Shown here: positions 1-64,000 of the stretch, in pieces
Position numbering within the stretch: position 1 is the first letter of the stretch
Layout: each line of letters opens with the position of its first letter
From: Pirellulales bacterium
Lineage (GTDB): Bacteria > Planctomycetota > Planctomycetia > Pirellulales > JAEUIK01
Direction: 5' to 3'
DNA length: 64,000 nucleotides
NCBI GenBank assembly: GCA_965227275.1
Contig: CBDDFU010000001.1
Coordinates: 3,378,764-3,442,763 of the forward strand
The notes under the pieces: generated by a model
What the model was told of the DNA's origin: nothing
The model's database searches: none
Seen by the model: the letters and a program-made list of their open reading frames with translations, nothing else
Made by a program: the position numbers and the translations under genes

Positions 1-32
1 GTTGTTGGCCATGGTTCCGTGCGATTCATCGT

Positions 33-845
33 TCAACTGACACAGAGCCCACCATTGATGGGAACGATCTGTCCCGTCATATAGGAAGCGTCGTCGGATA
101 CCAGAAAGCGTGCCACGCGGGCCACATCTTCAGGGCTTCCCCAGCGACCCAGCAGCGACTCGGCTTGGGCCCGTTGTTGCCAATCTTCCGATGCGTCTTC
201 GCCCCAGGCGGTCTTGATCCAACCGGGCGCGAGGCAATTTACGCGCACCTTGGGGGCCAGCGACTTAGCCAGACTTTTGGTAAACGCCATCACCGCCCCT
301 TTCGTGGCGGTGAAGATTTGCCCGCTGTCTCCGGCCATGCCGACCGCGACTTGATCCCACCCCATGTTGATGATCACGCCGCCGCTGTGTTCGGACATTT
401 TCTGTCCAACCTCTCGCGCTAAATGAATGCTCGCCAGCACGTCGACTTGCCACAGTGCTTCCAGTTTCTCGTCGAATGACCAATCGGCATTCTCTCCGGT
501 TAGCACATCGACTCCCGCGTTATTCACCCAGGCATCAACTCGGCCGCGCCATTGCCAAGCCTGATCGATTAGCGTTTCCTGTCCTTCGCGGCTTTTCAGG
601 TCGGACAGCACCAGGTGCGTCTGGCGGCCCAAGTTTTGAATCTTTTGGGCGACCCCACCCAGTTGTTCTCGCGAAGCCCGAGCGTGCAGAACCAGATCGG
701 CGCCCGAAGCGGCGAGTTCGATGGCAATTGCCGCACCAATCCCCGAAGAGGCACCCGTCACGACCGCGACGCGACCGGCAAGCGAAGGTCCGCCCGCGGG
801 ATGGGGTTTCGGAGCGTGGCGTGGGGAACCGGAGGTATTCATCAT
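33..845 (-). CDS. SDR-fold (short-chain dehydrogenase/reductase family) protein, FabG-like but with atypical active-site positions
   Basis: 270-aa ORF. Rossmann motif VVTGASSGIGAAIA, NNAG motif (WVNNAGV), C-terminal PINGG. The positions where Ser and YxxxK are expected read INMGW and FTATK. Confidence 0.8.
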   Translation of the reverse strand: MMNTSGSPRHAPKPHPAGGPSLAGRVAVVTGASSGIGAAIAIELAASGADLVLHARASREQLGGVAQKIQNLGRQTHLVLSDLKSREGQETLIDQAWQWRGRVDAWVNNAGVDVLTGENADWSFDEKLEALWQVDVLASIHLAREVGQKMSEHSGGVIINMGWDQVAVGMAGDSGQIFTATKGAVMAFTKSLAKSLAPKVRVNCLAPGWIKTAWGEDASEDWQQRAQAESLLGRWGSPEDVARVARFLVSDDASYMTGQIVPINGGLCVS

Positions 846-1184
846 TCCTCGTTTGTAGCCCCGGCCGAATGTGCCAGCAACCGCACGGACGGGCTCATCG
901 TTCGCGGGAGTGCAGGAAGTTTAAAAACCTACCCAAAACCCGTCGTTTCGACCACCTTGCGTCCGGTGACGAACGTCTCTAGGTTAATCACACCTCGGGG
1001 CCTTCGGTTGAGGTTAAGATTGGAGATACATGGAGTCATGTGGCCGTCGGGGTGCATGTTTGGCCGCAACGACTTGCACGGTTGACCAGTGCGGTGCACA
1101 TTTCTTGCGAGCCTGGTTTGTCCATGGTCGTCGACACGTATTCCCGGGCACTTAGGTAAGCAGTAACCCCCGTACAAGACACCG

Positions 1185-2333
1185 ATGACATTCAATCTCC
1201 ACGAGCAGATCGGCAACTCGGCATTCGCCTTTCGCGGCTACAACATCAACAACCTGGGGCGAACCGACGAGTTGCTCAACCACCACGCGTACGGCCCCGT
1301 GGTGAAGGAAGTGCTGACCGAGGCTTCAGAACTCGTCTCCGAAGCCATCAAGCGAAAGGTCGATCTAGCTCAGCGGGTGAGAGACAAGGCCGAGTCGTCG
1401 CTCGACACCTTTGCTGAAGATATGGCCCAGGTCATCGCGACCGAGCTTGCCCAGGTTCGCATCTTGGAGCAGTTCTTCGACTTGCCGATGAAGAAGGCCA
1501 AGGTCACCTTTGGGTACAGTCTGGGAGAAGTGGCCGCGCTGATCGCCTCGAATGTCTACTCGATGCGAGATATCCTCACGGCCCCGCTCACGCTGGCAGG
1601 TGAATGTGCCGAGTTGGCCAACGACACCACCATGGGCATCTTGTTCTCGCGCGGACCAGCCCTCGATTTCAACGCGGTGCAACATTTGTGCGTCGACATC
1701 AATTCAGAAGGCAATGGGGTGATCGGCATTTCGACCTATCTCTCGCCCAATACGGTGTTGCTGCTGGGCCAATTCGACACGATCGACCGCTTTCGGAAAC
1801 GAATGAAAGACGTACTGCCCGAGAAAGCGCACCTGCGGAAGAACGATCACTCGTGGCCACCGTTACACACACCGCTGTTGTGGGAGAAGTCGATTCCCAA
1901 TCGGGCCGCGGTGATTCAGCACACCATGGTCGGCGGATTCACAACGCCCGAGCCGCCGATTATCTCCTGCGTTACGGGCAAGATCAGCTACAACGATCAC
2001 AACAGCCGGGAGATCCTTAACCGCTGGATCGACCATCCGCAGAAGTTATGGGACGTGGTCTACGAAACCCTGGCCATTGGGGTCGACGTGGTGATTCATG
2101 TGGGCCCCGAGCCGAATCTGATTCCGGCCACCTTCAAGCGGCTCAGCGACAACGTTACCGCCCAACTCAAAGGGCGCTCGTTGAACAGCGTCGGCCTCAG
2201 GGCCATGTCGGGCATCGCCAGACGGCCCTGGTTGAGCAAATTGCTCTCGTCGCGCGCTGCCCTGCTGAGGGCGCCCTTCGTCCAGCACGTGATCCTGGAA
2301 GATTGGCTCCTGGAACAGACACTGCCCAGCTAA
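1185..2333 (+). CDS. Acyltransferase-fold protein related to malonyl-CoA:ACP transacylase (FabD-like, divergent)
   Basis: 382-aa ORF with ATG start. Nucleophile elbow GYSLGEVAAL and later WPPLHTPLL resemble the GHSLGE and AFHSxLM motifs of FabD-type acyltransferases. The N-terminal GQGSQ motif is absent (AFRGYNINNLG instead). Confidence 0.6.
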   Translation: MTFNLHEQIGNSAFAFRGYNINNLGRTDELLNHHAYGPVVKEVLTEASELVSEAIKRKVDLAQRVRDKAESSLDTFAEDMAQVIATELAQVRILEQFFDLPMKKAKVTFGYSLGEVAALIASNVYSMRDILTAPLTLAGECAELANDTTMGILFSRGPALDFNAVQHLCVDINSEGNGVIGISTYLSPNTVLLLGQFDTIDRFRKRMKDVLPEKAHLRKNDHSWPPLHTPLLWEKSIPNRAAVIQHTMVGGFTTPEPPIISCVTGKISYNDHNSREILNRWIDHPQKLWDVVYETLAIGVDVVIHVGPEPNLIPATFKRLSDNVTAQLKGRSLNSVGLRAMSGIARRPWLSKLLSSRAALLRAPFVQHVILEDWLLEQTLPS

Positions 2334-2358
2334 TCTCGTCGCTGGGGCGCCGGCAGTC

Positions 2359-2709
2359 TTATTCCTTCAACCAGGCCCAGGCCGAGTCGACGTCGTCGAA
2401 GTATTCCACTTTGGCCATGGTGAACGGCTTGCATACCTTGGCCATCCATTCTTCCCACTTCTTTTCGCCAACCAGGGCGATCTTCTCGATGTGGGTACAT
2501 TGCTCGGTGGCGAACTTGATGTCGTCCCACAGGGCGTGCATGTCCCAACCGTGGAAGTCGTGGAATTGAGCCAATAGGCGTACCTTGCCGTGCTGTTTCA
2601 CGGCCTCTTCAACCTCGGGGACAAACTTCTTGTAGTCCTCATCGTGCAGTTTGCCGCTCATGCGGAAGCCGAGGATTTTTTCTGAGCCTGAATCTAGCGT
2701 TTCGATCAT
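2359..2709 (-). CDS. STAS/SpoIIAA-like domain protein (DUF3478-type)
   Basis: 116-aa ORF. The full-length pattern (LGFRMSGKLHDEDYKKF...VRLLAQFHDFHGWD...WDDIKF...IEKIALVGEKKWEEWM) matches the small SpoIIAA-like family as I remember it. Confidence 0.7.
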   Translation of the reverse strand: MIETLDSGSEKILGFRMSGKLHDEDYKKFVPEVEEAVKQHGKVRLLAQFHDFHGWDMHALWDDIKFATEQCTHIEKIALVGEKKWEEWMAKVCKPFTMAKVEYFDDVDSAWAWLKE

Positions 2710-2896
2710 TTCAATATCTCCGTTGTGGCGACTGGAATCGTGTTCCGCCTATCAGAGTCTCCATGCTAATTCTATAAGGCAATCTACCGGCGATCGTCTA
2801 CCTTCGCGAGAAAAGAATAGCCCGATGAACACAGATCGCCCAAGCGGTTGAGCAGTGATGCCGTGGACTGCGCTTGGTCTCTTCTACCCAATTCGC

Positions 2897-3181
2897 CTAG
2901 TCGGTGCGACTGGTGACTTCGATCAGATGCCAACCGAATTGAGTTTGGACGGGATCACTCACTTCGCCGATGGGGGCCGAGAAGACGACGGTATCGAATT
3001 CGGCCACCATTTGGCCGGGACCGAAGGTACCCAAATCGCCACCCGCTTGTTTACCCGAGGGGCACGTGGAGTGTTGCTTTGCCAGGTCGGCAAAGTCGGC
3101 ACCTGCGGCGATCTCGTCCTTGAGCTTCTGACAATCGGACTGCGTGCTAACCAAAATATGACGTGCGGATGCTGATGGCAT
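2897..3181 (-). CDS. ppiC: Parvulin-type peptidyl-prolyl cis-trans isomerase C
   Basis: 94 aa from the internal ATG at 3181. It is collinear with E. coli PpiC: HILV...GADFADLAKQHSTCPSGKQAGGDLGTFGPGQMV..FD..VF......PVQTQFGWHLIEV. The ORF-track start at 3220 adds 13 aa that are probably not translated. Confidence 0.9.
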   Translation of the reverse strand: MPSASARHILVSTQSDCQKLKDEIAAGADFADLAKQHSTCPSGKQAGGDLGTFGPGQMVAEFDTVVFSAPIGEVSDPVQTQFGWHLIEVTSRTD

Positions 3182-3567
3182 GTCCGTGCTTCTCCCAAAA
3201 TGCGGTAAGGAAGTCCCCAACTGCCGCGAGGTTGTCGCGGCACAGAATTGTATGTCCGCTCAGCTTACCGCATAAGCCGATTCGATCAATGATCGCCAGC
3301 CGACACAGAAGGCAATGCTTCCGTGTCATTTGACTAGAAACGCCGTTGACAGGGGCAATACACGACCATGTTTATGGGATTTAATTTGGTCCCGGTTGGC
3401 ACCGCCGGAAAGGGGCTCGCTTTCAGGCGATTTCTTGCAATTTCGCAGTGGTTCGAGGATACTTTTGGTGTCGAGCACCTCCTTGCTCGATGCAAGATAT
3501 CGACTGCCCACCGACAAGATTCCATCTCACCCTGCCTGGAATCGAACCGACCCTCGAGGATTGCCCG

Positions 3568-6222
3568 ATGAGTCGCTGCTTGCCTCGACAAGCTGTGCTT
3601 CAGCACCCGATGTTGGCCCTGTTTGCCTTCGTGTTGATTCTCTCGACTTTGTCACGAGCGTGGGGCGAGTTGCCGGCGCGGCCTGCGCAGCTAACCTTTG
3701 AACGCCACGTGCGCCCCATCCTGAAGGCCCACTGCTTTCACTGTCACGGTGCCGAAGGAGAAACCAACGGCGGGCTGGATCTGCGCCTGAAGCGTTTCAT
3801 GGCCGCCGGCGGCGACTCGGGCCCCGCAATTCTTCCCGGCGATGTGGAGAACAGCTACTTGCACGAGCGCGTGGCTTCCGGCGAAATGCCCCCCAAGGGC
3901 GAACCGCTGACACCGGAGCAGGTCGACGTGATCGCCCGTTGGATCAGGCAAGGAGCGGTCACCGCTCGCCCCGAGCCCGAGACTCTCGGCGGCGGTACGC
4001 GCATCATTCCCGAGGACCGCGAGTACTGGGCGTTTCAACCGGTGCAGCGTCCCGCGATGCCCAGCGTCGAACGAGCCGACCTGGTTCGGACCCCCATTGA
4101 TGCCTTTCTGTTGACCCGGTTGGAAGGGCAGGGGCTCTCCTTCAGTTCCGAGGCCGACCGCATGACCTTGTTGCGGCGGGCGAACTTCGACCTTTTGGGG
4201 CTCCCCCCAACGCCGGAAGAAGTCGCCACGTTTCTTGCTGATGAAGCCCCCGGGGCGTACGAGCGGCTGATCGATCGCCTGTTGGACTCGCCGCATTACG
4301 GAGAGCGATGGGGCCGGCACTGGCTCGATGTGGCCGGCTATGCAGACTCCGAAGGGTACACCGACGCCGACGCTCTGCGACCCCACGCCTATCGCTATCG
4401 CGATTGGGTGATTCGAGCCATCAACGCCGATATGCCATTCGATCGCTTCGTCCGAGAACAGCTTGCCGGCGATGAGGTGATCGGTCCGCCGTACAGCGAA
4501 TTGACCCCTGAAGAAATCGACCTGCTGACCGCCACCGGGTTTCTGCGAATGGCCGCCGACGGAACGGCCACCGGTGGCATCGATCAAGATGTCGCGCGAA
4601 ACCAGGTGATGGCCGACACGATCAAGATCGTGTCCACCTCGCTGCTCGGGATGTCCGTCGGCTGCGCGCAATGCCATGACCACCGCTACGACCCCATCCT
4701 GCAGGCCGACTACTACCGACTGCGGGCCGTGTTCGAACCGGCACTCGATTGGAAGCAGTGGCGCACCCCGCCGCAACGCGGTGTCTCGCTGTACACCGAT
4801 GCAGATCGTCAGAAAGCCGCCCAGGTGGAAGCCGAAGCCTCCGAGATCGTCCAGCAACGGGCCAGCAAGCTCGAACAGCACATTACCGATGCCTTGGAAG
4901 TTGAGCTGACGAAACACCCTGAAGAGCTTCGCGAACCATTGCGAATCGCGTTTCGCACCGCCGGAGGAAATCGCAGCCCCGAGCAAACGAAGTTGCTGGC
5001 TGAATACCCCAGCGTGAACATCACCGCCGGGAACTTGTATCAATACAACCAAAAGGCTGCCGACGAGTTGAAGCAACTCGACCAGCAGATCGCCGCGGTG
5101 CGAAGCCGCAAACCTGTCGAAGAATTCATTCGGGCCCTTACGGAAACGCCCGACCATCGGCCCGAAACCTTCTTATTTCATCGCGGCGATCACCGTCAGC
5201 CGACCGAGCAAATCGCCCCCGGTGGCATGACCATCTGCAGTCGCGACGGAACCGAACCGCTGCAGATTCCGGGGAATGACCCATCGCGGCCCACCAGTGG
5301 GCGCCGCCTGGCGTACGCCCGCTGGCTCACGAATGGCCACCATCCACTAGTCGCTCGCGTGCTGGTGAATCGTGTTTGGATGCACCACTTCGGGCGAGGC
5401 ATTGCCGAGAGTCCTGCCGACTTTGGAAATCTCGGCTCGCCGCCCACCCACCCGGAACTGTTGGACTGGTTGGCCGACGAGTTTGTGTCCCAGGGGTGGT
5501 CGCTGAAGTCGTTGCATCGATTAATGATGAACTCAACGGCCTATCGACAGTCCTCGCAGCGTACCGAAGCGGCCGACGCTGTGGATTACGACAATCAACT
5601 TTACAGCCGCATGAATGTCCGACGACTCGATGCCGAAGCAATTCGGGATTCCATCCTGCAGGTTAGCGGTGTTCTGAACCAGCGGATGTACGGCCCTGCC
5701 AGCCCCATTCAAGCCGACGATGTGGGGCAGATCATCGTCGCGACTGATGGTTCCGCTGCGTCACCCACCGAAAGTAAGGCCTACCGCCGCAGTGTGTATG
5801 TGCAGATTCGTCGTAGCCAACCGCTGGCCGTGTTGCGCACTTTCGATGCACCGGTGATGGAGACCAACTGCGTGCAGCGTACCTCATCCACGGTCGCCAC
5901 GCAGGCCCTGCTGATGATGAATAGCAACTTCCAGTTGCAACAGGCCAAGCTATTCGCCCAACGTTTGCAACGAGAGGCGGGCGCCGACCTGGCGGCCCAA
6001 GTCGAGCAGGCCTGGCAGATCGCTTACCAACGCGAAGCAGAAGCAACCGAACGCGACGACGCGGTGGCCTTCCTAAATCATCAGGCGGCCTACCTGGCAC
6101 AAACCGCGGCGGCCGAGGAGGACCCGGCCAAGAAGCAGTCTCCGGCCGATCAGCAACTGCAAGCGCTGACCAACCTGTGCCAGGTTCTGCTCAGCTCCAA
6201 TGAATTTCTCTACGTGGATTGA
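3568..6222 (+). CDS. Planctomycete cytochrome-c domain (PSCyt) / DUF1549 / DUF1553 protein
   Basis: Signal-peptide-like N-terminus from ATG 3568 (MSRCLPRQAVLQHPMLALFAFVLILSTLSRAWG). CFHCHG heme-c motif, second motif GCAQCHDHRYDP, and C-terminus LLSSNEFLYVD typical of this family. The ORF-track start at 3448 is probably too far upstream. Confidence 0.85.
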   Translation: MSRCLPRQAVLQHPMLALFAFVLILSTLSRAWGELPARPAQLTFERHVRPILKAHCFHCHGAEGETNGGLDLRLKRFMAAGGDSGPAILPGDVENSYLHERVASGEMPPKGEPLTPEQVDVIARWIRQGAVTARPEPETLGGGTRIIPEDREYWAFQPVQRPAMPSVERADLVRTPIDAFLLTRLEGQGLSFSSEADRMTLLRRANFDLLGLPPTPEEVATFLADEAPGAYERLIDRLLDSPHYGERWGRHWLDVAGYADSEGYTDADALRPHAYRYRDWVIRAINADMPFDRFVREQLAGDEVIGPPYSELTPEEIDLLTATGFLRMAADGTATGGIDQDVARNQVMADTIKIVSTSLLGMSVGCAQCHDHRYDPILQADYYRLRAVFEPALDWKQWRTPPQRGVSLYTDADRQKAAQVEAEASEIVQQRASKLEQHITDALEVELTKHPEELREPLRIAFRTAGGNRSPEQTKLLAEYPSVNITAGNLYQYNQKAADELKQLDQQIAAVRSRKPVEEFIRALTETPDHRPETFLFHRGDHRQPTEQIAPGGMTICSRDGTEPLQIPGNDPSRPTSGRRLAYARWLTNGHHPLVARVLVNRVWMHHFGRGIAESPADFGNLGSPPTHPELLDWLADEFVSQGWSLKSLHRLMMNSTAYRQSSQRTEAADAVDYDNQLYSRMNVRRLDAEAIRDSILQVSGVLNQRMYGPASPIQADDVGQIIVATDGSAASPTESKAYRRSVYVQIRRSQPLAVLRTFDAPVMETNCVQRTSSTVATQALLMMNSNFQLQQAKLFAQRLQREAGADLAAQVEQAWQIAYQREAEATERDDAVAFLNHQAAYLAQTAAAEEDPAKKQSPADQQLQALTNLCQVLLSSNEFLYVD

Positions 6223-6226
6223 GACC

Positions 6227-7681
6227 ATGATGCAGCCCATGAATGGCGCCGGAATGCCCAACCGACGAAACTTTCTCGCCCGCAGTGCGATGGGCATCGG
6301 GTCGGTGGCGTTGGCATCGCTGTTGCGTGACGAGAAGTTGCTTGCCGCGCCGCACGTGCCCCGGCAACTGCGGACCTTCGATCTGAAGCCAAAGCCGGCC
6401 GCAGCCGAGCCTCGCGCGCGGGCCATGATCTCGCTGTTCATGCACGGCGGGCCCAGTCACGTCGATCTGTTCGACCCCAAGCCGGAACTCACCAAACGCA
6501 GCGGGACCGATTACCAGGGTGAGATTCGTCACAGTTTTATCAACCGTGCCACCAAACAATTGATGGGCAGCCCTTGGAAGTTTCAGAAGCACGGCCAGTG
6601 CGGGACCGAGCTTTCGGAGTTATTGCCGCACACGGCGGAGATTGTCGACGACATCTGCGTCATTCGGTCGATGCACACCGATATCAACGGTCACGAACCG
6701 TCGATCTGGTTCATGAACACCGGCAAAGCCCAGCCCGGCCGCCCGGCGCTGGGGTCGTGGTTAACGTACGCCCTTGGTTCCGAAAGCCAGGAACTGCCAG
6801 CATACGTGGTGCTGCGAGATCCCGGCGGGCTACCGGTCGACGGGGTAAGAAACTGGTCCAACGGCTGGATGCCCCCGCTGTACCAAGGCACGGTGGTTCG
6901 GGCCCAAGAACCACGGATTTTGAACCTCGACCCGCCCCCGCATTTGAAAGGCGACCTGCAGCAGCAGAACCTGGCGCTACTCGACAAACTGAACCGTCAG
7001 CATTTAGAGCGTCACCCGGGCGAGGCCGATCTGGAAGCCCGTATCGCCAGTTATGAACTGGCGGCCAGGATGCAGGTGGCCGCGAAAGAGGCCCTCGACA
7101 TTTCCGGCGAAAGCGAAGCCACGCAGAAACTGTATGGCCTGGATCAGGACGCCACGCGTGAGTACGGCAAGCGGTGCCTCATCGCGCGGCGGTTGGTCGA
7201 GCGCGGCGTGCGATTCGTGCAGTTGTTCGTGGCCGGGCAAATCTGGGACAACCACAACAATATTCGTAACAGTCTGGCATCTTGTTGCGCCAAAACCGAC
7301 AAGCCTGCCGCTGCATTGGTGAAGGATCTCAAGGCCCGGGGACTATTGGATAGCACCCTGGTGCATTTCGGCGGCGAGATCGGGCGATTGCCCGTGGTCG
7401 AGAACCCCGGCGATATCAGCAAGGCCGGACGCGACCACAACGGCCAGGGCTTTTCGATGTGGCTGTCCGGAGGCGGCATCCGCGGGGGCATGACGTACGG
7501 CGAAACCGATGAAGTGGGGCACCGGGCAGAAGTCGACAAGGTCAGCCCCAACGACTACCAGGCCACGCTCATGCACCTCTTCGGCATGGATCACCAGAAG
7601 GTCATCTACCATCACAACGGCGTCGATCAACTGTTGACCAACAATCAGCAGTGCCGAGTGATCAAAGAAATCCTGGCGTAG
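6227..7681 (+). CDS. DUF1501 domain protein (sulfatase-like fold), Tat-type signal
   Basis: N-terminus MMQPMNGAGMPNRRNFLARSAMGIGSVALASLL, conserved FMHGGPSHVDLFDPKP and GRDHN blocks. Paralogous to 13350-14816. ATG 6227 lies 5 nt after the upstream stop; ATG 6200 is also possible. Confidence 0.85.
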   Translation: MMQPMNGAGMPNRRNFLARSAMGIGSVALASLLRDEKLLAAPHVPRQLRTFDLKPKPAAAEPRARAMISLFMHGGPSHVDLFDPKPELTKRSGTDYQGEIRHSFINRATKQLMGSPWKFQKHGQCGTELSELLPHTAEIVDDICVIRSMHTDINGHEPSIWFMNTGKAQPGRPALGSWLTYALGSESQELPAYVVLRDPGGLPVDGVRNWSNGWMPPLYQGTVVRAQEPRILNLDPPPHLKGDLQQQNLALLDKLNRQHLERHPGEADLEARIASYELAARMQVAAKEALDISGESEATQKLYGLDQDATREYGKRCLIARRLVERGVRFVQLFVAGQIWDNHNNIRNSLASCCAKTDKPAAALVKDLKARGLLDSTLVHFGGEIGRLPVVENPGDISKAGRDHNGQGFSMWLSGGGIRGGMTYGETDEVGHRAEVDKVSPNDYQATLMHLFGMDHQKVIYHHNGVDQLLTNNQQCRVIKEILA

Positions 7682-7725
7682 CTAGCGTCTCACGCACTTC
7701 ACTATGTCGAGTCGCAAGAACTGAC

Positions 7726-7888
7726 AAGATAGCCCAGCCGCATGCCGGCTGGGTCGCCGCAGGCGACACGAAGCCATAAGCAGAAGCATCCATCGCAGCG
7801 AACTCCAGGGCCCGCATCCGATTCTTTCGCCACGGGTTCCCTCGCCGTAGTGTTTCTCACTACCCTGTTTCTCGCCACCGTGTGAATT
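7726..7888. repeat. Structured intergenic repeat, copy A
   Basis: Aligns over its full length with 7911-8076 at about 90% identity by eye. Contains hairpin CCCAGCCG-CATGC-CGGCTGGG followed by hairpin GTCGCC-GCA-GGCGAC. Confidence 0.85.
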
Positions 7889-7910
7889 GTTTAGTCAAGT
7901 TGCAAAGACG

Positions 7911-8076
7911 AAGATGGTAGCCCAGCCGCATGTCGGCTGGGTCGCCGCAGGCGACACGAAGCCTAAAGAAGAAGCATCCATCGCAGCGAACTCCAGGGTC
8001 TGCATCCGATGCTTTCACCACGGGTACCTTCGCCGCAGTGTTTCTCACTAACCTGTTATTCGCCACCGTGCGAATG
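7911..8076. repeat. Structured intergenic repeat, copy B
   Basis: Second tandem copy with the same two hairpins. The only change in hairpin 1 is in the loop (CATGT). Confidence 0.85.
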
Positions 8077-8139
8077 GGTGAACCCCATGCAACTCGTGGC
8101 GTGACGTGCACTTCAGGGCATCTTGTCGACTTCGTCGAT

Positions 8140-8158
8140 CCAGCCGTCATGCGGTTGG
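8140..8158. repeat. Degenerate third copy of repeat hairpin 1
   Basis: CCAGCCG-TCATG-CGGTTGG (7-bp stem with one G-U). It sits where a third repeat unit would begin; the rest of the unit is not recognisable. Confidence 0.45.
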
Positions 8159-8212
8159 GCTTTCGGCCCTGGGTTCGTGACCGGACCAGGAGGAAACGGG
8201 TCGTTCGTTCAA

Positions 8213-10513
8213 CTACCGGCTGTCGGTGAAGAAGGAATCCAGCGTATCACTCGAGGACAACGCATCGCGGGGTGGGCCGACCGTGGTTAGCAGTGCGTTG
8301 ATGTCGGCCTGAATCGTTCGCAGCATCCAGAAGGCAAATCCGAATCCGCCCAGGCCAACGACGCCAATCACCACTTGCACCCATTGCAGGGACTCGGGCA
8401 GATTTGCAATGGCGATCACCAGCATGGCCACGATGGGGACCGAAATGGAGAGGCCAAACTGAATCCAAACCCGTCGTTCCAGCGCCCGCAGCGCGTCGGC
8501 ATCTTCGGGCACGATGGAGTCAGCCCTTAGCAAATACGGATAAAACGATCGTACGCAGACCATGCTCATCAAGAAGAACGTGAGCGTTGCCGCGATCAAC
8601 CCACAGAGCACCTGCGACGTAAACAGGTGGAGATAGATATTCCAAGGTAAGCCTGCTGGCGAGGAAGTACCCCATTCCAGTCCCACGGGAATACCAACTC
8701 CGCTTGCGACCCACAAGACAATGACAATCCAGGACACGATATAGCCAATCGAAAGGCACCTTCTTCTTACCGCGGGTAAGCGGTTGCTATCGACGGTTCT
8801 TCCAAGTCGTAATTGCCAGATTGCCCGAATCACCGGCAGCGCCATACCCACCGCCAATGCCAGCCCCACACTATAGGCGGCCGTGTTCACCGAGCCGACC
8901 ATCACGCTCCAAAAAAAGTCGATCAATTTCTGATCATTAAGGAGTTCTTCGATCGCCTTCACATTGTACAAAATGTTGAAGATGCTCAGCGCGATGTTGG
9001 GGACCAACGCCGTTAAAGATAACGTGATTGCCGGGAAGATCCGCACGACTTGCCGCCACCCGAAACCTTTGGGTCGCAGCAATTGTTGCGCATGGGGCTG
9101 TAGACACAAAGAAAGCTGGCGTGCCAAATCGTCGGCCGACTTTGGCCGTTGCTCGATATCGGGTGACATGCAATCCAGCAACACGTCCTTCATGCCCGGC
9201 GGCAAATCGTCGGGCAGCATGTTCATGGATTCTTCGGGAACGCCCTTGCGGCGGCTATTCGTCATCGCGTCCAGCGTGGCAGTCCAGCCAATGCCGACTT
9301 CTTCGTCTTGAAAGGGCCGCTGCCCACAGAGAAGCTCCCACAGCATCACGCCCAGCGAGTAAATATCGGCCCGTTCGTCCAAATCGGCCGCTTCTCTGGA
9401 GTGCGTGGTGTTGCAGGCTTCCAACTGCTCGGGCGACATATACGCCAGGCTGCCCCCGAAGTATGCAGCGGGGGTGGCTCCATCGAGTTGAGAACTGAAG
9501 CTAATGTTGAAGTCGACCAGCTTGGGCGTGGCATCGGCGGCCAGCAGCACATTGGCCGGCTTGATGTCGCGATGCAGCACGCCTTTCTTGTGCGCGTAAC
9601 CCAACGCCGACGCCATGCGTACGGCCAGCCAGCAAACCGTCTCTGGCCAGCTGCTGCGCATCAGCCGAGCCCGGGTGGACGAAGACTCCGGCGGCGATTC
9701 TCCTCGCAAGTCGAGCGCCCGTTTCACGGCCTCGAAGAGGATTTCTCCCGAGCGTTCCGAGGGGGGCGTTTGCCGCACGACCTGCACCACGCGCTGCATA
9801 GTTCCGCCGGCCACGTATTGCATGTACAGTAAGCGAATCTTGCGGTCCGTGAGAATCCGCTGATCGTACACGCGAACAATGTGAGGATGATCGAGTTGGG
9901 CCAGGGTTTGCGGTTCGGTTCCACTATCGGCCGATACCTTCAAGGCGACCAACCGCTGCAAGGAATTCTGTCTGGCCAAATACACCGTGGCGAAGGCCCC
10001 CGAGCCCAGCTCGGCCAACAGATCGAAGTCGTCGAGTTGTTCCCCAACGTTTACTTTGGGAACCTTGCCGGCACCGAACATCGAGGTTGTCACGTTCGGC
10101 GTGTTCAACCCCATCAACTGTTTCAGTTCTTCCACCCGATCGGGAAACCGCTCGAAGTACTCTTCGGGGTCGGGCGGGTCGGCCAAGCTGCTGCGAACGT
10201 GGTACTCTTCGTAGATTAAGTCCGAAGGAATGCCTTCCGCCGAGCAGAGTTCCGGAAATTCTGCCGCGTACTCTTCAACCCTCCGCGGCAGGTCGTGTTT
10301 CTTCCAGCGGTATTCAAGGTCGACCTTGACCAACTCGACCAACGCCAGGTACCGCAAGTTGGGGGGGCTCTTCGGAAGAAATTCGGCCAACGCTGGCGGA
10401 CCGCCCAGGGCTTCCCAACCTTCGATCAACGCGTCGATCCGCTCGGCCAACAGATCCCACACCTTCGACGCATCGTCCAGGCGAACGGTCGGGTTCGAGT
10501 CCGAAATCGTCAC
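8213..10513 (-). CDS. Ser/Thr protein kinase with polytopic C-terminal membrane domain
   Basis: 766-aa ORF. Gly-loop LGSGAFATVYLARQ, LVALKV, HRDIKPANVLL, DFN (in place of DFG), YMSPEQ. The last ~290 aa contain about six hydrophobic helices. Confidence 0.85.
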   Translation of the reverse strand: MTISDSNPTVRLDDASKVWDLLAERIDALIEGWEALGGPPALAEFLPKSPPNLRYLALVELVKVDLEYRWKKHDLPRRVEEYAAEFPELCSAEGIPSDLIYEEYHVRSSLADPPDPEEYFERFPDRVEELKQLMGLNTPNVTTSMFGAGKVPKVNVGEQLDDFDLLAELGSGAFATVYLARQNSLQRLVALKVSADSGTEPQTLAQLDHPHIVRVYDQRILTDRKIRLLYMQYVAGGTMQRVVQVVRQTPPSERSGEILFEAVKRALDLRGESPPESSSTRARLMRSSWPETVCWLAVRMASALGYAHKKGVLHRDIKPANVLLAADATPKLVDFNISFSSQLDGATPAAYFGGSLAYMSPEQLEACNTTHSREAADLDERADIYSLGVMLWELLCGQRPFQDEEVGIGWTATLDAMTNSRRKGVPEESMNMLPDDLPPGMKDVLLDCMSPDIEQRPKSADDLARQLSLCLQPHAQQLLRPKGFGWRQVVRIFPAITLSLTALVPNIALSIFNILYNVKAIEELLNDQKLIDFFWSVMVGSVNTAAYSVGLALAVGMALPVIRAIWQLRLGRTVDSNRLPAVRRRCLSIGYIVSWIVIVLWVASGVGIPVGLEWGTSSPAGLPWNIYLHLFTSQVLCGLIAATLTFFLMSMVCVRSFYPYLLRADSIVPEDADALRALERRVWIQFGLSISVPIVAMLVIAIANLPESLQWVQVVIGVVGLGGFGFAFWMLRTIQADINALLTTVGPPRDALSSSDTLDSFFTDSR

Positions 10514-10859
10514 AAGGTTGTTCCTGAGAAGATGGGGAAGCCGACGAGGCTCAATCAGAACGAACTCGGATTCGTTCCGGGTATTTGATTCTCAAACATG
10601 CCGCTGCAATTTACAATCCTTCTACAGCGCCACCAAGTGAGGTCATGTATCAATCGTAGCGGAGAACGCGATTAGGTCTGCTGTTCGACGAAGAATTCGG
10701 CATCGAATCGCCCAAAAACCGCCTCAATCGCGCTTCTGAGACGGCGGCGAACCCATGAATTACAAGCGATACTTTGGTGTTGGCTGAAACGTTCCTCGCA
10801 TTCTTGCGCTGGTTGTACTTAGGGTGGCTCGAAACGTAATTGACTTGCAGGAACCGATC

Positions 10860-11471
10860 ATGTCTGAATCCACTGATGCATTGGAAAACCGCGTGCGAGA
10901 AGGAGATGCGGAGGCGCTGGGGAAGTACATCTCCCAGCGGCAACCTCAACTCCTGGCGTACATCAATCGCCAGTTGGGTTCCGGGCTGCGAAGCAAAGTC
11001 GAGCCCGAGGACATTTTGCAGGAAGCCAGCGCCGAGGCGGTGCGATCGCTGGGAGCCATCGATCTATCGGAGCGTGATCCCTTCGGGTGGCTTTGCCAGG
11101 TTGCCCAACGAAGAATCATCGATGCGCATCGGCGATTGTTCGGCGCGCAAAAACGTTCCGCCGCGCGAGAAGTTCCGATCGATGCCCGCTCGGGCGACGA
11201 TAGCCGCGGAGGAATGATCAACCTGTTGGTCGCCAGCATGACCACGGCCAGCAAGGCCTTCTCTCGAAATCAGCGAGAGATGAAACTGATGACCGCACTG
11301 GAAAAACTTCCAGAGGAACAGCGCGAGGCGCTGCGTCTGCGATACGTGGAAGGTCTGCAATCGAAGGAGATCGCCGAGCGAATCGGCAAAAGCGACGGCG
11401 CCGTACGGGTCATGCTCTCGCGATCGTTGAGCAAGCTGCAGACGATTTTGGGGCCTGAACTGGAACGCTAA
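10860..11471 (+). CDS. ECF-type RNA polymerase sigma factor (sigma-70 family)
   Basis: 203 aa from ATG 10860. Region 2 (PEDILQEASAEAV...DPFGWLCQVAQRRIIDAHRR) and region 4 HTH (LPEEQREALRLRYVEGLQSKEIAERIGKSDGAVRVMLSRSLSKLQ). Confidence 0.85.
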   Translation: MSESTDALENRVREGDAEALGKYISQRQPQLLAYINRQLGSGLRSKVEPEDILQEASAEAVRSLGAIDLSERDPFGWLCQVAQRRIIDAHRRLFGAQKRSAAREVPIDARSGDDSRGGMINLLVASMTTASKAFSRNQREMKLMTALEKLPEEQREALRLRYVEGLQSKEIAERIGKSDGAVRVMLSRSLSKLQTILGPELER

Positions 11472-11751
11472 CCACCAGTTTGCTCGCTATGCGATCAGGC
11501 CGGTTTTTCGACTGTCTGGTTTGTAGACTGCCTTGTGCCATTATTCACAATGGTTTTTCGCCAACCTGCTTTCAGGCCGCAAACAATTCTGGCGTCAAGG
11601 GGTTACAGCGATTTTCCCCAAGATCGTTAGATCCAATTTTCTCCCCGCCGTGTTCATAATCGTGGCATATGGCGCGAATCTAGCCTATGAATTTAGATAG
11701 GGACAGAGAACCCTATCTTTTCTCATGTGGGCATTCGCCTTGAGGTGTGTC

Positions 11752-12192
11752 ATGAAGAATCTAGGCACTTACTTTTGCAGCATGGTCATCGGTGTTGCTT
11801 CAGCATGGATCGCAACGACGATGCTCGTAACACCCGTGACCCCCGAGCCCGTTGCGGCGGTTTCCGAAGAGCCGGAGGTGACGGAAGAACTTGCGGTCTT
11901 CGAGGACGGCACCGAAGTTCTCGACGAACTAACGTTGCATACCGGTGATACGTTCTGGGGATTGCACTTCGACGGGATGCTGCCTTGCTCGAAGATGTTG
12001 GTTCGTGGGGGCGGTCACATCGTCAACTTCTCGTTGCTCGAAGACCCCTATCGCCATTCGCACTTTCACGTGCGAGGGACGCGATCCGTAAACGTTTACG
12101 ATCGTCCGTTCACGGTTGAAGTGTTGGGCGACGATGAAATCCGCGTCTCGCGGGTACCTGCCGAGAGCGTTGCCGCAGCGATTGGCGATTGA
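11752..12192 (+). CDS. Hypothetical protein with N-terminal membrane anchor/signal
   Basis: 146 aa from ATG 11752 (MKNLGTYFCSMVIGVASAWIATTML...). No recognisable domain. Coding status rests on ORF length and the hydrophobic N-terminus only. Confidence 0.4.
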   Translation: MKNLGTYFCSMVIGVASAWIATTMLVTPVTPEPVAAVSEEPEVTEELAVFEDGTEVLDELTLHTGDTFWGLHFDGMLPCSKMLVRGGGHIVNFSLLEDPYRHSHFHVRGTRSVNVYDRPFTVEVLGDDEIRVSRVPAESVAAAIGD

Positions 12193-12222
12193 GCCGCCTG
12201 TCTTGGTCGCGTCTCGCCAGAT

Positions 12223-13200
12223 TTACCAGTGCAGCACGACTTTGCCGACGGCTTTGCGGGATGTTAAATGCTGCATCGCCTCGGCAACCTGCTGCATAGG
12301 GTAACGAGCTCCGATCACCGGCTTCAACGCACCTCGGTTGTAGATTTCGACCAGTTCGCTCCAGCCTTGCTGGATCTTCGCCGGGTTCATCTGCCGGTAG
12401 TAACCGAAGTGCAGCCCGACCACGCTGTAGTTTTTTACCAGAATGTGGTTCGAGCGGAAATTGGTGAAGTCGCCACTCGTGAAGCCGATGATGACGATGC
12501 GGCCTTCGAACGCAATGCACTTCGTGCTTCGTTCGGCGACCTGTCCGCCGACTGGGTCGAAGATGATGTCGGCCCCGCGTCCTTCGGTTTCCTGCTTGAC
12601 GATGTCGACGAAATCTTCGGTCGTGTAGTTGATCGCCACGTCGGCCCCGGCCGATTTGACGACGTCGAGCTTATCATCGGAACCGGCCGTGCCGATCACT
12701 TTGCTGGCCCCCAGAGCCTTGGCCAATTGCACGGCCGCCAGCCCCACCCCGCCGGCAGCCGAATGGACCAGAACCGTTTCGCCGGGGACCAACTGACCGC
12801 GGTAGGCCAACGCAAAGTACGAGGTTTGATAAACCAGGGGGAACGCTGCCGCCTCGTCATCGCTCATCCCTTCCGGTACGGATCGGACCGAGACCGTCGG
12901 GGCAACCGCATACTCGGCGAAGGCTCCCATGGGAGATTGCGCCAACACACGCTGCCCGATTTCGAAGCCGGTTACACCAGGGCCCAGCGCTTCCACGGTG
13001 CCACACAATTCAAGACCCGGCGTGAAGGGCAGCGGGGGCTGCACCTGGTACTTGCCCGCGATCATTAGTACGTCGGGAAAGTTTAAGGCCGCCGTGTTGA
13101 CCTTGATCAGCACTTCGTCTTGGGCCGCCGTCGGTTTCTCGACTTCGTCGATCGTCAGGCCCGAGGGCTCACACAGTTCGTGGCAGCAAACAGCCTTCAT
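12223..13200 (-). CDS. NADPH:quinone oxidoreductase / zinc-type alcohol dehydrogenase superfamily (MDR) protein
   Basis: 325-aa ORF. Qor-like N-terminus (EVLIKVNTAALNFPDVLMIAGKYQ) and cofactor-binding HSAAGGVGLAAVQLAKALGA. Confidence 0.85.
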   Translation of the reverse strand: MKAVCCHELCEPSGLTIDEVEKPTAAQDEVLIKVNTAALNFPDVLMIAGKYQVQPPLPFTPGLELCGTVEALGPGVTGFEIGQRVLAQSPMGAFAEYAVAPTVSVRSVPEGMSDDEAAAFPLVYQTSYFALAYRGQLVPGETVLVHSAAGGVGLAAVQLAKALGASKVIGTAGSDDKLDVVKSAGADVAINYTTEDFVDIVKQETEGRGADIIFDPVGGQVAERSTKCIAFEGRIVIIGFTSGDFTNFRSNHILVKNYSVVGLHFGYYRQMNPAKIQQGWSELVEIYNRGALKPVIGARYPMQQVAEAMQHLTSRKAVGKVVLHW

Positions 13201-13349
13201 GCGAGGCGCTCCGTGGTTGAGTTCTCGTTCACAGTGAAATCGATCGCGGTTGCATCCGCGCTGCCGGGGGAGATCGTGCGAAGCACGTCTCGCCTGCGGC
13301 GAACGCCGGTGCGGGAGAAGAGTTTACCGCGCCGATGCTGTCGGGGGTA

Positions 13350-14816
13350 TCAGGCGAGAATTTCGTGGACGATGCGTCCCTCGACATCGGTCAGGCGGAA
13401 ATCGCGACCCTGGAAACGGTACGTAAGCCGCTCGTGGTCGATGCCCAGGCAGTGCAGGATCGTGGCATTCATGTCGTGAATGTGCACGGGATCGCGGACC
13501 ACGTTGTAGCTGAAATCGTCGGTCTCGCCGTGGGTGATGCCCGGTTTCACTCCGCCGCCGGCCATCCACATGGTATAGCAGCGTGGGTGGTGATCGCGTC
13601 CATATTGCGTCTTCGTGAGTTTACCCTGGCAGTAGATGGTGCGACCGAACTCGCCGCCCCAAATCACCAGCGTATCGTCGAGCATTCCGCGTTGCTTCAA
13701 ATCGTTGATCAACGCCGCGCACGGTTGGTCGACGTCGCCACACTGCAAACGAATATCGTTGGGCAGATTGCCGTGTTGATCCCAACCACGAATAAAGACC
13801 TGCACGAAACGTACATCCCGTTCGGCTAGTCGTCGAGCCATCAGGCAGTTGGCCGCAAACGTGCCGGGCGTTTTTACGTCGGGGCCGTACATGTCAAGCA
13901 CATGCTGCGGTTCGTCGGAAATATCCGTCAGTTCCGGCACCGAGGTCTGCATGCGGTAGGCCATTTCGTACTGCGAGATGCGGGTATTGATTTCGGGGTC
14001 GCCCACCTGCTCTTGCTTTTTACGATTCAGCTCGGCCAGCGCGTCGAGCATGCGGCGTCTTGTCGACGAATCGACACCGTCGGGGTTGGAAAGGTAAAGC
14101 ACCGGGTCGCCGTTGGAACGCAGCGAGACGCCCTGGTGTTTCGAAGGCAGCCACCCGGCGCCCCACAAACGCGAGTACAGCGCTTGGGCGTCGCGTTTGG
14201 CCGACCAGGTGGAGTGCAACACAACGAATTCGGGCAAGTCGCGGTTGGCGCTGCCCAGCCCGTACGAGAGCCACGCACCAAGGCTGGGTCGCCCCGGCTG
14301 TTGCGAACCGGTCTGGATATAGGTGATGGCCGGGTCGTGATTGATGGCCTCGGTGTTAACGGTTTTGATAATCGCGATGTCGTTAGCGATGGTTGCCGTA
14401 TGGGGTAGCAGTTCGCTAATCCACGCACCTTGTTCCCCATGCTGGGCGAACTTGAACATCGACGGCGCGATCGGCAGCCGGGCCTGCCCCGAAGTCATGG
14501 TCGTGATCCGCTGGCCCGAGCGAATCGAATCGGGCAGATCTTTGTCGAACATGTCGACCATCTTCGGCTTGTAGTCGTACATGTCCAACTGCGACGGAGC
14601 GCCGGACATGAACAGGTAAATCACCCGCTTGGCCGTGGGCGTGAAATGCGGCTGTCCCAGCACTCCCTGATCGCCGGGGACCGGTTCAGCTCGTTCGGCC
14701 CCAAACAGTTGAGGGTTGAGCAAAGAAGCCAGGGCGGCGGTGCCGATTCCTGTGGCCGCTCGACCGAAGAAGTGGCGGCGTGTTTCCAACAAAGCGTGTT
14801 CTCGTCCGAGATTCAT
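13350..14816 (-). CDS. DUF1501 domain protein, Tat-type signal
   Basis: 488-aa [46 protein letters not shown]. Ends ...VHEILA like its paralog at 6227-7681 (...IKEILA). Confidence 0.85.
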
Positions 14817-14880
14817 CGCTTCAACCCTCGAAGGTTTTTTGGTGTTGCTTCTTGGAGAGTGCCAGAGCTGGCCGCAGGGG

Positions 14881-17800
14881 CTAGCCCTTGGTAATCGTTT
14901 CGTCCAGGTTCAGGATCAGGTTGGCGACCATGGTCCAGGCGGCCAGCTCCTTCACATTGAGCGTGCCGTCGCGGGTAGCCTCACCCATTTCAACCAGGCG
15001 ACCAGCGGCCAGCGGTTTCTTTTCGTACTCGGCCAGGTGATCGCGGTAGGCCGCTTCCATCACCGCAACCTCCGCTTCATCGGGCAGCCTGGATGTGGCC
15101 AGGCGGAAGCCGTAACGAATACGAGAGGCCGTGTCTTCCCCGCCTTCGTTCATCATGCGTTCGGCCAGACAACGGGCGGCCTCAACAAACTGAACGTCGT
15201 TCATCAACAGTAAGGCTTGCAGGGGAGTGTTCGTTCGAGCACGTCGAACCGTGCACGATTCGCGATCGGGGGCATCCAGCGTCTGCATTGCCGGCGGGGG
15301 TGCCGTGCGTTTGAGGAACGTATACATACTGCGACGATAGAGGGCGTCGCCATTGTCTCGCTTGAAGTTGGCCGTATTGCTCGAGGTGTAACCCACGGCC
15401 TTCCAAATGCCCGCGGGTTGATAGGGCTTCACACTGGGGCCGCCAATGTCGGTGACCAGCAAGCCCGAAGCTGCCAAGGCGTTGTCGCGAATCATCTCGG
15501 CGTCCATGCGATAGCGAGGACCACGAGACAAGAGCCGGTTCTGCGGGTCCTTCTCCAGCAACTCCGGAGTGACTTTGGAAGATTGGCGGTAGGTGGCCGA
15601 GGTGACGATCATGCGCTGGAAGGCCTTGATATCCCAACCGGTCTCGATGAACGTGGTGGCCAGCCAGTCCAACAGCAACGGGTGCGATGGCCACTCGCCC
15701 TGTGCTCCGAAGTCTTCTGGAGTGCGCACGATTCCGTACCCGAAGTAACGCTGCCAAAAGCGGTTCACTGTTACTCGGGAAGTTAGCGGATGTCCGGGGT
15801 CCACCAACCACATGGCCAGCCCCAAGCGGTTGGCAGGTGCACCTTCAGGCATCGGCGGAAGGCTTTTCGGAACATCCGGGGCGACTTCAATGTCGCTTGG
15901 TTGGTCGTATTGGCCGCGAATCAAAACATAAGCTGGGCGACGCTCCGGCATGTCCTGCATGATCATCGACGTAGGAGCCAGGGCGAGGATGTCTTCGCGC
16001 TGTTTGCGAACCTGCGTTGCTTGCTCGTTGGCGGCTTGCCAGTCGGAAGCGAACGTGCTGCGATAGAAATCGGATATCGTCTCGATTTGTTCGTTCGACC
16101 GGGTCTCTCGGGGGGAGGAAAGGATCATCGCAATATTCAGTGGCAGTTCCCCAGACCGCTCTTCCAGCGTCTGGCAGACAAATGAGTAGGCTCCCGCGTA
16201 GTTCACCACTTTCACCAGCAAATCGTTCTTGCCGGGTTGCAGATCGAGCACCACGCGGTCTTGGTTGGGGGCAGCGCCACGCTGCACGTCGCGATCGAGC
16301 ACCAAATTCGAATTGAGCCACACCTTCAAGCCGTCGTCACTACCCATGCCGAGCGTGACTTGTCGTGCCTCCAGTGTCTCGATCGTGCGATGGAAATACG
16401 TGGCCGCGTTCTCACTTTCCAGCGAAACGACCTCGCCCTCCTTCACATCTCCGCGCGAGTTCCACTTCAACTGATCGTCGTTGTAGGTTTGATCGAGATG
16501 CACGCTTTCTTCGGGCGGAAACGCCTGGGCGTAGGCTTCACTGCCACTGGCGGCCGAGAAGGGCCCAATGCTGCTCCACGTTCCAAATCGCGTGGGCGCC
16601 AGCACGGCGTTGTCGGAAACCGAGAGGCGAAAGCGGCCAATGTTGTGTTGCGAAAACTGCGACTCGTGCCGCATGCGGATACGAAGCTGCGCGCCGCTGG
16701 GCATGTTCAGCGGTTCGGCCAGATAGAACACGGCCGTTCCGTTGGCGTGCCGCTCGTGGCCCGCCACGGCCCAACCATTGCTCGGGCCGACCTGCCCATC
16801 GATGGCCTGGGCGACTTCATACGTGGGTTGCGAGTAATCGGCCACTGCCGAAGCGAACTTCAACGGCACGACCGTTTCCAGGTTGTCCAACGGTGAAGCC
16901 TCGACTTCGATTTCGCTCAGCACGAAGTTCGCGTTTGGCGAACGCCCCGGGCCGGAATTCGGGAGGCCTTCATGGGTGAATGCCTCGAGCCGCAAGGCGA
17001 CGATCCCCTGGGCGTCGGTTTGAGTAACGAATTCGTAGGTGTCCTGGCTGGCATTGGTGCCCTCGACCAACAGGGTCGCATCGTCCAACCGACGAAGGGT
17101 GGCGCCGCCGGTTGACGTCGTCTCGGTCGGATTCAGAACGTCCCAAGTGGACAACAGTTTCTGCGACCAGTCCGATTCCCAAACCTGCTGGGCCGCATCG
17201 ACCTCGGGACGTAGCTCGGCAAGCTGGGCTTCGATTCCTGCGATCTGCGTGTCCAATTCAGCAAGTTGTGCCGCCTGTTCGGTCGAAGGGACTCGAATGG
17301 TCGGCGGAGGGTCGGGCTTGTTTCCGTCCATCGCCCTTTCGGTCAGGCTATTGAAAAACGCGAACATGCTGTAGAAGTCGCGCATCGTCAACGGGTCGAA
17401 CTTGTGGTCGTGGCAAACGGCACATCCGGCGGCCAATCCCAACCATACGGTCGACGTGGTTTCTACACGGTCGACTGCATAGCGAACCAGATACTCGGCA
17501 TCGATCGAGCCGCCTTCGCTCGTGCTAACGTTGCAGCGATTGAACCCGGTGGCTACCAATTGATCTAACGACGGTTCAGGCAACAGGTCGCCGGCCAACT
17601 GCTCAATGGTGAAGGTGTCAAATCGCTTGTTCTCGTTGAACGCATTGATGACCCAATCGCGATACGGCCACATGACCCGCATGTTGTCCAAGTGCAAACC
17701 ATGCGTATCGCCATAGCGGGCCGCATCGAGCCAGTAGCGGGCCATCTGTTCGCCGTAGTGAGGCGAACCGAGCAGTCGATCGACCAGGGTCTCGTATGCC

Positions 17801-18438
17801 TTGTCGCTGGTGTCTGCCAGGAAGGTTTCAATTTCTTGAATCGTAGGTGGCAACCCGGTCAGGTCGAATGTCACTCGGCGAATCAACTCGACTTTGCCGG
17901 CCTCTTCCGAGGGACTCAAACCCGCTTCTTGTAGCTGAGCGTACACAAAGTGATCGATGGGGTTCTTGGCCCATCCTTCACCTACAGTCGGAACTCGCGG
18001 CCGTTGTGGCGAGATGAACGACCAATGCCCCTCCCAAGCCGCACCCTGTTCGATCCATTGTCTTAGTAACGCCTTTTCCTCTGCAGTGAGTTGCCGCTCG
18101 CTGTCGACGGGGGGCATCTGCATGTATTCGTCTTCGGCATCAATCCGCGCGATCAGCTCGCTTGTCTCGGGTGACCCCGGGACGATAGCCCGCGAACCCG
18201 ATTCAAGTTCAGCCAGCGCATCTTCTTCCACGTCGAAGCGTAGGCCCGCTTCGCGCTTCTCTCCATCGGGACCGTGGCAGGCGTAGCACTTATCGGAAAG
18301 GATCGGGCGGATGTCGCGATTGAAGTTGATCGCCTGATCGGGGGCTGCATCTTCCGCGTAGACCGCTGCTGCGCAGGAAGTGAGTATCAGGAAAAGAGCA
18401 ACACCGAGGTTGCGTACGACTGAAGTCCCGCTCATCAA
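14881..18438 (-). CDS. PSCyt / DUF1549 / DUF1553 protein with large central insertion
   Basis: 1185-aa ORF. Signal peptide, [31 protein letters not shown], and DUF1553-type C-terminus (...[14 protein letters not shown]). About 450 extra aa lie between the DUF1549 and DUF1553 parts, including a beta-sandwich-like module. Confidence 0.85.
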
Positions 18439-18694
18439 GAAGGCTCCGTCAAACGGGGGGTGATTGAGAGTGGCGCATCCACAATTCGATGCTACTCAAG
18501 TCTAAGGTGGGATGCCCTACATCGTACCGCGACTCGAGCCCATTCGTCCAGAATTCGTAGCTAATTTTTGGGGGAAAGTGTGGTATTGATCCCATGAACG
18601 ACGCGAACTGCATGATTGCACAGATTCTCAGCGTCCGACCGGCCTATTCCTGCGGTTCTGGTTTCGATGTGCGAGGACCATATCGCGATGCCGC

Positions 18695-20743
18695 TCAGCT
18701 TACCGCTTCGCCCTGACTCACCCGGTTAGCGGAAGGGAATTCGAGTTTTACGCAGGTTCCCTCCCCCACATTACTCTCCACGGCAATCGTTCCGCCGTGC
18801 TCTTGCACGATGCCGTAGGAGATGGAAAGCCCCAGTCCTGTACCTCCTTCAGAGCGTCGCGTTGTGTAAAAGGGATCAAATAGCCGCTTCAGTTCGTCGG
18901 CAGGTATTCCGGCCCCATCGTCTTCCAGTAACAGAAGCACACGATCGTTGTCGTTTCTCGTGGTGAGGTCGACCGTGACTTCCTCATTCTTCGATTCCAA
19001 CGCGTTGCGAATGAGATTAATCAGCACTTGTTCCATTTCTGTCGAATTCAATAACACTTGATGCAGGTCGTCTTCCAGGTGTAGGCGCAATGTGGCCTTG
19101 CGACTGGAGACATACTTGCGGGCCAACGATTCCGCGCTTTGAACGACGTCATTCAAATTGCCCAAGGTCTTCTCCGTCGATGAGGGACGAGAAAAGGTCA
19201 GTACGTTCTTGACGATGCGACCGCATCGCAGGGCATCGTCGACAATCGAAAAAAGCTGCTTCTCAACCGCATCCACGTCCTTGGAACCTTCGATCTGCTT
19301 CTGGGCCAACTGCGCGGAGAGTAAGATCGAACCCACCGGGTTGTTGATTTCGTGTGCTACGCCAGCGGCGAGCGTGCCGATGACCGAGAGCCGATCGGAG
19401 TGTCGAAGCGCTTCGGCCGAGGCGCGTTGTTCGGTTATATCGGTGGCAACACCTCCGATGCGGTAAATATTTCCAGCGGCGTCCCGGATTGGGAACGTGC
19501 GATCTTGGATCCAGCGAATCGAACCATCCGGCAAGAGCAGCCGATACTCGGCTTGTATCCGCTCATACGGTTCGCGTTCGAATGCACTGCGAAACTTCTT
19601 CCGAACGTCCTCGCGGTCCTCGGGATGCACGGTTTCGAGCCACGCTTCCCGGTGTCTTGTGAGCTCGGTCGCGGATCTTCGCCACACTTTATTGCATGCC
19701 GGGCTTACGTAGAGAACTTTGCCGTCGCTTATGTCCTGAATCCAAACCACGGCATCGAAGTTTTCGGCCGTTTCGCGGAACCGACGTTCGCTTGCCCGAA
19801 GTTCAGCCTCGGCTTTTCGCCGTTCTTGTACCTCGCATTGCAATTGTTTGTTGGCCTCCACGAGTTCGGCCGTTCGCTCCTCGACTCGCCGCTCCAGTTC
19901 ATCTTGCATTCGGCGCCGATCGGTGACGTCGAGCACGGTGCCTAGCATTTCGACGGGAAGCCCGTCTTCGCCCATCTCGATGGTCCCGTCCGCGGAGATG
20001 ATTCGCTCCTCGCCGTCTCCGCGAATCAGGCGAAACTCGACCGAACGCGCGATGCCCGTGGCGTAGACTTCATCGGCAACGGCCCGCACCCGACTGTGAT
20101 CGGCGGGATGCACCATGCGGTCGATGGTGTCGAAGATCAATTCTGCAGGTGCGTCGGGGCTTAAGCCCAGGACCTTATACATTTGTCCGGACCAAACGGT
20201 CTCACCCGTTTCTCGTTTCCAACTCCAACTGCCCAGCCCGGCCACCGCTTGTGCCTCGGCGAGTCGCTCTTGGCTTTCCATCAGATCACGGTTTAGTTGT
20301 GCAAGTTTTTCTTCATGCCCTTTCGACTTCCAAGCTATCTGAGAGGAAGTGATCAATAGTGAAACTACCATGGCGAGAAACAGTGCAACCCCACCTTCCT
20401 GCAGCGAGTCTTGTAATACTTGCCGTAGTAGTCCGAAATCCAAGCCGGTCCAGGCCATGAGCGACTCGTGAACGATTGGCAACTCGTATGCCATACCCAA
20501 CGCGATGAGTACGATTGCCGCGATGATGAATCGAGTCGCGACACGATCGATACGGTACTTGAAGGCGATCCAAACCGCGGGACTAAAGACGAGGCAAATC
20601 GCAAAGAGGGTCGTGCCAAAGCGAATGGGAAAAAAGGCCACTTCCAGCAGAGCTAGGGCATTTGTAATCGCAAGGACGACAACACCCAGGAACACGCAGG
20701 CGATGGCCAGCCAGCGGTCTCGCTCAAAGTAGATGTTGCTCAT
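18695..20743 (-). CDS. Membrane-bound PAS-domain sensor histidine kinase
   Basis: 682 aa from ATG 20743 (the ORF-track start at 20833 is a TTG). About five N-terminal TM helices and two PAS-like regions. H-box AGVAHEINNPVGSI, N-box LINLIRNALES, G-boxes DDGAGIP and GTGLGLSISYGIVQEHGG. Confidence 0.85.
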   Translation of the reverse strand: MSNIYFERDRWLAIACVFLGVVVLAITNALALLEVAFFPIRFGTTLFAICLVFSPAVWIAFKYRIDRVATRFIIAAIVLIALGMAYELPIVHESLMAWTGLDFGLLRQVLQDSLQEGGVALFLAMVVSLLITSSQIAWKSKGHEEKLAQLNRDLMESQERLAEAQAVAGLGSWSWKRETGETVWSGQMYKVLGLSPDAPAELIFDTIDRMVHPADHSRVRAVADEVYATGIARSVEFRLIRGDGEERIISADGTIEMGEDGLPVEMLGTVLDVTDRRRMQDELERRVEERTAELVEANKQLQCEVQERRKAEAELRASERRFRETAENFDAVVWIQDISDGKVLYVSPACNKVWRRSATELTRHREAWLETVHPEDREDVRKKFRSAFEREPYERIQAEYRLLLPDGSIRWIQDRTFPIRDAAGNIYRIGGVATDITEQRASAEALRHSDRLSVIGTLAAGVAHEINNPVGSILLSAQLAQKQIEGSKDVDAVEKQLFSIVDDALRCGRIVKNVLTFSRPSSTEKTLGNLNDVVQSAESLARKYVSSRKATLRLHLEDDLHQVLLNSTEMEQVLINLIRNALESKNEEVTVDLTTRNDNDRVLLLLEDDGAGIPADELKRLFDPFYTTRRSEGGTGLGLSISYGIVQEHGGTIAVESNVGEGTCVKLEFPSANRVSQGEAVS

Positions 20744-20851
20744 CGTCGGGCTCCCTCGTCTTGATGCATCCGCGACGCTCGAAGATCGTAGACTGTTCGA
20801 GTTTGGTACTTGCACTTCAAGACTTTGTACCAAGCTCAGGCGGGCGGTTTA

Positions 20852-23800
20852 CTACGGTGCCATTTTAGCCGTGAAGTCTTGCTGCTGCTTGGATTCGGGA
20901 GCGAATTCTGTACCGGAGTCAGCACCTTCGACATGCTCGGGCGAAGTGACCCGTAGCAGCCAGTCGATGCGTTCAGCATCGATCGTCCCTTTGTTCAGCT
21001 CTTGGGACACTGCCGATACGACTCGCGTGCGGATTTGCTCCGCATTCAGCGGTTCGACTTCGTTTAAGTACTGGTGTTCGCGGAAGTACTCTTCCAGCCC
21101 CTCGATCGCGGTTGCCGGCATCCGCTTCACCTGCTTGTTCCGCAGGGCTTCGACAAGTGCCTTGGCGTCGCCTTGCAGTCGTTTGGAGAGGTTGGCCACT
21201 TCTTCGATCCAACGAGGCTTCAGCCCGCTCTCTTGCAACACTGCTCGATCGGCGGGGCGCCCGCGCCCGATTTGCCAGGCCGTGCACAACGCCTCCAACA
21301 CACGTTGCGAAGCGGTGGCTTTGGCAAAGATCTGGTCGTCCATCCCTTCGAGCAGGAAACCTCCCCGCGCGGCGAGCGCTTCGAGTTGCCCCCAATTGTT
21401 GATCCCCAGTTTGAGCAATGCGTAGAGCGCTTGAGTGTCATCGATGAAATACCAAAGGTGCGTTCCGCCCAGGGGGCGGAATGGATCGAAGCCGGGAACC
21501 CCCAGCAGTCCGCGGTACGCCCACAAGTCGTGGTCTGCGGGCGATGGAATCGAAATCGGCTCGGGCATTCGCGGAAGTTCAACCGGTGGGATACGCTCTT
21601 GTTCTGAAAATCCGCGACGCTCGGCAAGATCGACCAACTCGAGAGGTACATCCGGATACTTGTCCTGTAGCACGGCTCGCCATTTCGCTACTTCATCCCA
21701 CTGGGCGGTGAGGTAGAAGAGTTGCCGTCCGTCGCGACAAAGCTCGACGGCCGCGTCGATAATCTCACCGGCTCTACGTTCGTCGCTGTTGCCCAGCGTC
21801 TCGTCAAAGATCAAGGGCAACCTCGGGCCTAGCTCTTGCTGTTCGATAAACGCCACGCGAACCGCCAGTAGCAGCTGCAGCCTAGTCCCGCTGGAGAGTT
21901 CGTCCAGGGGTTGCCCTCGTCCCGTGGCAGTATCGATGGCCCGAAGTCGGGGAGGATCGCCCTGGTCGACATCCAACTGGTATCGCCCGTGGGTGATGCG
22001 AACGAATGCGTCTTGTGCCTTGCGGAAAACTGGCGGACGATCGCGTTCGCGTTGCTGTTCCTTGAGATAGCTGGCCAGCAAGTTGCCGACCATCGCGGCC
22101 TTGTCTTCCTCGCGTCGCGCTCGGAGCTGCGATTTTTGCTCGTCCAGCTCCGCGAGGGCCGTTTCCAGGTCGTGCTGCTTCTTCGCCAATTCGACTTGTT
22201 TTTCGATGGCCCCGATCTGTTGATCGATTTCCGTGGCACCCTCGGCAATCTGCTCGGCTGCGCCACGCTCTGCGAGCAGCGCTTCGCGACTCTTCTCTTT
22301 CCAGTCGTCAAGGTCAGCCAATGCCTCGGCGGCCGCATCATGATGGCCACGAGCAAAGTCGAGGTTTTGTTTGCACTTCAGATAATCGCTGCGGGTCTCC
22401 ACCCACTGGCGAAGTTGCGGCTCATCGTCGGGGGTGAGGCCAACTTTTTTGAAGACCTCCTCTTCGGCTTGTTGTTGATTGCCCAACTTGTCGTCGATGG
22501 CCGCGATTTGTTCGGTACAGTTTTCCACAACGGGTGTCGCGGTGGCGACCTGCTGCTGGCGAGCGGCCAACGTTTCGATGGTCGGCCCCAGTTTTTCAGA
22601 GGACAAACCTTCATCGCACCCTACTGCAGCCAAACCGTTACGGAGTTCCTGCAGCAACGATGCCATGGCGGACTGGCTCTCCTGAAGCTCGTGTTCGGCT
22701 GCCAGTCGCGTGCGGTGCGCTCGTTGCCATTCGCACAGGTTGCTGGCCCAAACCGCAAGAAACGTGGGGTCATCTTCGGCAATAGGCGGGCGAACGGTTC
22801 GTGACGACAGGGCGTTCCATTGCTCCTCGAGCTCGCGGCCTTCCCGAGTGAGTTGCCGCTGCTCGTCTTCAAGTTCTCGACGGCGTGTTGCTCGTTGCTG
22901 ATTGATGGTCGCCGCATTGAACGTGTGTTGCAGTTCGTGGCGATGTTTGCGAACCGACTCCGGGGTCCAGGTATTGGGCTGTGGAACCCCGATCGCGCTC
23001 ACCTGGCGTTCGAGCCGTTCGCGTTCATCGATCGATATCTGTTCCAGGTACCTGGCCAGTAACCGTTGGGCCAGCGGAAGCACGACGGCCAGGGTGGCAC
23101 CGATGATCCAGTGTTGATGCCACAACAATACACCTACCAACCCCAACGCCAAAGCCGCCAGAACCCAGGTCGTGAACCTGCCGGCTCGCAGCACACTGGG
23201 CGAGGGTTCAATCAGCGTCAACCATTGATCGAGCAGCGAGCATGCTTCGCGCAAGTCCTCGGGCGAGGCGTCTGCTTCATCGACGGTCAGCAGGCGGATC
23301 GCCTCGGCGTTCTTCTGGCGATTCACCTGCCATGTGGTCCAGCGGCGAGCGTAACCTGACATTTCGGCCACCACCCCGGCGTCGATCGCTTGCAGTTCTT
23401 CGCTGATGCCCGGTTCGCCAAAGAATCGAGCCGCTTCATCCTCCACGGTTCGTTGTTCGGTCGCCTTCAAGCTGGCGGCTTCTTCGCGAGCCTGCAGTTC
23501 ATCCAGTCGGCGAAGTGTGTTTCGCCAACCGCCAATCTGCTCGACCGAAAGCGACTCGGGCGCGAGATCCGCGGCTTCAATTGCCCGGCGAGCCTCGGAT
23601 AAACGGACTTGCAACTGTTGCTTTTCCTCTTCCAGCGAAGCACGACGCTGCCGCAACTCGTTCAGGCGTTCGATCTCTTGCCCGCCGATGCTTTGGAGCT
23701 GTTTTGGGAACGCATCGACGGCCAGGGTTGCCTCGCGAAGCTTCTCGCTCGCCTCCAGATAATCTTCGGCTTTGCTGATCACGGCCAGTCGTTGCTGGGC

Positions 23801-24409
23801 GTTCATCGCATCTTGTTTCTGGCGGCGTAACTCCCCGAGCTGCGCGGCCTGGGATTCCAATTCCCGCTGTCGTTGGCGAATCTCGTGAACTTGCTGCCGG
23901 GCTTCGTTGACCGCATCTTTGAATCGTTTCGATTTGCGTGCCCGTGGGCTGGGGGCGAACTCCAGCTTTTCTGCCGCCGCGGCAATGTCGTAGCCGCCAG
24001 CCGACTCTCGCAGGATTTGTTCCGCAAAGCCGTGAGCACCTTCTTGCTCATCCTGCAACAAATCGTGCAGGGCAAGCACGTAACGATCAGCGCTGTCCAA
24101 CGAGGTCGTCAGTGGGGGATCGACATCGCGTCCCTCCTGTTGGCAACTCACCCGACCATGATCAATCTCAATCGCCAGCAAGGCTCCCTGGACGTTTACC
24201 GTGCCGGCAATCGAGATATGACGGAGAGCGTCGGGGTCGCGCCACAAAAGGTGCCGCAGCGCGAGGCCGAAGGTGGTTTTCCCGGCCGCATTGGGCCCGT
24301 ATATGATGTTCACCCCCGGTGACAGTCGCGGCACGTCAAACCCGTCGTCGTGAAAGCCTAGCAGGCGTCGAATCTTGGCCGACGTGAAGTGCAACTGAGG
24401 CTCGTTCAT
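20852..24409 (-). CDS. SMC/SbcC-like (YhaN-type) ATPase with internal membrane hairpin and C-terminal extension
   Basis: 1185-aa ORF. Walker A YGPNAAGKTT and long Q/E/R/L-rich coiled-coil segments. Two adjacent hydrophobic helices (FTTWVLAALALGLVGVLLW / IIGATLAVVLPLA). Signature-like LSSGTRLQLLLA and Walker B LPLIFDETLGNSD. About 265 further aa have no motif I recognise. Confidence 0.75.
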   Translation of the reverse strand: MNEPQLHFTSAKIRRLLGFHDDGFDVPRLSPGVNIIYGPNAAGKTTFGLALRHLLWRDPDALRHISIAGTVNVQGALLAIEIDHGRVSCQQEGRDVDPPLTTSLDSADRYVLALHDLLQDEQEGAHGFAEQILRESAGGYDIAAAAEKLEFAPSPRARKSKRFKDAVNEARQQVHEIRQRQRELESQAAQLGELRRQKQDAMNAQQRLAVISKAEDYLEASEKLREATLAVDAFPKQLQSIGGQEIERLNELRQRRASLEEEKQQLQVRLSEARRAIEAADLAPESLSVEQIGGWRNTLRRLDELQAREEAASLKATEQRTVEDEAARFFGEPGISEELQAIDAGVVAEMSGYARRWTTWQVNRQKNAEAIRLLTVDEADASPEDLREACSLLDQWLTLIEPSPSVLRAGRFTTWVLAALALGLVGVLLWHQHWIIGATLAVVLPLAQRLLARYLEQISIDERERLERQVSAIGVPQPNTWTPESVRKHRHELQHTFNAATINQQRATRRRELEDEQRQLTREGRELEEQWNALSSRTVRPPIAEDDPTFLAVWASNLCEWQRAHRTRLAAEHELQESQSAMASLLQELRNGLAAVGCDEGLSSEKLGPTIETLAARQQQVATATPVVENCTEQIAAIDDKLGNQQQAEEEVFKKVGLTPDDEPQLRQWVETRSDYLKCKQNLDFARGHHDAAAEALADLDDWKEKSREALLAERGAAEQIAEGATEIDQQIGAIEKQVELAKKQHDLETALAELDEQKSQLRARREEDKAAMVGNLLASYLKEQQRERDRPPVFRKAQDAFVRITHGRYQLDVDQGDPPRLRAIDTATGRGQPLDELSSGTRLQLLLAVRVAFIEQQELGPRLPLIFDETLGNSDERRAGEIIDAAVELCRDGRQLFYLTAQWDEVAKWRAVLQDKYPDVPLELVDLAERRGFSEQERIPPVELPRMPEPISIPSPADHDLWAYRGLLGVPGFDPFRPLGGTHLWYFIDDTQALYALLKLGINNWGQLEALAARGGFLLEGMDDQIFAKATASQRVLEALCTAWQIGRGRPADRAVLQESGLKPRWIEEVANLSKRLQGDAKALVEALRNKQVKRMPATAIEGLEEYFREHQYLNEVEPLNAEQIRTRVVSAVSQELNKGTIDAERIDWLLRVTSPEHVEGADSGTEFAPESKQQQDFTAKMAP

Positions 24410-25689
24410 GGCTGCTCCCTCTGTGCGATGAGGGAATCCAACAAAGCCATCCCCTGTTGAAAGAGTAGTTGCCGAGCTTCTTCCTTGGACGGGGTCTCGT
24501 CGGCGACCGCCACGTACACGTGCGATTGCTGCGCCTCGTCGATCGCCTCCAGGGCCTGTTGCATCAAGGTTTGAGCGGGACCGGCGTCCGAGTCAGACTC
24601 CAACTCCAACAACAACTTGGCCAGGGTGCCCGGGGGATCACTTCCACGAGCCAGGTCCTCGAGATCGATGGCCAGGCGTGTATCGATCATGTTCTTCTCT
24701 ACGGTGCCGATTGCGTTGCCCACCGGCAGTGAAAAATCGGCGTCGATCTCGTTGACGAACTCCTGCAAACGGCCGTGGCAATCGGTGCGTCCCGTGAGAC
24801 GGACCCGCCAGATGACGAATTCGAGCGAAGGGGCGTTCTCGGTCAACTCGCTCAGCCGGTTCTTCAGGCTTTGAATGTATTGCCGTTGGAATTCGGACTT
24901 CTCTTTGACGTCGGTCAGATCGATGTCAACAACGTCATAACAAACTCGCGACAGCGGCAGTTGCGAGAAGCTCGGTTTGGTGCCGGCTTCGATCTCAATG
25001 AGCCAAGGGCCATGCACTCCCGTCTCTCCGGGATCCATGGCCTGGGGCGACCCGGGATAGAGGATCGCCGCACCCTTCGCGTTATCGACCAGCTGGGGCG
25101 CGTGCACATGACCCAAGAGCCAGGCCGCCACCGGGTGGGATTGCAGTTTTTGTGAAGCCAAGGGGGCATACACACTCTGCGGCACATCGAGATCGCCGTG
25201 CACCAGTGCGAAGGTTGGCACTTCGCTGGAACGTATGCTCGGCAGGTCGTCCACCGGGTCGGTCTGCACGTGTTCCTGCGGAAACGACCAGCCCAGGAAA
25301 TTCACGACCGGACGTCCTTCGATTCGCAGCTCGGCTGTTTCCCAAGTTCCATTGCGACCCAGCAGGTGGAACTTCTCGGCGTCCAGCGTATCGGCCAGCC
25401 TGGGAAGCACGTCGAAGTCGTGATTCCCCGAAACGGCAAACGTCTCGATCCCTGCCTGAGCCAGCTCGTTCAAACCCCGTTCGAGCGGCCCGATGGCTTC
25501 GAAGAAACGGTTTTCGCGATCGACCACGTCGCCGGTCAGCACCACGGCATCGACAGGGCGTCTCAAGGCAGTCTCGACGATCGAATCCCACATCGCGGCA
25601 CAGGAACAATTTCCTGCCGCTTCGCTGGAGCTCAGTCGAGTTGGTCGGCGGCCTATGTGTAGATCGCCGGTACACAATAGCGTGGTCAT
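24406..25689 (-). CDS. Metallophosphoesterase, SbcD/Mre11 (YhaO-like) nuclease family
   Basis: 427-aa ORF. Calcineurin-like phosphoesterase motifs GDLHIG, LTGDVVD, SGNHD, LVHG, LGHVH. The stop overlaps the downstream ATPase start (ATGA). Confidence 0.8.
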   Translation of the reverse strand: MTTLLCTGDLHIGRRPTRLSSSEAAGNCSCAAMWDSIVETALRRPVDAVVLTGDVVDRENRFFEAIGPLERGLNELAQAGIETFAVSGNHDFDVLPRLADTLDAEKFHLLGRNGTWETAELRIEGRPVVNFLGWSFPQEHVQTDPVDDLPSIRSSEVPTFALVHGDLDVPQSVYAPLASQKLQSHPVAAWLLGHVHAPQLVDNAKGAAILYPGSPQAMDPGETGVHGPWLIEIEAGTKPSFSQLPLSRVCYDVVDIDLTDVKEKSEFQRQYIQSLKNRLSELTENAPSLEFVIWRVRLTGRTDCHGRLQEFVNEIDADFSLPVGNAIGTVEKNMIDTRLAIDLEDLARGSDPPGTLAKLLLELESDSDAGPAQTLMQQALEAIDEAQQSHVYVAVADETPSKEEARQLLFQQGMALLDSLIAQREQP

Positions 25690-25974
25690 CCGTGGTTTCG
25701 CTCAGTACTCGTCCGTTCGGCAAGCATCGTCCGTAAGAAGTCAATTACTTTGCGATGCCGCAGCAAATAGCAAAACGACGCCCATCAGGGTACCGCAGCA
25801 CCGCTTGGGGCTCAAATCGGCCAGTGCGTAACTAGATTTCTGCCGTCACTTCGGATCCTGGCCAGCGTCATCCTCGGGCGGTAGTGCCATTGCTTGCGTC
25901 GCGGGGAACCTATTGATGAGAATCCTGCGCACGTGGTCCTTCGAGAAACTTACTCTGCTTGGTAACGGCGTGAC

Positions 25975-26619
25975 GTGGCGACTTCCGTAGATCTCAACGC
26001 GAATCAGTGGCAGGTCGTCGAACGGTGGCAGGAATACGGTGCGGAGGCGCGTGCCAACCTATTGAGAGTGGTTGGGGTCGGAACGTTCTACATCATCGAA
26101 CTTCTCAACCACTACGGGCTCAGCCTCGGGGTCCTGGAGTTACCGCCGGTCGAAGGTGTTGATCGACCCTTTCATCTTGCGGTTACTTCATTAGCAGCAA
26201 TCTGGGCTGCGTTAGCCGTTGCCATCCATCTCTGTTTGCGTCAGAGGATTTTTCCCTGGTACTTGAAGTTCGTTTCGACGGGATGCGACCTGATATTGCT
26301 GACGTCGATTCTGATGGTCGCCGATGGCCCCAGTAGCCCTTTAATTGTTGGCTACCTGTTGGTAATCACTCTGGCGGCACTGCGATTGAGCTTACCGCTG
26401 ATCTGGTTTTCAACCCTGGGGGCGATGACGGGCTACTTGGTGCTGTGTGGCTATGCACGCTGGTTCACCGATCGTGCCATTGACGTTCCCCGGTATTACC
26501 AATTCATTTTCTTGTTGGCACTTGCCTTATCCGGCGTGGCCTTGGGGCAATTGATTCGTCGCTTGCCTCAAATTGCCGCGGATTATGCGACACGAATTGA
26601 GGGGCACTCTGACGATTAG
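25975..26619 (+). CDS. Hypothetical polytopic membrane protein
   Basis: 214-aa ORF with GTG start and about five predicted TM helices. No catalytic motif recognised. Confidence 0.5.
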   Translation: MATSVDLNANQWQVVERWQEYGAEARANLLRVVGVGTFYIIELLNHYGLSLGVLELPPVEGVDRPFHLAVTSLAAIWAALAVAIHLCLRQRIFPWYLKFVSTGCDLILLTSILMVADGPSSPLIVGYLLVITLAALRLSLPLIWFSTLGAMTGYLVLCGYARWFTDRAIDVPRYYQFIFLLALALSGVALGQLIRRLPQIAADYATRIEGHSDD

Positions 26620-26679
26620 GAGTGTGTGAAATGAATCCCGCTGGAAATCCTTAGCAAGGGGCGCAAGCAGCCGACTGAG

Positions 26680-27171
26680 ATGAACGATTCGCCGACCGAA
26701 ATTGCTGCCGGAAGATATCGCTGCCCAACCTGCGGCGCGATGAACCAGACTTCGGCGCACCCGTCCAACGTGCTGAAGTGCTGGCTCTGCACACATTCCT
26801 TCACCCGCGACGGCACCAAAGTCGCCGACAACGCGGTTGCTGAACCGAGGAACCCTCTTGAAAAGCAGGGCGTGACGTTCGGGCTCACGACGTTGATGTT
26901 GATCGTCACGATGGCCGCCATCGGGTTCGGGATCTTTCGTAGTGCACCCGGCTTGGGGATTCTGTTCTTCGTCCTTCTTACTCCGGCACTCGTACGAGCC
27001 CAGATCATCACCATGCGGCAACGAGAGCTGGGGGTGGCCCAGTCGGTGATCGAAGTATTTGCGACATTTGTCGTCTCACTCGGGGTGACCATGTTTGTGT
27101 TGGGTCTCGTGCTAATTGCTGGTGTGATCGCGTTCGTCGGGACGTGCTTCTATGCGTTTTCTCAATTCTGA
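26680..27171 (+). CDS. Hypothetical zinc-ribbon membrane protein
   Basis: 163-aa ORF. N-terminal CPTCG...(17 aa)...CWLC zinc-ribbon pattern followed by three hydrophobic helices. Confidence 0.5.
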   Translation: MNDSPTEIAAGRYRCPTCGAMNQTSAHPSNVLKCWLCTHSFTRDGTKVADNAVAEPRNPLEKQGVTFGLTTLMLIVTMAAIGFGIFRSAPGLGILFFVLLTPALVRAQIITMRQRELGVAQSVIEVFATFVVSLGVTMFVLGLVLIAGVIAFVGTCFYAFSQF

Positions 27172-27200
27172 ATCGTCCAAAACTCCGAAGGATCCCCGGC

Positions 27201-28718
27201 ATGACGCTGCGTGACTATACGTTTATTGGCACCACGGAAAGTCTCTGTCCCGAGTGCTTGTCGCTTGTTCCCGCGAAAGTCATCACCCGGGGAAAGCGTG
27301 TTTACTTTCGCAAGCGCTGTCCGACGCACGGCGTTCGGGAAGATTTCGTCTGCTCCGACGTAGCCCATTACAACCGCCACGAGTTCAGCGTGCCGGGTCG
27401 CAAGTCGGAAGTGTATGGAACCGAGCCGAAGAAAGGTTGCCCCTTCGATTGCGGGTTGTGCACCGAACACGAGCAGCATACCTGTGTGGGGCTTGTCGAG
27501 CTGACGAGTTCGTGCAACCTGAGTTGCCCGATGTGCTACGCCTCCAGCGGGCCCGGGGGGGAACATCTCAGCTTCGAGCAGTGCACGGCGGCCATCGATC
27601 GTTTGGTGGAGGCCGAGGGTCGTGCGGAAGTCTTGCAGCTATCCGGAGGCGAACCAACCTTGCACCCGCAGTTTGCGGAGGTGTTCGAGTACGCATGTCG
27701 TCAGCCCATCGACATCGTGATGATCAATACCAACGGCATTCGGCTAGCCAATGATTCGGCCCTGCTCGATTTGCTGGCCGCGCAGCGACATCGCATCGAG
27801 ATCTACTTCCAGTTCGATGGCTTTCGTGAAACGACCAGCCGACAATTGCGTGGCGAATCGCTCGTCGACACGAAACTTCGGGCCATCGAAAAACTGGGAG
27901 AGCGTCGACTAAGAACCACCCTGGTCACAACGTTGCAGGGCGATCTCAACCTGGACGAGGTGGGTGCGATTACGCAATTTGCCCTCGAACGACCCTGGAT
28001 CACCGGGGTGAGTTTCCAGCCGGCAACCTATTCGGGACGTTGGGTTACGCCCGAAAGCCTGGAACAACGGGTCACTTTTCCCGACGTGATCGAGGCCCTC
28101 GTTCAGCAATGCGGCGGCTTGTTCGAGCCGGCCGATTTTATGCCAGTGCCGTGTGCGCATCCCAACTGCCATACGTTGAGTTACGTGTATCGCGGTACGG
28201 AACAACCCACGCCAGTCTCGCGATTCATCAACGCTGCCGAGCACCTCGACCTGCTGGCCAACGGAATCACGTTCAATCGAACCCGTGCCCGGGAGTTGGT
28301 TGAAACGTACTTGGGTCGTCAGGGATGCTGTGCTGGGGGAAGTTGCCTTCCAGAGCAGTCCCAATCCGCCGATACGGTGCTGCCGGTGATCACGACGGCG
28401 AACCCCGCCAGCGGAACGCTGGATCGTCAGTCGGAGGAGTTCTTCAGCCGTGCGTTGGCCGAACAACTCGATCCCGAGGACGTGTTTCGAGTCACGATTA
28501 CTTCATTTCTCGACGCCTACAACTTCGATGTCCAGCGTGTGATGAAATGCTGCATTCATCATGTATTGCCCAGCGGTCATATCATTCCGTTTTGTGCCTA
28601 CAACGTGTTGTATCGCGAAGGTCACGTCCCGTTACCCCCGTTGCAACAAGAATTGGGCCAGGCGAATGGTCGGCCGTTGGGGGACCGTAAGCCACTACTG
28701 ACCGCGGGCAACGAGTGA
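27201..28718 (+). CDS. Radical SAM enzyme with multiple Cys clusters, Tes / GDGT-MAS (MJ0619)-like architecture
   Basis: 505 aa from ATG 27201. N-terminal CPEC...CPTH rubredoxin-like site, GCPFDCGLCTEHEQHTC, canonical CNLSCPMC (CX3CX2C), SGGEPTL. C-terminal Cys/His cluster CAHPNCH ... CCIHHVLPSGHIIPFCAYN. Confidence 0.85.
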   Translation: MTLRDYTFIGTTESLCPECLSLVPAKVITRGKRVYFRKRCPTHGVREDFVCSDVAHYNRHEFSVPGRKSEVYGTEPKKGCPFDCGLCTEHEQHTCVGLVELTSSCNLSCPMCYASSGPGGEHLSFEQCTAAIDRLVEAEGRAEVLQLSGGEPTLHPQFAEVFEYACRQPIDIVMINTNGIRLANDSALLDLLAAQRHRIEIYFQFDGFRETTSRQLRGESLVDTKLRAIEKLGERRLRTTLVTTLQGDLNLDEVGAITQFALERPWITGVSFQPATYSGRWVTPESLEQRVTFPDVIEALVQQCGGLFEPADFMPVPCAHPNCHTLSYVYRGTEQPTPVSRFINAAEHLDLLANGITFNRTRARELVETYLGRQGCCAGGSCLPEQSQSADTVLPVITTANPASGTLDRQSEEFFSRALAEQLDPEDVFRVTITSFLDAYNFDVQRVMKCCIHHVLPSGHIIPFCAYNVLYREGHVPLPPLQQELGQANGRPLGDRKPLLTAGNE

Positions 28719-29440
28719 TGATCGAAGTGAATTGGCAATATGCGGGCGTGATGTTGCTGGCGATGATCGTCGGCATCACCATCAGCCGCTGGACGCAACA
28801 GCCGCTGGGGCTCTCCGTAACCGAGCGAATCGGCATCGCCCTGGGGGCCTTTTGCGGAGCCATGATCGGAGCCAAGCTGCCGTTTGCCTTGGCGAACTGG
28901 CAGGACTTTCTTGAAGGTGGGCTGTGGTACGCTTCCGGGAAGACCATCGTATTGGGGTTAGTCGGCGGGTACCTGGGTGTGGAAGTTACCAAGTGGTCGC
29001 TCGATATCCACGTGAAGACTGGCGATAGTTTCGTAGTCCCTGTGGCCGCGGCCATTGCCGTTGGGCGTCTTGGCTGTTTCGTGGGCGGTTGTTGCTATGG
29101 CACGCCGACCTCGCTGCCCTGGGGAATTGCCTTCGCCGACGGGATCGCCCGCCACCCCACGCAACTTTACGAGGCAATGTTTCATGCCACCGCTGCCATG
29201 GTTCTGTACGTGATGTGGCGGAGAAAGATGTTCCCGGGTCAGCTCATCAAGCTCTATATCCTGGCGTATCTGGTCTATCGCTTTGCCACCGAATGGATTC
29301 GCCCCGAGCCGCACATGTGGTTCGGCCTTACCGGCTATCAGTGGGCAGCCGCTGTTTGCATTCCCGTCTTCGTGTGGTTGTGGATCCGCGACGCCAAAGC
29401 CATGGCACCAGCACATTGGGAAGTCACGAGCAGCATGTGA
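28715..29440 (+). CDS. Lgt (prolipoprotein diacylglyceryl transferase) family protein, non-canonical subfamily
   Basis: 241-aa polytopic ORF. GRLGCFVGGCCYGTPTSLPWGIAF and RHPTQLYEA align with the Lgt signature region. The start (GTG 28715 / ATG 28718) overlaps the radical SAM stop codon (28716-28718). Confidence 0.8.
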   Translation: MMIEVNWQYAGVMLLAMIVGITISRWTQQPLGLSVTERIGIALGAFCGAMIGAKLPFALANWQDFLEGGLWYASGKTIVLGLVGGYLGVEVTKWSLDIHVKTGDSFVVPVAAAIAVGRLGCFVGGCCYGTPTSLPWGIAFADGIARHPTQLYEAMFHATAAMVLYVMWRRKMFPGQLIKLYILAYLVYRFATEWIRPEPHMWFGLTGYQWAAAVCIPVFVWLWIRDAKAMAPAHWEVTSSM

Positions 29441-29535
29441 AACTCTTCCGGTCGTACGGCTTGAGAACCCGCGCGGAGATGCCGGAAAACATGTAGCTGC
29501 CGATGAGCGTTCGACTACCCGCAACAGCGGGGCGC

Positions 29536-29566
29536 AAAAAAAGACGGGCTGGAGATCCTCCAGCCC
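29536..29566 (-). terminator. Rho-independent terminator (minus strand)
   Basis: Perfect 9-bp stem GGGCTGGAG-(3-nt loop)-CTCCAGCCC at 29546-29566. On the minus strand it is followed by GTC and T7 (A-run 29536-29542 on the plus strand). Confidence 0.6.
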
Positions 29567-29757
29567 GATATGCGGTTTCGCCGGAGGTCCTCCGACACCA
29601 AGTATTCTGACACAAAATTAACGCAGGTCAAGCCGCGGATCGGCCAGATCGCCGGGAGCGGGCATTCGGAGCTCAATATGGCTAATACGACCGTCCAAGT
29701 CCCAAAAACACGGCATTCTTTCAAGTAAAGCCGTAACGAATTCGCCGGTCGTGCGCC

Positions 29758-29946
29758 CTATGGCTGTGGAATTTCAAGAGATCGCGGCCTTTTGGCCACT
29801 TTGGGGTCGGCCTGCTCATTGGAGTGCAACAGCCAGTAAAACAGGGGGAATACGATGATCGTAAACACCCTGAAAGAGCACAGCCCGAAGATAATGGCCC
29901 AGAGGTGGCTACGACACAGCATGCAAGAAGCATTCGTGGCCGTCAT
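29758..29946 (-). CDS. Possible small membrane protein (62 aa)
   Basis: ATG 63 nt downstream of the M50 protease stop. Hydrophobic core HLWAIIFGLCSFRVFTIIVFPLFYWLL and GC-rich third codon positions. It lies upstream of the terminator at 29536-29566. No homolog recognised. Confidence 0.25.
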   Translation of the reverse strand: MTATNASCMLCRSHLWAIIFGLCSFRVFTIIVFPLFYWLLHSNEQADPKVAKRPRSLEIPQP

Positions 29947-30009
29947 TCAGTGCCAAGTTGCTAAAGCTTGGATTGATTGCACGCGCCAACGCGCGACCGT
30001 GAGGTGACT

Positions 30010-31155
30010 TCAAGCTGGAGGACGAGAGCTTGGAACGATGATGGGTTTCTGACCGGCCAGAGTGATTCGCTGCCGAAGGGCACGGTCGACCATTAGAAAC
30101 TCGCCGAGATTTTCGGTGGTAAGCATACCCACGATCTGACCATCTTTTACCACCGGCAGTGTTCGACCCGGGGCGGATTGAAGTCGCGGAATGACCGGCT
30201 CCAACATCTCGGACGCATCCGCGGTCTTGATATCGGTCCGCATCACCGTGGCGACTCGGGCGTATTGTCCCTGCTCGGCCAGGGCCTTCACTATGTCGGC
30301 CCGCGTGAGAACGCCCACGAATTTTCCCTCATCGATGACCGGGAAATCGTGTTGAAACCCTGCCAACACAAAATTGACGGCGCGACTTAGTTCGTCATCC
30401 GGCGCGAGTACTTGGAAGTCGGTCACCATCACGCGGCTCACGGGTATCCCGGAGACTGCCGAACGGATCCGAACCGAGGAAGCTTCCTGGGCGGCCCCCA
30501 TCCAAACGAACAACGCAATGAAGACGAGGAAGGGATTAAACCAGATCAGCCCCATCAACCCGAACAGCACGGCCATGGCTTGCCCGACATTCGCGGCGAT
30601 GTTTGTTGCTCGTACGTAGTCCAGTTTCGATGCCAGTACGGCTCGCAACACGCGACCGCCGTCCATGGGGAATGCCGGCAGCATATTGAACAGCACCAGC
30701 ATCACATTGATCGAGATGAGCTGAAACAGGAACATCGCCACCGAGCTGTCGAGAATATTCCATTGCATGGAATACGACAGGACCGCCAATCCGATTAGTG
30801 CAATCGAGAGTAGAACGGCCAACACCACGTTTACGGCAGGGCCTGCCACGGCGATAAGGAATTCCTGCCACGGTTGCCTTGGCATGCGTTCCAAGCGGGC
30901 CACGCCGCCAAACAACAGGAGCGTGATGTCCTGGGTGCGTATGCCGAATCGCCTCGCGGTGAGCGCATGGCCCAACTCGTGCAAGACAATGATCCCAAAC
31001 AGGACCAAAATCAATGCCACGAGTTGCAGCACGCCACCGACGCTCTTCTGGTCGGCAAAGCCAAGCATCACGACCAGGGCGATGAGTACAAGGAACGAGA
31101 CATTGACATAGATGCCAATGCCCGAGATCGTGCCGATCTTCCAAGACCATCGCAT
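30010..31155 (-). CDS. Site-2 protease family (peptidase M50) with tandem CBS domains
   Basis: 381-aa ORF. HELGHALTARRFG (HExxH), NMLPAFPMDGGRVL (NxxPxxxxDG), multiple TM helices, and a C-terminal CBS pair (VMVTDFQVL..., VMRTDIKTA...). Confidence 0.85.
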   Translation of the reverse strand: MRWSWKIGTISGIGIYVNVSFLVLIALVVMLGFADQKSVGGVLQLVALILVLFGIIVLHELGHALTARRFGIRTQDITLLLFGGVARLERMPRQPWQEFLIAVAGPAVNVVLAVLLSIALIGLAVLSYSMQWNILDSSVAMFLFQLISINVMLVLFNMLPAFPMDGGRVLRAVLASKLDYVRATNIAANVGQAMAVLFGLMGLIWFNPFLVFIALFVWMGAAQEASSVRIRSAVSGIPVSRVMVTDFQVLAPDDELSRAVNFVLAGFQHDFPVIDEGKFVGVLTRADIVKALAEQGQYARVATVMRTDIKTADASEMLEPVIPRLQSAPGRTLPVVKDGQIVGMLTTENLGEFLMVDRALRQRITLAGQKPIIVPSSRPPA

Positions 31156-31370
31156 GCAGGCGATTCCTCACAACTCTCGAGAGATTTCAGTTTTTCGGCC
31201 CGCGGTAGGATTCCGGCAGGCAGAGATCGGGGCGTGACGACACACTAATGCATCGCGGCTCCCTGATGAAGCCTCGGCCCGGATCGTCCGTCCCCGTATT
31301 ATTTACGGGGTGCATTGCAGCGGACAGGGGGGGTGAAGCGAGGGAAGAGTCAATCGGCCGGATTTAGGAG

Positions 31371-32003
31371 CTATACCAGCCTGTTTCGCACGGCCCACAC
31401 AGCGGCCTGCGTTCGGTCGGACACGCCGATTTTCCGCAGCATATTCTGTACATGCTCTTTCACCGTTTCGTAGCTGATCCCCATTGTTTCGGCAATTTGC
31501 CGATTCGTCTGGCCTGTGGTGATCAGCTTCAGCACTTCGGCTTCTCGTTGGGTTAGCGGGACCTCACTCTCTACGCCCAGCCTTGGTGCTGCCAACGCAC
31601 CGGTGACCCGACGTAATTCGTCTCGGGTCCACAGCGTTTCACCCTTGTGGGCTCGGCGAATGGCCTCGATTATTTCTGCGCGAGGTGTGTCTTTGAGCAG
31701 ATAGCCGCTGGCCCCCAACGCGACAGCCCGCGCGACGTATGTGGGATTGTCGTAGTTGGAGAGCATCAGGATCGGCAAATTCGGAAAGTCCAACTTGATG
31801 CGTCCCAGTGCGGTCAGTCCATCGCCGCCTGGCATACGTACATCGAGCAAGACCACATCGGGGGTCAGTTTCTGGGTGAGTTCGACAGCCTCCCCGCCCG
31901 TGGCCGCGAGCGCGACGATTTCGATGTCTGGCTCGCTGAGCAGACGCACAATCCCAATTCGGACGACGTCATGATCGTCCGCGACGAGCAATCGAATACT
32001 CAC
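31371..32003 (-). CDS. NarL/FixJ-family response regulator (REC + LuxR-type HTH)
   Basis: IRLLVADDHDVVRIGI, VLLDVRMPGGDG, and C-terminal LTQREAEVLKLITTGQTNRQIAETMGISYETVKEHVQNMLRKIGV. GTG 32003 gives a typical N-terminus; the ORF-track TTG at 32027 is the alternative. Confidence 0.85.
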   Translation of the reverse strand: MSIRLLVADDHDVVRIGIVRLLSEPDIEIVALAATGGEAVELTQKLTPDVVLLDVRMPGGDGLTALGRIKLDFPNLPILMLSNYDNPTYVARAVALGASGYLLKDTPRAEIIEAIRRAHKGETLWTRDELRRVTGALAAPRLGVESEVPLTQREAEVLKLITTGQTNRQIAETMGISYETVKEHVQNMLRKIGVSDRTQAAVWAVRNRLV

Positions 32004-32911
32004 CTCGATGAAACCCTCACACGTCAAGCAGCTCTAGAATGGCGGCTACACGTCACTTTCTTTTCAACACGACAAGGTGCAACGCCTGCCAATGCCAGCA
32101 GCCTTCCAAAGCCCCCTAACGCCTAGAATTAGAAACGTACGACCCCACGGCTTCGTTGCTTAAAGCGGCAGTCAAGCTGGCCACTCGTATTGGACTAACG
32201 CTGAAGCTGCAAGTTGGAACTCATGTGGGCCCCGCCGCACGCGAGGAGACTCTCCGTGCAGCGTCTGGCGATCCGATGGGTTGATCGCAATAAAACTCGC
32301 CTATCGTTTTTCGGTCTGAAATTTCCCGACTGGCCTTCGCGAATGGGGCAGAAGAATGGTGATGTGAAAACAGAATTCAGCGAATACCAAGTCGTGACTT
32401 TTATGATCCACGTTCAGTGATGGCGACCCAAACTAGCCGGCGCCGCTGCACAGTAGTATACATGCTAACCCCCATCTTTGACTATTTTGCAGCGCCTTCG
32501 ATTAGGGTCTCTTCAGGTGCCCGAATTAAAACCGATGTTTGACCTGGATGAAAGGCATATTGAGGAAATTTGCTTGCATAAGATCCATCAGTTGCTTTGC
32601 CTAGGGGGCGAAACCCGGCCAATCCGGCGAGAAAGGCCCGATTTTTGGTGATTTTGAGCGCTCGGGATGTTGTCGCTTCATGAATCACCAACAGCCCGGA
32701 GTCAAGAAACCGAGCAACTGGCCTATCAATTTAACCGCATTGGGGGCTTTGGGATTTCGCCATCCATGCATGCCCGACGTGGCCTTCATCGGAACTTCAT
32801 AGTTCCTCCCCGGGCCAGCCCTCGAGATTCGGAGCCATGCGAATGGGTAGGCAGCCAGCTAAACCGGTTGCTGTCACAGAGTACTTCGGGGCCGGTTCCG
32901 CCAACTCGTAA

Positions 32912-34729
32912 TCAACGAATGCGGCGGAACTTTTTGAAGTTGGGGTAGAACGGGACGCGGATCCCAAGCCCCGGCAACTCGAAGTTCCAAGGCGTCTCCC
33001 AAGTATGCGGCCAGTACACGAACAAGGCCTTGCCGATCAGCAACGACTCGTGCACAAGATGATCGTCGGGAAGTCGTGCCTCGGCATTGAAACTTCCCCA
33101 CAGGCGGCTATCCATACTGCCAGGGCTGTTGTCGCCCAGGGCGACGTAATGATCGGGCAGCACCTCCAACTCAATCTCTCTCATATCATCGAAGATCGCC
33201 CAATAGCGAGGGTCGGACATGATCTTGCTAATGCCTTCCTCGCTAAGACTCTTGTAGATCGGCGAGTTGTCCGGATAGTCGGCCAGTACCGGTTCGGGGC
33301 GCTGAACGTAAACTTCGAGGGCCTCCCGCGTGGCAATGTAGTACACGTCACGTAGCACCCGTAGTTCGCTTACGCTTACTTTGGCGTCAGAAGAGCCGAT
33401 TCGTACCGGAGCGAGATCCGCCGGCATCGGGCGAAGGTTATCCAACGGTCCATAGGTTGTGGGAGTATCGAACTCAATGGGTGTACCGTCGACCCAGAGA
33501 TAAAGACAATCGTTCACGTTCGCAAACCGCACTTCGTAGGTGCCCGGTCCGTCGATCGGAACCGTTGCCTTGGGGGCGAAGTCGGCCAGTTGATCGATGG
33601 AAAGCGTTGCCGTTTTGCTGCCAATATCGATCTTGCACTGGAACATTCGCCCGCCTTCGATCAGCACGTAGCTGATTTGGCCCTGGTCACTTTCAACTTT
33701 CAGCCTGCTTTCGACTGCCAAATCGCCAACCCAATGCAATCCCAGGCACTGTGCCTCGGGACCTACGAGCGGACCGGGGGGATGGCTGACACCCGTGTTG
33801 TACGCATAGAAATCGGTCACAAGCTGGGGAGGGGGGATGTCGCCCGGTTGCAATGTCCCTTGCTCGATCTTCCGCCACGTGTCGAACGACGGGAGGATGT
33901 GACGGTACGAAATCCACGACGTTTCTGACGTGGGCGTACGAATCTGAAACGTACGACCTCGATCTTCGCTGGTCCACGCGTTTCCATCTTGCATCACCTC
34001 ACCATCGGCATTGGTCGCTTGCCATCGCGAGGGCCAACCCGCGTCGAGCAATGCATCGGTGGTGTAGTCGTTGTCGTACACATTCTGCAGCGTTGCGACC
34101 ACCTTGTGGGGTTCTTTGCGTGCGATTTCGAACGTTTCGCTATCGGGCGACTTCACATAGACGTTGCCATGATGAATCTTCAGCGTCTCACCGGGCATAC
34201 CAACGAGTCGCTTGATGTAGTTGGTTTGCGCACCGTGCGGGTACTTGAATACCGCCACGTCCCACCGCTTGGGAGGATCGATTCCGTACAAGTACTTCGC
34301 AACCTGCAGACGATCTCCCGAGTAGTCGAGGTACTTCCGCCCCTGTGGGTTGTTCTCTCGAATGTCGGCCCGATAACGACACATGGGGCAGGTGGTCGAT
34401 TCGGCCTCGTATTCATACCGCCGTTGACCGGTGGTCTGGTCGACCCCCTTGCTCACACCAACCTGATACAGAAAGCCACACTCCGGACAGTTCAGATCCT
34501 TATGCAGACCCACCAGCGTGGGGCCCATCGACCCGGTGGGAATGACATACCCTTCGGCCTGAAACGTTCGGAACAGGAACGCCAGGATGAAGGCGATCAC
34601 GATCGACTCGATGGTCTCTCGCATCGCCCGATCGCTGTGAGGGGGCTTCGACGACGTTTCCGTCTTGGTCTCGGGCTTCGCTGAAGCCGCGGCTCGTGTT
34701 TGGCGGCTGGGTGTATTTTTTCGGGCCAT
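32912..34729 (-). CDS. lepB: Signal peptidase I (S26), unusually large
   Basis: 605-aa ORF. TM anchor, then IPTGSMGPTLVG (Ser box), VAVFKYP, YIKRLVGMPGETL (Lys box) and GDNSPGSMDSRLWG. A CPEC...CPMC insertion and about 350 aa lie between the Lys box and the last box. Confidence 0.8.
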   Translation of the reverse strand: MARKNTPSRQTRAAASAKPETKTETSSKPPHSDRAMRETIESIVIAFILAFLFRTFQAEGYVIPTGSMGPTLVGLHKDLNCPECGFLYQVGVSKGVDQTTGQRRYEYEAESTTCPMCRYRADIRENNPQGRKYLDYSGDRLQVAKYLYGIDPPKRWDVAVFKYPHGAQTNYIKRLVGMPGETLKIHHGNVYVKSPDSETFEIARKEPHKVVATLQNVYDNDYTTDALLDAGWPSRWQATNADGEVMQDGNAWTSEDRGRTFQIRTPTSETSWISYRHILPSFDTWRKIEQGTLQPGDIPPPQLVTDFYAYNTGVSHPPGPLVGPEAQCLGLHWVGDLAVESRLKVESDQGQISYVLIEGGRMFQCKIDIGSKTATLSIDQLADFAPKATVPIDGPGTYEVRFANVNDCLYLWVDGTPIEFDTPTTYGPLDNLRPMPADLAPVRIGSSDAKVSVSELRVLRDVYYIATREALEVYVQRPEPVLADYPDNSPIYKSLSEEGISKIMSDPRYWAIFDDMREIELEVLPDHYVALGDNSPGSMDSRLWGSFNAEARLPDDHLVHESLLIGKALFVYWPHTWETPWNFELPGLGIRVPFYPNFKKFRRIR

Positions 34730-35453
34730 GGGTTCCGGCTCGTGAAAAACTCGATTTGTGATGCATCAATCCATTGCAGTGGTCGCGTCGACGGAATGCT
34801 ATTCGCCGCGAATCCGAATTCCTTAGGCTGGGCCGAGACCCCGACGCACCCTGGCCCCCGCAGCTCCCCGCCGCCAACTCGTAAGCGAAGCATTCAACCA
34901 GGGTTATATCAAGAACGATTTCATCATACAGCGCCACAAACAACCCGGTTCGCAGCAGAAATCTCAAGGGCAGGGGGGCCGGTCACTCTCTGCCTGCCTT
35001 TCTACGCATCCGCAAGCCAGATCGTTCCCGTAGGAAAGCTCCGTATGGTTCGCTCTGTGGACCGATCATGAACGTACCAGCCTATTCCCCAGCTTCTTTC
35101 ACCCAATCTACGGTTGTTGGTTCGCGACCACCTCCTCCCCAGTTCCTCGGATAAACGCCTGCCCGGACCCAACGATAAAATGAGGAGTGCGGCCCGTCGA
35201 CCGTACAGGTTACCTAACGGTGTTTGTCAGGATTCGAGTGGATGCAATCGAAATGGACAAAGAGGGACCGTCGATCGTTAGCGCACAGAGAATTGACCCC
35301 GAAGCCATTGTTCCTCCTTGGCTCGGGCCGGATTTCATGGATTCAAAAACTAGGCTTTGGTGGGACACCACCACGCCTGCTGAGTGTTCAGGAAAGATTC
35401 CAAAGTACCATGGCACCTACGGCCCCAACGGCAATTGGTTGAGGACCGACTAG

Positions 35454-36362
35454 ATGAACTCGAAAGAACTCACTTCACGTTGGCAGCGAGGAATCGGAGC
35501 TTCCGCAAACACGGCCATCGTGAGAGGCCTTCAGAAGCAGGAATCAATTGACGACCTGGCGCCGTTTGAGAAGATCGATAATCGTGCCGATTTCCGTGGA
35601 TGGTCAGCCGGGGCATTGCGGGGCATCAAGGGGGCAGAACTGGTCTGCATGGACTTCAGTTACTGCGACTTGTCAGGGGTGAGGATGACGGGTTGCAGTA
35701 TCAAGGATGTCGAGTTCGTCAAGTCAAAGTTCAAGGACTTTGTGGATGAAAGGAACCGATACGAAGGATGCTACTTCCAAGGAACTTCATTTCGGGGATC
35801 GCATTTTGGGGTGCGACGCACCGAGTTTACGCACTGCAGATTTGAACGCTGTGACTTCTCGAAGCTGCGTTTCGGGGCGGTCGAGTTCAATCAGTGCGTG
35901 TTTGACACCTGCAGTCTGAAGGGGGTCGACTTTGGCGCCTCATCGTTTGCAGAAGTAGACTTCATCGGCAAGCTCGAGGATGTCTGGTTTCGCGGACGTG
36001 ATCCGTTCTTGGAGTTTACTGAAGGTCCTGACGCACAACCACGCACGAACGAAATGGCAAACGTATCCTTTGCACAAGCAGAGTTATGGGACCTTACCTT
36101 TAGTGACAATTGCCCTCTATCCACAGTCACTCTCCCTGGAGATGGAGAGCATTATCTGTTTGACCGTTGGCAAGAGCGACTTCAGGCGGCGCTGCGGACG
36201 ATCGAAGCATGGGATAATAGTCGCGCTACTAGCTATGTGGCTGCTTTCTTACCTCACGCAAAGAGCCAGTCAGCGTATATTCTTAACCGCAACGAAGCGA
36301 TTGCCGACCTAGGTGATGAAGTTGGTCGGAAAGTGTTTGCCACGCTTAAGTCTTCCTTGTAG
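35454..36362 (+). CDS. Pentapeptide-repeat protein
   Basis: 302-aa ORF. Long run of 5-residue periodicity with central F/L (CYFQG TSFRG SHFGV RRTEF THCRF ERCDF SKLRF GAVEF NQCVF DTCSL KGVDF GASSF AEVDF). Confidence 0.7.
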   Translation: MNSKELTSRWQRGIGASANTAIVRGLQKQESIDDLAPFEKIDNRADFRGWSAGALRGIKGAELVCMDFSYCDLSGVRMTGCSIKDVEFVKSKFKDFVDERNRYEGCYFQGTSFRGSHFGVRRTEFTHCRFERCDFSKLRFGAVEFNQCVFDTCSLKGVDFGASSFAEVDFIGKLEDVWFRGRDPFLEFTEGPDAQPRTNEMANVSFAQAELWDLTFSDNCPLSTVTLPGDGEHYLFDRWQERLQAALRTIEAWDNSRATSYVAAFLPHAKSQSAYILNRNEAIADLGDEVGRKVFATLKSSL

Positions 36363-36412
36363 TTGTGCTACAAGGCGAATCGCTACTTGACTAGACTCTT
36401 GCGAATTCCCCG

Positions 36413-37588
36413 ATGAGTAAGCCTCAAACACAACAACAGCCAGACCATGCCCGAGATGCCTGGACACTTCGCGAAGGTGTGGTCTATCTCAACCACGGTG
36501 CCTTTGGCCCTTCACCGCGTGTGGTTCAACTGGCGCAACAACAGTGGCAGCAGAAGTTGGAAGGTGATCCGACAGACTTCTTTTTGAGGATTCTGCCTGG
36601 GGAATTGGAGGCCAGCCTGGGGAAGTTGGCTCGGTTTATCAACGCACCGGCGGAAGATTGTGTGTTCCTCGACAACTCGACCGAGGGCATGAATGTGGTT
36701 GCCCGAAGTGTGGCGCTGCAAGCGGGCGACGAAGTGCTGGTGACGAACCACGATTACGGGGCCGTGCAGCGAATTTGGGAACACACTTGCCGTGATCGAG
36801 GTGCCCGGCTTCAAATCTGCAACGTTCCGACGCCGATCCAATCGTCCGACGATTGGTGCGATGCGATTTTGGCCAACGTCAGTTCTCGAACCCGCCTGGC
36901 CGTGTTCAGCCACGTCACTTCGCCGACGGCCATGGTGTTGCCCGTCGTGCAACTGTGTGAGCAACTGCGTCAACGGGGCATCGTCACGTGCATCGACGGT
37001 CCGCATGCCATCGCGATGCAACCGTTGGACATTCAGGCGTTGGACTGCGACTTCTACACGGCCAGTTGCCACAAGTGGCTCTGCGGCCCGTTCGGCTCGG
37101 GCTTTCTATACGCCCACCCTCGCGTGCAGGCCGAGATTCGCCCGGCGGTCATCAGTTGGGGGCGCCCTCTGACCGACGCGAAGTATGGTTGGCAAGACGA
37201 GTTTCGCTGGCAGGGCACGCGCGATTATGCCGCCAAGCTTGCCGTGGCGACCGCCGTGGAATTCATCACGGACGCCGGCCTGGAGCAGTTCCGCCAACAG
37301 ACGCACGCCATGGCCCGTTACGCCAGAGAACGCATTGGTGATGTGTTCGGGCTACCCCACCTCACCCCCGACTCACCGCGGCACTACGGGTCGATGGTGG
37401 CCGTGCCCTTACCCCCGGGCGAAGCGCAACCACTGCAGGATATCCTGTGGACCGATCACCGCATCGAGGTGCCGATCATCGAGTGGGAGGCCCAACGTCT
37501 GATCCGCGTCTCGTGTCACCTTTACACCACTCGCGACGAGATCGATCAGTTGGTCTCGGCGTTGCAGCGACAGTTGAGCAAAACGTGA
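36413..37588 (+). CDS. Aminotransferase class V / cysteine-desulfurase-like PLP enzyme (isopenicillin-N-epimerase-like)
   Basis: 391-aa ORF. YLNHGAFGPSP N-terminus and FYTASCHKWLCGPFGSGFLY (PLP-lysine region). Confidence 0.8.
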   Translation: MSKPQTQQQPDHARDAWTLREGVVYLNHGAFGPSPRVVQLAQQQWQQKLEGDPTDFFLRILPGELEASLGKLARFINAPAEDCVFLDNSTEGMNVVARSVALQAGDEVLVTNHDYGAVQRIWEHTCRDRGARLQICNVPTPIQSSDDWCDAILANVSSRTRLAVFSHVTSPTAMVLPVVQLCEQLRQRGIVTCIDGPHAIAMQPLDIQALDCDFYTASCHKWLCGPFGSGFLYAHPRVQAEIRPAVISWGRPLTDAKYGWQDEFRWQGTRDYAAKLAVATAVEFITDAGLEQFRQQTHAMARYARERIGDVFGLPHLTPDSPRHYGSMVAVPLPPGEAQPLQDILWTDHRIEVPIIEWEAQRLIRVSCHLYTTRDEIDQLVSALQRQLSKT

Positions 37589-37606
37589 TTTAGTCGCTTC
37601 AATGAC

Positions 37607-37996
37607 CTACTCGTCGATTGCCCGCACATACTTGTGGCAATTGATGCACCGCATGGTGAGCCCTACGTAGGCCAATGCGGCTCCGTCGAGGTTCTTTGAA
37701 TCGGCGGCCCGGGTGAGCGCGTTCGACGTTCTGCGGAACTCGGCGCTTTGATTGGCATACTCGTCGGTGTGAACCACGTTCCACGTCGAGTCGAGGCTAA
37801 TCAAACTCATGTCTTGTGAATTCTTGGCAATCATCTCGAAATCTTCGGTCGTGAGCCCCTCCAGAATCCCTTGAGCGTATTCGAGCTTCAATCGCATGAA
37901 GTCGCTCACATCGTTGGGCTCTTTGGTCTTTCCTGGAACGGCAATCAACACGGTAACCGGCAATGCAATAACGAGTAGTACGAGAATCCGTTTCAT
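37607..37996 (-). CDS. Class II (cytochrome c-prime-like) c-type cytochrome
   Basis: 129-aa ORF. Signal peptide, a helix-rich sequence of ~100 aa, and a single CINCH heme motif about 10 residues from the C-terminus, as in four-helix-bundle class II cytochromes c. Confidence 0.55.
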   Translation of the reverse strand: MKRILVLLVIALPVTVLIAVPGKTKEPNDVSDFMRLKLEYAQGILEGLTTEDFEMIAKNSQDMSLISLDSTWNVVHTDEYANQSAEFRRTSNALTRAADSKNLDGAALAYVGLTMRCINCHKYVRAIDE

Positions 37997-38351
37997 GGTG
38001 ATCTCTCCGGGGAATGGCCTTCAATGGCCCAGCGAATTTGGACATGGTGCGCCGCGCGATGTGTGCGGCGGATCACCAATGTAAATATTCGGACAGATCG
38101 ACCGCAAGATTGTTGTCAGCGTTCATGGAGAGTCGTGGGATACAGTTTTCGGTCGGAGAGAAGCAGCGCCTCGTACCGCAATGTGAGAACCCCTTAAAAT
38201 CCAGTCTTCGGTGAATCTGATGTGTTTCACTACGGTTTGTTTCTGCCCCCGCTGCGAATTATTATGAGGGTGATCAATTTTTAGTTGATCGCCCCCGAAC
38301 CCGCCGCATCGCGTCATCATCTTTGCTCTCTTTTGTCTCATCGGAAGCCGT

Positions 38352-41300
38352 ATGACAGTCCCCGTCTACATGTTGAGCTATCTACGCCGCCTGTCTCAAT
38401 TGTCCCTGGTTGCCATCACTATGTTTGGCACATTCGCGATGCCGGGGCTCACGAACCTCTTCGTGGCTTCCTGTGGAACTGTTCACGCAGCGGAGGTGGA
38501 CGATGACGAAGAAGACGAAGACGGTTTACCTCCGGCGGGGTTGATTGCCACTTACAAGTCGTCGGGAACCGCGGAGGCAAACTTCTCCCGGCTCGAACCA
38601 ACCCCCGCCGTATTGCTCACCGAGAGCCAGTCGCCCGATCCTCGTTTGCAGCCCGGCAAGTGGGCGGTGCGGTGGAGTGGTCAGCTCCAGGTCCTGCAAC
38701 CCGGTACCTATCGTTTCTCCGCGATCCTCGACGGAACGCTAACGGTGCGGCTGGACGACAAGGTGGTGCTGGAGGGGAGCAGCGAAGACATCGAGGAGGT
38801 CTCCGGGAGCGAGATCGAACTCCCGTTCGGATTGCACCCCATCCAGATCGAGTATCAGCCTTCACCAACCCAGGCCCGACTGCGCCTGATGTGGGAGAGC
38901 GATCAGTTCGCCGAGGAACCGGTCCCCGCCACGGCCTTTTCCCACCAACCAACACTAAGGCCGGAGTCTGATGAGGGCGGTTGGCTATCGTCCTTCGCCC
39001 ACGGTCAGTTGATGGTAGAGGAACACGCTTGCATCGCCTGTCACTCGGCTAGCGACGAAGTGCCCCTGTCGCAATCGCTTTCTCGCCGTGAAGGGCCGCG
39101 ACTCCATCAAGGTTCGCAACGGCTGAAGGCCGCGTGGATCTACGCGTGGCTAGCCGATCCCCAGGTATTCCGTACCGAGGCCGTCATGCCACGGCTGTTT
39201 CCATCCGACGCCAACGGAGATGCGGAGCGGTATGCGTTGGCGGTTTACCTGAGTCAGTCGACACCAAGCGGCAGCGATGCTCAGTACGCCATGACCAGCG
39301 AGAAGGTTGCCGCGGGGCAAAAGCTCTTCGAACGCATTGGTTGCACCGTCTGCCATGACAAACAAGGAGATCTCGCGGCCAGGGCGACGCTGGCCAAATT
39401 GGGACAGAAGACCACCCCCGAGCAGCTTGCCCGTTTCTTGCAAGATCCGCTGGCCGTCGACCCCTCGGGCCGCATGCCCCACATGTTTCTGTCGGAGGAT
39501 GAGTCCGACAGTCTCGCCCAGTATCTCATCGACCGAGATGCCAGTGAAAGCGGTTCGCTGGAACTGCCCGCGGCGCCGAGTGTGGAGAGTGTCCGTGCGG
39601 CCTACATGGCGATGGGCAAGACGGATGCAGAAGCCAAATCGTTCGACGCGATGCCCACAAACGAACAACTTGAGTCGCTGGCCGTGGCGTCATTGCAAAT
39701 CCGTCGCTGTATCAATTGTCACGAGGTGCGTGACCCAAGCGGCGAGGTTCAAGGCAATCCACGAATGGCCGACCACAACCTGTCGGACGTGGCTCAGGCG
39801 GCAAGCCAGCCTGTGCAGCCGAAGGGATGTTTGTCCGAAACGGTCGAATTGGATCGTGGAGTCCCACGGTTCGCTGCGGACGTTCGCGACAACAAGTTGC
39901 TGCGAGATTTCTTATCCGAACTCGCTGTCGCCGTGGGCTCAAGCGCACCGGGACACGACGCGTCGCTCACGATGGCGCGTTTTCAGTGCATGCGATGTCA
40001 CGACTACAATGCTCAGGGAGGTTTGAGCCCCGAATTTGCAGCCAAGATGCTGGCCGAGCAGACCGAGGCGGCCGCCGAGCTGATTCATCCCCCCACGCTC
40101 ACCGGGGTCGTTCACAAGTTGTTGGCCAAGCAACTACGCGGCACGCTTGTTGAAGGCTCACGCGCACGTCCCTGGATGGATCTGAGGATGCCGGGTTTCC
40201 CCAAGCCGGCCATGGAAGCGATGCCCTCACGCCTGGCAGCCCTGGAAGGCGACCAGCTGATCGAAACAAACCCAACGATCGAAGCAAACGACGAACTGAT
40301 CGAAGCCGGCCAAACGTTGATCGGTTCGCAAGGATTCGGGTGTACGAAGTGCCACGACCTCGCGGGCAGAACCGGCAGCGGAACACGAGGCCCCGACTTG
40401 GCGAACGTTCCGAGTCGCGTTGGCTACGATTGGTATCTCCACTGGATGACCGACCCCCAACGCATGCAACCGGGCACCCGCATGCCGACGGTTTTCTTTC
40501 AAGGCCAGAGCCCCTATCCCGATGTGTTGGGTGGCGATCCCCAACGTCAGCGCGATGCGATGTGGCAGTACCTGTTGGTGGCCGCCGAACGACCCTTGGC
40601 AGATTCGATGCCCGAGGATGCGGTTGCCGACGCTTTGTCGGCAGACACGATGCCGCAGGTGATGCGGACGTTCTTGCCCGATGTTTCTCCCCGCTCGATG
40701 GCGATTCGCTATCCGCAGAAAATCAATCTGGCCTACGACGCTCAGTCGTGCCGTCTGGCGTATGCCTGGCAGGGAGAATTCCTCGACCTGCAACCTGTAT
40801 GGACTGAACGCGGAGGCCGGCCCGCCCGCATTGAAGGTGAAATCTTTTGGCGGGCCCCGGCAGGATTTCCCTGGGATGTAACCTCCGCGGTCGACGAACT
40901 GCCGAAATTCACCAACCGCGGGGACGACACGGCATTTGGGGCGGTGCTGCCCGACGACAAGAAGCTTCACCCCACGCGGCTCGATTTTCTGGGCTACCGT
41001 CTTTCGCCCCAGGGACCTCAATTCGAGTATGTGTTGTACGACCGAGTTCCCAACGCCCTGGGTACCGGCGTAGTGGATGGACGCAAGCAACTGGCGCACT
41101 TCGCAGAGAACGCTCAGCCATTTATCACGCAGACGTTACGAGGTGTGGTGCGCCGCGTGGCGATGGACGCCGACAGCGGTTCAATCATCTGGCTTCATGC
41201 GGCCGACAGCGAAACGCTGCCCACAGTCTATCGCAAGGGCAATGATCCGCAGGCGATGCAGGCTGATGAACCGCTGGACGCCGCTTCCGTGGTTTGCGAG

Positions 41301-41540
41301 GCAACCCAAAACGGGGCTCCGCTGTTGATCACCGCGAGCGAACCGGCGGCCGGTTCCCAATGGGTGGCGGTCAAGTCAGACTCGGGATACCAGTTGCTGT
41401 TGGCTATCCCTGCCATGGATCAGTCGGTTCGTATGGAAATCCGCATTGCCGTGCCAACGCAGGCATCGCCCGAGGCTATCCAGAAAGCCGTGCTCGAAAT
41501 CACACAGAACAATCTGCCCACTGTTGAGGCATCCGAATGA
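38352..41540 (+). CDS. PA14-domain pentaheme c-type cytochrome
   Basis: 1062-aa ORF. Signal/anchor, acidic linker, PA14-like block (WAVRWSGQLQVLQPGTYRFSAILDGTLTVRLDDKVVLEG). Five CXXCH motifs: CIACH, CTVCH, CINCH, CMRCH, CTKCH. Confidence 0.8.
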   Translation: MTVPVYMLSYLRRLSQLSLVAITMFGTFAMPGLTNLFVASCGTVHAAEVDDDEEDEDGLPPAGLIATYKSSGTAEANFSRLEPTPAVLLTESQSPDPRLQPGKWAVRWSGQLQVLQPGTYRFSAILDGTLTVRLDDKVVLEGSSEDIEEVSGSEIELPFGLHPIQIEYQPSPTQARLRLMWESDQFAEEPVPATAFSHQPTLRPESDEGGWLSSFAHGQLMVEEHACIACHSASDEVPLSQSLSRREGPRLHQGSQRLKAAWIYAWLADPQVFRTEAVMPRLFPSDANGDAERYALAVYLSQSTPSGSDAQYAMTSEKVAAGQKLFERIGCTVCHDKQGDLAARATLAKLGQKTTPEQLARFLQDPLAVDPSGRMPHMFLSEDESDSLAQYLIDRDASESGSLELPAAPSVESVRAAYMAMGKTDAEAKSFDAMPTNEQLESLAVASLQIRRCINCHEVRDPSGEVQGNPRMADHNLSDVAQAASQPVQPKGCLSETVELDRGVPRFAADVRDNKLLRDFLSELAVAVGSSAPGHDASLTMARFQCMRCHDYNAQGGLSPEFAAKMLAEQTEAAAELIHPPTLTGVVHKLLAKQLRGTLVEGSRARPWMDLRMPGFPKPAMEAMPSRLAALEGDQLIETNPTIEANDELIEAGQTLIGSQGFGCTKCHDLAGRTGSGTRGPDLANVPSRVGYDWYLHWMTDPQRMQPGTRMPTVFFQGQSPYPDVLGGDPQRQRDAMWQYLLVAAERPLADSMPEDAVADALSADTMPQVMRTFLPDVSPRSMAIRYPQKINLAYDAQSCRLAYAWQGEFLDLQPVWTERGGRPARIEGEIFWRAPAGFPWDVTSAVDELPKFTNRGDDTAFGAVLPDDKKLHPTRLDFLGYRLSPQGPQFEYVLYDRVPNALGTGVVDGRKQLAHFAENAQPFITQTLRGVVRRVAMDADSGSIIWLHAADSETLPTVYRKGNDPQAMQADEPLDAASVVCEATQNGAPLLITASEPAAGSQWVAVKSDSGYQLLLAIPAMDQSVRMEIRIAVPTQASPEAIQKAVLEITQNNLPTVEASE

Positions 41541-43591
41541 GTTCTACAAGTTCAAAAGAGTATCGCCATGTGTTCGTGATGCGGGGGCGAGTAATTCATT
41601 TGCTGCTCGCATGGGGCGTGTTGTTAACAGCCACCGCGGTCAGAGCGGAAACCAAGACCGACATGGTCTACGTGAAGAAGGCCAGCCGCGAAGAGACGAA
41701 GGAAGCCACGCTGGAGGCCAGCGGGTATGCCGGGTGGAGTCCGCGTTGGAATATCATTGGCCCATTCGATAACACCGACGGAAAGGGTTTCAGTGCGGTT
41801 TATCCTCCCGAGCAGGAATTGGACCTGGAAGCCACGTACGAGGGCAAGGGCGGCGAAGTCCGCTGGAAGAAGGCGCGATTCCGCGACGGTATTGTTTATA
41901 GCCTGAACCGATTCGGTCAGTCGGACGATTGCGTCTGCTACCTGTATCGCCAAATCGAGAGCGATCAGGCCAAGGAAGTTCGCGTCTCGCTGGGCAGCGA
42001 CGATGGGATTGTTGTTTGGCTCAACGGTGAAAAACTGCTGGCCCGCGACGTTTCACGGGCTGCCGCCGCCGATCAGGATTTTGTGACGTTGGATCTGAAG
42101 GAAGGCACCAATGATCTGCTGCTCAAAGTGACCAACCGCGGCTCGAATTGGCAGTTCTACTTCAATCCCACGATATCTGATCGTTTCATGGTCAAGCTGC
42201 AGCGGCAACTCGATTCCGATTTTCCCCCGCTAGGCGAAGCGTTGCACTACCGCATGTACGCGTTGCCGTTGCCCGAGGACGAGATGATTGAAGTCGGCGG
42301 GCTGGCGTTTGCCCCCGATGGCCGACTGTTCGTCGGCACCCGACGCGGCGATGTATTCGTGGTGGACGAGCCCCTTGCCGAAGACCCAGACCGCATTCAC
42401 TTGAAGCCGTACCTCCGCGGGCTGCACGAGATCCTCGGTCTGCAAACCAATGGGAATGAAGAACTCCTGGTGGGGCAGCGTCCCGAAGTAACCTTGGTTC
42501 GCGATGAAGACCACAATCTCATGGCCGACACCTTCCTAACGGTTTGCGATAAGTTCGGCATCTCGGGCAACTACCACGAGTATCTGTACGGGCCCGTTCG
42601 CGATGCGGAAGGAAACTTGTTCATTTCGCTCAACTGTGCCTTCGGCGGGGGCCATTCATCGCGGGTTCCGTATCGCGGATGGATGATCAAGATTCAGCCC
42701 GACGGACAGATGATTCCCTGGGCCTACGGGTTACGCAGCCCCAACGGGCTGAACTTCAGCCCCGATGGCCGCTTGTTCTATGCCGATAACCAAGGGGAGT
42801 GGATTCCCACCTGCAAACTGCAGGAAGTAAGGCAAAACGAGTTCTACGGACACGTGGCCAGCGTGCCGTGGGCTCCCGGTGGGGACGAGGAGAATCCCCC
42901 GGAGATGATTCCGCCTGCCATCTGGTTCCCGTTTCTTGTCTGTCGCTCGGCCAGCGAAATGGTGTGGGATACCTCCGGCGGAAAGTTCGGCCCCTTCGAG
43001 GGTCAGTGCTTCGTCGGCGAGCTGACAAACTCGTTGATCATGCGTTGCGACCTGGAAGAAGTGCGGGGCCGCATGCAAGGTGCGTGCTTCATCTTTCGCA
43101 AAGGGTTCCACTGCGGGGTGAACCGACTGGAGTTCGCCTCCGACGGGAGCTTGTTCGTCGGAGAGACCAATCGCGGTTGGGGTTCCATCGGCGGCAGAAC
43201 CCAAGGGGTCGAGCGGCTCGAATACTCCGGCGTCGTGCCGTTCGAAATCAAAACCTTGCGGGTCACCCCCGACGGTTGGGAGTTGACGTTGACCAAGCCC
43301 GCTCGGGTTGAGCTGGCAAAAGAACTCAAACGATACGCCCTAAGATCGTACACGTACCATTATTGGAGCACCTACGGCTCGCCCGAGATTGAACAACGCT
43401 CCAACGACATTACCGCGGTCGACGTTTCCGACGATGGCCTAACCATACGACTGACGGTACCGCAGCGCGAAGTCGGTCGAGTGTTTCAGTTCAAATTTAG
43501 TGGAATCAATTCACAGGACGGCGACCCCCTGTTGCATTCGCAAGCCTGGTACACGCTGAACGCCCTGCCCGAGGACGAGTCGTCCGAGTGA
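41537..43591 (+). CDS. Secreted beta-sandwich + beta-propeller protein (sorbosone/glucose dehydrogenase-like, planctomycete 'membrane-bound dehydrogenase' type)
   Basis: 684-aa ORF whose ATG overlaps the upstream stop (ATGA). Signal peptide, N-terminal module shared with 14881-18438, then propeller-like blocks (GLAFAPDGRLFVGTRRGDVFVV, GLRSPNGLNFSPDGRLFYADNQGEW). Confidence 0.7.
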   Translation: MSSTSSKEYRHVFVMRGRVIHLLLAWGVLLTATAVRAETKTDMVYVKKASREETKEATLEASGYAGWSPRWNIIGPFDNTDGKGFSAVYPPEQELDLEATYEGKGGEVRWKKARFRDGIVYSLNRFGQSDDCVCYLYRQIESDQAKEVRVSLGSDDGIVVWLNGEKLLARDVSRAAAADQDFVTLDLKEGTNDLLLKVTNRGSNWQFYFNPTISDRFMVKLQRQLDSDFPPLGEALHYRMYALPLPEDEMIEVGGLAFAPDGRLFVGTRRGDVFVVDEPLAEDPDRIHLKPYLRGLHEILGLQTNGNEELLVGQRPEVTLVRDEDHNLMADTFLTVCDKFGISGNYHEYLYGPVRDAEGNLFISLNCAFGGGHSSRVPYRGWMIKIQPDGQMIPWAYGLRSPNGLNFSPDGRLFYADNQGEWIPTCKLQEVRQNEFYGHVASVPWAPGGDEENPPEMIPPAIWFPFLVCRSASEMVWDTSGGKFGPFEGQCFVGELTNSLIMRCDLEEVRGRMQGACFIFRKGFHCGVNRLEFASDGSLFVGETNRGWGSIGGRTQGVERLEYSGVVPFEIKTLRVTPDGWELTLTKPARVELAKELKRYALRSYTYHYWSTYGSPEIEQRSNDITAVDVSDDGLTIRLTVPQREVGRVFQFKFSGINSQDGDPLLHSQAWYTLNALPEDESSE

Positions 43592-43620
43592 TCGCAAGGG
43601 ATAGCTCTCCACAGCCAGCC

Positions 43621-46600
43621 TTATGGTGAGGCCGCCGCGGTGGTTTCACTTCCCTCTCGCGGTTGCTGCAGTTGCAGGTAGCTGAACAGGTCGCGAAGCT
43701 CCTGTGGCGTGAGTTTCTCCAACAGTCTCTCCGGCATCAACGAGCGAGCGTGCGGTTCAATCACCTCGATCTCGTCGGTGCCGACCTCGGTTCGCATATT
43801 CTTTTCGTTGGCCAACGTGATCGAGGCCGGCGTCTGGTCCACCATGATCCCAACCAGCACACGTCCGTCGCTCAACTGCACGGTGTAGTTCATGTGTTCT
43901 TTCCGCACCAGCAGCGTCGGATCGATGATGTGTTCCAACAGGTACGCCCGATCCGAACGGTTCGCCGCCGTAAGGTCGGGTCCTAACGTTTGCCCTTCGT
44001 TGAACAGCCGGTGGCATACACCGCAGTGTTTGAGAAACAGTTTGTGCCCGTTGGCGGGATCTCCCAGCCCTGCATTTAAATCGTTGTTCAGCCTGCGAAC
44101 CTCGGCCAGCTTCTCGCCAGGGCTGGCCGGGGCGATGCGGCCCCAGTGTTTGGCGATCAGCCGATCGACTTCCGGGAGTTGATGTAAGGCGGCCTGTTGT
44201 AGTTGATCGACGGTGACCTCTTTGCCGGCTACACTGCCCGCGTCCACCGCCGACAAGAAGACCAAGGTTGAGGCAGGCCTCGCGAAGAACAACGCCCGAG
44301 CCTCGCGACGCAGCGTTTCCGACAAGGCCGCGTAGTTCTTCAGCAGAGTTGCGGTGATGTGCTCGTCGTCAAAGCGAGCGACTGCACGAATAGCAGCCGC
44401 GGCCAGTTCGGTGGAATGATCGTGTTCAACCAGCTCTAATAGTTGCGGTATCGACTCGCGATCGTTCAGGCTTCCCAATAGCTCAAGCATGGCCAACCGC
44501 AAGGCCAGTTCGGCGGAACGTTCATTGCTAAGGTTTCTCGCCCGGTCGATCGCGGCCTCATGTCCAAGACGGGCCAGCACGCCGATTAACTGGGGGTCTT
44601 CGGTCGTGGAAGTCCACGAAGCGGAGATTGCTTCCAACAGTGGAATCGCCCTGCGATCGACCCTGCCGACGGGCAAACCCTCGGCAACCGACTCGAGCAG
44701 CACTAGACGTTCTTCTTGGTTCGAGTCCTGCCAAAGTTTCGCTGCGGCGGCAAACCCTGCGTCCGAGTTTTCTGCCACCCAGCGGCGCATGATTCTCGGC
44801 AACAGAACCCGCTTCGCTAGTCTCGACTGCTGAAGTGATGCATCGTCGAAGAATTCCCGGACCTGGTCGATGTCTGCTACCGCATGTTTTTCAAGGGCCC
44901 ACCACAACAGCAGAGGAATGTGTGGGTCGTTGAGATCGATGTCTTGTTGGCAAATACCTCGCACGATGGGGAGCCCGGCGGTCGCAGGCAATCGATTCGC
45001 GGTGCTCGCCAGTTGACTGCGCACATCGACATCCCCTTCATTTGCCGCCAGCTCGACCAACGCCGCGCTCAACGAACTTCCCACACGCTCGCGATCACCA
45101 CTCAGCCGAACGGACCAACGCCGCACATCCGGCGACGTGTGCTGCAGCAGGTTCTGCAGGAGGCCATCATTCACGCCGCCGGTCGCTTCCAACGCCCACA
45201 AGTATTGCAGGGCCTGTGGACCCTCAGCACTCTCATCGAGTTTCCGGCGGAGCAGGGGGGCCAAGGTTCGGTCCTGCTGTTCGGCAAGCAACACCCGGGC
45301 GCGGCGTCTCAACCAGTCATTCGAACTGGTCAGTAACTCCACGAGATCGGTACTCGAAGCGTTTTCTAGTTCCAACTCGGGCGATGATGTTTCGGTGGTG
45401 GAGCGAATGCGAATGATGCGTCCATTCGTGCGGTCCCATTCGGCGTCGGGGTCGGGATGGGCGGTTCGCTGGTCGTGCCAGTCGGCCACGTAGATCGCCC
45501 CGTCGGGCCCAACAGCAAGATCGCTAGGTGCAAACCAGGTGTCGCCGGAGTCCAGCAGCGGTTCATGTTGTCGCCCTCGAAAGGTTGAGCCATCGCGCGA
45601 CAGCGTGTGCCAGTACACGGAGTGCGAGAGTAGATTCGCGCCGATGTATGCTCCGCGATATTCCTGCGGGAGGTTATCGCCCTGATAGATGGTTCCTCCC
45701 ACGGTAACGTGACCGCCGGAAATATTCTCATGCGTCACGTGCTCGAAGTAGCCGTAAGTGTGAGGATTTTGCAGGGCTCCATGCTTGCCAAAACTCTTCC
45801 AGTAGTAGCCGCCTTGCACGCCGTGCAGCAGGACATTGCCCCCGACGTTGGTGCTGGCGAAGAGGTGACCACGATCATCGAAATCGACACCCCACGTATT
45901 GCCGCCGCCCTCGTAAAACAATTCGAAGCGTTGCGATTGCGGATGGTAACGCCAGACGCCTTGTTGGAATTCAATCCCGCGGATATTCGCGGTGACGGTG
46001 CTGCCTTGAGCCCCGTAGAGCCAACCGTCGGGCCCCCACGTCAACGAGTTGGCCACGGAGTGCGCGTCCTGCATGCCGAAGCCGGTGAGCAACACCTCGG
46101 GGTCACCGTCCGGCACATCGTCGCCATCGCGATCTGCGTAGAACAGCAGGTACGGCACCTGCAAGACGAACACCCCGCCGTTCCCGAAGGCAAACCCCGT
46201 TGCGAGGTTCAAACCATCGACAAAGTCTTTCGCCGAATCGTATCGGCCGTCGCCGTCACGATCTTTCAGAATCGTAAGCCGATCGGCACCTCGCGGTCCG
46301 TGCGGTGGTGGCTTCGGCACCCGATCGTATGTGGTTCGGGAATATCGATCCCATTTCACGCGCTCGAGACCGGCAGGGTTGGGATACTGCAGGTACTGCA
46401 TCACCCACAGTCTTCCCCGATTGTCGAAGTCGATGGCGACCGGCTGTCGCACCAGCGGTTCGCAGGCAACCAAATCGACTCGCAACCCCTCGGCCACGGT
46501 CATTCGCCCGGCAGCCTCGTCGGCCGAATAACCTTGGGCGTTCACTTGCAGCGCTACAAGAGCAAGAAACAGCACCGCGAACAAGCACCGCAGTGCGAGC

Positions 46601-46650
46601 CTTACCGCGGCAATTTCCGTCGAGCGATTTCGCGACCGCAAACCAGTCAA
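43621..46650 (-). CDS. PVC-type putative membrane-bound dehydrogenase domain / HEAT repeats / C-terminal cytochrome c protein
   Basis: 1009-aa ORF (TTG start). EGLRVDLVACEPLVRQPVAIDFDNRGRLWV N-terminal domain, long helical HEAT-like middle, and C-terminal HCGVCHRLFNEGQTLGPDLT heme-c domain. Confidence 0.8.
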   Translation of the reverse strand: MTGLRSRNRSTEIAAVRLALRCLFAVLFLALVALQVNAQGYSADEAAGRMTVAEGLRVDLVACEPLVRQPVAIDFDNRGRLWVMQYLQYPNPAGLERVKWDRYSRTTYDRVPKPPPHGPRGADRLTILKDRDGDGRYDSAKDFVDGLNLATGFAFGNGGVFVLQVPYLLFYADRDGDDVPDGDPEVLLTGFGMQDAHSVANSLTWGPDGWLYGAQGSTVTANIRGIEFQQGVWRYHPQSQRFELFYEGGGNTWGVDFDDRGHLFASTNVGGNVLLHGVQGGYYWKSFGKHGALQNPHTYGYFEHVTHENISGGHVTVGGTIYQGDNLPQEYRGAYIGANLLSHSVYWHTLSRDGSTFRGRQHEPLLDSGDTWFAPSDLAVGPDGAIYVADWHDQRTAHPDPDAEWDRTNGRIIRIRSTTETSSPELELENASSTDLVELLTSSNDWLRRRARVLLAEQQDRTLAPLLRRKLDESAEGPQALQYLWALEATGGVNDGLLQNLLQHTSPDVRRWSVRLSGDRERVGSSLSAALVELAANEGDVDVRSQLASTANRLPATAGLPIVRGICQQDIDLNDPHIPLLLWWALEKHAVADIDQVREFFDDASLQQSRLAKRVLLPRIMRRWVAENSDAGFAAAAKLWQDSNQEERLVLLESVAEGLPVGRVDRRAIPLLEAISASWTSTTEDPQLIGVLARLGHEAAIDRARNLSNERSAELALRLAMLELLGSLNDRESIPQLLELVEHDHSTELAAAAIRAVARFDDEHITATLLKNYAALSETLRREARALFFARPASTLVFLSAVDAGSVAGKEVTVDQLQQAALHQLPEVDRLIAKHWGRIAPASPGEKLAEVRRLNNDLNAGLGDPANGHKLFLKHCGVCHRLFNEGQTLGPDLTAANRSDRAYLLEHIIDPTLLVRKEHMNYTVQLSDGRVLVGIMVDQTPASITLANEKNMRTEVGTDEIEVIEPHARSLMPERLLEKLTPQELRDLFSYLQLQQPREGSETTAAASP

Positions 46651-46931
46651 TCTTGCACCTCAACGCCTTTCCAGAAAGCGTAAAGGCCCTTGATGTTTTC
46701 CGCTGCCGGCTTCGGATCGGCATAGCACCAAACCGCGTCTTTGTTTTCTTCTCCGTCGACCATCAGGTTGTAGTAGCTAGCCGTTCCTTTCCAGCCACAG
46801 ACGCTGGTCGTCTCGCTGGGCTTGAAGTACTCCTCGTGGATCGACTCAACGGGGAAGTAATGATTCCCGTCTACCACTTCGGTCTGATCGCTTTCAGCTA
46901 CAATCTGGCCGTTCCAAATTGCTTTTGGCAT
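46647..46931 (-). CDS. DUF427 domain protein
   Basis: 94-aa ORF. MPKAIWNGQIVAESD...VVDGNHYFP...CGWKGTASYYNL...NKDAVWCY matches the DUF427 pattern. The stop overlaps the downstream TTG start (TTGA). Confidence 0.8.
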   Translation of the reverse strand: MPKAIWNGQIVAESDQTEVVDGNHYFPVESIHEEYFKPSETTSVCGWKGTASYYNLMVDGEENKDAVWCYADPKPAAENIKGLYAFWKGVEVQD

Positions 46932-47059
46932 CGATAATGCTCCTGGTTTTCGAGGGTTCGCATGTTGAACAAAGTGCCCAATATTTACGGATTATAGCCG
47001 CCAGTACAGCCCCGGCTTCTTCAAGGATGGAAGGAAGAGGCAAACAATCGGCAATCCCA

Positions 47060-47890
47060 TCACAGTGGCTTGCCGCTATCTCGCTCGGCGACGGCCTGCT
47101 GGAATCCTACTTCTTCGGCCCGCTTCTTGAACGCAATCCCTTCGGGCGTGTGGCGAGCGATGCCGTCGAAGAACGTGGCCAACATTTGGGTGCTGGCCAG
47201 GCCCATGTTTTCGTAAGCCTGATTGACGACCAGTTTTTGCAGAATGAGTTGGTTCAAAGGGACACTCGCCATGCGGTTGACCAGTGCTTCGGTCTCTTCA
47301 TCGAGCTGATCCGCAGGCACTGCTTTCGTGACCAGCCCCATCCGTTCGGCTTCGGCTCCGGTGATTAAGTCGCCGGTAAGCAACATTCGTTTGGCTCGCT
47401 CGGCCCCAATGCGATACACCCACATGGCCGTGGTAGGGCAGCCCCAGAGGCGGGCGGGGGGATAACCGATCTTTGCTTCGTCGGCCATCAAAATCAGATC
47501 GCAACACAGTGCGATGTCGCTTCCGCCGGCGACCGCAAAGCCCTGGATCTTGCAGAGCACCGGTTTGCGGGAACGCCACAGGCTCATGAAGCACTCGGTG
47601 TTCTCGCTCATCATGCGATAGTCGATCGTCGGATCCCACGGCATTTCCTGGCTTCCCGGGTTGGGTCCTTGAGTTTCGGCATAGAGCTTCAAATCGTAAC
47701 CCGAACAGAATGCGCGACCCGCTCCTGAGAGTACGATCACCCGCACCTCGTCATCCGCATTCGCTTGGGCAACGGCGGCCCGCAAGTCGCGTGGCAGGTC
47801 ATGATCGATGGCGTTGAGCCGTTCAGGGCGATTCAGCGTAATGCGGCCTATACGGCCATCTCGTTCGAATAGCACGGTTGCTTCAGGCAT
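47060..47890 (-). CDS. Enoyl-CoA hydratase/isomerase (crotonase) family protein
   Basis: 276-aa ORF. ITLNRPERLNAI, VIVLSGAGRAFCSGYDL, GFAVAGGSDIALCCDL. Confidence 0.85.
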   Translation of the reverse strand: MPEATVLFERDGRIGRITLNRPERLNAIDHDLPRDLRAAVAQANADDEVRVIVLSGAGRAFCSGYDLKLYAETQGPNPGSQEMPWDPTIDYRMMSENTECFMSLWRSRKPVLCKIQGFAVAGGSDIALCCDLILMADEAKIGYPPARLWGCPTTAMWVYRIGAERAKRMLLTGDLITGAEAERMGLVTKAVPADQLDEETEALVNRMASVPLNQLILQKLVVNQAYENMGLASTQMLATFFDGIARHTPEGIAFKKRAEEVGFQQAVAERDSGKPL

Positions 47891-48066
47891 GCGATGTCAC
47901 CATGTGAGCGAAGAATTGTGAAGATTCCTGGAAGGACGTTGTTATGGGGTGTATGCTACCAAAGCGAAGCCGGTGATACCCGGCGGCTGGTGGCAGTTCG
48001 CCACCGACTACGTTACACTTCGTGCCAACGTAACCATGAAGGAATCCGCACTCCGGGAAGTGATTT

Positions 48067-49392
48067 TTGGCCACCAACCCGAAACTCTTGGGACCCGACA
48101 CAGAGTACGAACCGTGGCGGTGGCAGATATTCGGCATCACCTGGCTGGCCTACGCCGGATTCTATCTCACGCGAAAATCGTTCGCGGTTGCCAAAGTCGA
48201 CATGCTGGATGATCCGAGTGTGTCGATCACCATCGAGCAGATGGGCTCGATCGATGCGGCTTACGGCATTGCCTATGCCTTGGGGCAGTGGATGTGGGGG
48301 ATCTCGGGCGACCGCTTCGGGCCCCGCAAAGTGGTATCGATCGGCATGCTCATCTCCACGCTGGTCGCCGTAGCCATGGGCTTCACCACGGTGGCGCTAA
48401 CGCTGGGGGTGCTCAATTTTCTACAAGGCTTGAGTCAATCTTCTGGTTGGGCACCGCTGACCAAGAACGTAAGCGCATTCTTCTCGCAACGCGAGCGGGG
48501 CGTCGTTATGGGGTTCTGGTGTACGAACTATGCCCTGGGTGGTTTTCTGGCCAGCCTGTTGGCCGGGTACGCTGTCTATACTGCGGGAGATTACCGCTTT
48601 GCCTTTTTCGTTCCGGCCGCCACGCTGTTTGGTATCTGGATCTTATTCCTGATATTTCAAAGGAACCGTCCTGAAGATGTCGGGCTCCCTTCCATCGAAG
48701 AATATCACGGTGAGAAGCCGGCCGTGCTCGACGAGCACGAAACGCCCATTGAAGAATCAGAGGGTTCGTGGAATGTCATTGCCGAGGTCCTTACGACGCC
48801 CATGGTCTGGCTGTTGGCCCTGGTGTATTTCTTTCTGAAACCGACGCGCTACGCGATTCTGTTCTGGGGCCCCCTCTATGTACACGAGAAGCTGGGTACC
48901 GAGGTCCTCGATTCGGCCTTAATCAGTTCGCTGTTCGAAATCGCGGGACCAGTTAGCGTGATTGTCGCCGGGTTCCTGTCGGACAAAGTCTTTGGCTCGC
49001 GACGCATGCCGGTCATCGTCATGGGGTTGCTCGTTTTAACCGTGTTGCTGTTTACTATGGAACGTCTACCCGCGAGCAAATTCGCGCTATCCTACTGGTT
49101 TCTAGGGATTGGCTTCATGGTTTATGGGCCCGATGCGTTAATCAGCGGGGCCGCCGCGATCGACTTCGGCACCAAGAAAGGGGCCGGAACCGCGGCCGGA
49201 ATGATCAACGGATTCGGGTCGGTCGGGGCGGTGATTGGAATGACCATCCCCGCCTATCTGCATAAGAACTACGGTTGGGGTTGGGTCTTTGGGCTCCTGG
49301 CCGGATGCTCGCTGATGGCGGCGCTGTTGCTGTTGCCCCAGTGGAACACGTTGCCCACGGTGGCGAACAACGCCAGCAACGACGACGAGTGA
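48067..49392 (+). CDS. MFS transporter, organophosphate:Pi antiporter (GlpT/UhpC-like) family
   Basis: 441-aa ORF. WRWQIFGITWLAYAGFYLTRKSFAVAK is typical of the OPA family, with about 12 TM helices. The only in-frame starts before this motif are TTG codons (48067 or 48088). Confidence 0.8.
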   Translation: MATNPKLLGPDTEYEPWRWQIFGITWLAYAGFYLTRKSFAVAKVDMLDDPSVSITIEQMGSIDAAYGIAYALGQWMWGISGDRFGPRKVVSIGMLISTLVAVAMGFTTVALTLGVLNFLQGLSQSSGWAPLTKNVSAFFSQRERGVVMGFWCTNYALGGFLASLLAGYAVYTAGDYRFAFFVPAATLFGIWILFLIFQRNRPEDVGLPSIEEYHGEKPAVLDEHETPIEESEGSWNVIAEVLTTPMVWLLALVYFFLKPTRYAILFWGPLYVHEKLGTEVLDSALISSLFEIAGPVSVIVAGFLSDKVFGSRRMPVIVMGLLVLTVLLFTMERLPASKFALSYWFLGIGFMVYGPDALISGAAAIDFGTKKGAGTAAGMINGFGSVGAVIGMTIPAYLHKNYGWGWVFGLLAGCSLMAALLLLPQWNTLPTVANNASNDDE

Positions 49393-49530
49393 CGCTCCTC
49401 GGTCGTTCGCTCGAACAGGCTCGTGCTGCCGTTCTTCTCCAAGCGTTGACGATAGTCGGAGAACGAATAGTCTCCGAATCGGAGTCCTCCGTGTACGTTC
49501 ATCGGATGGACCTGATTGTTCCGACGTACC

Positions 49531-50247
49531 TTACAGCTTCAGTAGGCGATGTCCCAGCGGTGTGAGGTTGCTGGGAACCAGATGGGTGAGGCAGCAGAGA
49601 AAATCTCCCCGCGCGTAGTGAGGATTCGCACGCACGAAGAAATCAACGTGCGGGTCATCGAGGTGCCGCTCGCTGACGTCGGCCCGCTCGGGTCGCACGG
49701 GGGTGGTTTTGTCGAGGATCACGATGCCCTGGTCCGGGTGATATTCTTGCGGGAAGATGTGAGATACCAGGGCATCGAGCGAGTTTTTCAGTTCGGGTCG
49801 ATTAGGCTGATCGTGACGTGGCGCCGACTCTTCGAACACGCCCGCGATCAAGCGGTAACTGCGAAAGGTGCAGGTGAGCAGCAGCCAGTAGGTTTTGCGG
49901 TCGGGCCACTGATCGGCAAGCTCGAACAGACGTTGTCCCACGACACGCAGAAACTGGCGGTCGCCCCAATGCTGAGGGTCGATGATCGTGTCGCCGGAGA
50001 ACAATCCTACGATCGGCTCGCCGGCAACTTCGGTATGCAGCGCCACCAGTGTCGAAAATCCCTCCAGACGACCCTCCGCAGTGGTCACCATGAACACTTC
50101 GTTTTTCTTGTCCAGGTCATGCTCAAATTGCTCGCGTTCGACGTTCTCGAACTGCGCGGACATCAATTCGAACATTCGATCGCGGTTTTCCTGATCGATC
50201 TGCTTCACCGGCAGCAGCGTAGTGGTCATTCTCGCGTGTGTCGGCAT
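49531..50247 (-). CDS. Hypothetical protein, possibly GNAT-fold acyltransferase-like
   Basis: 238-aa ORF with ATG start, 92 nt downstream of the ligase gene on the same strand. The succession of helices and strands around IVGLFSGDTIIDPQHWGDRQFLRVVGQRLFEL looks GNAT-like. No diagnostic motif seen, so the fold call is weak. Confidence 0.5.
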   Translation of the reverse strand: MPTHARMTTTLLPVKQIDQENRDRMFELMSAQFENVEREQFEHDLDKKNEVFMVTTAEGRLEGFSTLVALHTEVAGEPIVGLFSGDTIIDPQHWGDRQFLRVVGQRLFELADQWPDRKTYWLLLTCTFRSYRLIAGVFEESAPRHDQPNRPELKNSLDALVSHIFPQEYHPDQGIVILDKTTPVRPERADVSERHLDDPHVDFFVRANPHYARGDFLCCLTHLVPSNLTPLGHRLLKL

Positions 50248-50339
50248 GTTGATCTTTTCAGGATTGACCAGGAGTTTTACGGAAGACCATCAATGCTGCT
50301 GAGCCATCGAGAAGGCAGCAACAATATTACTGTGGCCGA

Positions 50340-51743
50340 TCAAGCGATGGGAACCTCGGAGCGAAATTCTTCATACTTCCCTCGTCGTGTACGGGGGATG
50401 TCGTCGACGTAGTTGAAGCGGATTTCAAAATCGTATTCCAAGCCTCGCTGCAGGTACTTGCGGATCGTCTCTTCCTCATCGGGCGTAAGTTGACGCAGCG
50501 TAACGAGATTGACGTCGATCTGCTCGACCGTTCGCTGGATGAGTTGAAACTTCGTGATCGGGGGAAGTTCGTCGAAGGCGGCCGCCAGATCTCGGGCTTC
50601 GACCACGGGCCACCGCGTACGTCCGTCGGGCAACGTGAACATGTTTCGTTGCCGCCCCATGATGCGATTCAGCACGGGCAGGCCACGACCGCAGGAGCAC
50701 GGTTCGCCAACCTCCGCGAAGTCGCCAATATCATACCGAATCAGCGGCATGGCACAGTTGTGCAGGCCGGTTACGATGACTCTTCCAACGTCCCCCGGTT
50801 TGCAGGGTTGCCCCTCGTCGTCCACCACTTCCAGCAGCACATTCTCGGCTTGTATGTGATAGCCGCCCTGATCGGGGCATTGCAGCGCCAAGTAGCCGAA
50901 CTCTTCCGAACTGTACGTATCAACAATTGGCACCCCCCAGGCACTTTGGCATGCTTCACGAACGTGGGGTTCGAGAATCTCGCCGAACGTCCTCACTTCT
51001 CGCAGGCGATTCAGTTCAAGCCCTTCTCGCTCGAAGTGACGCGCCAAGGCATGTACGACCGTGGGGTAGGTCATCAAGTACTCGGGATCTTCCTTGCACA
51101 ACCAGCGCGCCTGCTCGTCGGTGGTGCTGTTGATGTGAAGCAACGCGCAGGGGCCTGTTTCGATGAGACCCCGCGTGGCCGATCCCCAGTTCTCGGCATG
51201 GGCGCCGTCCGGAGGCCGCGCGGTTTCAGATTCCACAAAGCGAATTGCCGCCAGCTTGGAGGCGAAGCGGCGGCGATGCCAAAAGTGGTCCCGTAGCGTG
51301 AACACCCGCCATGAAGCAGCCGTTACCGAGGTGCCCAGCACTTGGACCGGCTCTCCGGTCGACCCGCCGGTAACGTGTAGCGATCGCTTGCCATGATCGC
51401 GTGGCAGGCTGGTCGCGTGGAGACGTTCGCCAGCCAGTTGTACATCGCGTCGCGAAAGGATCGGGAGTCTCGACCACGCTTGAGGCTCGACCATTGCGTC
51501 TGCCTCAATACCCACCTCGGCCCACGTTTCTTGATAGTAGGGCACAGTTGCCAGGGTGTGTTCGATCAAAGCCCTGAGCTGCCGCGCCTGGTGCTCGCGT
51601 ATTTCAGCGAGTGATAACCACTCGGTTTGTTGCAGTTGAAAGAGCATTGCCAGTGGCAATGTCGCTTGAGGGCGAGGGATTGCTGGCCAGACGATACCTG
51701 CGATCCCCGAACGATAATTCACCGACTCGCCGTGTTCCATCAA
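50340..51743 (-). CDS. Adenylate-forming enzyme, phenylacetate-CoA ligase / CapK / F390-synthetase family
   Basis: 467-aa ORF. VTGGSTGEPV (P-loop-like AMP motif), TYSSEEFGYLALQC, IRYDIGDFAE. The C-terminal small domain ends ...RRGKYEEF. Confidence 0.8.
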   Translation of the reverse strand: MMEHGESVNYRSGIAGIVWPAIPRPQATLPLAMLFQLQQTEWLSLAEIREHQARQLRALIEHTLATVPYYQETWAEVGIEADAMVEPQAWSRLPILSRRDVQLAGERLHATSLPRDHGKRSLHVTGGSTGEPVQVLGTSVTAASWRVFTLRDHFWHRRRFASKLAAIRFVESETARPPDGAHAENWGSATRGLIETGPCALLHINSTTDEQARWLCKEDPEYLMTYPTVVHALARHFEREGLELNRLREVRTFGEILEPHVREACQSAWGVPIVDTYSSEEFGYLALQCPDQGGYHIQAENVLLEVVDDEGQPCKPGDVGRVIVTGLHNCAMPLIRYDIGDFAEVGEPCSCGRGLPVLNRIMGRQRNMFTLPDGRTRWPVVEARDLAAAFDELPPITKFQLIQRTVEQIDVNLVTLRQLTPDEEETIRKYLQRGLEYDFEIRFNYVDDIPRTRRGKYEEFRSEVPIA

Positions 51744-51862
51744 TCAATTCACAAAGACAGTAGAGTTTTCCGGTAGTTCCATCCTACCAACACCAAGAGT
51801 GCAGACCCAATGAGCTTGTCGGAGGCCAGCCGAATGATCAAGGGATGCGTGTTGCGCTGGGC

Positions 51863-54800
51863 CTAAATCGGCGGGAGGTCGGTTTCCGTCTCGCCGCCTT
51901 CCAGGTCGTTCAGAATGTCTTGCGACAGGGTATAGAGGAACCAATCGAGGTCGCTACCGCCGGATAACTCGTCGACCAGGGGATTCCCTTCGATGGTCAG
52001 GCCGACCTGGAGGAACGTGTCACCGTTTGCCCTGGGACCGGTGCCGGTGCCGTTGATGTTTTCGATCCGTGTGGCGTAATCTCTGGTCGAAGTCCACTCG
52101 GCCATGATGGCGTCGACGGCGTCATCCAAATCTTCGAGGTCGAAGAGCAACGTTCCGGCCAGAAGTATGTCTTCGCCGGAATCGCCAGAGATCAGATCTC
52201 CGGATACCTGAGTTTCGCCCGCTACCCCGCCCACGATGAAGTCGCGTCCCGATCCGCCGCTGATAGTATCGACTCCTACCCCGCCATCGATAAAGTCGTT
52301 TCCATCTCCGCCGAAGAGTTGATCGTTGGAACCCTCGGCACCGTCACCGCCGTAGATTCTGTCGTCGTCGTCTCCGCCATCGACAAAATCAAGGCCACCA
52401 CCGGCCAGCACCGTGTCGTTTCCCTCGTTGCCGTATAAGAAATCATCTCCGCCTTCGCTACCGTCGCCAACAATCAAGTCGTCACCGAATCCTCCGATCG
52501 CCAGGTCTCCGCCTTTTGCACCTTCGGCTCCATCGACACTGTCTGCCCAAAGCGTGTCGTTCCCATCCCCGCCGACTAGTGTGTCATTCCCATCCCCGCC
52601 GACGAGCACGTCGTTCGCGAGTCCGCCTAGCAACACGTCCTGGCCGCTGCCGCCATAAACCTCAAGAGCCAGGTCCGTTAGTGAGGTGGCAGCAACAATG
52701 TCGTCGCCAGACCCGGTGTAGACGAGGATCCGTCCCGTGATGCCGGTGAAGTTTTCCGCGGTGCTCACCAAGCTTCCATTTAGAACCAGCGTGATGAAAT
52801 TAAGCGACTCGACTCCCGTTTCGATTAACTGAATCTGGTCGATTCCGGTAGTCCCGCCGAATGCGAAATTCATCAATGCCGGCTCATCCTCGTCCGGCTG
52901 AAGTTCGACCTGCGACACGGAAATCGATTCCAGCGTCTCCTCTCCGGTCGCTTCCCGAGCGTCCATGGCGGTGACTTGAATCGTTTGATCGCCTAACGTG
53001 GCGAATGATGTCGTGACCTGCAAGCCAGAGGGTCCCGTGATGATCCGATCAACGGTTCCGTCGTTATCCCAATCGATGTGGAACGCGAAATCCCCCGACT
53101 GATCGGACGGGTTTGGGTCGGTGGCCGTCAAGGTGAACGTGCGAGGTTGATAGGGTACCGCGGTGGGTGGGCCACTGATTGCGGCGGTGGGGGCCTGATT
53201 CACAACCAGCACGTACTCACCCTGGGTGTCACTCTCGGCCAGCACACGAACCCGATAGGTGCCTGCGACCGTTGTGGTGTAACTCAGCAAAGCGTTCTTC
53301 CCGTCGACCGCCGAATTGGAATCAAACGCGACGGGGGCCCCGAAGGGATCGTAAAGCTCAACGGCCGGGTCGAGCGTGTTCACGCCTTGACCGGTTGACT
53401 CACCCGGAGTTCTGGTCGTGATGACCACCGTCTCGTTGGCAGCCAGATCGATACTGTAGTAATCGTCGCTCTTGTACAGGGTGTCGAGTGACACCTGAGA
53501 GAACGTTTCCTCCACGGCGTCGATGCTTGGCCCCATGACCATGACGAACGATGCCTCGCTTCGCTCGCCGGGTTGCAATGAACCCAGGTCGAATGCCAGA
53601 TTGATCGACAGATCGGCGGTCTTTCCATAGGGGTCTTGCGGACTATCGAGCACCTCAAAGGGATCGGTGACGAGGTTGCCCTCAGCGGAGACGACCCCCC
53701 TGGGGTCCAAAGTGCCGAGCCCCAGAACTCCATTGAACAATGAACCGCCGACCACAAGATTTCCATTGGCCAGCACATCATTCGCCGTGATGACATCACC
53801 CCCGGGATCGGGATCCTGGTTTTCCAGCAGCGCCACGTTGTCCAACGTTCCCGCCGTATTGTTGGTGATCGAAGTCGTGATCATGGCGTAATCATCGCCG
53901 TCGTTCCACAGCACGACCCGTTCGAATTCAACCCCCGGCGAGATGGTTCCGAAGATGCGTACCCCGTGTTGCGAGCCGCTGGAAATGTCTTCCATGCTTA
54001 CGGGAAAGTCGCTTCCCGTGGCAGGCGAACCATTGGTATGGGTCGCGCCGTCGAATGCCACGGTATAGGCGGCCAGGGCGGTTCCGAAATCCAGGTACTC
54101 GACTCCGTTGTGCCTTGCCCCCAGCGTTGACCCTACAAACGAACCATCGCTAGCGAAACCCAGCGAGATGGGATTCGCAATGATGTCCAGCGGCCCACTT
54201 ACGGGCGTGCCGCTGGATGAGCTGGACGAGGTTCCAAAGCCAACGGAACCAAAGGCGACACCGGACTTGGGAAGGGGTTGCGCTGCGGTCAATTCATCGT
54301 TGACCTCGGTGTCGAAGGTCGCATTTCTGGTTACCAGCAACTGATAGTCGGTTGCCGAGACTCCATCGATCCTGATGTAATAGGTGCCATCGGCTGTAAC
54401 TTCATACCCGTCGATGGCCACGTCCACATTGTCGGCGGTTATCGCGGAGTAAAGAACGGTGTCCGTGTCATCGCGAAGATCAAGCGTCAGCGTACCCCGC
54501 CATTCGCTGGTGGCCGACACGCTGATGCGGTCACCATCGGACAGGGAGATCGCGTAATAATCGGGATGCGGGTTCGGCACGATTCCCACGCCAATTTTGA
54601 CGCTTACCCCCGAATCGAGAAAGGCGCTAGGGCCTTCATCCTGGGCGACGAGCAGTCGATTGTCGCTCTGACCAGGGATCTGAAAATTGAGGTCCTTGAT
54701 GCCTACGGTCGCGCTCGCTCCACCGGAATCGGGATGGGATGAATCAAGATCGAGATAATTCAATTGAATGGTGCCGTCGCTCTCATTCAGGATTGCCTGA

Positions 54801-57562
54801 AAAGTAATGACGTCGCCGGTTCCGGCGCCCAGAAATTGCACCTCATTCCACTGGACAACAAGTTGTTGGTTGCTGCCCGAGCCCTTCACTTCCCAATACA
54901 CGGCCGATTCAGGCGTAGTGTCGATGAACAGGTCGTCCCAAAGTGCAGCGATTGTCGGTAAAATGGGCGACTGGGTGAGATCGGAATTGTTGGGGGAAGT
55001 CTCAGGAGCAAAGAAACTAATCAAGCCGTTGCTGGAGATGAATGCGGACGTATAGACGACACCATAGAAACTAAAGGAAAAGCCATTGAGATCGATCGCA
55101 TTCAGAATCGAACTGGCATTGTCGACCCCAAATTGATTGTCATCGAAGATCGCTGTTCCCGTCGTGCTGATGTCGTCAAACTCGTACGGTACGACTAACG
55201 CTTCGTAACCGAACTGATCGGGTCCTACCTTGAGAACGCCCCCTTCGATCGCACCACTGATCAATGTTCGTGAAGCAGTTGGCTCGATCTCCACGAGGCT
55301 GCCATCCAGATTTTGAGCGGTGCCGAGTGTATCGTTGTCGGTGGCTCCCAGCTCCTCGAGTTCAACATCGCCGTTGACGATGATGGTCACCTCATAATCG
55401 CCGGTCGTTCCACCCGTTGAGGAGACTTCAAAGGAATAGTTTCCGGTACTGTTAACCGTGACCGACTGCACGTAAACCGGCTCGCCAGGTGTAAAGGAAG
55501 AAGCAGAGGCTTGCAGTATCGCACTCGGGTTCAGTATGCGAACTTTGGGTTGCAGCGAAGCATCGCCTTTAACGACCACGGAAATCGATTGATTAGCTTC
55601 CAGCGATACGACGAACGTGTCCAGGTCGCTGCCGTCTTGAATAATTCCCGGGATGGTTTGCTCAAGTTGAAGGCTGCCCAGAGTGTCGATGCCTTGGGTG
55701 AGATCGCCGAGCGGAATCGAGGCGAAATCGAGGGTGTAGACGCTTGTGAACTCGGCGATGGGGTTTCCGTAGCTGTCGCTCAATGCCCCTTCCGAAATTC
55801 GTGCGGTTAATGTCCCTTCGCCGTTAATGCCTGCAATGGTGTACTCGACCGTGTCTGTATCGATGGGGGTTACTCCAGCAACCGACCCGATCGTTACGGC
55901 AAGATCGTCGAGCCCCAAAGAACCTGGGTCATAGGCTTCATTTAAGTCGATGCGGATCGTCGTCAGGGGGAGGGCCGCAACCGAATTCGCGGTAGGTACA
56001 CTGGTAATCACCTGCATCGGAACCGCATCCCAGCGGAATACGGAATCGAACTGGTCAATCGGTTCGAACGCTTCGTCTTCGATGGCGCCGGCTGCAATCT
56101 GCATCGCCTGTATGCCCTGCGTTGTGATCGGACTGACGACGAAACCGAAGGTAAGCGTGTCGTCATCCGTCAACGCCACCGAGTCCGCAGGAATTCCATT
56201 GACGGTCAAATCGCCGGCGTCAATCGACGCCGACAGGTACGGCGTGGAGAAATCGATAACGAACTCTGTGATTTGCGTCGATACCAACCCGTCTTCGCTC
56301 GGCGAGGAACTGACCACATGAATCTTGCCTAACGCATCGATCGCTTCGGCCAATGCGAACATGTCGATGCGTGCGTAGTTCGCTTCGGTATTGATGACGT
56401 TGTCGTCTTCGTCGTCGCCATCGTTGACCACAACCGCGGTATCTTGCAGCAGGTCGAGGAACTCTTGGTTGGTGAGTCGCCGTCCCAGGGCATCGTCGGC
56501 GATTTGTTGAGCGAGAACGGCGACGCCAGCAATATGCGGCGATGCCTGGCTGGTACCGGCGTAAGTTGATATCCCGCCCACCGCATCGGCACCCGAGATG
56601 ATTGCCCCCGGTGCGAGAATGTCGGTCAGTGTGGGATGGCGTTGCGAGAAACTGGCCAATCGGTCTGCGTCGGTCGTGTAATCAATGGCGCCGGTTCCCC
56701 ACTGGAACGGGCCACCGTTGTCGCCATCCCACACCGCACTTACCGCCAGCGAGTTGGGATCGGCCGCAGGATACGCAACCCCCGGCGTACTGCCATTGTT
56801 GTAAAAGCTGTTGCCCGCCGCGGAAACAACAACAACATCGAGCGCGGCCAATGCGGCCAACTCATCATCCAGCCCGTAGTCTCCTGCGGCCACCTGTCGA
56901 TTGGACGAGTCGGCCAGCGACATGTTTACGGTGACAATGTTATAGGTCGCCGCGTTTGCCACGACCCATTGCAGAGCGGCTTCAACGTCTCCAAAACTTC
57001 CGAACCCGGCATCGTCAAGCACTTGCAGGTGAATGATGTCCGCGCCAGGAGCCACACCCGGATATACGGCGTCCTGGGATGCCACGATGCTCGAAACGTT
57101 CGAGCCATGGCCGTTCACGTCTTGTGCATCGGGGTCCGAACCGGTGAAGTCTTGGTTGTAAACAATACGGTCAGCGACCCCGTCGAGCGTCAAGTCGGGG
57201 CCGAAAAAGGGGTGATCAAGATCGATGCCCGTATCAAGGATGACAGCCGCGTAGCCAGTGCCGTCGACACCTGTGAAGCGTGGATCGAGTTGAAAGTCGT
57301 CCAGGTTGATTAACGGGCCTGAGAGTGAAGTTTGTTGCTGCAGCTCGTCACCAGAGAAGTTCAGCCGCTGACCAACGGCGGAAACCGTTGCCTCGGAAGC
57401 CGTGGTGGTCAACCTGGAACTCAGCTCCGCGGCCAGTGTCGCGCGATCGAGTTCAATTTGACCCAGCGCATCGACTGCAAGTAGGAGACGAGACTCAAGT
57501 GGTTCGAGCCCACGGTCACGACCATGGACGAATCTGTTTCTTACAGATTGAATCTTGCGCAT
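51863..57562 (-). CDS. Giant secreted subtilisin-like (S8) protease with beta-sandwich repeats and C-terminal RTX calcium-binding repeats
   Basis: About 1899 aa from ATG 57562 (GTG 57598 possible). N-terminal LEPLESRLLLA motif. S8 triad blocks ILDTGIDLDHP, NGHGSNVSSIVAS, GTSQASPHIAGVAVL. Several PPC/Ig-like segments and GGxGxD nonapeptide repeats (VGGDGNDTLVGGDGNDTLW etc.). Confidence 0.85.
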   Translation of the reverse strand: MRKIQSVRNRFVHGRDRGLEPLESRLLLAVDALGQIELDRATLAAELSSRLTTTASEATVSAVGQRLNFSGDELQQQTSLSGPLINLDDFQLDPRFTGVDGTGYAAVILDTGIDLDHPFFGPDLTLDGVADRIVYNQDFTGSDPDAQDVNGHGSNVSSIVASQDAVYPGVAPGADIIHLQVLDDAGFGSFGDVEAALQWVVANAATYNIVTVNMSLADSSNRQVAAGDYGLDDELAALAALDVVVVSAAGNSFYNNGSTPGVAYPAADPNSLAVSAVWDGDNGGPFQWGTGAIDYTTDADRLASFSQRHPTLTDILAPGAIISGADAVGGISTYAGTSQASPHIAGVAVLAQQIADDALGRRLTNQEFLDLLQDTAVVVNDGDDEDDNVINTEANYARIDMFALAEAIDALGKIHVVSSSPSEDGLVSTQITEFVIDFSTPYLSASIDAGDLTVNGIPADSVALTDDDTLTFGFVVSPITTQGIQAMQIAAGAIEDEAFEPIDQFDSVFRWDAVPMQVITSVPTANSVAALPLTTIRIDLNEAYDPGSLGLDDLAVTIGSVAGVTPIDTDTVEYTIAGINGEGTLTARISEGALSDSYGNPIAEFTSVYTLDFASIPLGDLTQGIDTLGSLQLEQTIPGIIQDGSDLDTFVVSLEANQSISVVVKGDASLQPKVRILNPSAILQASASSFTPGEPVYVQSVTVNSTGNYSFEVSSTGGTTGDYEVTIIVNGDVELEELGATDNDTLGTAQNLDGSLVEIEPTASRTLISGAIEGGVLKVGPDQFGYEALVVPYEFDDISTTGTAIFDDNQFGVDNASSILNAIDLNGFSFSFYGVVYTSAFISSNGLISFFAPETSPNNSDLTQSPILPTIAALWDDLFIDTTPESAVYWEVKGSGSNQQLVVQWNEVQFLGAGTGDVITFQAILNESDGTIQLNYLDLDSSHPDSGGASATVGIKDLNFQIPGQSDNRLLVAQDEGPSAFLDSGVSVKIGVGIVPNPHPDYYAISLSDGDRISVSATSEWRGTLTLDLRDDTDTVLYSAITADNVDVAIDGYEVTADGTYYIRIDGVSATDYQLLVTRNATFDTEVNDELTAAQPLPKSGVAFGSVGFGTSSSSSSGTPVSGPLDIIANPISLGFASDGSFVGSTLGARHNGVEYLDFGTALAAYTVAFDGATHTNGSPATGSDFPVSMEDISSGSQHGVRIFGTISPGVEFERVVLWNDGDDYAMITTSITNNTAGTLDNVALLENQDPDPGGDVITANDVLANGNLVVGGSLFNGVLGLGTLDPRGVVSAEGNLVTDPFEVLDSPQDPYGKTADLSINLAFDLGSLQPGERSEASFVMVMGPSIDAVEETFSQVSLDTLYKSDDYYSIDLAANETVVITTRTPGESTGQGVNTLDPAVELYDPFGAPVAFDSNSAVDGKNALLSYTTTVAGTYRVRVLAESDTQGEYVLVVNQAPTAAISGPPTAVPYQPRTFTLTATDPNPSDQSGDFAFHIDWDNDGTVDRIITGPSGLQVTTSFATLGDQTIQVTAMDAREATGEETLESISVSQVELQPDEDEPALMNFAFGGTTGIDQIQLIETGVESLNFITLVLNGSLVSTAENFTGITGRILVYTGSGDDIVAATSLTDLALEVYGGSGQDVLLGGLANDVLVGGDGNDTLVGGDGNDTLWADSVDGAEGAKGGDLAIGGFGDDLIVGDGSEGGDDFLYGNEGNDTVLAGGGLDFVDGGDDDDRIYGGDGAEGSNDQLFGGDGNDFIDGGVGVDTISGGSGRDFIVGGVAGETQVSGDLISGDSGEDILLAGTLLFDLEDLDDAVDAIMAEWTSTRDYATRIENINGTGTGPRANGDTFLQVGLTIEGNPLVDELSGGSDLDWFLYTLSQDILNDLEGGETETDLPPI

Positions 57563-57986
57563 ATCAGCGACTGGACCCTCAGAGCACCGAAAGGACACGT
57601 GGGTGCCTCTGTGCTTTTAACCGCTGACGCTTCTTGCGATTCGGAGTTTCGACAGCATCAAGTCGATGTCGTCGTGTGCTCATTTGGCTATTGGAGTGCA
57701 AGAGTCAAACAAAGCACTTCATATCTGGGCCGACGCGGAAAAAAACTGGCACCCCCCTGGGCTTGCATGCTACATGACCTCAATACCCTTCGCAAACTTC
57801 CGGTAACGCCACCATTGATAAACTCCCGACGTGTCCCTTACATCTGGTTCACATCGACGTTGAATAGTTACTCAGTCTGATTGTCTTCGCGCAGACAAGA
57901 GGCTCTCCACCGGCGGGTGAAGAGCCTTTGTCTTTAGGTGTGTGAGCAGTGTTAACTTCCAGTTTCCATGCGGCGACACAGGCGGA

Positions 57987-58799
57987 CTAGCTTCGGCGTG
58001 TTCTCCTCCAGATGCCAAGGCAGACAACACCCAGGGCCAACAACAATGCCGACGACGGTTCGGGCACTTCAACTACTTCGAAAATAGAGGTACCCGTGGC
58101 TAAGTCGAGATTCGTCAGGCTGAACTCGATTTCCAGACCCAAGCTTGTTCCCACGGCACCAACCGCGGTTGGTCCGAAACTGGCGTTCGTCGATACTGTT
58201 TCCCCAGCAGTGGACACATTCAAGGCTGTGCCTGCCAGCAACTCACCCGCACTAAAGACACCGCCGTCCACTTCAGGGGTGTAAATCGGTGCGCCCCCGG
58301 CAGAAGACAGAGAGCCGGTTCCCGAGTTAAACACGTCTTGAATCGCCAAGGCGATCGAGCCCGTACCAACGCCGTTCGCGACGGCAGGAGCGATCGGTTG
58401 AAGAAAGTTCAGCGTGAAGGTGGTTGTGCTACCGGTGAAGTTGAACACATTGATCACACCGGTGACGAAGGGGTCGGCGTTGGTCTCCAGGTCCCATGAA
58501 AGATCGACACCGTACATTCCACCGGTTTCGGCTTGGTAGGTGGCGTAGTCGGGGTCACTGGCGTCGACGGCACCAAGGTCAACGAACTGAGAGCCATTAC
58601 TTTCGAAGTGCCCGGGACTTCCGTTCGGTGAAAACGGGATTTCAACCGTGTTCCCGCCAAAGGTCAGCGTGACCGTCGGTTCCTCGAATGTCGGATTAGG
58701 ATCCGCCATCGCGGGTACGACCACTGCCGTTGCAAACGCTGCCGCCACAGCGAATCGCAGTACGTGTTGTCGAGATACGTGCCGAAGAAAAAGCCGCAT
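57987..58799 (-). CDS. PEP-CTERM sorting-domain protein
   Basis: 270 aa from ATG 58799. Signal peptide MRLFLRHVSRQHVLRFAVAAAFATAVVVPAMA. C-terminus VPEPSSALLLALGVVCLGIWRRTRRS (PEP motif + TM + Arg cluster). Confidence 0.8.
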   Translation of the reverse strand: MRLFLRHVSRQHVLRFAVAAAFATAVVVPAMADPNPTFEEPTVTLTFGGNTVEIPFSPNGSPGHFESNGSQFVDLGAVDASDPDYATYQAETGGMYGVDLSWDLETNADPFVTGVINVFNFTGSTTTFTLNFLQPIAPAVANGVGTGSIALAIQDVFNSGTGSLSSAGGAPIYTPEVDGGVFSAGELLAGTALNVSTAGETVSTNASFGPTAVGAVGTSLGLEIEFSLTNLDLATGTSIFEVVEVPEPSSALLLALGVVCLGIWRRTRRS

Positions 58800-58920
58800 G
58801 AACTTCTCTCCTGATGTTGAACTCAGCTCACTAGCGAAGCCTTGTCTTTCGTTGAAATTCAAGACAAAAAAGTACTCACACAAATATATTTGCCGCTTCC
58901 TCTTTCCTCAGCATCTACAG

Positions 58921-59742
58921 TCATTCGGCTCGTCGCCGGCGATAGCTGCAGATGCCGAGAACCACAAATCCCACACCCATCAGTAACATGCTCGATGGCT
59001 CGGGCACGACCGCATAGAAATTGGAATTAAACGATGCGGTCGCCTCGGGATCGAGCGTGAATCGCCATGCAATGCCGACGCTGTTGTTCACAGGCCCGCC
59101 CGGCTCAGTTGGGTTGGCAGCAGGACCACCAAAATTGTCGTCGGCCGTAATGCTCACCGACGGTTGAAGATTGAACGACTGTGGGCCAGGGAGTAATGGC
59201 ATGAAATCGCTACCATCGATTTGACTAACGTACAGGGCGCCATTACCGATTGAACCGTAGGTTGTGCCGATAGGACCACTGGCCGTTTGTTCGGTAACGC
59301 CACGAGTTACCGAGGCGAGGAAGTTCGCCGGGTCCGTCAAGGTAAACGTGACGCGATACTCATGCTGCTGTGCAGATGTGTTGGTGATTCCCATCCCAGG
59401 AATGATCGCGCGTGTGTCACGATTCCCCGTGATGGAAGAAATGCCGCTGATCGCGGCCATCGTTAGCTGGTTCGTGAATTGGCCGGGAAGCAACTCGGCA
59501 CCAAGGCCATAGTAACCTCCGTTGTTGGTCGAGAATCCCAGGCCGAAGTAGTTTTCTGGGTTCTGGAAGTCCTGGTTCAGAAAAACCGGAATGACTTCGG
59601 TATGTAAACCGTTGTCCACATCAATAGTGACGGATGCAACCGGGGCAGCTTCTACGACTGCCAAGCCGAGGCTCATACAAAATAGAGCCGCGCAGACCAT
59701 GAGGGTCGGCAGAGGACTAATTCGCGTTGTGCGGCGCCTCAC
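58921..59742 (-). CDS. PEP-CTERM sorting-domain protein
   Basis: C-terminus VPEPSSMLLMGVGFVVLGICSYRRRRAE. Signal peptide RRRTTRISPLPTLMVCAALFCMSLGLAVVEA. The start is uncertain (GTG 59742, ATG 59700 or GTG 59820). Confidence 0.75.
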   Translation of the reverse strand: MRRRTTRISPLPTLMVCAALFCMSLGLAVVEAAPVASVTIDVDNGLHTEVIPVFLNQDFQNPENYFGLGFSTNNGGYYGLGAELLPGQFTNQLTMAAISGISSITGNRDTRAIIPGMGITNTSAQQHEYRVTFTLTDPANFLASVTRGVTEQTASGPIGTTYGSIGNGALYVSQIDGSDFMPLLPGPQSFNLQPSVSITADDNFGGPAANPTEPGGPVNNSVGIAWRFTLDPEATASFNSNFYAVVPEPSSMLLMGVGFVVLGICSYRRRRAE

Positions 59743-60196
59743 TAGCGTTCTCCTCGCGACAAAAGATTTCCCTACCTTCGGCAGATGGGCCCTCAACCTT
59801 TGCCCAGCTAGCACACCCACCTATCTGGACGGTGCGGATCTAGTCCACAAAAAGCCAGGATTGACACGGAAATTAACAATGCCGGACCAGGCAGTCAAGA
59901 AAATTCTCAAATAAATCCAAGTAAATTGATCTTTTGCGCTAGTCCATCAGACCAAACGAAACCGGGATGCAGCCGAAAGCCACTCGATCCAGTGAGAGTT
60001 CAAAGGGAACCGACGGAGTGTGGCAAAACCAACGTTTCACTCGGGAATTGGATCCGTTTTTAAGGGCCACTACCTTCCCACCGACCTCCCCATCTCGCTG
60101 AAAAAGCTAGGCTTCCCTTGGTGAAAGGAAGTTCGACCTCAGCGAGTCACTCCATCTGTAGAGGGGTGGCCATCTCGATTCAGAGGGAGCCCTATC

Positions 60197-61534
60197 GTGC
60201 AAGCAACCGAAACACAGCCGACCCCGGAAACTGGGCTGCTGGCCTCGCTATTGGCCGAGCAGAGCTTCCTGCCCTCTGCCCCTGAATCGATTGAGCAAAC
60301 CGGGCTCAGCGACACCCTCATCGAGTCGTTGATCTGCAAGCTGTTACTCACCGTCGGGACTGCCAGCGGGCGGACCATCGCCGAAAGGATATGTATCCCC
60401 TTCGGAGTGCTCGAAGAGCTGCTGCTCTCGCTTCGGGGTCGACAGATACTTTGCCATACCGGCTCAGCCGCGCTTAACGATTATCGCTACGCGCTCACCG
60501 ATACGGGACACGCTCGTGCACAGTCATATATGCAGTCTTGTGCGTATGTCGGTCCTGCCCCGGTTCCGCTGGAAGACTATCTCATGTCGGTCGAGGCTCA
60601 GACCATCCGTGCCGAGGCACCCAAGCGGAAGGCTTTGGAAGACGCCTTCGCAAAGATCAGCATCGATAGCGACCTGTTCGAGAACCTGGGGCCAGCGATC
60701 AACTCAGGCGCTGGGTTGTTTCTCTACGGCGAACCCGGCAACGGAAAATCGACGCTCGCCAAATGCATCACCATGTGTTTTGGGCAGCACGTCTGGATTC
60801 CCAGCGCCATTATCGAGGATGGGCAACTCATCAAATTCTTCGACGGGGTCTATCACGAAGCTGCCCCGCAACCCAAGAACGGGCTCATCAAGTCGCAGAA
60901 TCACGACCCCCGATGGGTCAAGGTTCGCCGTCCGACGGTCATTGTCGGTGGTGAACTTACGATGGACAGCCTCGAAATTCGCCACGACCCTCGGGCGAAT
61001 GTCAGCGAAGCACCACTGCAGCTGAAAAGCAATTGCGGACTGCTGCTCATCGACGACTTTGGCCGCCAACGCATCGAACCGGCCGAGTTGCTCAATCGCT
61101 GGATCGTTCCGCTGGAGAGTCACACCGACTTTCTCACACTGGCAAACGGAAAGAAGATCCAGGTCCCCTTCGATCAGTTGATCATCTTCTCGACCAATCT
61201 CGATCCGGAAGATCTGGTCGACGAAGCCTTCCTGCGTCGCATTCCCTACAAGATCAACATCGGCGACCCTGGCGAAGAGGAATTCCAAAATCTCTTTGAA
61301 CTGTATTGCAACTCCTTCGACTGTGAGTACCGCCCGGACGTCGTCGAGAGCTTGTTGGAAAAACACTATCGAGCAGAAGGTCGCCCTCGCCGTCGTTGTC
61401 ATGCACGCGATTTGTTGCAGCAGGTTCGCAATCTGTGTGCCTACAACGACTGGCCGCTTGAGATGAAGCTGGAGTACTTCGATCGCGTAGTCAGTTCCTA
61501 CTTCACCATGCTCAAGGGACGCGACGCTCAGTAG
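60197..61534 (+). CDS. AAA+ ATPase with N-terminal helical (winged-helix-like) domain
   Basis: 445-aa ORF (GTG start). Walker A GEPGNGKST, Walker B LLLIDDFGRQ, sensor-1-like IIFSTNL, Arg-finger-like EAFLRRIPYKI. Confidence 0.75.
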   Translation: MQATETQPTPETGLLASLLAEQSFLPSAPESIEQTGLSDTLIESLICKLLLTVGTASGRTIAERICIPFGVLEELLLSLRGRQILCHTGSAALNDYRYALTDTGHARAQSYMQSCAYVGPAPVPLEDYLMSVEAQTIRAEAPKRKALEDAFAKISIDSDLFENLGPAINSGAGLFLYGEPGNGKSTLAKCITMCFGQHVWIPSAIIEDGQLIKFFDGVYHEAAPQPKNGLIKSQNHDPRWVKVRRPTVIVGGELTMDSLEIRHDPRANVSEAPLQLKSNCGLLLIDDFGRQRIEPAELLNRWIVPLESHTDFLTLANGKKIQVPFDQLIIFSTNLDPEDLVDEAFLRRIPYKINIGDPGEEEFQNLFELYCNSFDCEYRPDVVESLLEKHYRAEGRPRRRCHARDLLQQVRNLCAYNDWPLEMKLEYFDRVVSSYFTMLKGRDAQ

Positions 61535-61577
61535 TCCTCTGCCGTCGAAGAACGCTCCAGGCTTGCCTCGCCCGCGC

Positions 61578-63002
61578 CTACGAAGCCGTCGCTTCGATCC
61601 CTGCGGAGATCTGCTCGTGGCGTGTTCGCTGATCTTCCGGAGTGTTTCTGCGGCAACGCACCGGTTCGACCAACGCAGTTAGCCCCTCGCGGGTGATGAT
61701 GCCCACGGGTCGCTCTTCTTCGACGACCACGATCTCGGAGTTAGGGCGATTGATGAAGAACTCGAACAGTTCGCTGAACGGGGTTCGGCTCTCGAAGGCC
61801 ACGGCTTCGAAGTCCGCAGTCTCAACGATCGTCGCATGAGAGGTACTTTCTGTGCATCCTTCGAGCAAGTGCTCGATGGAAACAAAACCCAGCAGTTCGC
61901 CGCGATCACCCGCAATCGGTGCTCCCATCGAGCCGGAGCAGCGCAGCAGTCGAAGTGCATTGGCGGCCGAATCATTCGACTTCAGCACAATCGGGCAGGG
62001 TGTCATCACATCGCGGGCGACCGTGTTCTCAAACATGCGACCGGGGGCTGCAAGATTTCGGAGAATTGCATCTTCCTCGGAGAATTCACCCTCGCAGGCC
62101 ACACAGTTGCGGCCCGATTGCTTGGCGATCCGCGTCACATCCAGGGCACGATTCAAAAGAGCTTCGCTCCCGGATTCCAGTTCCGTCGAAGCTGCTGGCT
62201 CCGAAACAACCCCGATGCTTACGGTTACCGAGGGAGGGGTTGATTCCGCTGCCGACGACCCCATGGCAATCTCGCTCCGAAGCCGCTCTGCCCAGGTGCG
62301 AGCTTCTTCAGACCCCAACCCGGGCAAAGTCACGGCGAACAGGTCACCTTGGATTCGACCCACGGTTTGCCCCGGACCACAAGCTTTGAGTAGCTGCTCG
62401 GCAATCCGCAGAACGACTTCATCGCCGATATTTCGTCCATGAAGCCGATTCGTTTTCGTAAGGAAGTCGATCCCGCAAACGGCGCAGGCCACCGGTCTGC
62501 CACTGGGCTTAGCGGCCTTGCGATGTTCTTCTAGTGCCTGCAGGAAGCTCTCGCGACCACTCAACCCGGTCAACGGGTCGATGTAGGTAGCATCGCGTCG
62601 GGCCGCTGAGCTGAGCCGCACGGCGGCGCGAAGTCTGGCCAACAATTCTCCGTGAACCAAGGGTTTGGCCAGAAAGTCGTCGAACCCACTGGCCGTCGCT
62701 TGCAGTAGCGACGTAGTCGAAAAATCGTCGGCGACCAGCATGACGAAAGCTTCTGAGATGACGCTATGAGAGCGGATCGAATGGCAAAGCTCCAGGTATT
62801 CTCGCTGCCCAAGTTCGTCGTCGATCAAAACCACGTTGGGTTCCACGGCTTCGAGCGCATCCAACGCACCTTCGTGCGAAGAAGCCTGGGTGACCGGGTA
62901 CCCGAACATTTCGAGAAACCTCGAAACTTGTCGCAGCAATGAACGATTGGGCGAAACCAGAAGAACCCGGGGGATCTGTCGTCTTGCCGTCATTCGGGCC
63001 AT
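61578..63002 (-). CDS. Response regulator with degenerate GGDEF domain and C-terminal CBS pair
   Basis: REC (VLLVSPNRSLL...NVVLIDDEL). GGDEF-type fold (DPLTGLSGRESF...GRNIGDEVVLRIAEQL...VTVSIGV) whose active-site motif reads QGDLF. Two CBS-like segments follow. Start is ATG 63002 or 62993; the ORF-track GTG at 63044 is possible. Confidence 0.8.
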   Translation of the reverse strand: MARMTARRQIPRVLLVSPNRSLLRQVSRFLEMFGYPVTQASSHEGALDALEAVEPNVVLIDDELGQREYLELCHSIRSHSVISEAFVMLVADDFSTTSLLQATASGFDDFLAKPLVHGELLARLRAAVRLSSAARRDATYIDPLTGLSGRESFLQALEEHRKAAKPSGRPVACAVCGIDFLTKTNRLHGRNIGDEVVLRIAEQLLKACGPGQTVGRIQGDLFAVTLPGLGSEEARTWAERLRSEIAMGSSAAESTPPSVTVSIGVVSEPAASTELESGSEALLNRALDVTRIAKQSGRNCVACEGEFSEEDAILRNLAAPGRMFENTVARDVMTPCPIVLKSNDSAANALRLLRCSGSMGAPIAGDRGELLGFVSIEHLLEGCTESTSHATIVETADFEAVAFESRTPFSELFEFFINRPNSEIVVVEEERPVGIITREGLTALVEPVRCRRNTPEDQRTRHEQISAGIEATAS

Positions 63003-63419
63003 CTCCCTGTGAATTGATTCGGAGGCGCAGACAATCCGCGGCACGGCGTACAGCCAACTCGTGTCACGTGGATTCTCTCGAAGCAGTTGTCGAACGTCCT
63101 GGGAACCCAGGTCGCGTCGGTAGAGAAGCGATGATTGGTCACCGACGCATTAGAAGTGTACGTCAAAACTTTAGCGAAATAACTGGTACGACCGGATCCA
63201 TACGAACCATCGGAGTCTTCGGCAAGGATGCCGTGGTCCGGGCGATTTGCGGGCTATATTTTTGGTGCGACTTCTAGCTTTCCTCTTCGCAGCGAAATTG
63301 AGAACAACATTTCATCAACGCGACAGGCGACTGCCGTGTTGATATCCCCGTCCATCGTCGACGGCTTTCGTACATACACATCGAACAAACAGCCGCAGGA
63401 CGTGTTTCAGCGAGATCTG

Positions 63420-64000
63420 ATGAGGACTCAATTAATCAACGAACGTCGTAGTGCCACTGCCTACCTCGAGCCATGCGCCGCGGGGCCAGACGCACCTGAG
63501 AGAATCACGCTCGAGGCGTTGCCGATGGTCATGGGGCGCGATGAATCGGCCGACTTGCAGATCGATTCCGGCCGTGTGTCCCGGCAGCATGCAGCCATCT
63601 CGCTCGATGGGAAGTCTTATCTCATTCGAGACTTGGGCAGCACGAACGGCACATTCGTCAACGGCGCACGGATCGATGAGGCGACGCTCTCCAGCGGAGA
63701 CATGCTGGCGATCGCAGACGTGGAATTCACGTTTTGCATCCCAGGCGACGAGCTGAATCGTGCGACCGCGACACAGGTGCTCGAGGATGATCACAGCCAT
63801 GAGGCTGCGGTGGCCGAGCCTTGGGAAATCGTGCGACAGATCCGCTGCCTGCACGAAATGTTGGCCGGTCGGGCCATCGCCACGCATTACCAAGCGATCG
63901 TGGATCTTGAAACGAACGACACCGTGGGGTTCGGTGCCCGCGACTGTGAGCCGGAAACTCCGCAGATCGAACTGGGCCTGATCAGTGGTCTGGAAGGACC
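63420..64000 (+). CDS. FHA-domain protein, 3' end cut by the window (downstream part resembles the start of an EAL domain)
   Basis: My own translation of frame 3 from ATG 63420 is open to the window end, so it is absent from the ORF track. FHA core MGRDESADLQIDSGRVSRQHAAISLDGKSYLIRDLGSTNGTFVNGARI, then HYQAIVDLETNDTVGF resembling the YQPIVDL start of EAL domains. Confidence 0.75.
   Translation, partial: MRTQLINERRSATAYLEPCAAGPDAPERITLEALPMVMGRDESADLQIDSGRVSRQHAAISLDGKSYLIRDLGSTNGTFVNGARIDEATLSSGDMLAIADVEFTFCIPGDELNRATATQVLEDDHSHEAAVAEPWEIVRQIRCLHEMLAGRAIATHYQAIVDLETNDTVGFGARDCEPETPQIELGLISGLEG

Follow-up and report, generated by a model that had tools for sequence, protein, structure and literature searches.

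A radical SAM gene of the GDGT-MAS/Tes superfamily paired with an Lgt paralogue in Planctomycetia

The four-gene locus

Four genes were found at 25975-29440 on the plus strand of the window, the 64,000-nucleotide stretch of Pirellulales DNA that was analysed. By sequence comparison they make up a conserved planctomycete four-gene membrane module. The first gene (25975..26619) encodes a multi-pass membrane protein of 214 aa with no match to a Pfam or NCBIfam family. The second (26680..27171) encodes a protein of 163 aa that has a zinc-ribbon-like CxxC...CxxC motif at its N-terminus and transmembrane segments towards its C-terminus. The third (27201..28718) encodes a radical SAM enzyme of 505 aa from a planctomycete-specific clade of the GDGT-MAS/Tes superfamily, which is named InterPro IPR034474 in the literature. 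The fourth (28718..29440, alternative GTG start at 28715) encodes an integral membrane Lgt paralogue of 240 aa. Its ATG at 28718 overlaps the stop codon of the radical SAM gene (TGATG) and the two genes are translationally coupled. The first-pass annotation had described a multi-cluster radical SAM protein of ~505 aa at 27201-28718 embedded among membrane-protein genes. The ORF, the listed Cys/His motifs and the membrane-protein neighbours were all found. The coupled Lgt paralogue goes beyond that annotation and was the decisive piece of context.

The longest frame of the radical SAM ORF runs from a GTG at 27144 to 28718 on the plus strand. The ATG at 27201 gives the 505-aa product and agrees with the family consensus N-terminus MxLRDHTFLG. 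Pfam matches were the HMPTM/MJ0619-type zinc ribbon Zn_ribbon_HMPTM PF23545 (67 bits, residues 8-52) and Radical_SAM PF04055 (74 bits, residues 100-260). With the C-terminal Cys-rich domain that follows, this is the architecture of the superfamily. The protein matched 7TOL with an E-value of 6e-70 by phmmer and its C-terminal stretch 429-473 aligned with 7TOL residues 454-498. The AF2 model had a pTM of 0.83. Foldseek matched the model to GDGT-MAS 7TOM/7TOL (TM 0.72-0.73, E 1e-34, ~497 aligned columns) over the four-domain fold. GDGT-MAS was the sole full-length structural match. The next match was the peptide maturase SkfB with a TM of 0.35, which covered the radical SAM core only.

Metal-site motifs and relation to Tes and TrsS

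Conservation was scored in an alignment of 115 homologues (~65% identity). All motif Cys and His residues were invariant or at least 90% conserved among these and therefore the motif pattern is not due to chance. A rubredoxin-like mononuclear Fe site, C16-x2-C19-x20-C40-x2-H43, was predicted at 27246..27329 with the spacing of the GDGT-MAS site (C9X2C12X20C33X2H36). It reads C16-P-E-C19 ... C40-P-T-H43 and is invariant among the 115 homologues. This CPEC/CPTH pair had been recognized earlier with a spacer of 18 aa; the real spacer is 20 aa, as in GDGT-MAS. The N-terminal auxiliary [4Fe-4S] motif lies at 27438..27485 (G79-CPFDCGLCTEHEQHTC95). It reads C80-x3-C84-x2-C87-x2-H90, with H93 and C95 coming after it, and aligns with C73/C77/C80 and a His of GDGT-MAS. 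It is the Cys/His cluster that had been seen just upstream of the radical SAM cluster. The radical SAM cluster motif C105-x3-C109-x2-C112 (C105-NLSCPMC112), aligned to CNLNCPIC of 7TOL, was located at 27513..27536, one base off the 27512-27535 given before.

The C-terminal motifs CAHPNCH, CCIHH and PFCAYN had been taken as a single group. All three are present and they belong to two separate Cys sets. Set 1 occupies the ligand positions of the C-terminal auxiliary cluster, [4Fe-4S]C, and comprises C323 of C318-AHPN-C323-H324 (28152..28172) together with C450 and C465 of C450-C451-I-H453-H454 ... C465 (28548..28595), C465 lying within P463-FCAYN468. C323 was 100% conserved in Tes, TrsS-like and planctomycete representatives. 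Set 2 comprises the co-varying residues H93, C95, C318 and C451. Its Cys triad C95/C318/C451 is missing from true Tes and the C318 position is Cys in one of five Tes representatives compared to 89% of other clades. H93/C95/C318/C451 is predicted, solely from this co-variation, to form an extra Cys3(His) metal site which, if real, would make the radical SAM protein a five-centre enzyme. A clade-specific motif that had been overlooked, C376-C377-x4-C382 (28326..28346), falls in a low-confidence predicted loop (pLDDT <50 at residues 380-393). It was at least 90% conserved inside the planctomycete clade and absent or gapped elsewhere. Thr434 (28500..28502) stands at the position of Met439, the labile [4Fe-4S]C ligand of GDGT-MAS, and H454 stands where Tes has Tyr459. 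Thr434 and His454 are conserved within the planctomycete clade, and Met at the Thr434 position is confined to the Tes+TrsS clade. At the sequence level the GDGT-MAS/Tes Cys/His metal-site positions (rubredoxin-like, [4Fe-4S]N, [4Fe-4S]RS and the [4Fe-4S]C Cys) are all present.

The likeness to GDGT-MAS/Tes (MJ0619, 7TOL/7TOM) includes the four-domain fold, an identical CX2CX20CX2H site, the CX3CX2C + His motif of the N-terminal cluster, the CX3CX2C radical SAM motif and the three C-terminal-cluster Cys positions, at an identity of about 30-38%. The Tes model NF045702 scored 290.9 bits against an equivalog cutoff of 450, with the best stretch at model positions 2-320 of 486, while true Tes representatives scored 556-593 bits. 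The best-scoring curated model was that of TrsS, NF045646, with 342.9 bits against a cutoff of 490 over residues 11-474 (near full model length); true members score 607-671. In a neighbor-joining tree, by the distance method only and with 100 bootstraps, the query clade (100% support) fell outside the Tes clade, supported at 96%, and also outside the joint clade of Tes and TrsS, supported at 88%. The protein has the GDGT-MAS/Tes superfamily fold and is neither a Tes/GDGT-MAS orthologue nor TrsS. Orthology to Tes is contradicted by the sub-cutoff scores, the position outside Tes+TrsS, Thr434/His454 and the extra Cys triad. The Tes/GDGT-MAS assignment of the first-pass annotation thus stands for fold, metal-site positions and the 7TOL match and was overturned for orthology by the HMM and phylogenetic comparison.

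Unlike Tes, the protein carries Thr for Met439, His for Tyr459, H93 with C95/C318/C451, and the CCx4C loop. Met439 and Tyr459 of GDGT-MAS are completely conserved in 1000 archaeal homologues. The M439A and Y459F/L variants stay active and neither residue is essential in vitro, so their loss does not exclude coupling chemistry. Also unlike archaeal Tes, the gene comes with two more membrane-protein genes and with an Lgt-paralogue partner that looks obligate, and the bacterium that hosts it has ester-linked lipids based on G3P.

TrsS, reportedly a radical SAM (seleno)protein described by Haft and Tolstoy in 2025, belongs to the same superfamily and has the same cluster motifs. True TrsS representatives (P0226, P0183) retain the Met ligand and group with Tes whereas the planctomycete protein does neither. 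The context of a true member, seen at one genome locus, includes a UbiE-like methyltransferase, a C_GCAxxG_C_C protein, an AMP-binding enzyme, XdhC and a molybdenum hydroxylase, and no Lgt. No TrsS-type neighbour (methyltransferase, C_GCAxxG_C_C protein, AMP-binding enzyme or XdhC) was present near the gene in the window or conserved across the 80 related loci. Other superfamily clades are fused to or adjoin methyltransferases, MobA-like NTP transferases, AMP-binding enzymes and molybdoenzyme genes, and with such diversity superfamily membership alone does not imply lipid-tail coupling.

The Lgt paralogue and conservation of the pair

The Lgt paralogue matched Pfam LGT PF01790 with 98 bits over profile positions 9-239 of 240. 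It fell far under every NCBIfam Lgt equivalog cutoff (NF000778: 93.8 bits, cutoff 334; TIGR00544: 48.2 bits, cutoff 118.9). The AF2 model had a pLDDT of 89 and its lone significant PDB match by Foldseek was E. coli Lgt 5AZB (TM 0.59). Membership of the Lgt fold family was evident from the seven-helix fold and the retained equivalents of Arg143, His196-Pro-x-Gln-Leu-Tyr-Glu (HPxQLYE), Tyr235, Arg239, Glu243 and Arg246. The paralogue is ~50 residues shorter than E. coli Lgt (5AZB) and the shortfall appears to include the periplasmic 'head' segment of the E. coli sequence.

The signature motif of the paralogue, GRLGCFVGGCCYG, at 29063..29101 on the plus strand is modified and contains a Cys triad (G-R-L-G-C-F-V-G-G-C-C-Y-G). 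It departs from the canonical GRxGNFxNxELxG. Alignment with G142-RLGNFINGELW-G154 of E. coli Lgt shows that R143 is retained and that Cys stands in for N146, E151 and L152. In E. coli Lgt, Arg143 and Arg239 bind the phosphatidylglycerol phosphate, and Asn146 and Glu151 are essential. Canonical Lgt chemistry leads to a Cys thioether. Of 69 Lgt paralogues linked to a radical SAM gene, 68 carry the Cys triad unchanged, and it was also present at the Thermincola (L086) and Wallbacteria (L088) loci and in the fusion protein P0164. Homology to E. coli Lgt and the positive-inside rule place the predicted active-site motif at the periplasmic end of TM4.

In Planctopirus limnophila the canonical lgt, Plim_2253, is essential and is positioned between a sigma-factor gene and panC and not beside a radical SAM gene. 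With a separate essential canonical lgt of this kind, the paralogue would have an additional function. A P. limnophila radical SAM protein, Plim_0097, is also classed as 'essential'.

Neighbors were counted in 81 loci, comprising 80 related planctomycete loci and the window. Limited to families anchored by window genes, and with ORF clustering contaminated by overlapping alternative-frame ORFs of the GC-rich DNA, the counts placed the 214-aa membrane protein upstream in the same orientation in 31 of 81 loci and the weakly conserved 163-aa protein directly upstream of the radical SAM gene in 49 of 81 (median gap -65 nt). Of 74 informative planctomycete loci, 67 have the Lgt paralogue downstream of the radical SAM gene and on its strand. 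The pair spans Pirellulales, Planctomycetales, Gemmatales and Isosphaerales. An SbcCD-like pair, a histidine kinase, an M50 protease, an S26 peptidase and a class V aminotransferase were considered as module parts and rejected as they were not conserved beside the pair.

The radical SAM/Lgt pairing was also found in distant radical SAM clades, including those of Thermincola and Wallbacteria and loci L085 and L083. Natural LGT::Zn-ribbon::rSAM fusion proteins occur in at least two lineages (P0135, with three cluster members on three contigs, and P0164). One fusion locus, L092, holds homologues of both upstream membrane proteins: a copy of the 214-aa protein with 55% identity in the same position, and a counterpart of the 163-aa protein with 29% identity (E 7e-15). 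These fusions provide a strong prior for joint action of the radical SAM protein and the Lgt paralogue. The three [4Fe-4S]C Cys have been lost in P0121, the nearest sister lineage, and in the P0133/P0147 clades, all of which have kept the Lgt partner, so the partnership does not strictly need that cluster. In the P0133 clade, which has an Lgt neighbor, the relatives include Fibrobacterota proteins. Co-variation of the Lgt CC pair with the [4Fe-4S]C Cys set of the partner was considered and dismissed; P0121 and P0147 are without the Cys set and their partners retain the triad.

Proposed role and alternatives

The module may be a membrane-lipid or lipid-anchor tailoring complex using Tes-type radical chemistry, with the radical SAM protein and the Lgt paralogue as its core. 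The probability of this reading was put at about one half. Within the membrane, the Lgt paralogue would bind a glycerophospholipid or a diacylglyceryl unit. The radical SAM enzyme would dock on the cytoplasmic C-terminal face of the paralogue and cleave SAM, and the 5'-deoxyadenosyl radical would remove a hydrogen from the acyl chain at an unactivated carbon. In the manner of GDGT-MAS, a sulfide of the auxiliary [4Fe-4S] cluster at the C-terminus could then trap the substrate radical, and the intermediate would be resolved by formation of a C-C or C-S bond. GDGT-MAS is known to form an S-C intermediate on [4Fe-4S]C and its pocket accepts bacterial diacyl phospholipids, with E. coli phosphatidic acid being bound. 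The product would most likely be a low-abundance tailored lipid or lipid anchor and not a bulk GDGT- or brGDGT-type tetraether. Other non-Tes clades are paired with membrane ICMT/PEMT methyltransferases or sit within a KS/KR/ACP/FabA cluster, both of which are consistent with lipid substrates. Several superfamily clades have non-lipid contexts and these count against lipid tailoring. The predicted periplasmic Lgt motif and the necessarily cytoplasmic radical SAM enzyme also count against this reading, as the two would have to reach a shared substrate from opposite sides of the membrane.

A role as a bacterial equivalent of tetraether synthase, coupling the tail ends of diacyl glycerolipids (of two lipids or one) by a C-C bond, is possible and is not favored; it is judged unlikely. 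Membrane-spanning or macrocyclic lipids would be produced and the Lgt paralogue might hold an outer-leaflet lipid. The full-length GDGT-MAS fold, the three invariant [4Fe-4S]C Cys positions, the activity of the M439A and Y459F/L variants and the binding of E. coli phosphatidic acid by GDGT-MAS all fit such a role. The literature assigns it to bacterial homologues as a proposal, and the unexplained C28-C35 hydroxy fatty acids of planctomycetes are of bilayer-spanning length. Against this, the protein lies outside the Tes and Tes+TrsS clades and under the Tes cutoff, and no bacterial homologue has been experimentally confirmed in the literature. Tes homologues are missing from most producers of iso-diabolic acid and diabolic acid. 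The acid hydrolysate of the Pirellulales isolate Lacipirellula parvula, prepared by the iso-diabolic-acid protocol, had no dicarboxylic acids listed at or above 0.4% and no dicarboxylic membrane-spanning lipid, which is relevant if the strain carries the pair. Archaeal Tes works without an Lgt-like partner, and the Lgt-partnered sister clades lack the coupling cluster. Mss of Thermotoga and Thermoanaerobacter is the sole experimentally confirmed bacterial membrane-spanning lipid synthase of this kind, a radical SAM enzyme with a proposed auxiliary-cluster-assisted tail-to-tail coupling of acyl chains. It is described as being of another radical SAM family, only remotely related to Tes and restricted to anaerobes, which sets it apart from the planctomycete protein, and the consulted passages on Mss mention no Lgt partner.

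It is quite unlikely that the S-C intermediate of GDGT-MAS is instead the end point, which would make the protein a sulfur-inserting or thioether-forming enzyme like LipA, BioB and MiaB. A thiolated lipid tail would result, or a lipid-Cys thioether made with the Lgt paralogue and its Cys triad. SAM-short GDGT-MAS releases a thiolated lipid. A Cys thioether is also what canonical Lgt makes, and three invariant Cys lie in the active-site motif of the paralogue. At L092 the LGT::rSAM fusion gene overlaps at its 3' end with the gene of a rhodanese-domain membrane protein, a cysteine desulfurase/rhodanese is nearby at L090 and a Sulf_transp/YeeE-like protein is present at the Thermincola locus. However, no conserved sulfur-transfer gene lies beside the pair in the 80 planctomycete loci, and the Cys triad is predicted to be periplasmic, distant from the cytoplasmic enzyme. 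The basis is analogy throughout: in LipA, BioB and MiaB/RimO an auxiliary Fe-S cluster forms a C-S bond with the substrate radical, as it does transiently in GDGT-MAS, with no detectable specific homology to the protein past the radical SAM core. Modification of a protein, peptide or cofactor, with the Lgt paralogue as a membrane anchor or scaffold only, is very unlikely. It would suit the superfamily clades tied to methyltransferases, MobA-like NTP transferases, AMP-binding enzymes and molybdoenzyme loci, and the two co-conserved small membrane proteins could be the substrates. SkfB, a peptide maturase, is the nearest solved structure after GDGT-MAS, but that match is limited to the radical SAM core. 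The small zinc-ribbon protein is poorly conserved, and a mere anchor would not need the substrate-binding and catalytic-type residues of Lgt that are invariant in the paralogue.

A bolder form of the lipid-tailoring reading is rather unlikely. The four genes would encode an undescribed membrane machine in which the cytoplasmic five-metal-centre Tes-fold radical SAM protein and the Cys-triad Lgt paralogue jointly make lipids or lipid anchors of a new, cross-linked class, joined through either a C-C bond or a C-S thioether. Such a product might be a diacylglyceryl unit that is macrocyclic or spans the membrane, or it might be the planctomycete C28-C35 hydroxy fatty acids. Judged by sequence, such a machine appears common across Planctomycetia, with scattered occurrences in Bacillota (Thermincola), Wallbacteria and other lineages.

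Bacterial 'Tes homologues' were already known from bioinformatics and none has been experimentally tested in the literature. Metagenome studies widely count them as a sign that branched GDGTs or membrane-spanning lipids can be made, and this counting bears on palaeoclimate lipid proxies and the 'lipid divide' debate. The Planctomycetia clade is non-orthologous to Tes and has a Cys-triad Lgt partner, so counting its members as tetraether synthases is unsafe. The partnership between radical SAM protein and Lgt paralogue in this large Planctomycetia clade is new here. The predicted fifth metal site would be of specific interest for radical SAM enzymology, and the pair offers a two-gene target for genetics in planctomycetes with tools, such as Planctopirus limnophila if it is a carrier.

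The radical SAM protein and its place in the superfamily

The radical SAM (rSAM) gene lies on the + strand, with an ATG at 27201 and a stop at 28718 giving a 505-aa product. The N-terminus from this ATG agreed with the consensus MxLRDHTFLG of 115 homologues; an alternative GTG start at 27144 overlaps the preceding gene. The Cys/His motifs listed in the first-pass annotation were all present in the product of 27201-28718. The canonical radical SAM cluster motif CNLSCPMC is encoded at 27513-27536, one base away from the position first assigned, and the spacer of the CPEC...CPTH site is 20 residues and not 18. A further conserved motif, C376-C377-x4-C382, had been overlooked. This CCx4C loop is an addition of the planctomycete clade, to which the protein belongs, compared with the rest of the superfamily. 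The motif Cys and His residues were invariant or at least 90% conserved across the 115 homologues at only ~65% identity, so the pattern is under selection and no chance product. Pfam placed Radical_SAM at residues 100-260 and the MJ0619-type zinc ribbon (PF23545) at residues 8-52. The rubredoxin-like site, C16X2C19X20C40X2H43, has a spacing identical to that of GDGT-MAS (C9X2C12X20C33X2H36). The N-terminal cluster motif C80X3C84X2C87 and H90 pair with C73/C77/C80 and a His of GDGT-MAS.

GDGT-MAS (7TOL) was by far the best PDB sequence match (E 6e-70); the alignment covered residues 12-322 and, separately, 429-473. The AlphaFold2 model had a pTM of 0.83 and a mean pLDDT of 78.9, with the cluster-binding loops among the low-confidence regions, as expected without cofactors. 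Superposition on GDGT-MAS, as proposed in the first-pass annotation, matched the model to 7TOM/7TOL over ~497 columns (TM 0.72-0.73). The remaining PDB matches covered the radical SAM core only (query-normalised TM ≤0.38). The earlier assignment to Tes, the GDGT-MAS family, was upheld for superfamily, fold and metal-site motifs but not for orthology.

The protein is not a Tes orthologue. The top NCBIfam model was TrsS (NF045646), a radical SAM (seleno)protein family, at 342.9 bits, under its cutoff of 490. The Tes model (NF045702) scored 290.9 bits against a cutoff of 450, and only its N-terminal two-thirds was matched. A search of 1.84 billion cluster representatives gave 643 matches at E ≤1e-30. 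In this survey a single representative, scoring 654 bits, stood for the whole planctomycete clade; the full-length protein ranked after it reached 377 bits. An alignment was made of 107 full-length proteins (101 representatives, the query and five close homologues) and the MJ0619 segments taken from the 7TOL match, and 20 clade representatives were scored against NCBIfam for classification. True Tes proteins of the MJ0619 clade (P0217 and P0234) scored 556 and 593 bits with the Tes model and true TrsS proteins (P0226 and P0183) 671 and 607 bits with the TrsS model; the other 16 were under both cutoffs. A Kimura-distance NJ tree of 50%-identity cluster representatives (100 bootstraps, rooting not fixed) supported the planctomycete clade at 100%, the Tes clade at 96% and a Tes+TrsS clade, with the query outside, at 88%. 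The sister-group node of the planctomycete clade had 22% support only. Tree and model scores both placed the protein outside Tes, contrary to the membership first proposed.

Lloyd et al. found Met439, a labile [4Fe-4S]C ligand, and Tyr459 to be completely conserved in 1000 archaeal homologues. Thr434 and His454 occupy these positions in the window protein. In the superfamily alignment Met at the 439 position was restricted to the Tes+TrsS clade, with His, Lys or Thr elsewhere. As neither residue is essential in vitro in GDGT-MAS, their loss counts more against membership in Tes than against a Tes-like mode of action.

Two Cys sets were distinguished. Set 1 (C323, C450, C465), at the [4Fe-4S]C positions, was 100% conserved in Tes, TrsS-like and planctomycete representatives. 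Set 2 comprises C95, C318 and C451, usually with H93. The complete set 2 triad was found in 6/6 planctomycete members, 57/67 other-clade representatives and 9/25 TrsS-like proteins, and in none of the five Tes representatives. From this all-or-none co-variation a further metal site of the Cys3(His) type is predicted, one without a counterpart in GDGT-MAS. Among the 50%-identity cluster representatives, the one nearest to the window protein, P0121 (56% identity), has lost all three [4Fe-4S]C cysteines (C323 to A, C450 to S, C465 to S) and kept C95, C318 and C451.

The Lgt paralogue and the gene neighborhood

The next gene (28718..29440, + strand) begins at an ATG that overlaps the radical SAM stop codon (TGATG). 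It encodes a 240-aa Lgt-family member with a Pfam score of 98 bits, far under all Lgt equivalog cutoffs. Its AF2 model (pLDDT 89) matched E. coli Lgt alone (TM 0.59). Compared with 5AZB, equivalents of Arg143, HPxQLYE, Tyr235, Arg239, Glu243 and Arg246 are retained. The signature motif is GRLGCFVGGCCYG, with Cys in place of Asn146, Glu151 and Leu152, and this Cys triad was invariant in 68/69 such paralogues. Residue roles and topology given for the paralogue follow those described for E. coli Lgt (Pailler et al. 2012; Mao et al. 2016) and are presumably shared. Planctopirus limnophila has a separate, essential canonical lgt (Plim_2253) between a sigma-factor gene and panC, so the paralogue has an additional function. 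A "Radical SAM domain protein" of the same species, Plim_0097, was called essential in Tn-seq data (PMC10632474).

Synteny was sampled at 80 loci in GTDB species genomes of Pirellulales, Planctomycetales, Gemmatales and Isosphaerales, including cultured aerobes such as Blastopirellula marina, Bremerella, Tundrisphaera and Anatilimnocola. Enough downstream DNA was available at 74 loci. The Lgt paralogue was downstream on the same strand in 67 of these, and no more than 400 nt away in 59. Two upstream membrane proteins were co-conserved, the 214-aa multi-pass protein (25975..26619, +) in 31 loci and the 163-aa zinc-ribbon/TM protein (26680..27171, +) in 49. No further window neighbor was conserved with the pair across the 80 related loci; those not conserved were planctomycete PSCyt/PSD1 proteins, an SbcCD-like pair, a histidine kinase, an M50 protease and an S26 peptidase.

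The SbcC/SbcD-type nuclease genes (20852-25689, -) encode a 1185-aa AAA/SMC-like ATPase and a 427-aa calcineurin-like phosphoesterase, stop and start overlapping, and show no conservation with the radical SAM module. A PSCyt1/PSCyt2/PSD1 (DUF1549/DUF1553) "planctomycete cytochrome" protein (14881-18438, -) and a 1062-aa multi-cytochrome-c/PA14 protein (38352-41540, +) are typical planctomycete signatures and support the taxonomic assignment. The signal peptidase I (S26) homologue (32912-34729, -) has three matched stretches and, at 605 aa, is much larger than a typical LepB. Close by lies an M50 site-2-protease-like gene with CBS domains (30010-31155).

The radical SAM-Lgt partnership predates the planctomycete clade, and the pairing itself finds confirmation in gene fusions. 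A Thermincola-type locus (L086, 39% identity) carries rSAM, LGT, ArsP_1 and Sulf_transp/ICMT genes in this order, and a Wallbacteria locus (L088) has the order rSAM, ICMT/PEMT, DUF4395, LGT, hydrolase. An Lgt neighbor was also found in the P0133 clade (L085) and beside the nearest sister, P0121 (L083). The paralogue downstream of P0121 still has the Cys triad. Two representatives, P0135 and P0164, are natural LGT::Zn-ribbon::radical-SAM fusions. P0135 has 733 aa, and its cluster holds three members from three contigs. P0164 has 671 aa, its LGT half shares 50% identity with the window paralogue and has GRLGCLHAGCCFG, and homologues of both upstream membrane proteins are present at its locus (55% and 29% identity). 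The radical SAM domain is C-terminal to Lgt. The Lgt C-terminus is probably cytoplasmic, judging by homology with E. coli Lgt and the positive-inside rule on the AF2-model helices. The fusion order fits a SAM-dependent enzyme that sits in the cytoplasm, docked to its membrane partner.

The P0164 fusion gene is overlapped at its 3' end by a gene (L092:4686-6065) for a 459-aa protein that has a membrane region and a rhodanese domain. With Sulf_transp at L086 and a cysteine desulfurase at the metagenomic locus L090, this suggests that sulfur supply is a theme around related systems. No sulfur-supply gene of that kind was conserved beside the window pair.

Proposed function and significance

A lipid or lipid-anchor tailoring complex is proposed, with a probability of about 0.5 and the exact chemistry open. 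Fold, metal-ligand positions, coupling of the two genes, synteny and fusions are shown; the steps that follow are inferred. The Lgt paralogue would still hold a phospholipid or diacylglyceryl unit while the radical SAM enzyme takes a hydrogen from an unactivated acyl carbon. The radical would be parked on the C-terminal cluster, as in GDGT-MAS, and the intermediate resolved via a C-C or C-S bond. This model faces a difficulty: the radical SAM enzyme is located in the cytoplasm, and the predicted position of the Lgt active-site motif is on the other side of the membrane, at the periplasmic end of TM4.

Tail-to-tail coupling as in Tes, with membrane-spanning or macrocyclic lipids as products, is an unlikely end point. 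Lacipirellula parvula (Pirellulales) was analysed by the acid-hydrolysis protocol of the iso-diabolic-acid paper, and dicarboxylic acids at ≥0.4% were not listed for this one related isolate, which is not known to carry the pair. Most diabolic-acid producers lack Tes homologues, and set 1 Cys are lost in Lgt-partnered sister clades; all three observations argue against a bulk membrane-spanning lipid. The lipid table of L. parvula holds ~17% (omega-1)-hydroxy and dihydroxy fatty acids of C28-C35, long enough to span a bilayer, a speculative candidate product class for the module. Sulfur insertion or thioether formation is rather less likely again as the end point, and a non-lipid substrate appears the least probable.

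Functions vary across the superfamily. True TrsS context (L087) includes a UbiE-like methyltransferase, a C_GCAxxG_C_C protein, an AMP-binding enzyme, XdhC and a molybdenum hydroxylase, and P0124 and P0166 have methyltransferases as neighbors. Fusion partners elsewhere are a class I methyltransferase, a MobA-like NTP transferase (with or without an HD domain), AMP-binding and DUF5714 (P0246, P0221, P0207, P0243, P0200, P0267). These contexts hint at cofactor-related and not lipid roles for true TrsS and the fused clades. At L090:3580-9209 two tandem Tes-superfamily radical SAM genes lie within a fatty-acid-type cluster with an ICMT/PEMT methyltransferase, cysteine desulfurase/rhodanese, SDR, ketoacyl synthase, KR, ACP and FabA-like protein, which looks like a dedicated unusual-lipid pathway. 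Superfamily membership alone therefore gives little information on substrate; for the planctomycete clade the Lgt partner points to a glycerolipid.

Bacterial "Tes homologues", including planctomycete ones, have been reported from bioinformatic surveys as hypothesised makers of brGDGT-like lipids, none confirmed, so the bare finding of one here is not new. A literature search combining Tes terms with "diacylglyceryl transferase" found no paper. Within the literature searched, the clade's non-orthology, its Lgt partner with the Cys triad, the fusions and the additional Cys set are new as far as shown. They correct a common metagenomic inference, that from counts of Tes homologues, and define a gene pair that is cleanly testable.

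Follow-up and report, generated by a model that had tools for sequence, protein, structure and literature searches.

To our knowledge, transfer to a protein cysteine is the only chemistry known for the Lgt family of transferases. In E. coli Lgt, the phosphatidylglycerol:prolipoprotein diacylglyceryl transferase of EC 2.5.1.145, three residues (Y26, H103, and N146) are absolutely required. Y235, R239, E243, and R246 are likewise intolerant to mutation, and the network that they belong to is essential (PMC4728403), while the protein-substrate specificity of the enzyme is set by its periplasmic head and N-terminal arm, and the replacements N146C and E151C are known from distant Lgts (PMC13251419). 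A second Lgt homologue of Mycolicibacterium smegmatis, MSMEG_5408, combines Y26H with N146C, and its Lgt activity is presumed to be low (PMC13251419).

On the side of the radical SAM enzymes, the closest described families are Tes/GDGT-MAS (MJ0619; PDB 7TOL/7TOM; NF045702), the archaeal tetraether synthase, and TrsS (NF045646), a name reportedly given by Haft and Tolstoy in mSystems in 2025. In geochemistry and ecology, bacterial homologues of the archaeal tetraether synthase serve as markers of branched-GDGT producers, and we know of no demonstrated function for any of these bacterial homologues.

The window analysed here (the whole stretch of 64,000 nucleotides from a Pirellulales bacterium) holds a gene of each kind, side by side. 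Direct reading bears out the first-pass annotation of an open reading frame of 241 aa at 28715-29440 (+), whose start, either GTG (28715-28717) or ATG (28718-28720), overlaps the TGA stop of the radical SAM gene (28716-28718), with an overlap of 4 nt (Table 1). The product has seven helices and belongs to the Lgt superfamily, as it reaches 98.4 bits against Pfam LGT (PF01790; gathering threshold of 24.9 bits) over the whole domain (model positions 9-239 of 240). At E<=1e-5, over 2,800 homologues are found, which places the reading frame far beyond chance. The AF2 model of the protein (pLDDT 86, pTM 0.83, 7 TM helices) has one significant match in a Foldseek search against the PDB, which is E. 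coli Lgt itself (5AZB; E=1.2e-5, probability 1.00, TMq 0.58). The same protein misses every NCBIfam Lgt equivalog cut-off by a wide margin, with 48.2 bits against 118.9 for TIGR00544 and 93.8 bits against 334 for NF000778.

Table 1. Features of the locus (positions are those of the window).
Feature	Position	Strand	Description
orf214, 5-TM membrane protein	25975..26619	+	accessory first cassette gene in this clade; upstream homologue in 45/80 closest loci
orf163, candidate acceptor or partner	26680..27171	+	cytoplasmic Zn ribbon (CPTCG...CWLC), then three membrane helices
Cys156 of orf163	27145..27147	+	outer (periplasmic) end of last helix
Tes/TrsS-like multi-cluster radical SAM enzyme	27201..28718	+	PF23545 Zn_ribbon_HMPTM and PF04055
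Invariant Cys of the radical SAM enzyme	28344..28346	+	last residue of CCAGGSC; kept as Cys by all 27 linked radical SAM proteins
Lgt-like 7-TM transferase (main finding)	28715..29440	+	PF01790 98.4 bits, AF2 fold, linked-clade tree position
Clade-specific motif V89-E90-x2-K93...T102-G103-D104-x-F106-x2-P109	28979..29041	+	cytoplasmic end of TM3, TM3-TM4 loop, start of TM4
Lgt signature block GRLGCFVGGCCYG	29063..29101	+	E. coli G142-G154
RHPTQLYE	29150..29173	+	E. coli R195-E202
YLVYRFATEWIR	29267..29302	+	equivalents of E. coli Y235, R239, E243, R246
10-bp GC-rich hairpin, probable unit end	29545..29567	.	~105 nt past the Lgt-like stop; called as minus-strand terminator

The proposal of the first-pass annotation that this protein is a paralog holds, since the genome encodes another Lgt 2 Mb away (L001:1444-2721; G000:C1:5369109-5370113), a 425-aa protein whose head contains an inserted PDZ domain and which reaches the TIGR00544 cut-off (118.9). 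This PDZ-Lgt has no radical SAM neighbour, its orthologues are found in relatives that do not hold the module, and it is likely to be the housekeeping enzyme of the genome, which also carries one copy of LspA. Both proteins share the superfamily and a signature block of the same Cys type, but they differ in length, in the PDZ domain, in their TIGR00544 scores, in their neighbours, and in their position in the tree. In a tree of 54 proteins, a branch with 100/100 support parts 31 radical-SAM-linked Lgt-like proteins from 23 unlinked Lgts, without exception; the unlinked group includes E. coli Lgt and the PDZ-Lgt, which clusters with the unlinked Lgts of related genomes. The Lgt-like protein is thus part of a separate clade of the Lgt family, defined by the Tes/TrsS-like radical SAM gene to which its members are linked.

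This linkage is widely conserved, which supports the coupling to a lipid-type radical SAM enzyme pointed out in the first-pass annotation. The radical SAM gene is present in 72 of the 80 closest Lgt-like loci, separated from the Lgt-like gene by a median gap of 25 nt, with the two genes overlapping or nearly abutting in about 28 of them. Among the sampled Planctomycetota genomes that carry the paralog (those with an Lgt-like protein of at least 98 bits), both genes adjoin each other in 22 of 23, while the radical SAM gene is missing from all seven genomes of the same class without the paralog, and the Lgt-like gene is missing from close relatives that retain the PDZ-Lgt. Both gene orders occur, and overlapping reading frames are found in each. 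Neither of the two outcomes named by the first-pass annotation as refuting its proposal, a sole lgt with canonical function or an adjacency that no other genome shares, applies here. Beyond the Planctomycetota, a trio formed by an LGT gene, a Zn_ribbon_HMPTM/Radical_SAM gene, and a gene for approximately 100 residues is found in Eisenbacteria, in Symbiobacteriaceae, and on a contig without taxonomy (L107); another contig (L106) holds the LGT/radical SAM pair, with no small gene called downstream. A scan of the sister-clade loci for a further conserved neighbour returned nothing but shadow ORFs and the small gene downstream. In agreement with the earlier failure to match the locus to a described pathway, a literature search found no published description of the module; Haft & Tolstoy 2025 may cover the neighbourhood of true TrsS.

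Judging from the alignment to E. coli Lgt (PDB 5AZB/5AZC; PF01790; TIGR00544), the Lgt-like protein retains the phosphatidylglycerol-binding and catalytic Arg/Tyr/Glu network. Besides the 7-TM fold, the RHP(S/T)QLYE motif, and the equivalent of Y26, it keeps all the residues of the E. coli network R143, R239, Y235, E243, R246, D129, and G154, in the form of R118, R189, Y185, E193, R196, D104, and G129, respectively. The RHPTQLYEA and PWGIAF stretches reported earlier are both present. Within the signature block, R118, C121, C126, and G129 align with E. coli R143, N146, E151, and G154. All 31 proteins of the linked clade hold R118, C121, and G129, as well as D104, Y185, R189, and, in RHPTQLYE, R146, P148, and E153, while H147 is found in 27 of the 31; in the 27 linked rows of the alignment with E. 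coli Lgt, E193 is always Glu or Asp, and R196 is always Arg or Lys. As the catalytic network is fully kept, the chemistry of this protein is probably Lgt-like rather than different.

The sequence arguments that had been raised for a changed donor or acceptor do not stand. The Cys-rich block GRLGCFVGGCCYG is indeed present, with its earlier coordinates one base off (29063-29101), but it fails as a distinguishing mark, and we rejected it as a marker of the paralog: the housekeeping-type PDZ-Lgt of the same genome shares the block, in the form of GRLGCFLNGCCYG, of the same Cys type (GRLGCF..GCCYG), and both C126 and C127 are lost in the nearest linked sister group (the H-type clade). The N-terminal WYG helix, which had been described as missing, is also in place, as TM1 corresponds to helix 7-27 of the AF2 model and Tyr9 aligns with E. 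coli Tyr26; it is the N-terminal periplasmic arm that is cut down or absent instead, together with most of the periplasmic head, of which approximately 25 residues remain between TM4 and TM5 (E. coli Lgt has 291 aa).

Other differences from E. coli Lgt affect single residues. Among the three essential residues Y26, H103, and N146, only the first is kept (as Y9), while H103 is replaced by Val and N146, like E151, by Cys. The positions of H103 and N146 vary in distant Lgts, including the PDZ-Lgt, so that their replacement is weak evidence against activity. The pair Y26H/N146C published for MSMEG_5408, a protein compared here by its published residues alone, is the exact signature of the H-type linked proteins (among 27 linked rows, His is found in 11 and Cys in all 27); the Lgt-like protein, unlike MSMEG_5408, keeps Tyr at the Y26 position. 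Also unlike E. coli Lgt, it holds the motif VE..K...TGD.F..P, each residue of which is conserved in at least 85% of the 31 linked proteins and in at most 20% of the 23 unlinked ones, with the exception of D104, common to both groups. The positive-inside rule places this motif on the cytoplasmic face and predicts the same orientation as that of E. coli Lgt, whose active site lies at the periplasmic leaflet; the motif may be a docking face for the radical SAM enzyme.

The radical SAM partner, the sole gene of its type in the genome, aligns over its full length with TrsS (342.7 bits; NF045646 model positions 2-436 of 441) without reaching the cut-off of 490 bits. All 15 Lgt-linked radical SAM proteins that were scored fall between 230 and 345 bits against this cut-off, and they thus form a sister family rather than TrsS proper. 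Against Tes (NF045702), the enzyme scores 290.6 bits, below the cut-off of 450, with model positions 2-320 of 486 as the best-aligned stretch. Its match to GDGT-MAS (7TOL, E=5.7e-70) spans residues 12-323 and 430-474, with an N-terminal Zn ribbon, an auxiliary-cluster Cys motif, a CxxxCxxC core, and a C-terminal CC.H...PFC in common. All these Cys columns are invariant in 27/27 linked proteins. Contrary to Tes, the enzyme comes from a bacterium and is paired with an Lgt-like protein, a partner that has not been reported for archaeal Tes, and its middle portion (approximately 324-430) is left unaligned. This portion holds the invariant Cys of the family, which aligns with an in-frame TGA codon in a relative (U385, ...CCAPGESU..., in L084/G197), a selenoprotein in which selenocysteine takes the place of this Cys.

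A third partner, orf163, had been overlooked by the first-pass annotation. Its AF2 model (pLDDT 76) comprises a beta ribbon (residues 13-42) followed by helices 67-88, 90-117, and 123-162. Homologues were found by BLAST in 44 of the 59 loci with enough upstream DNA, and at least eight of the other 15 hold a look-alike Cys-bearing small membrane protein, while a crude ORF scan showed no small Cys protein in a few loci and, likewise, in some of the sister clade. In two loci (L031 and L076), orf163 directly precedes the Lgt-like gene, with no radical SAM gene in between. The pair is nearly always accompanied by a small membrane protein whose last helix carries one invariant Cys at its outer end. 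The locus described here combines this small protein with membership of the linked clade and with the Lgt-like/radical SAM adjacency.

Cys156 is the sole invariant column in an alignment of 28 orf163 sequences with a mean identity of 26%, and a Cys is found at this position in 47 of 50 homologues. It stands at the end of the 40-residue last helix, which is hydrophobic and comes after a positively charged loop, in a layout that resembles that of a lipobox Cys, although the residue at the putative -3 position is not the canonical Leu (...VGTC in the orf163 type and ...NAAC in the sister type). A short loop, a fourth TM helix, and an R-rich tail follow the Cys in 42 of the 50 homologues. A rule placing the Cys within the last 16 residues was tried and rejected, as it held for 10 of 50, the fourth TM helix coming after the Cys in most homologues. 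In the small proteins of the sister clade, this place is occupied by ...FLLNAAC(F/W)G; an HMM built from these NAAC-type proteins did not detect the orf163 family, and what we claim for both is thus a like architecture, not homology.

As for orf214, its family holds several invariant residues (E24, R31, Y39, D105, and R137) and an ADGPxSPL motif. Some of its homologues show weak Pfam matches to membrane domains of sensor kinases (6TM_PilS in 8/24 and DUF4118 in 5/24), while orf214 itself has no match in Pfam or NCBIfam and no sequence match in the PDB.

The Lgt-like and radical SAM proteins very probably form a dedicated lipid module, distinct from the housekeeping Lgt. Our best reading, which we put forward tentatively, is that of a dedicated three-part system for the modification of a protein with lipid, which in this clade also includes orf214, and whose chemistry we infer; the identification of the Cys of orf163 as the acceptor is possible but similarly provisional. 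Beyond the binding of a glycerophospholipid, all the steps proposed for this system are putative. The Lgt-like enzyme would act at the periplasmic leaflet, as Lgt does, moving the diacylglyceryl moiety of a donor glycerophospholipid, which is probably phosphatidylglycerol, to Cys156 of orf163 with the formation of a thioether. The cytoplasmic radical SAM enzyme would dock on the transferase at its clade-specific cytoplasmic face, on the orf163 Zn ribbon, or on both, and would apply radical chemistry of the Tes type to the tail ends of the lipid, with C-H activation through its invariant Cys (Sec in the relative) or an auxiliary cluster. A C-C or C-S coupling may come next, joining the tethered lipid to another tail or to a lipid of the inner leaflet. 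A point against this reading is that Lgt has its active site on the periplasmic side whereas the radical SAM enzyme is cytoplasmic, so that the processing of one shared molecule requires access to its tails through the bilayer. In its most complete form, which is doubtful, this reading would describe a protein–lipid conjugation system not recognised before, where a glycerolipid is placed on the invariant Cys of a small protein and its tails are then welded by the radical SAM enzyme, either together or onto a lipid of the inner leaflet, into a lipid that is anchored to the protein and possibly spans the membrane.

A different outcome, which we consider unlikely, is a pathway acting on free lipids. 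The Lgt-like protein would bind or hand over a glycerophospholipid, or pass its diacylglyceryl moiety on to a lipid or a small molecule, and the small proteins would only be scaffolds or regulators. The Tes-like enzyme would couple the acyl tails to yield a membrane-spanning or otherwise cross-linked glycerolipid, in keeping with the literature, where bacterial "Tes homologs" are assumed to make brGDGTs or diabolic acids. Two observations fit such a pathway, namely the true homology of the radical SAM enzyme with GDGT-MAS, whose substrates are free lipids, and the failure to detect the small protein at some loci; so does the published proposal that Tes homologues of Planctomycetes are synthases of brGDGTs or membrane-spanning lipids (PMC8941075; 10.1101/2023.10.20.563219). 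However, neither archaeal Tes nor bacterial Mss needs an Lgt-like partner in published work, and the match to Tes is limited to the first ~320 and the ~45 C-terminal residues, with a different middle, substrate-side region. A free-lipid pathway also leaves unexplained why a family of protein-Cys transferases travels with a protein that has a Cys, situated at the right depth in the membrane, as its sole invariant residue.

It is quite improbable that the Lgt-like protein is an adaptor devoid of transferase activity, which anchors the soluble radical SAM enzyme at the membrane and feeds lipid tails to it. The replacement of His103 and Asn146, the reduction of the head and the arm, the clade-specific conservation on the cytoplasmic face, and the low activity presumed for MSMEG_5408 (PMC13251419) are all compatible with this role. 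Nevertheless, the catalytic network on the periplasmic side is kept across three sub-clades and the sampled phyla, which argues for selection on catalysis, and N146C and H103 variants are also found in sole-copy Lgts, including the own Lgt of this genome (for distant Lgts, see PMC13251419). An ordinary second housekeeping Lgt lying by chance beside an unrelated radical SAM gene, as the universal annotation "prolipoprotein diacylglyceryl transferase" would have it, is hardly credible, and the linkage and the tree already contradict it, given the conservation of the linkage in both gene orders across phyla, its perfect match with clade membership, the scores far under every NCBIfam Lgt equivalog cut-off, and the absence of the gene from close relatives that keep the PDZ-Lgt.

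The analysis presented here ties a large set of bacterial Tes homologues genetically to a separate clade of Lgts and to very small proteins that bear a Cys. This linked set amounts to thousands of Planctomycetota proteins, and the Eisenbacteria and Symbiobacteriaceae examples that were checked show the same arrangement. The linkage offers a testable alternative, in which lipid is placed on a protein and radical chemistry on the tails follows, and it is a warning against the use of Lgt-linked radical SAM genes as brGDGT markers. If the conjugation reading is true, many bacterial "Tes homologs" counted as candidate brGDGT synthases would do another job. For lipoprotein biology, the clade would represent another functional branch within the Lgt family, one that has kept the catalytic core and lost the head domain by which ordinary lipoprotein substrates are selected.

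The Lgt-like gene directly follows the radical SAM gene, whose 3' end reads AAC GAG TGA. Direct reading of the sequence bears out the overlap described in the first-pass annotation, since both candidate start codons of the Lgt-like gene, GTG (28715-28717) and ATG (28718-28720), overlap the TGA stop. The Lgt motifs quoted there are also present, but the signature block GRLGCFVGGCCYG had been placed one base off. The product matches the Pfam LGT model at 98.4 bits (cut-off 24.9; positions 9-239 of 240) and over 2,800 homologues of it are detected at E<=1e-5. Its AF2 model (pLDDT 86) exhibits seven membrane helices, and E. coli Lgt (5AZB) is its sole significant PDB neighbour. The N-terminal helix, formerly considered missing, is found in this model at residues 7-27, with Tyr9 aligned to E. 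coli Tyr26; the parts actually absent are the N-terminal arm on the periplasmic side and the bulk of the periplasmic head. Judging from its loop charges, the protein is oriented like Lgt, so that its active site lies at the level of the periplasmic leaflet.

In a MAFFT alignment of E. coli Lgt with the window protein and its relatives, every E. coli residue reported as mutation-intolerant by Mao et al. (PMC4728403) has an equivalent: D129 corresponds to D104, R143 to R118, G154 to G129, Y235 to Y185, R239 to R189, E243 to E193, and R246 to R196. Five of them (R118, R189, Y185, D104, and G129) are invariant in the 31 radical-SAM-linked relatives examined, and the positions of E193 and R196 hold E/D and R/K, respectively, in 27/27 linked rows aligned. 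H103 and N146 of E. coli Lgt are replaced by Val and Cys. The residues kept in the linked clade only (K76, I78, V89, E90, K93, T102, G103, F106, P109, and P197) map mostly to the cytoplasmic end of TM3 and the TM3-TM4 loop, a face that, judging from this conservation, is likely to dock a cytoplasmic partner.

The search of the genome for another Lgt, suggested as a check, found one of housekeeping type. This housekeeping-type protein, PDZ-Lgt, is encoded 2 Mb from the window gene, scores 118.9 against TIGR00544, exactly the cut-off, and its periplasmic head, between TM4 and TM5, contains an inserted PDZ domain (PF00595, 37 bits). It also has a long N-terminal extension, and its orthologues in related genomes are likewise of 356-444 residues. 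A single LspA is encoded in the whole genome. PDZ-Lgt shares the Cys-type block (GRLGCFLNGCCYG), N146C and E151C are known from distant Lgts (PMC13251419), and, in the alignment, the nearest sister group among the linked proteins has lost C126/C127. The block is therefore uninformative about a changed substrate, and its proposed role as the mark of a different donor or acceptor is rejected.

Co-occurrence with Tes-like radical SAM genes, also suggested as a check, was confirmed. Confirmed relatives are encoded in 400 species genomes, and the best 80 of these, all from Planctomycetota according to their record titles (Pirellulales, Gemmataceae, Isosphaeraceae, and Planctomycetaceae), were used for locus counts. 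A radical SAM gene is present in 72 of these 80 closest loci, nearly always directly upstream of the Lgt-like gene, at a median distance of 25 nt, and overlapping or nearly abutting in approximately 28. In L067 and L055, orf214 is preceded by the radical SAM gene, and in L075 a more distant radical SAM gene is found downstream of the Lgt-like gene. In an even sample of the phylum (201 Planctomycetota genomes searched, 34 examined further), a Tes/TrsS-like gene adjoins the Lgt-like gene in 22 of the 23 genomes with an Lgt-like protein of at least 98 bits against our profile, and is absent from all seven same-class genomes without the paralog. The protein of the sole exception, G178, groups with unlinked Lgts in the tree. 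Outside the phylum, the four contexts inspected (Candidatus Eisenbacteria, Symbiobacteriaceae, and two contigs without taxonomy) all show LGT followed by Zn_ribbon_HMPTM/Radical_SAM; three have an 8-nt overlap and then a protein of about 100 residues, and in the fourth, L106, the two genes are 255 nt apart and no small downstream gene was called. Both gene orders are found, each with overlapping reading frames. The sister "H-type" family alone comprises over 7,700 members at E<=1e-10. Maximum-likelihood analysis of 54 Lgt-family proteins gave a tree in which a 100/100 branch separates all 31 linked proteins from every one of the 23 unlinked proteins (E. coli Lgt, the genome's own PDZ-Lgt, 20 Planctomycetota Lgts, and the G178 protein).

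The radical SAM partner is the only Tes/TrsS-like protein encoded in the genome. It aligns over its full length with NCBIfam TrsS at 342.7 bits (below the cut-off of 490). Against Tes it scores 290.6 bits (below the cut-off of 450), aligning best over approximately the first 320 residues, and the tetraether synthase of known structure, GDGT-MAS (7TOL), matches it at E=5.7e-70. The 15 linked radical SAM proteins scored all give full-length TrsS alignments of 230-345 bits, below the same TrsS cut-off; these profile scores make them a sister family to TrsS, with the Tes match confined to the core. The invariant Cys/His residues of 27 linked proteins comprise a Zn-ribbon/rubredoxin site, a CxxxCxxC...C auxiliary motif, the CxxxCxxC radical SAM motif, and three further Cys, one of them the last of CCAGGSC. 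In the orthologue from genome G197, an in-frame TGA (...CCAPGESU...), read as selenocysteine, aligns with this Cys, and this orthologue is probably a selenoprotein form.

Two more genes, orf214 and orf163, precede the pair in the window's clade. The orf214 product faintly resembles sensor-kinase membrane domains, its homologues matching PilS-like and DUF4118 weakly, and no kinase domain is attached to it; it holds an N-terminal RWQEYxGExRANLLR segment and an ADGPxSPL motif. Homologues of orf163 are detectable by BLAST in 44 of the 59 loci with enough upstream DNA, and at least eight of the remaining 15 hold in its place a look-alike small membrane protein with a Cys near a membrane-helix end, in some cases together with a PGLG motif or Zn ribbon. 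In L031 and L076, ordered orf214-orf163-Lgt-like, the orf163 homologue lies directly 5' of the Lgt-like gene, without an intervening radical SAM gene. Cys156 is the only invariant column in an alignment of 28 orf163 sequences (26% mean identity), and 47 of 50 homologues have a Cys there. In the AF2 model, the last helix spans 40 residues (123-162), with Cys156 six residues before its end. An Arg-rich loop precedes this helix, and 42/50 homologues continue beyond it with a short polar loop, a fourth TM, and then an Arg-rich tail. Cys156 is thereby placed where an in-to-out helix reaches the periplasm, like the lipobox Cys of a lipoprotein signal peptide, and at the same membrane depth as the active site of Lgt. 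The window's orf163 product stops 7 residues past Cys156, whereas those 42 homologues run on for about 48; it is thus a naturally short variant.

In the sister clade, the small gene is downstream of the radical SAM gene, and its products carry ...G(L/I)TQLLYV(I)P...(I/V)TFLLNAAC(F/W)G; some of them also have a Zn ribbon at the N-terminus. The HMM of these NAAC-type proteins does not detect orf163, so the same architecture is claimed for both, not homology. One sister-clade locus (L089) holds a second NAAC-type copy 1.7 kb downstream of the first. In the window, a perfect 10-bp GC-rich hairpin with flanking A-runs and T-runs, between the converging Lgt-like and M50/CBS protease genes, could terminate both.

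Coordinates of the features of the Lgt-like locus and of related loci
Feature	Position	Strand	Description
orf214	25975-26619	+	stand-alone 5-TM protein; homologue in 45/80 closest loci
orf163	26680-27171	+	Zn ribbon, then three membrane helices
Radical SAM gene	ATG 27201 to TGA 28716-28718	+	PF23545 (Zn_ribbon_HMPTM) and PF04055
Invariant Cys (last of CCAGGSC)	28344-28346	+	27 linked proteins
Lgt-like gene	28715-29440	+	ORF, 241 aa
Signature block	29063-29101	+	direct reading
Hairpin	29545-29567		
M50/CBS protease gene	30010-31155	minus	
PDZ-Lgt	G000:C1:5369109-5370113 (L001:1444-2721)	minus	425 aa; window's own genome
Probable selenoprotein-form radical SAM gene	L084:6104-7510	minus	genome G197
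Second NAAC-type copy	L089:10078-10488		sister-clade locus

The Lgt-like gene very probably belongs to a dedicated lipid module and is not a housekeeping Lgt. The proposal of a non-canonical paralog acting with the radical SAM enzyme in a two-step lipid or lipoprotein modification was right in its main point, although its sequence reasoning was wrong. The protein has an Lgt fold with an intact catalytic network, forms a separate clade, is linked to a Tes-type enzyme, and has a partner with one invariant, well-placed Cys. In the first step, the transferase would take a diacylglyceryl group from a glycerophospholipid, which is probably PG, and attach it to the small-protein Cys at the outer leaflet; this transfer onto an orf163-type Cys is a plausible reading, if somewhat short of an even chance. 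In the second, the cytoplasmic face of the transferase and/or the Zn ribbon of orf163 would hold the cytoplasmic radical SAM enzyme while it carries out a Tes-like radical coupling at the tail ends. The main difficulty of this mechanism is topological, as the membrane separates the two active sites.

Alternatively, the pathway could make a free, membrane-spanning lipid, with the small protein as a scaffold. Tes-homologue papers list Planctomycetes genes as possible makers of brGDGTs or bridged lipids, with no mention of an Lgt partner (PMC8941075; 10.1101/2023.10.20.563219; PMC13459092); beside the invariant Cys156, this alternative is considered unlikely. That the Lgt-like protein is a non-catalytic anchor, for which its clade-specific cytoplasmic face might serve, is quite improbable next to its conserved catalytic residues. 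A plain second Lgt is scarcely credible given the clade and linkage.

A large Lgt survey records second copies and N146C variants without noting the radical SAM linkage (PMC13251419). A full-text literature search combining diacylglyceryl transferase with tetraether or radical SAM returned nothing relevant, the possibly pertinent TrsS work of Haft & Tolstoy 2025 being outside its scope. At its boldest, the module could be read as a new system of protein-lipid conjugation, which is doubtful. The Lgt-like gene is a member of a widespread Lgt-like/Tes-like/Cys-miniprotein module that is apparently undescribed.
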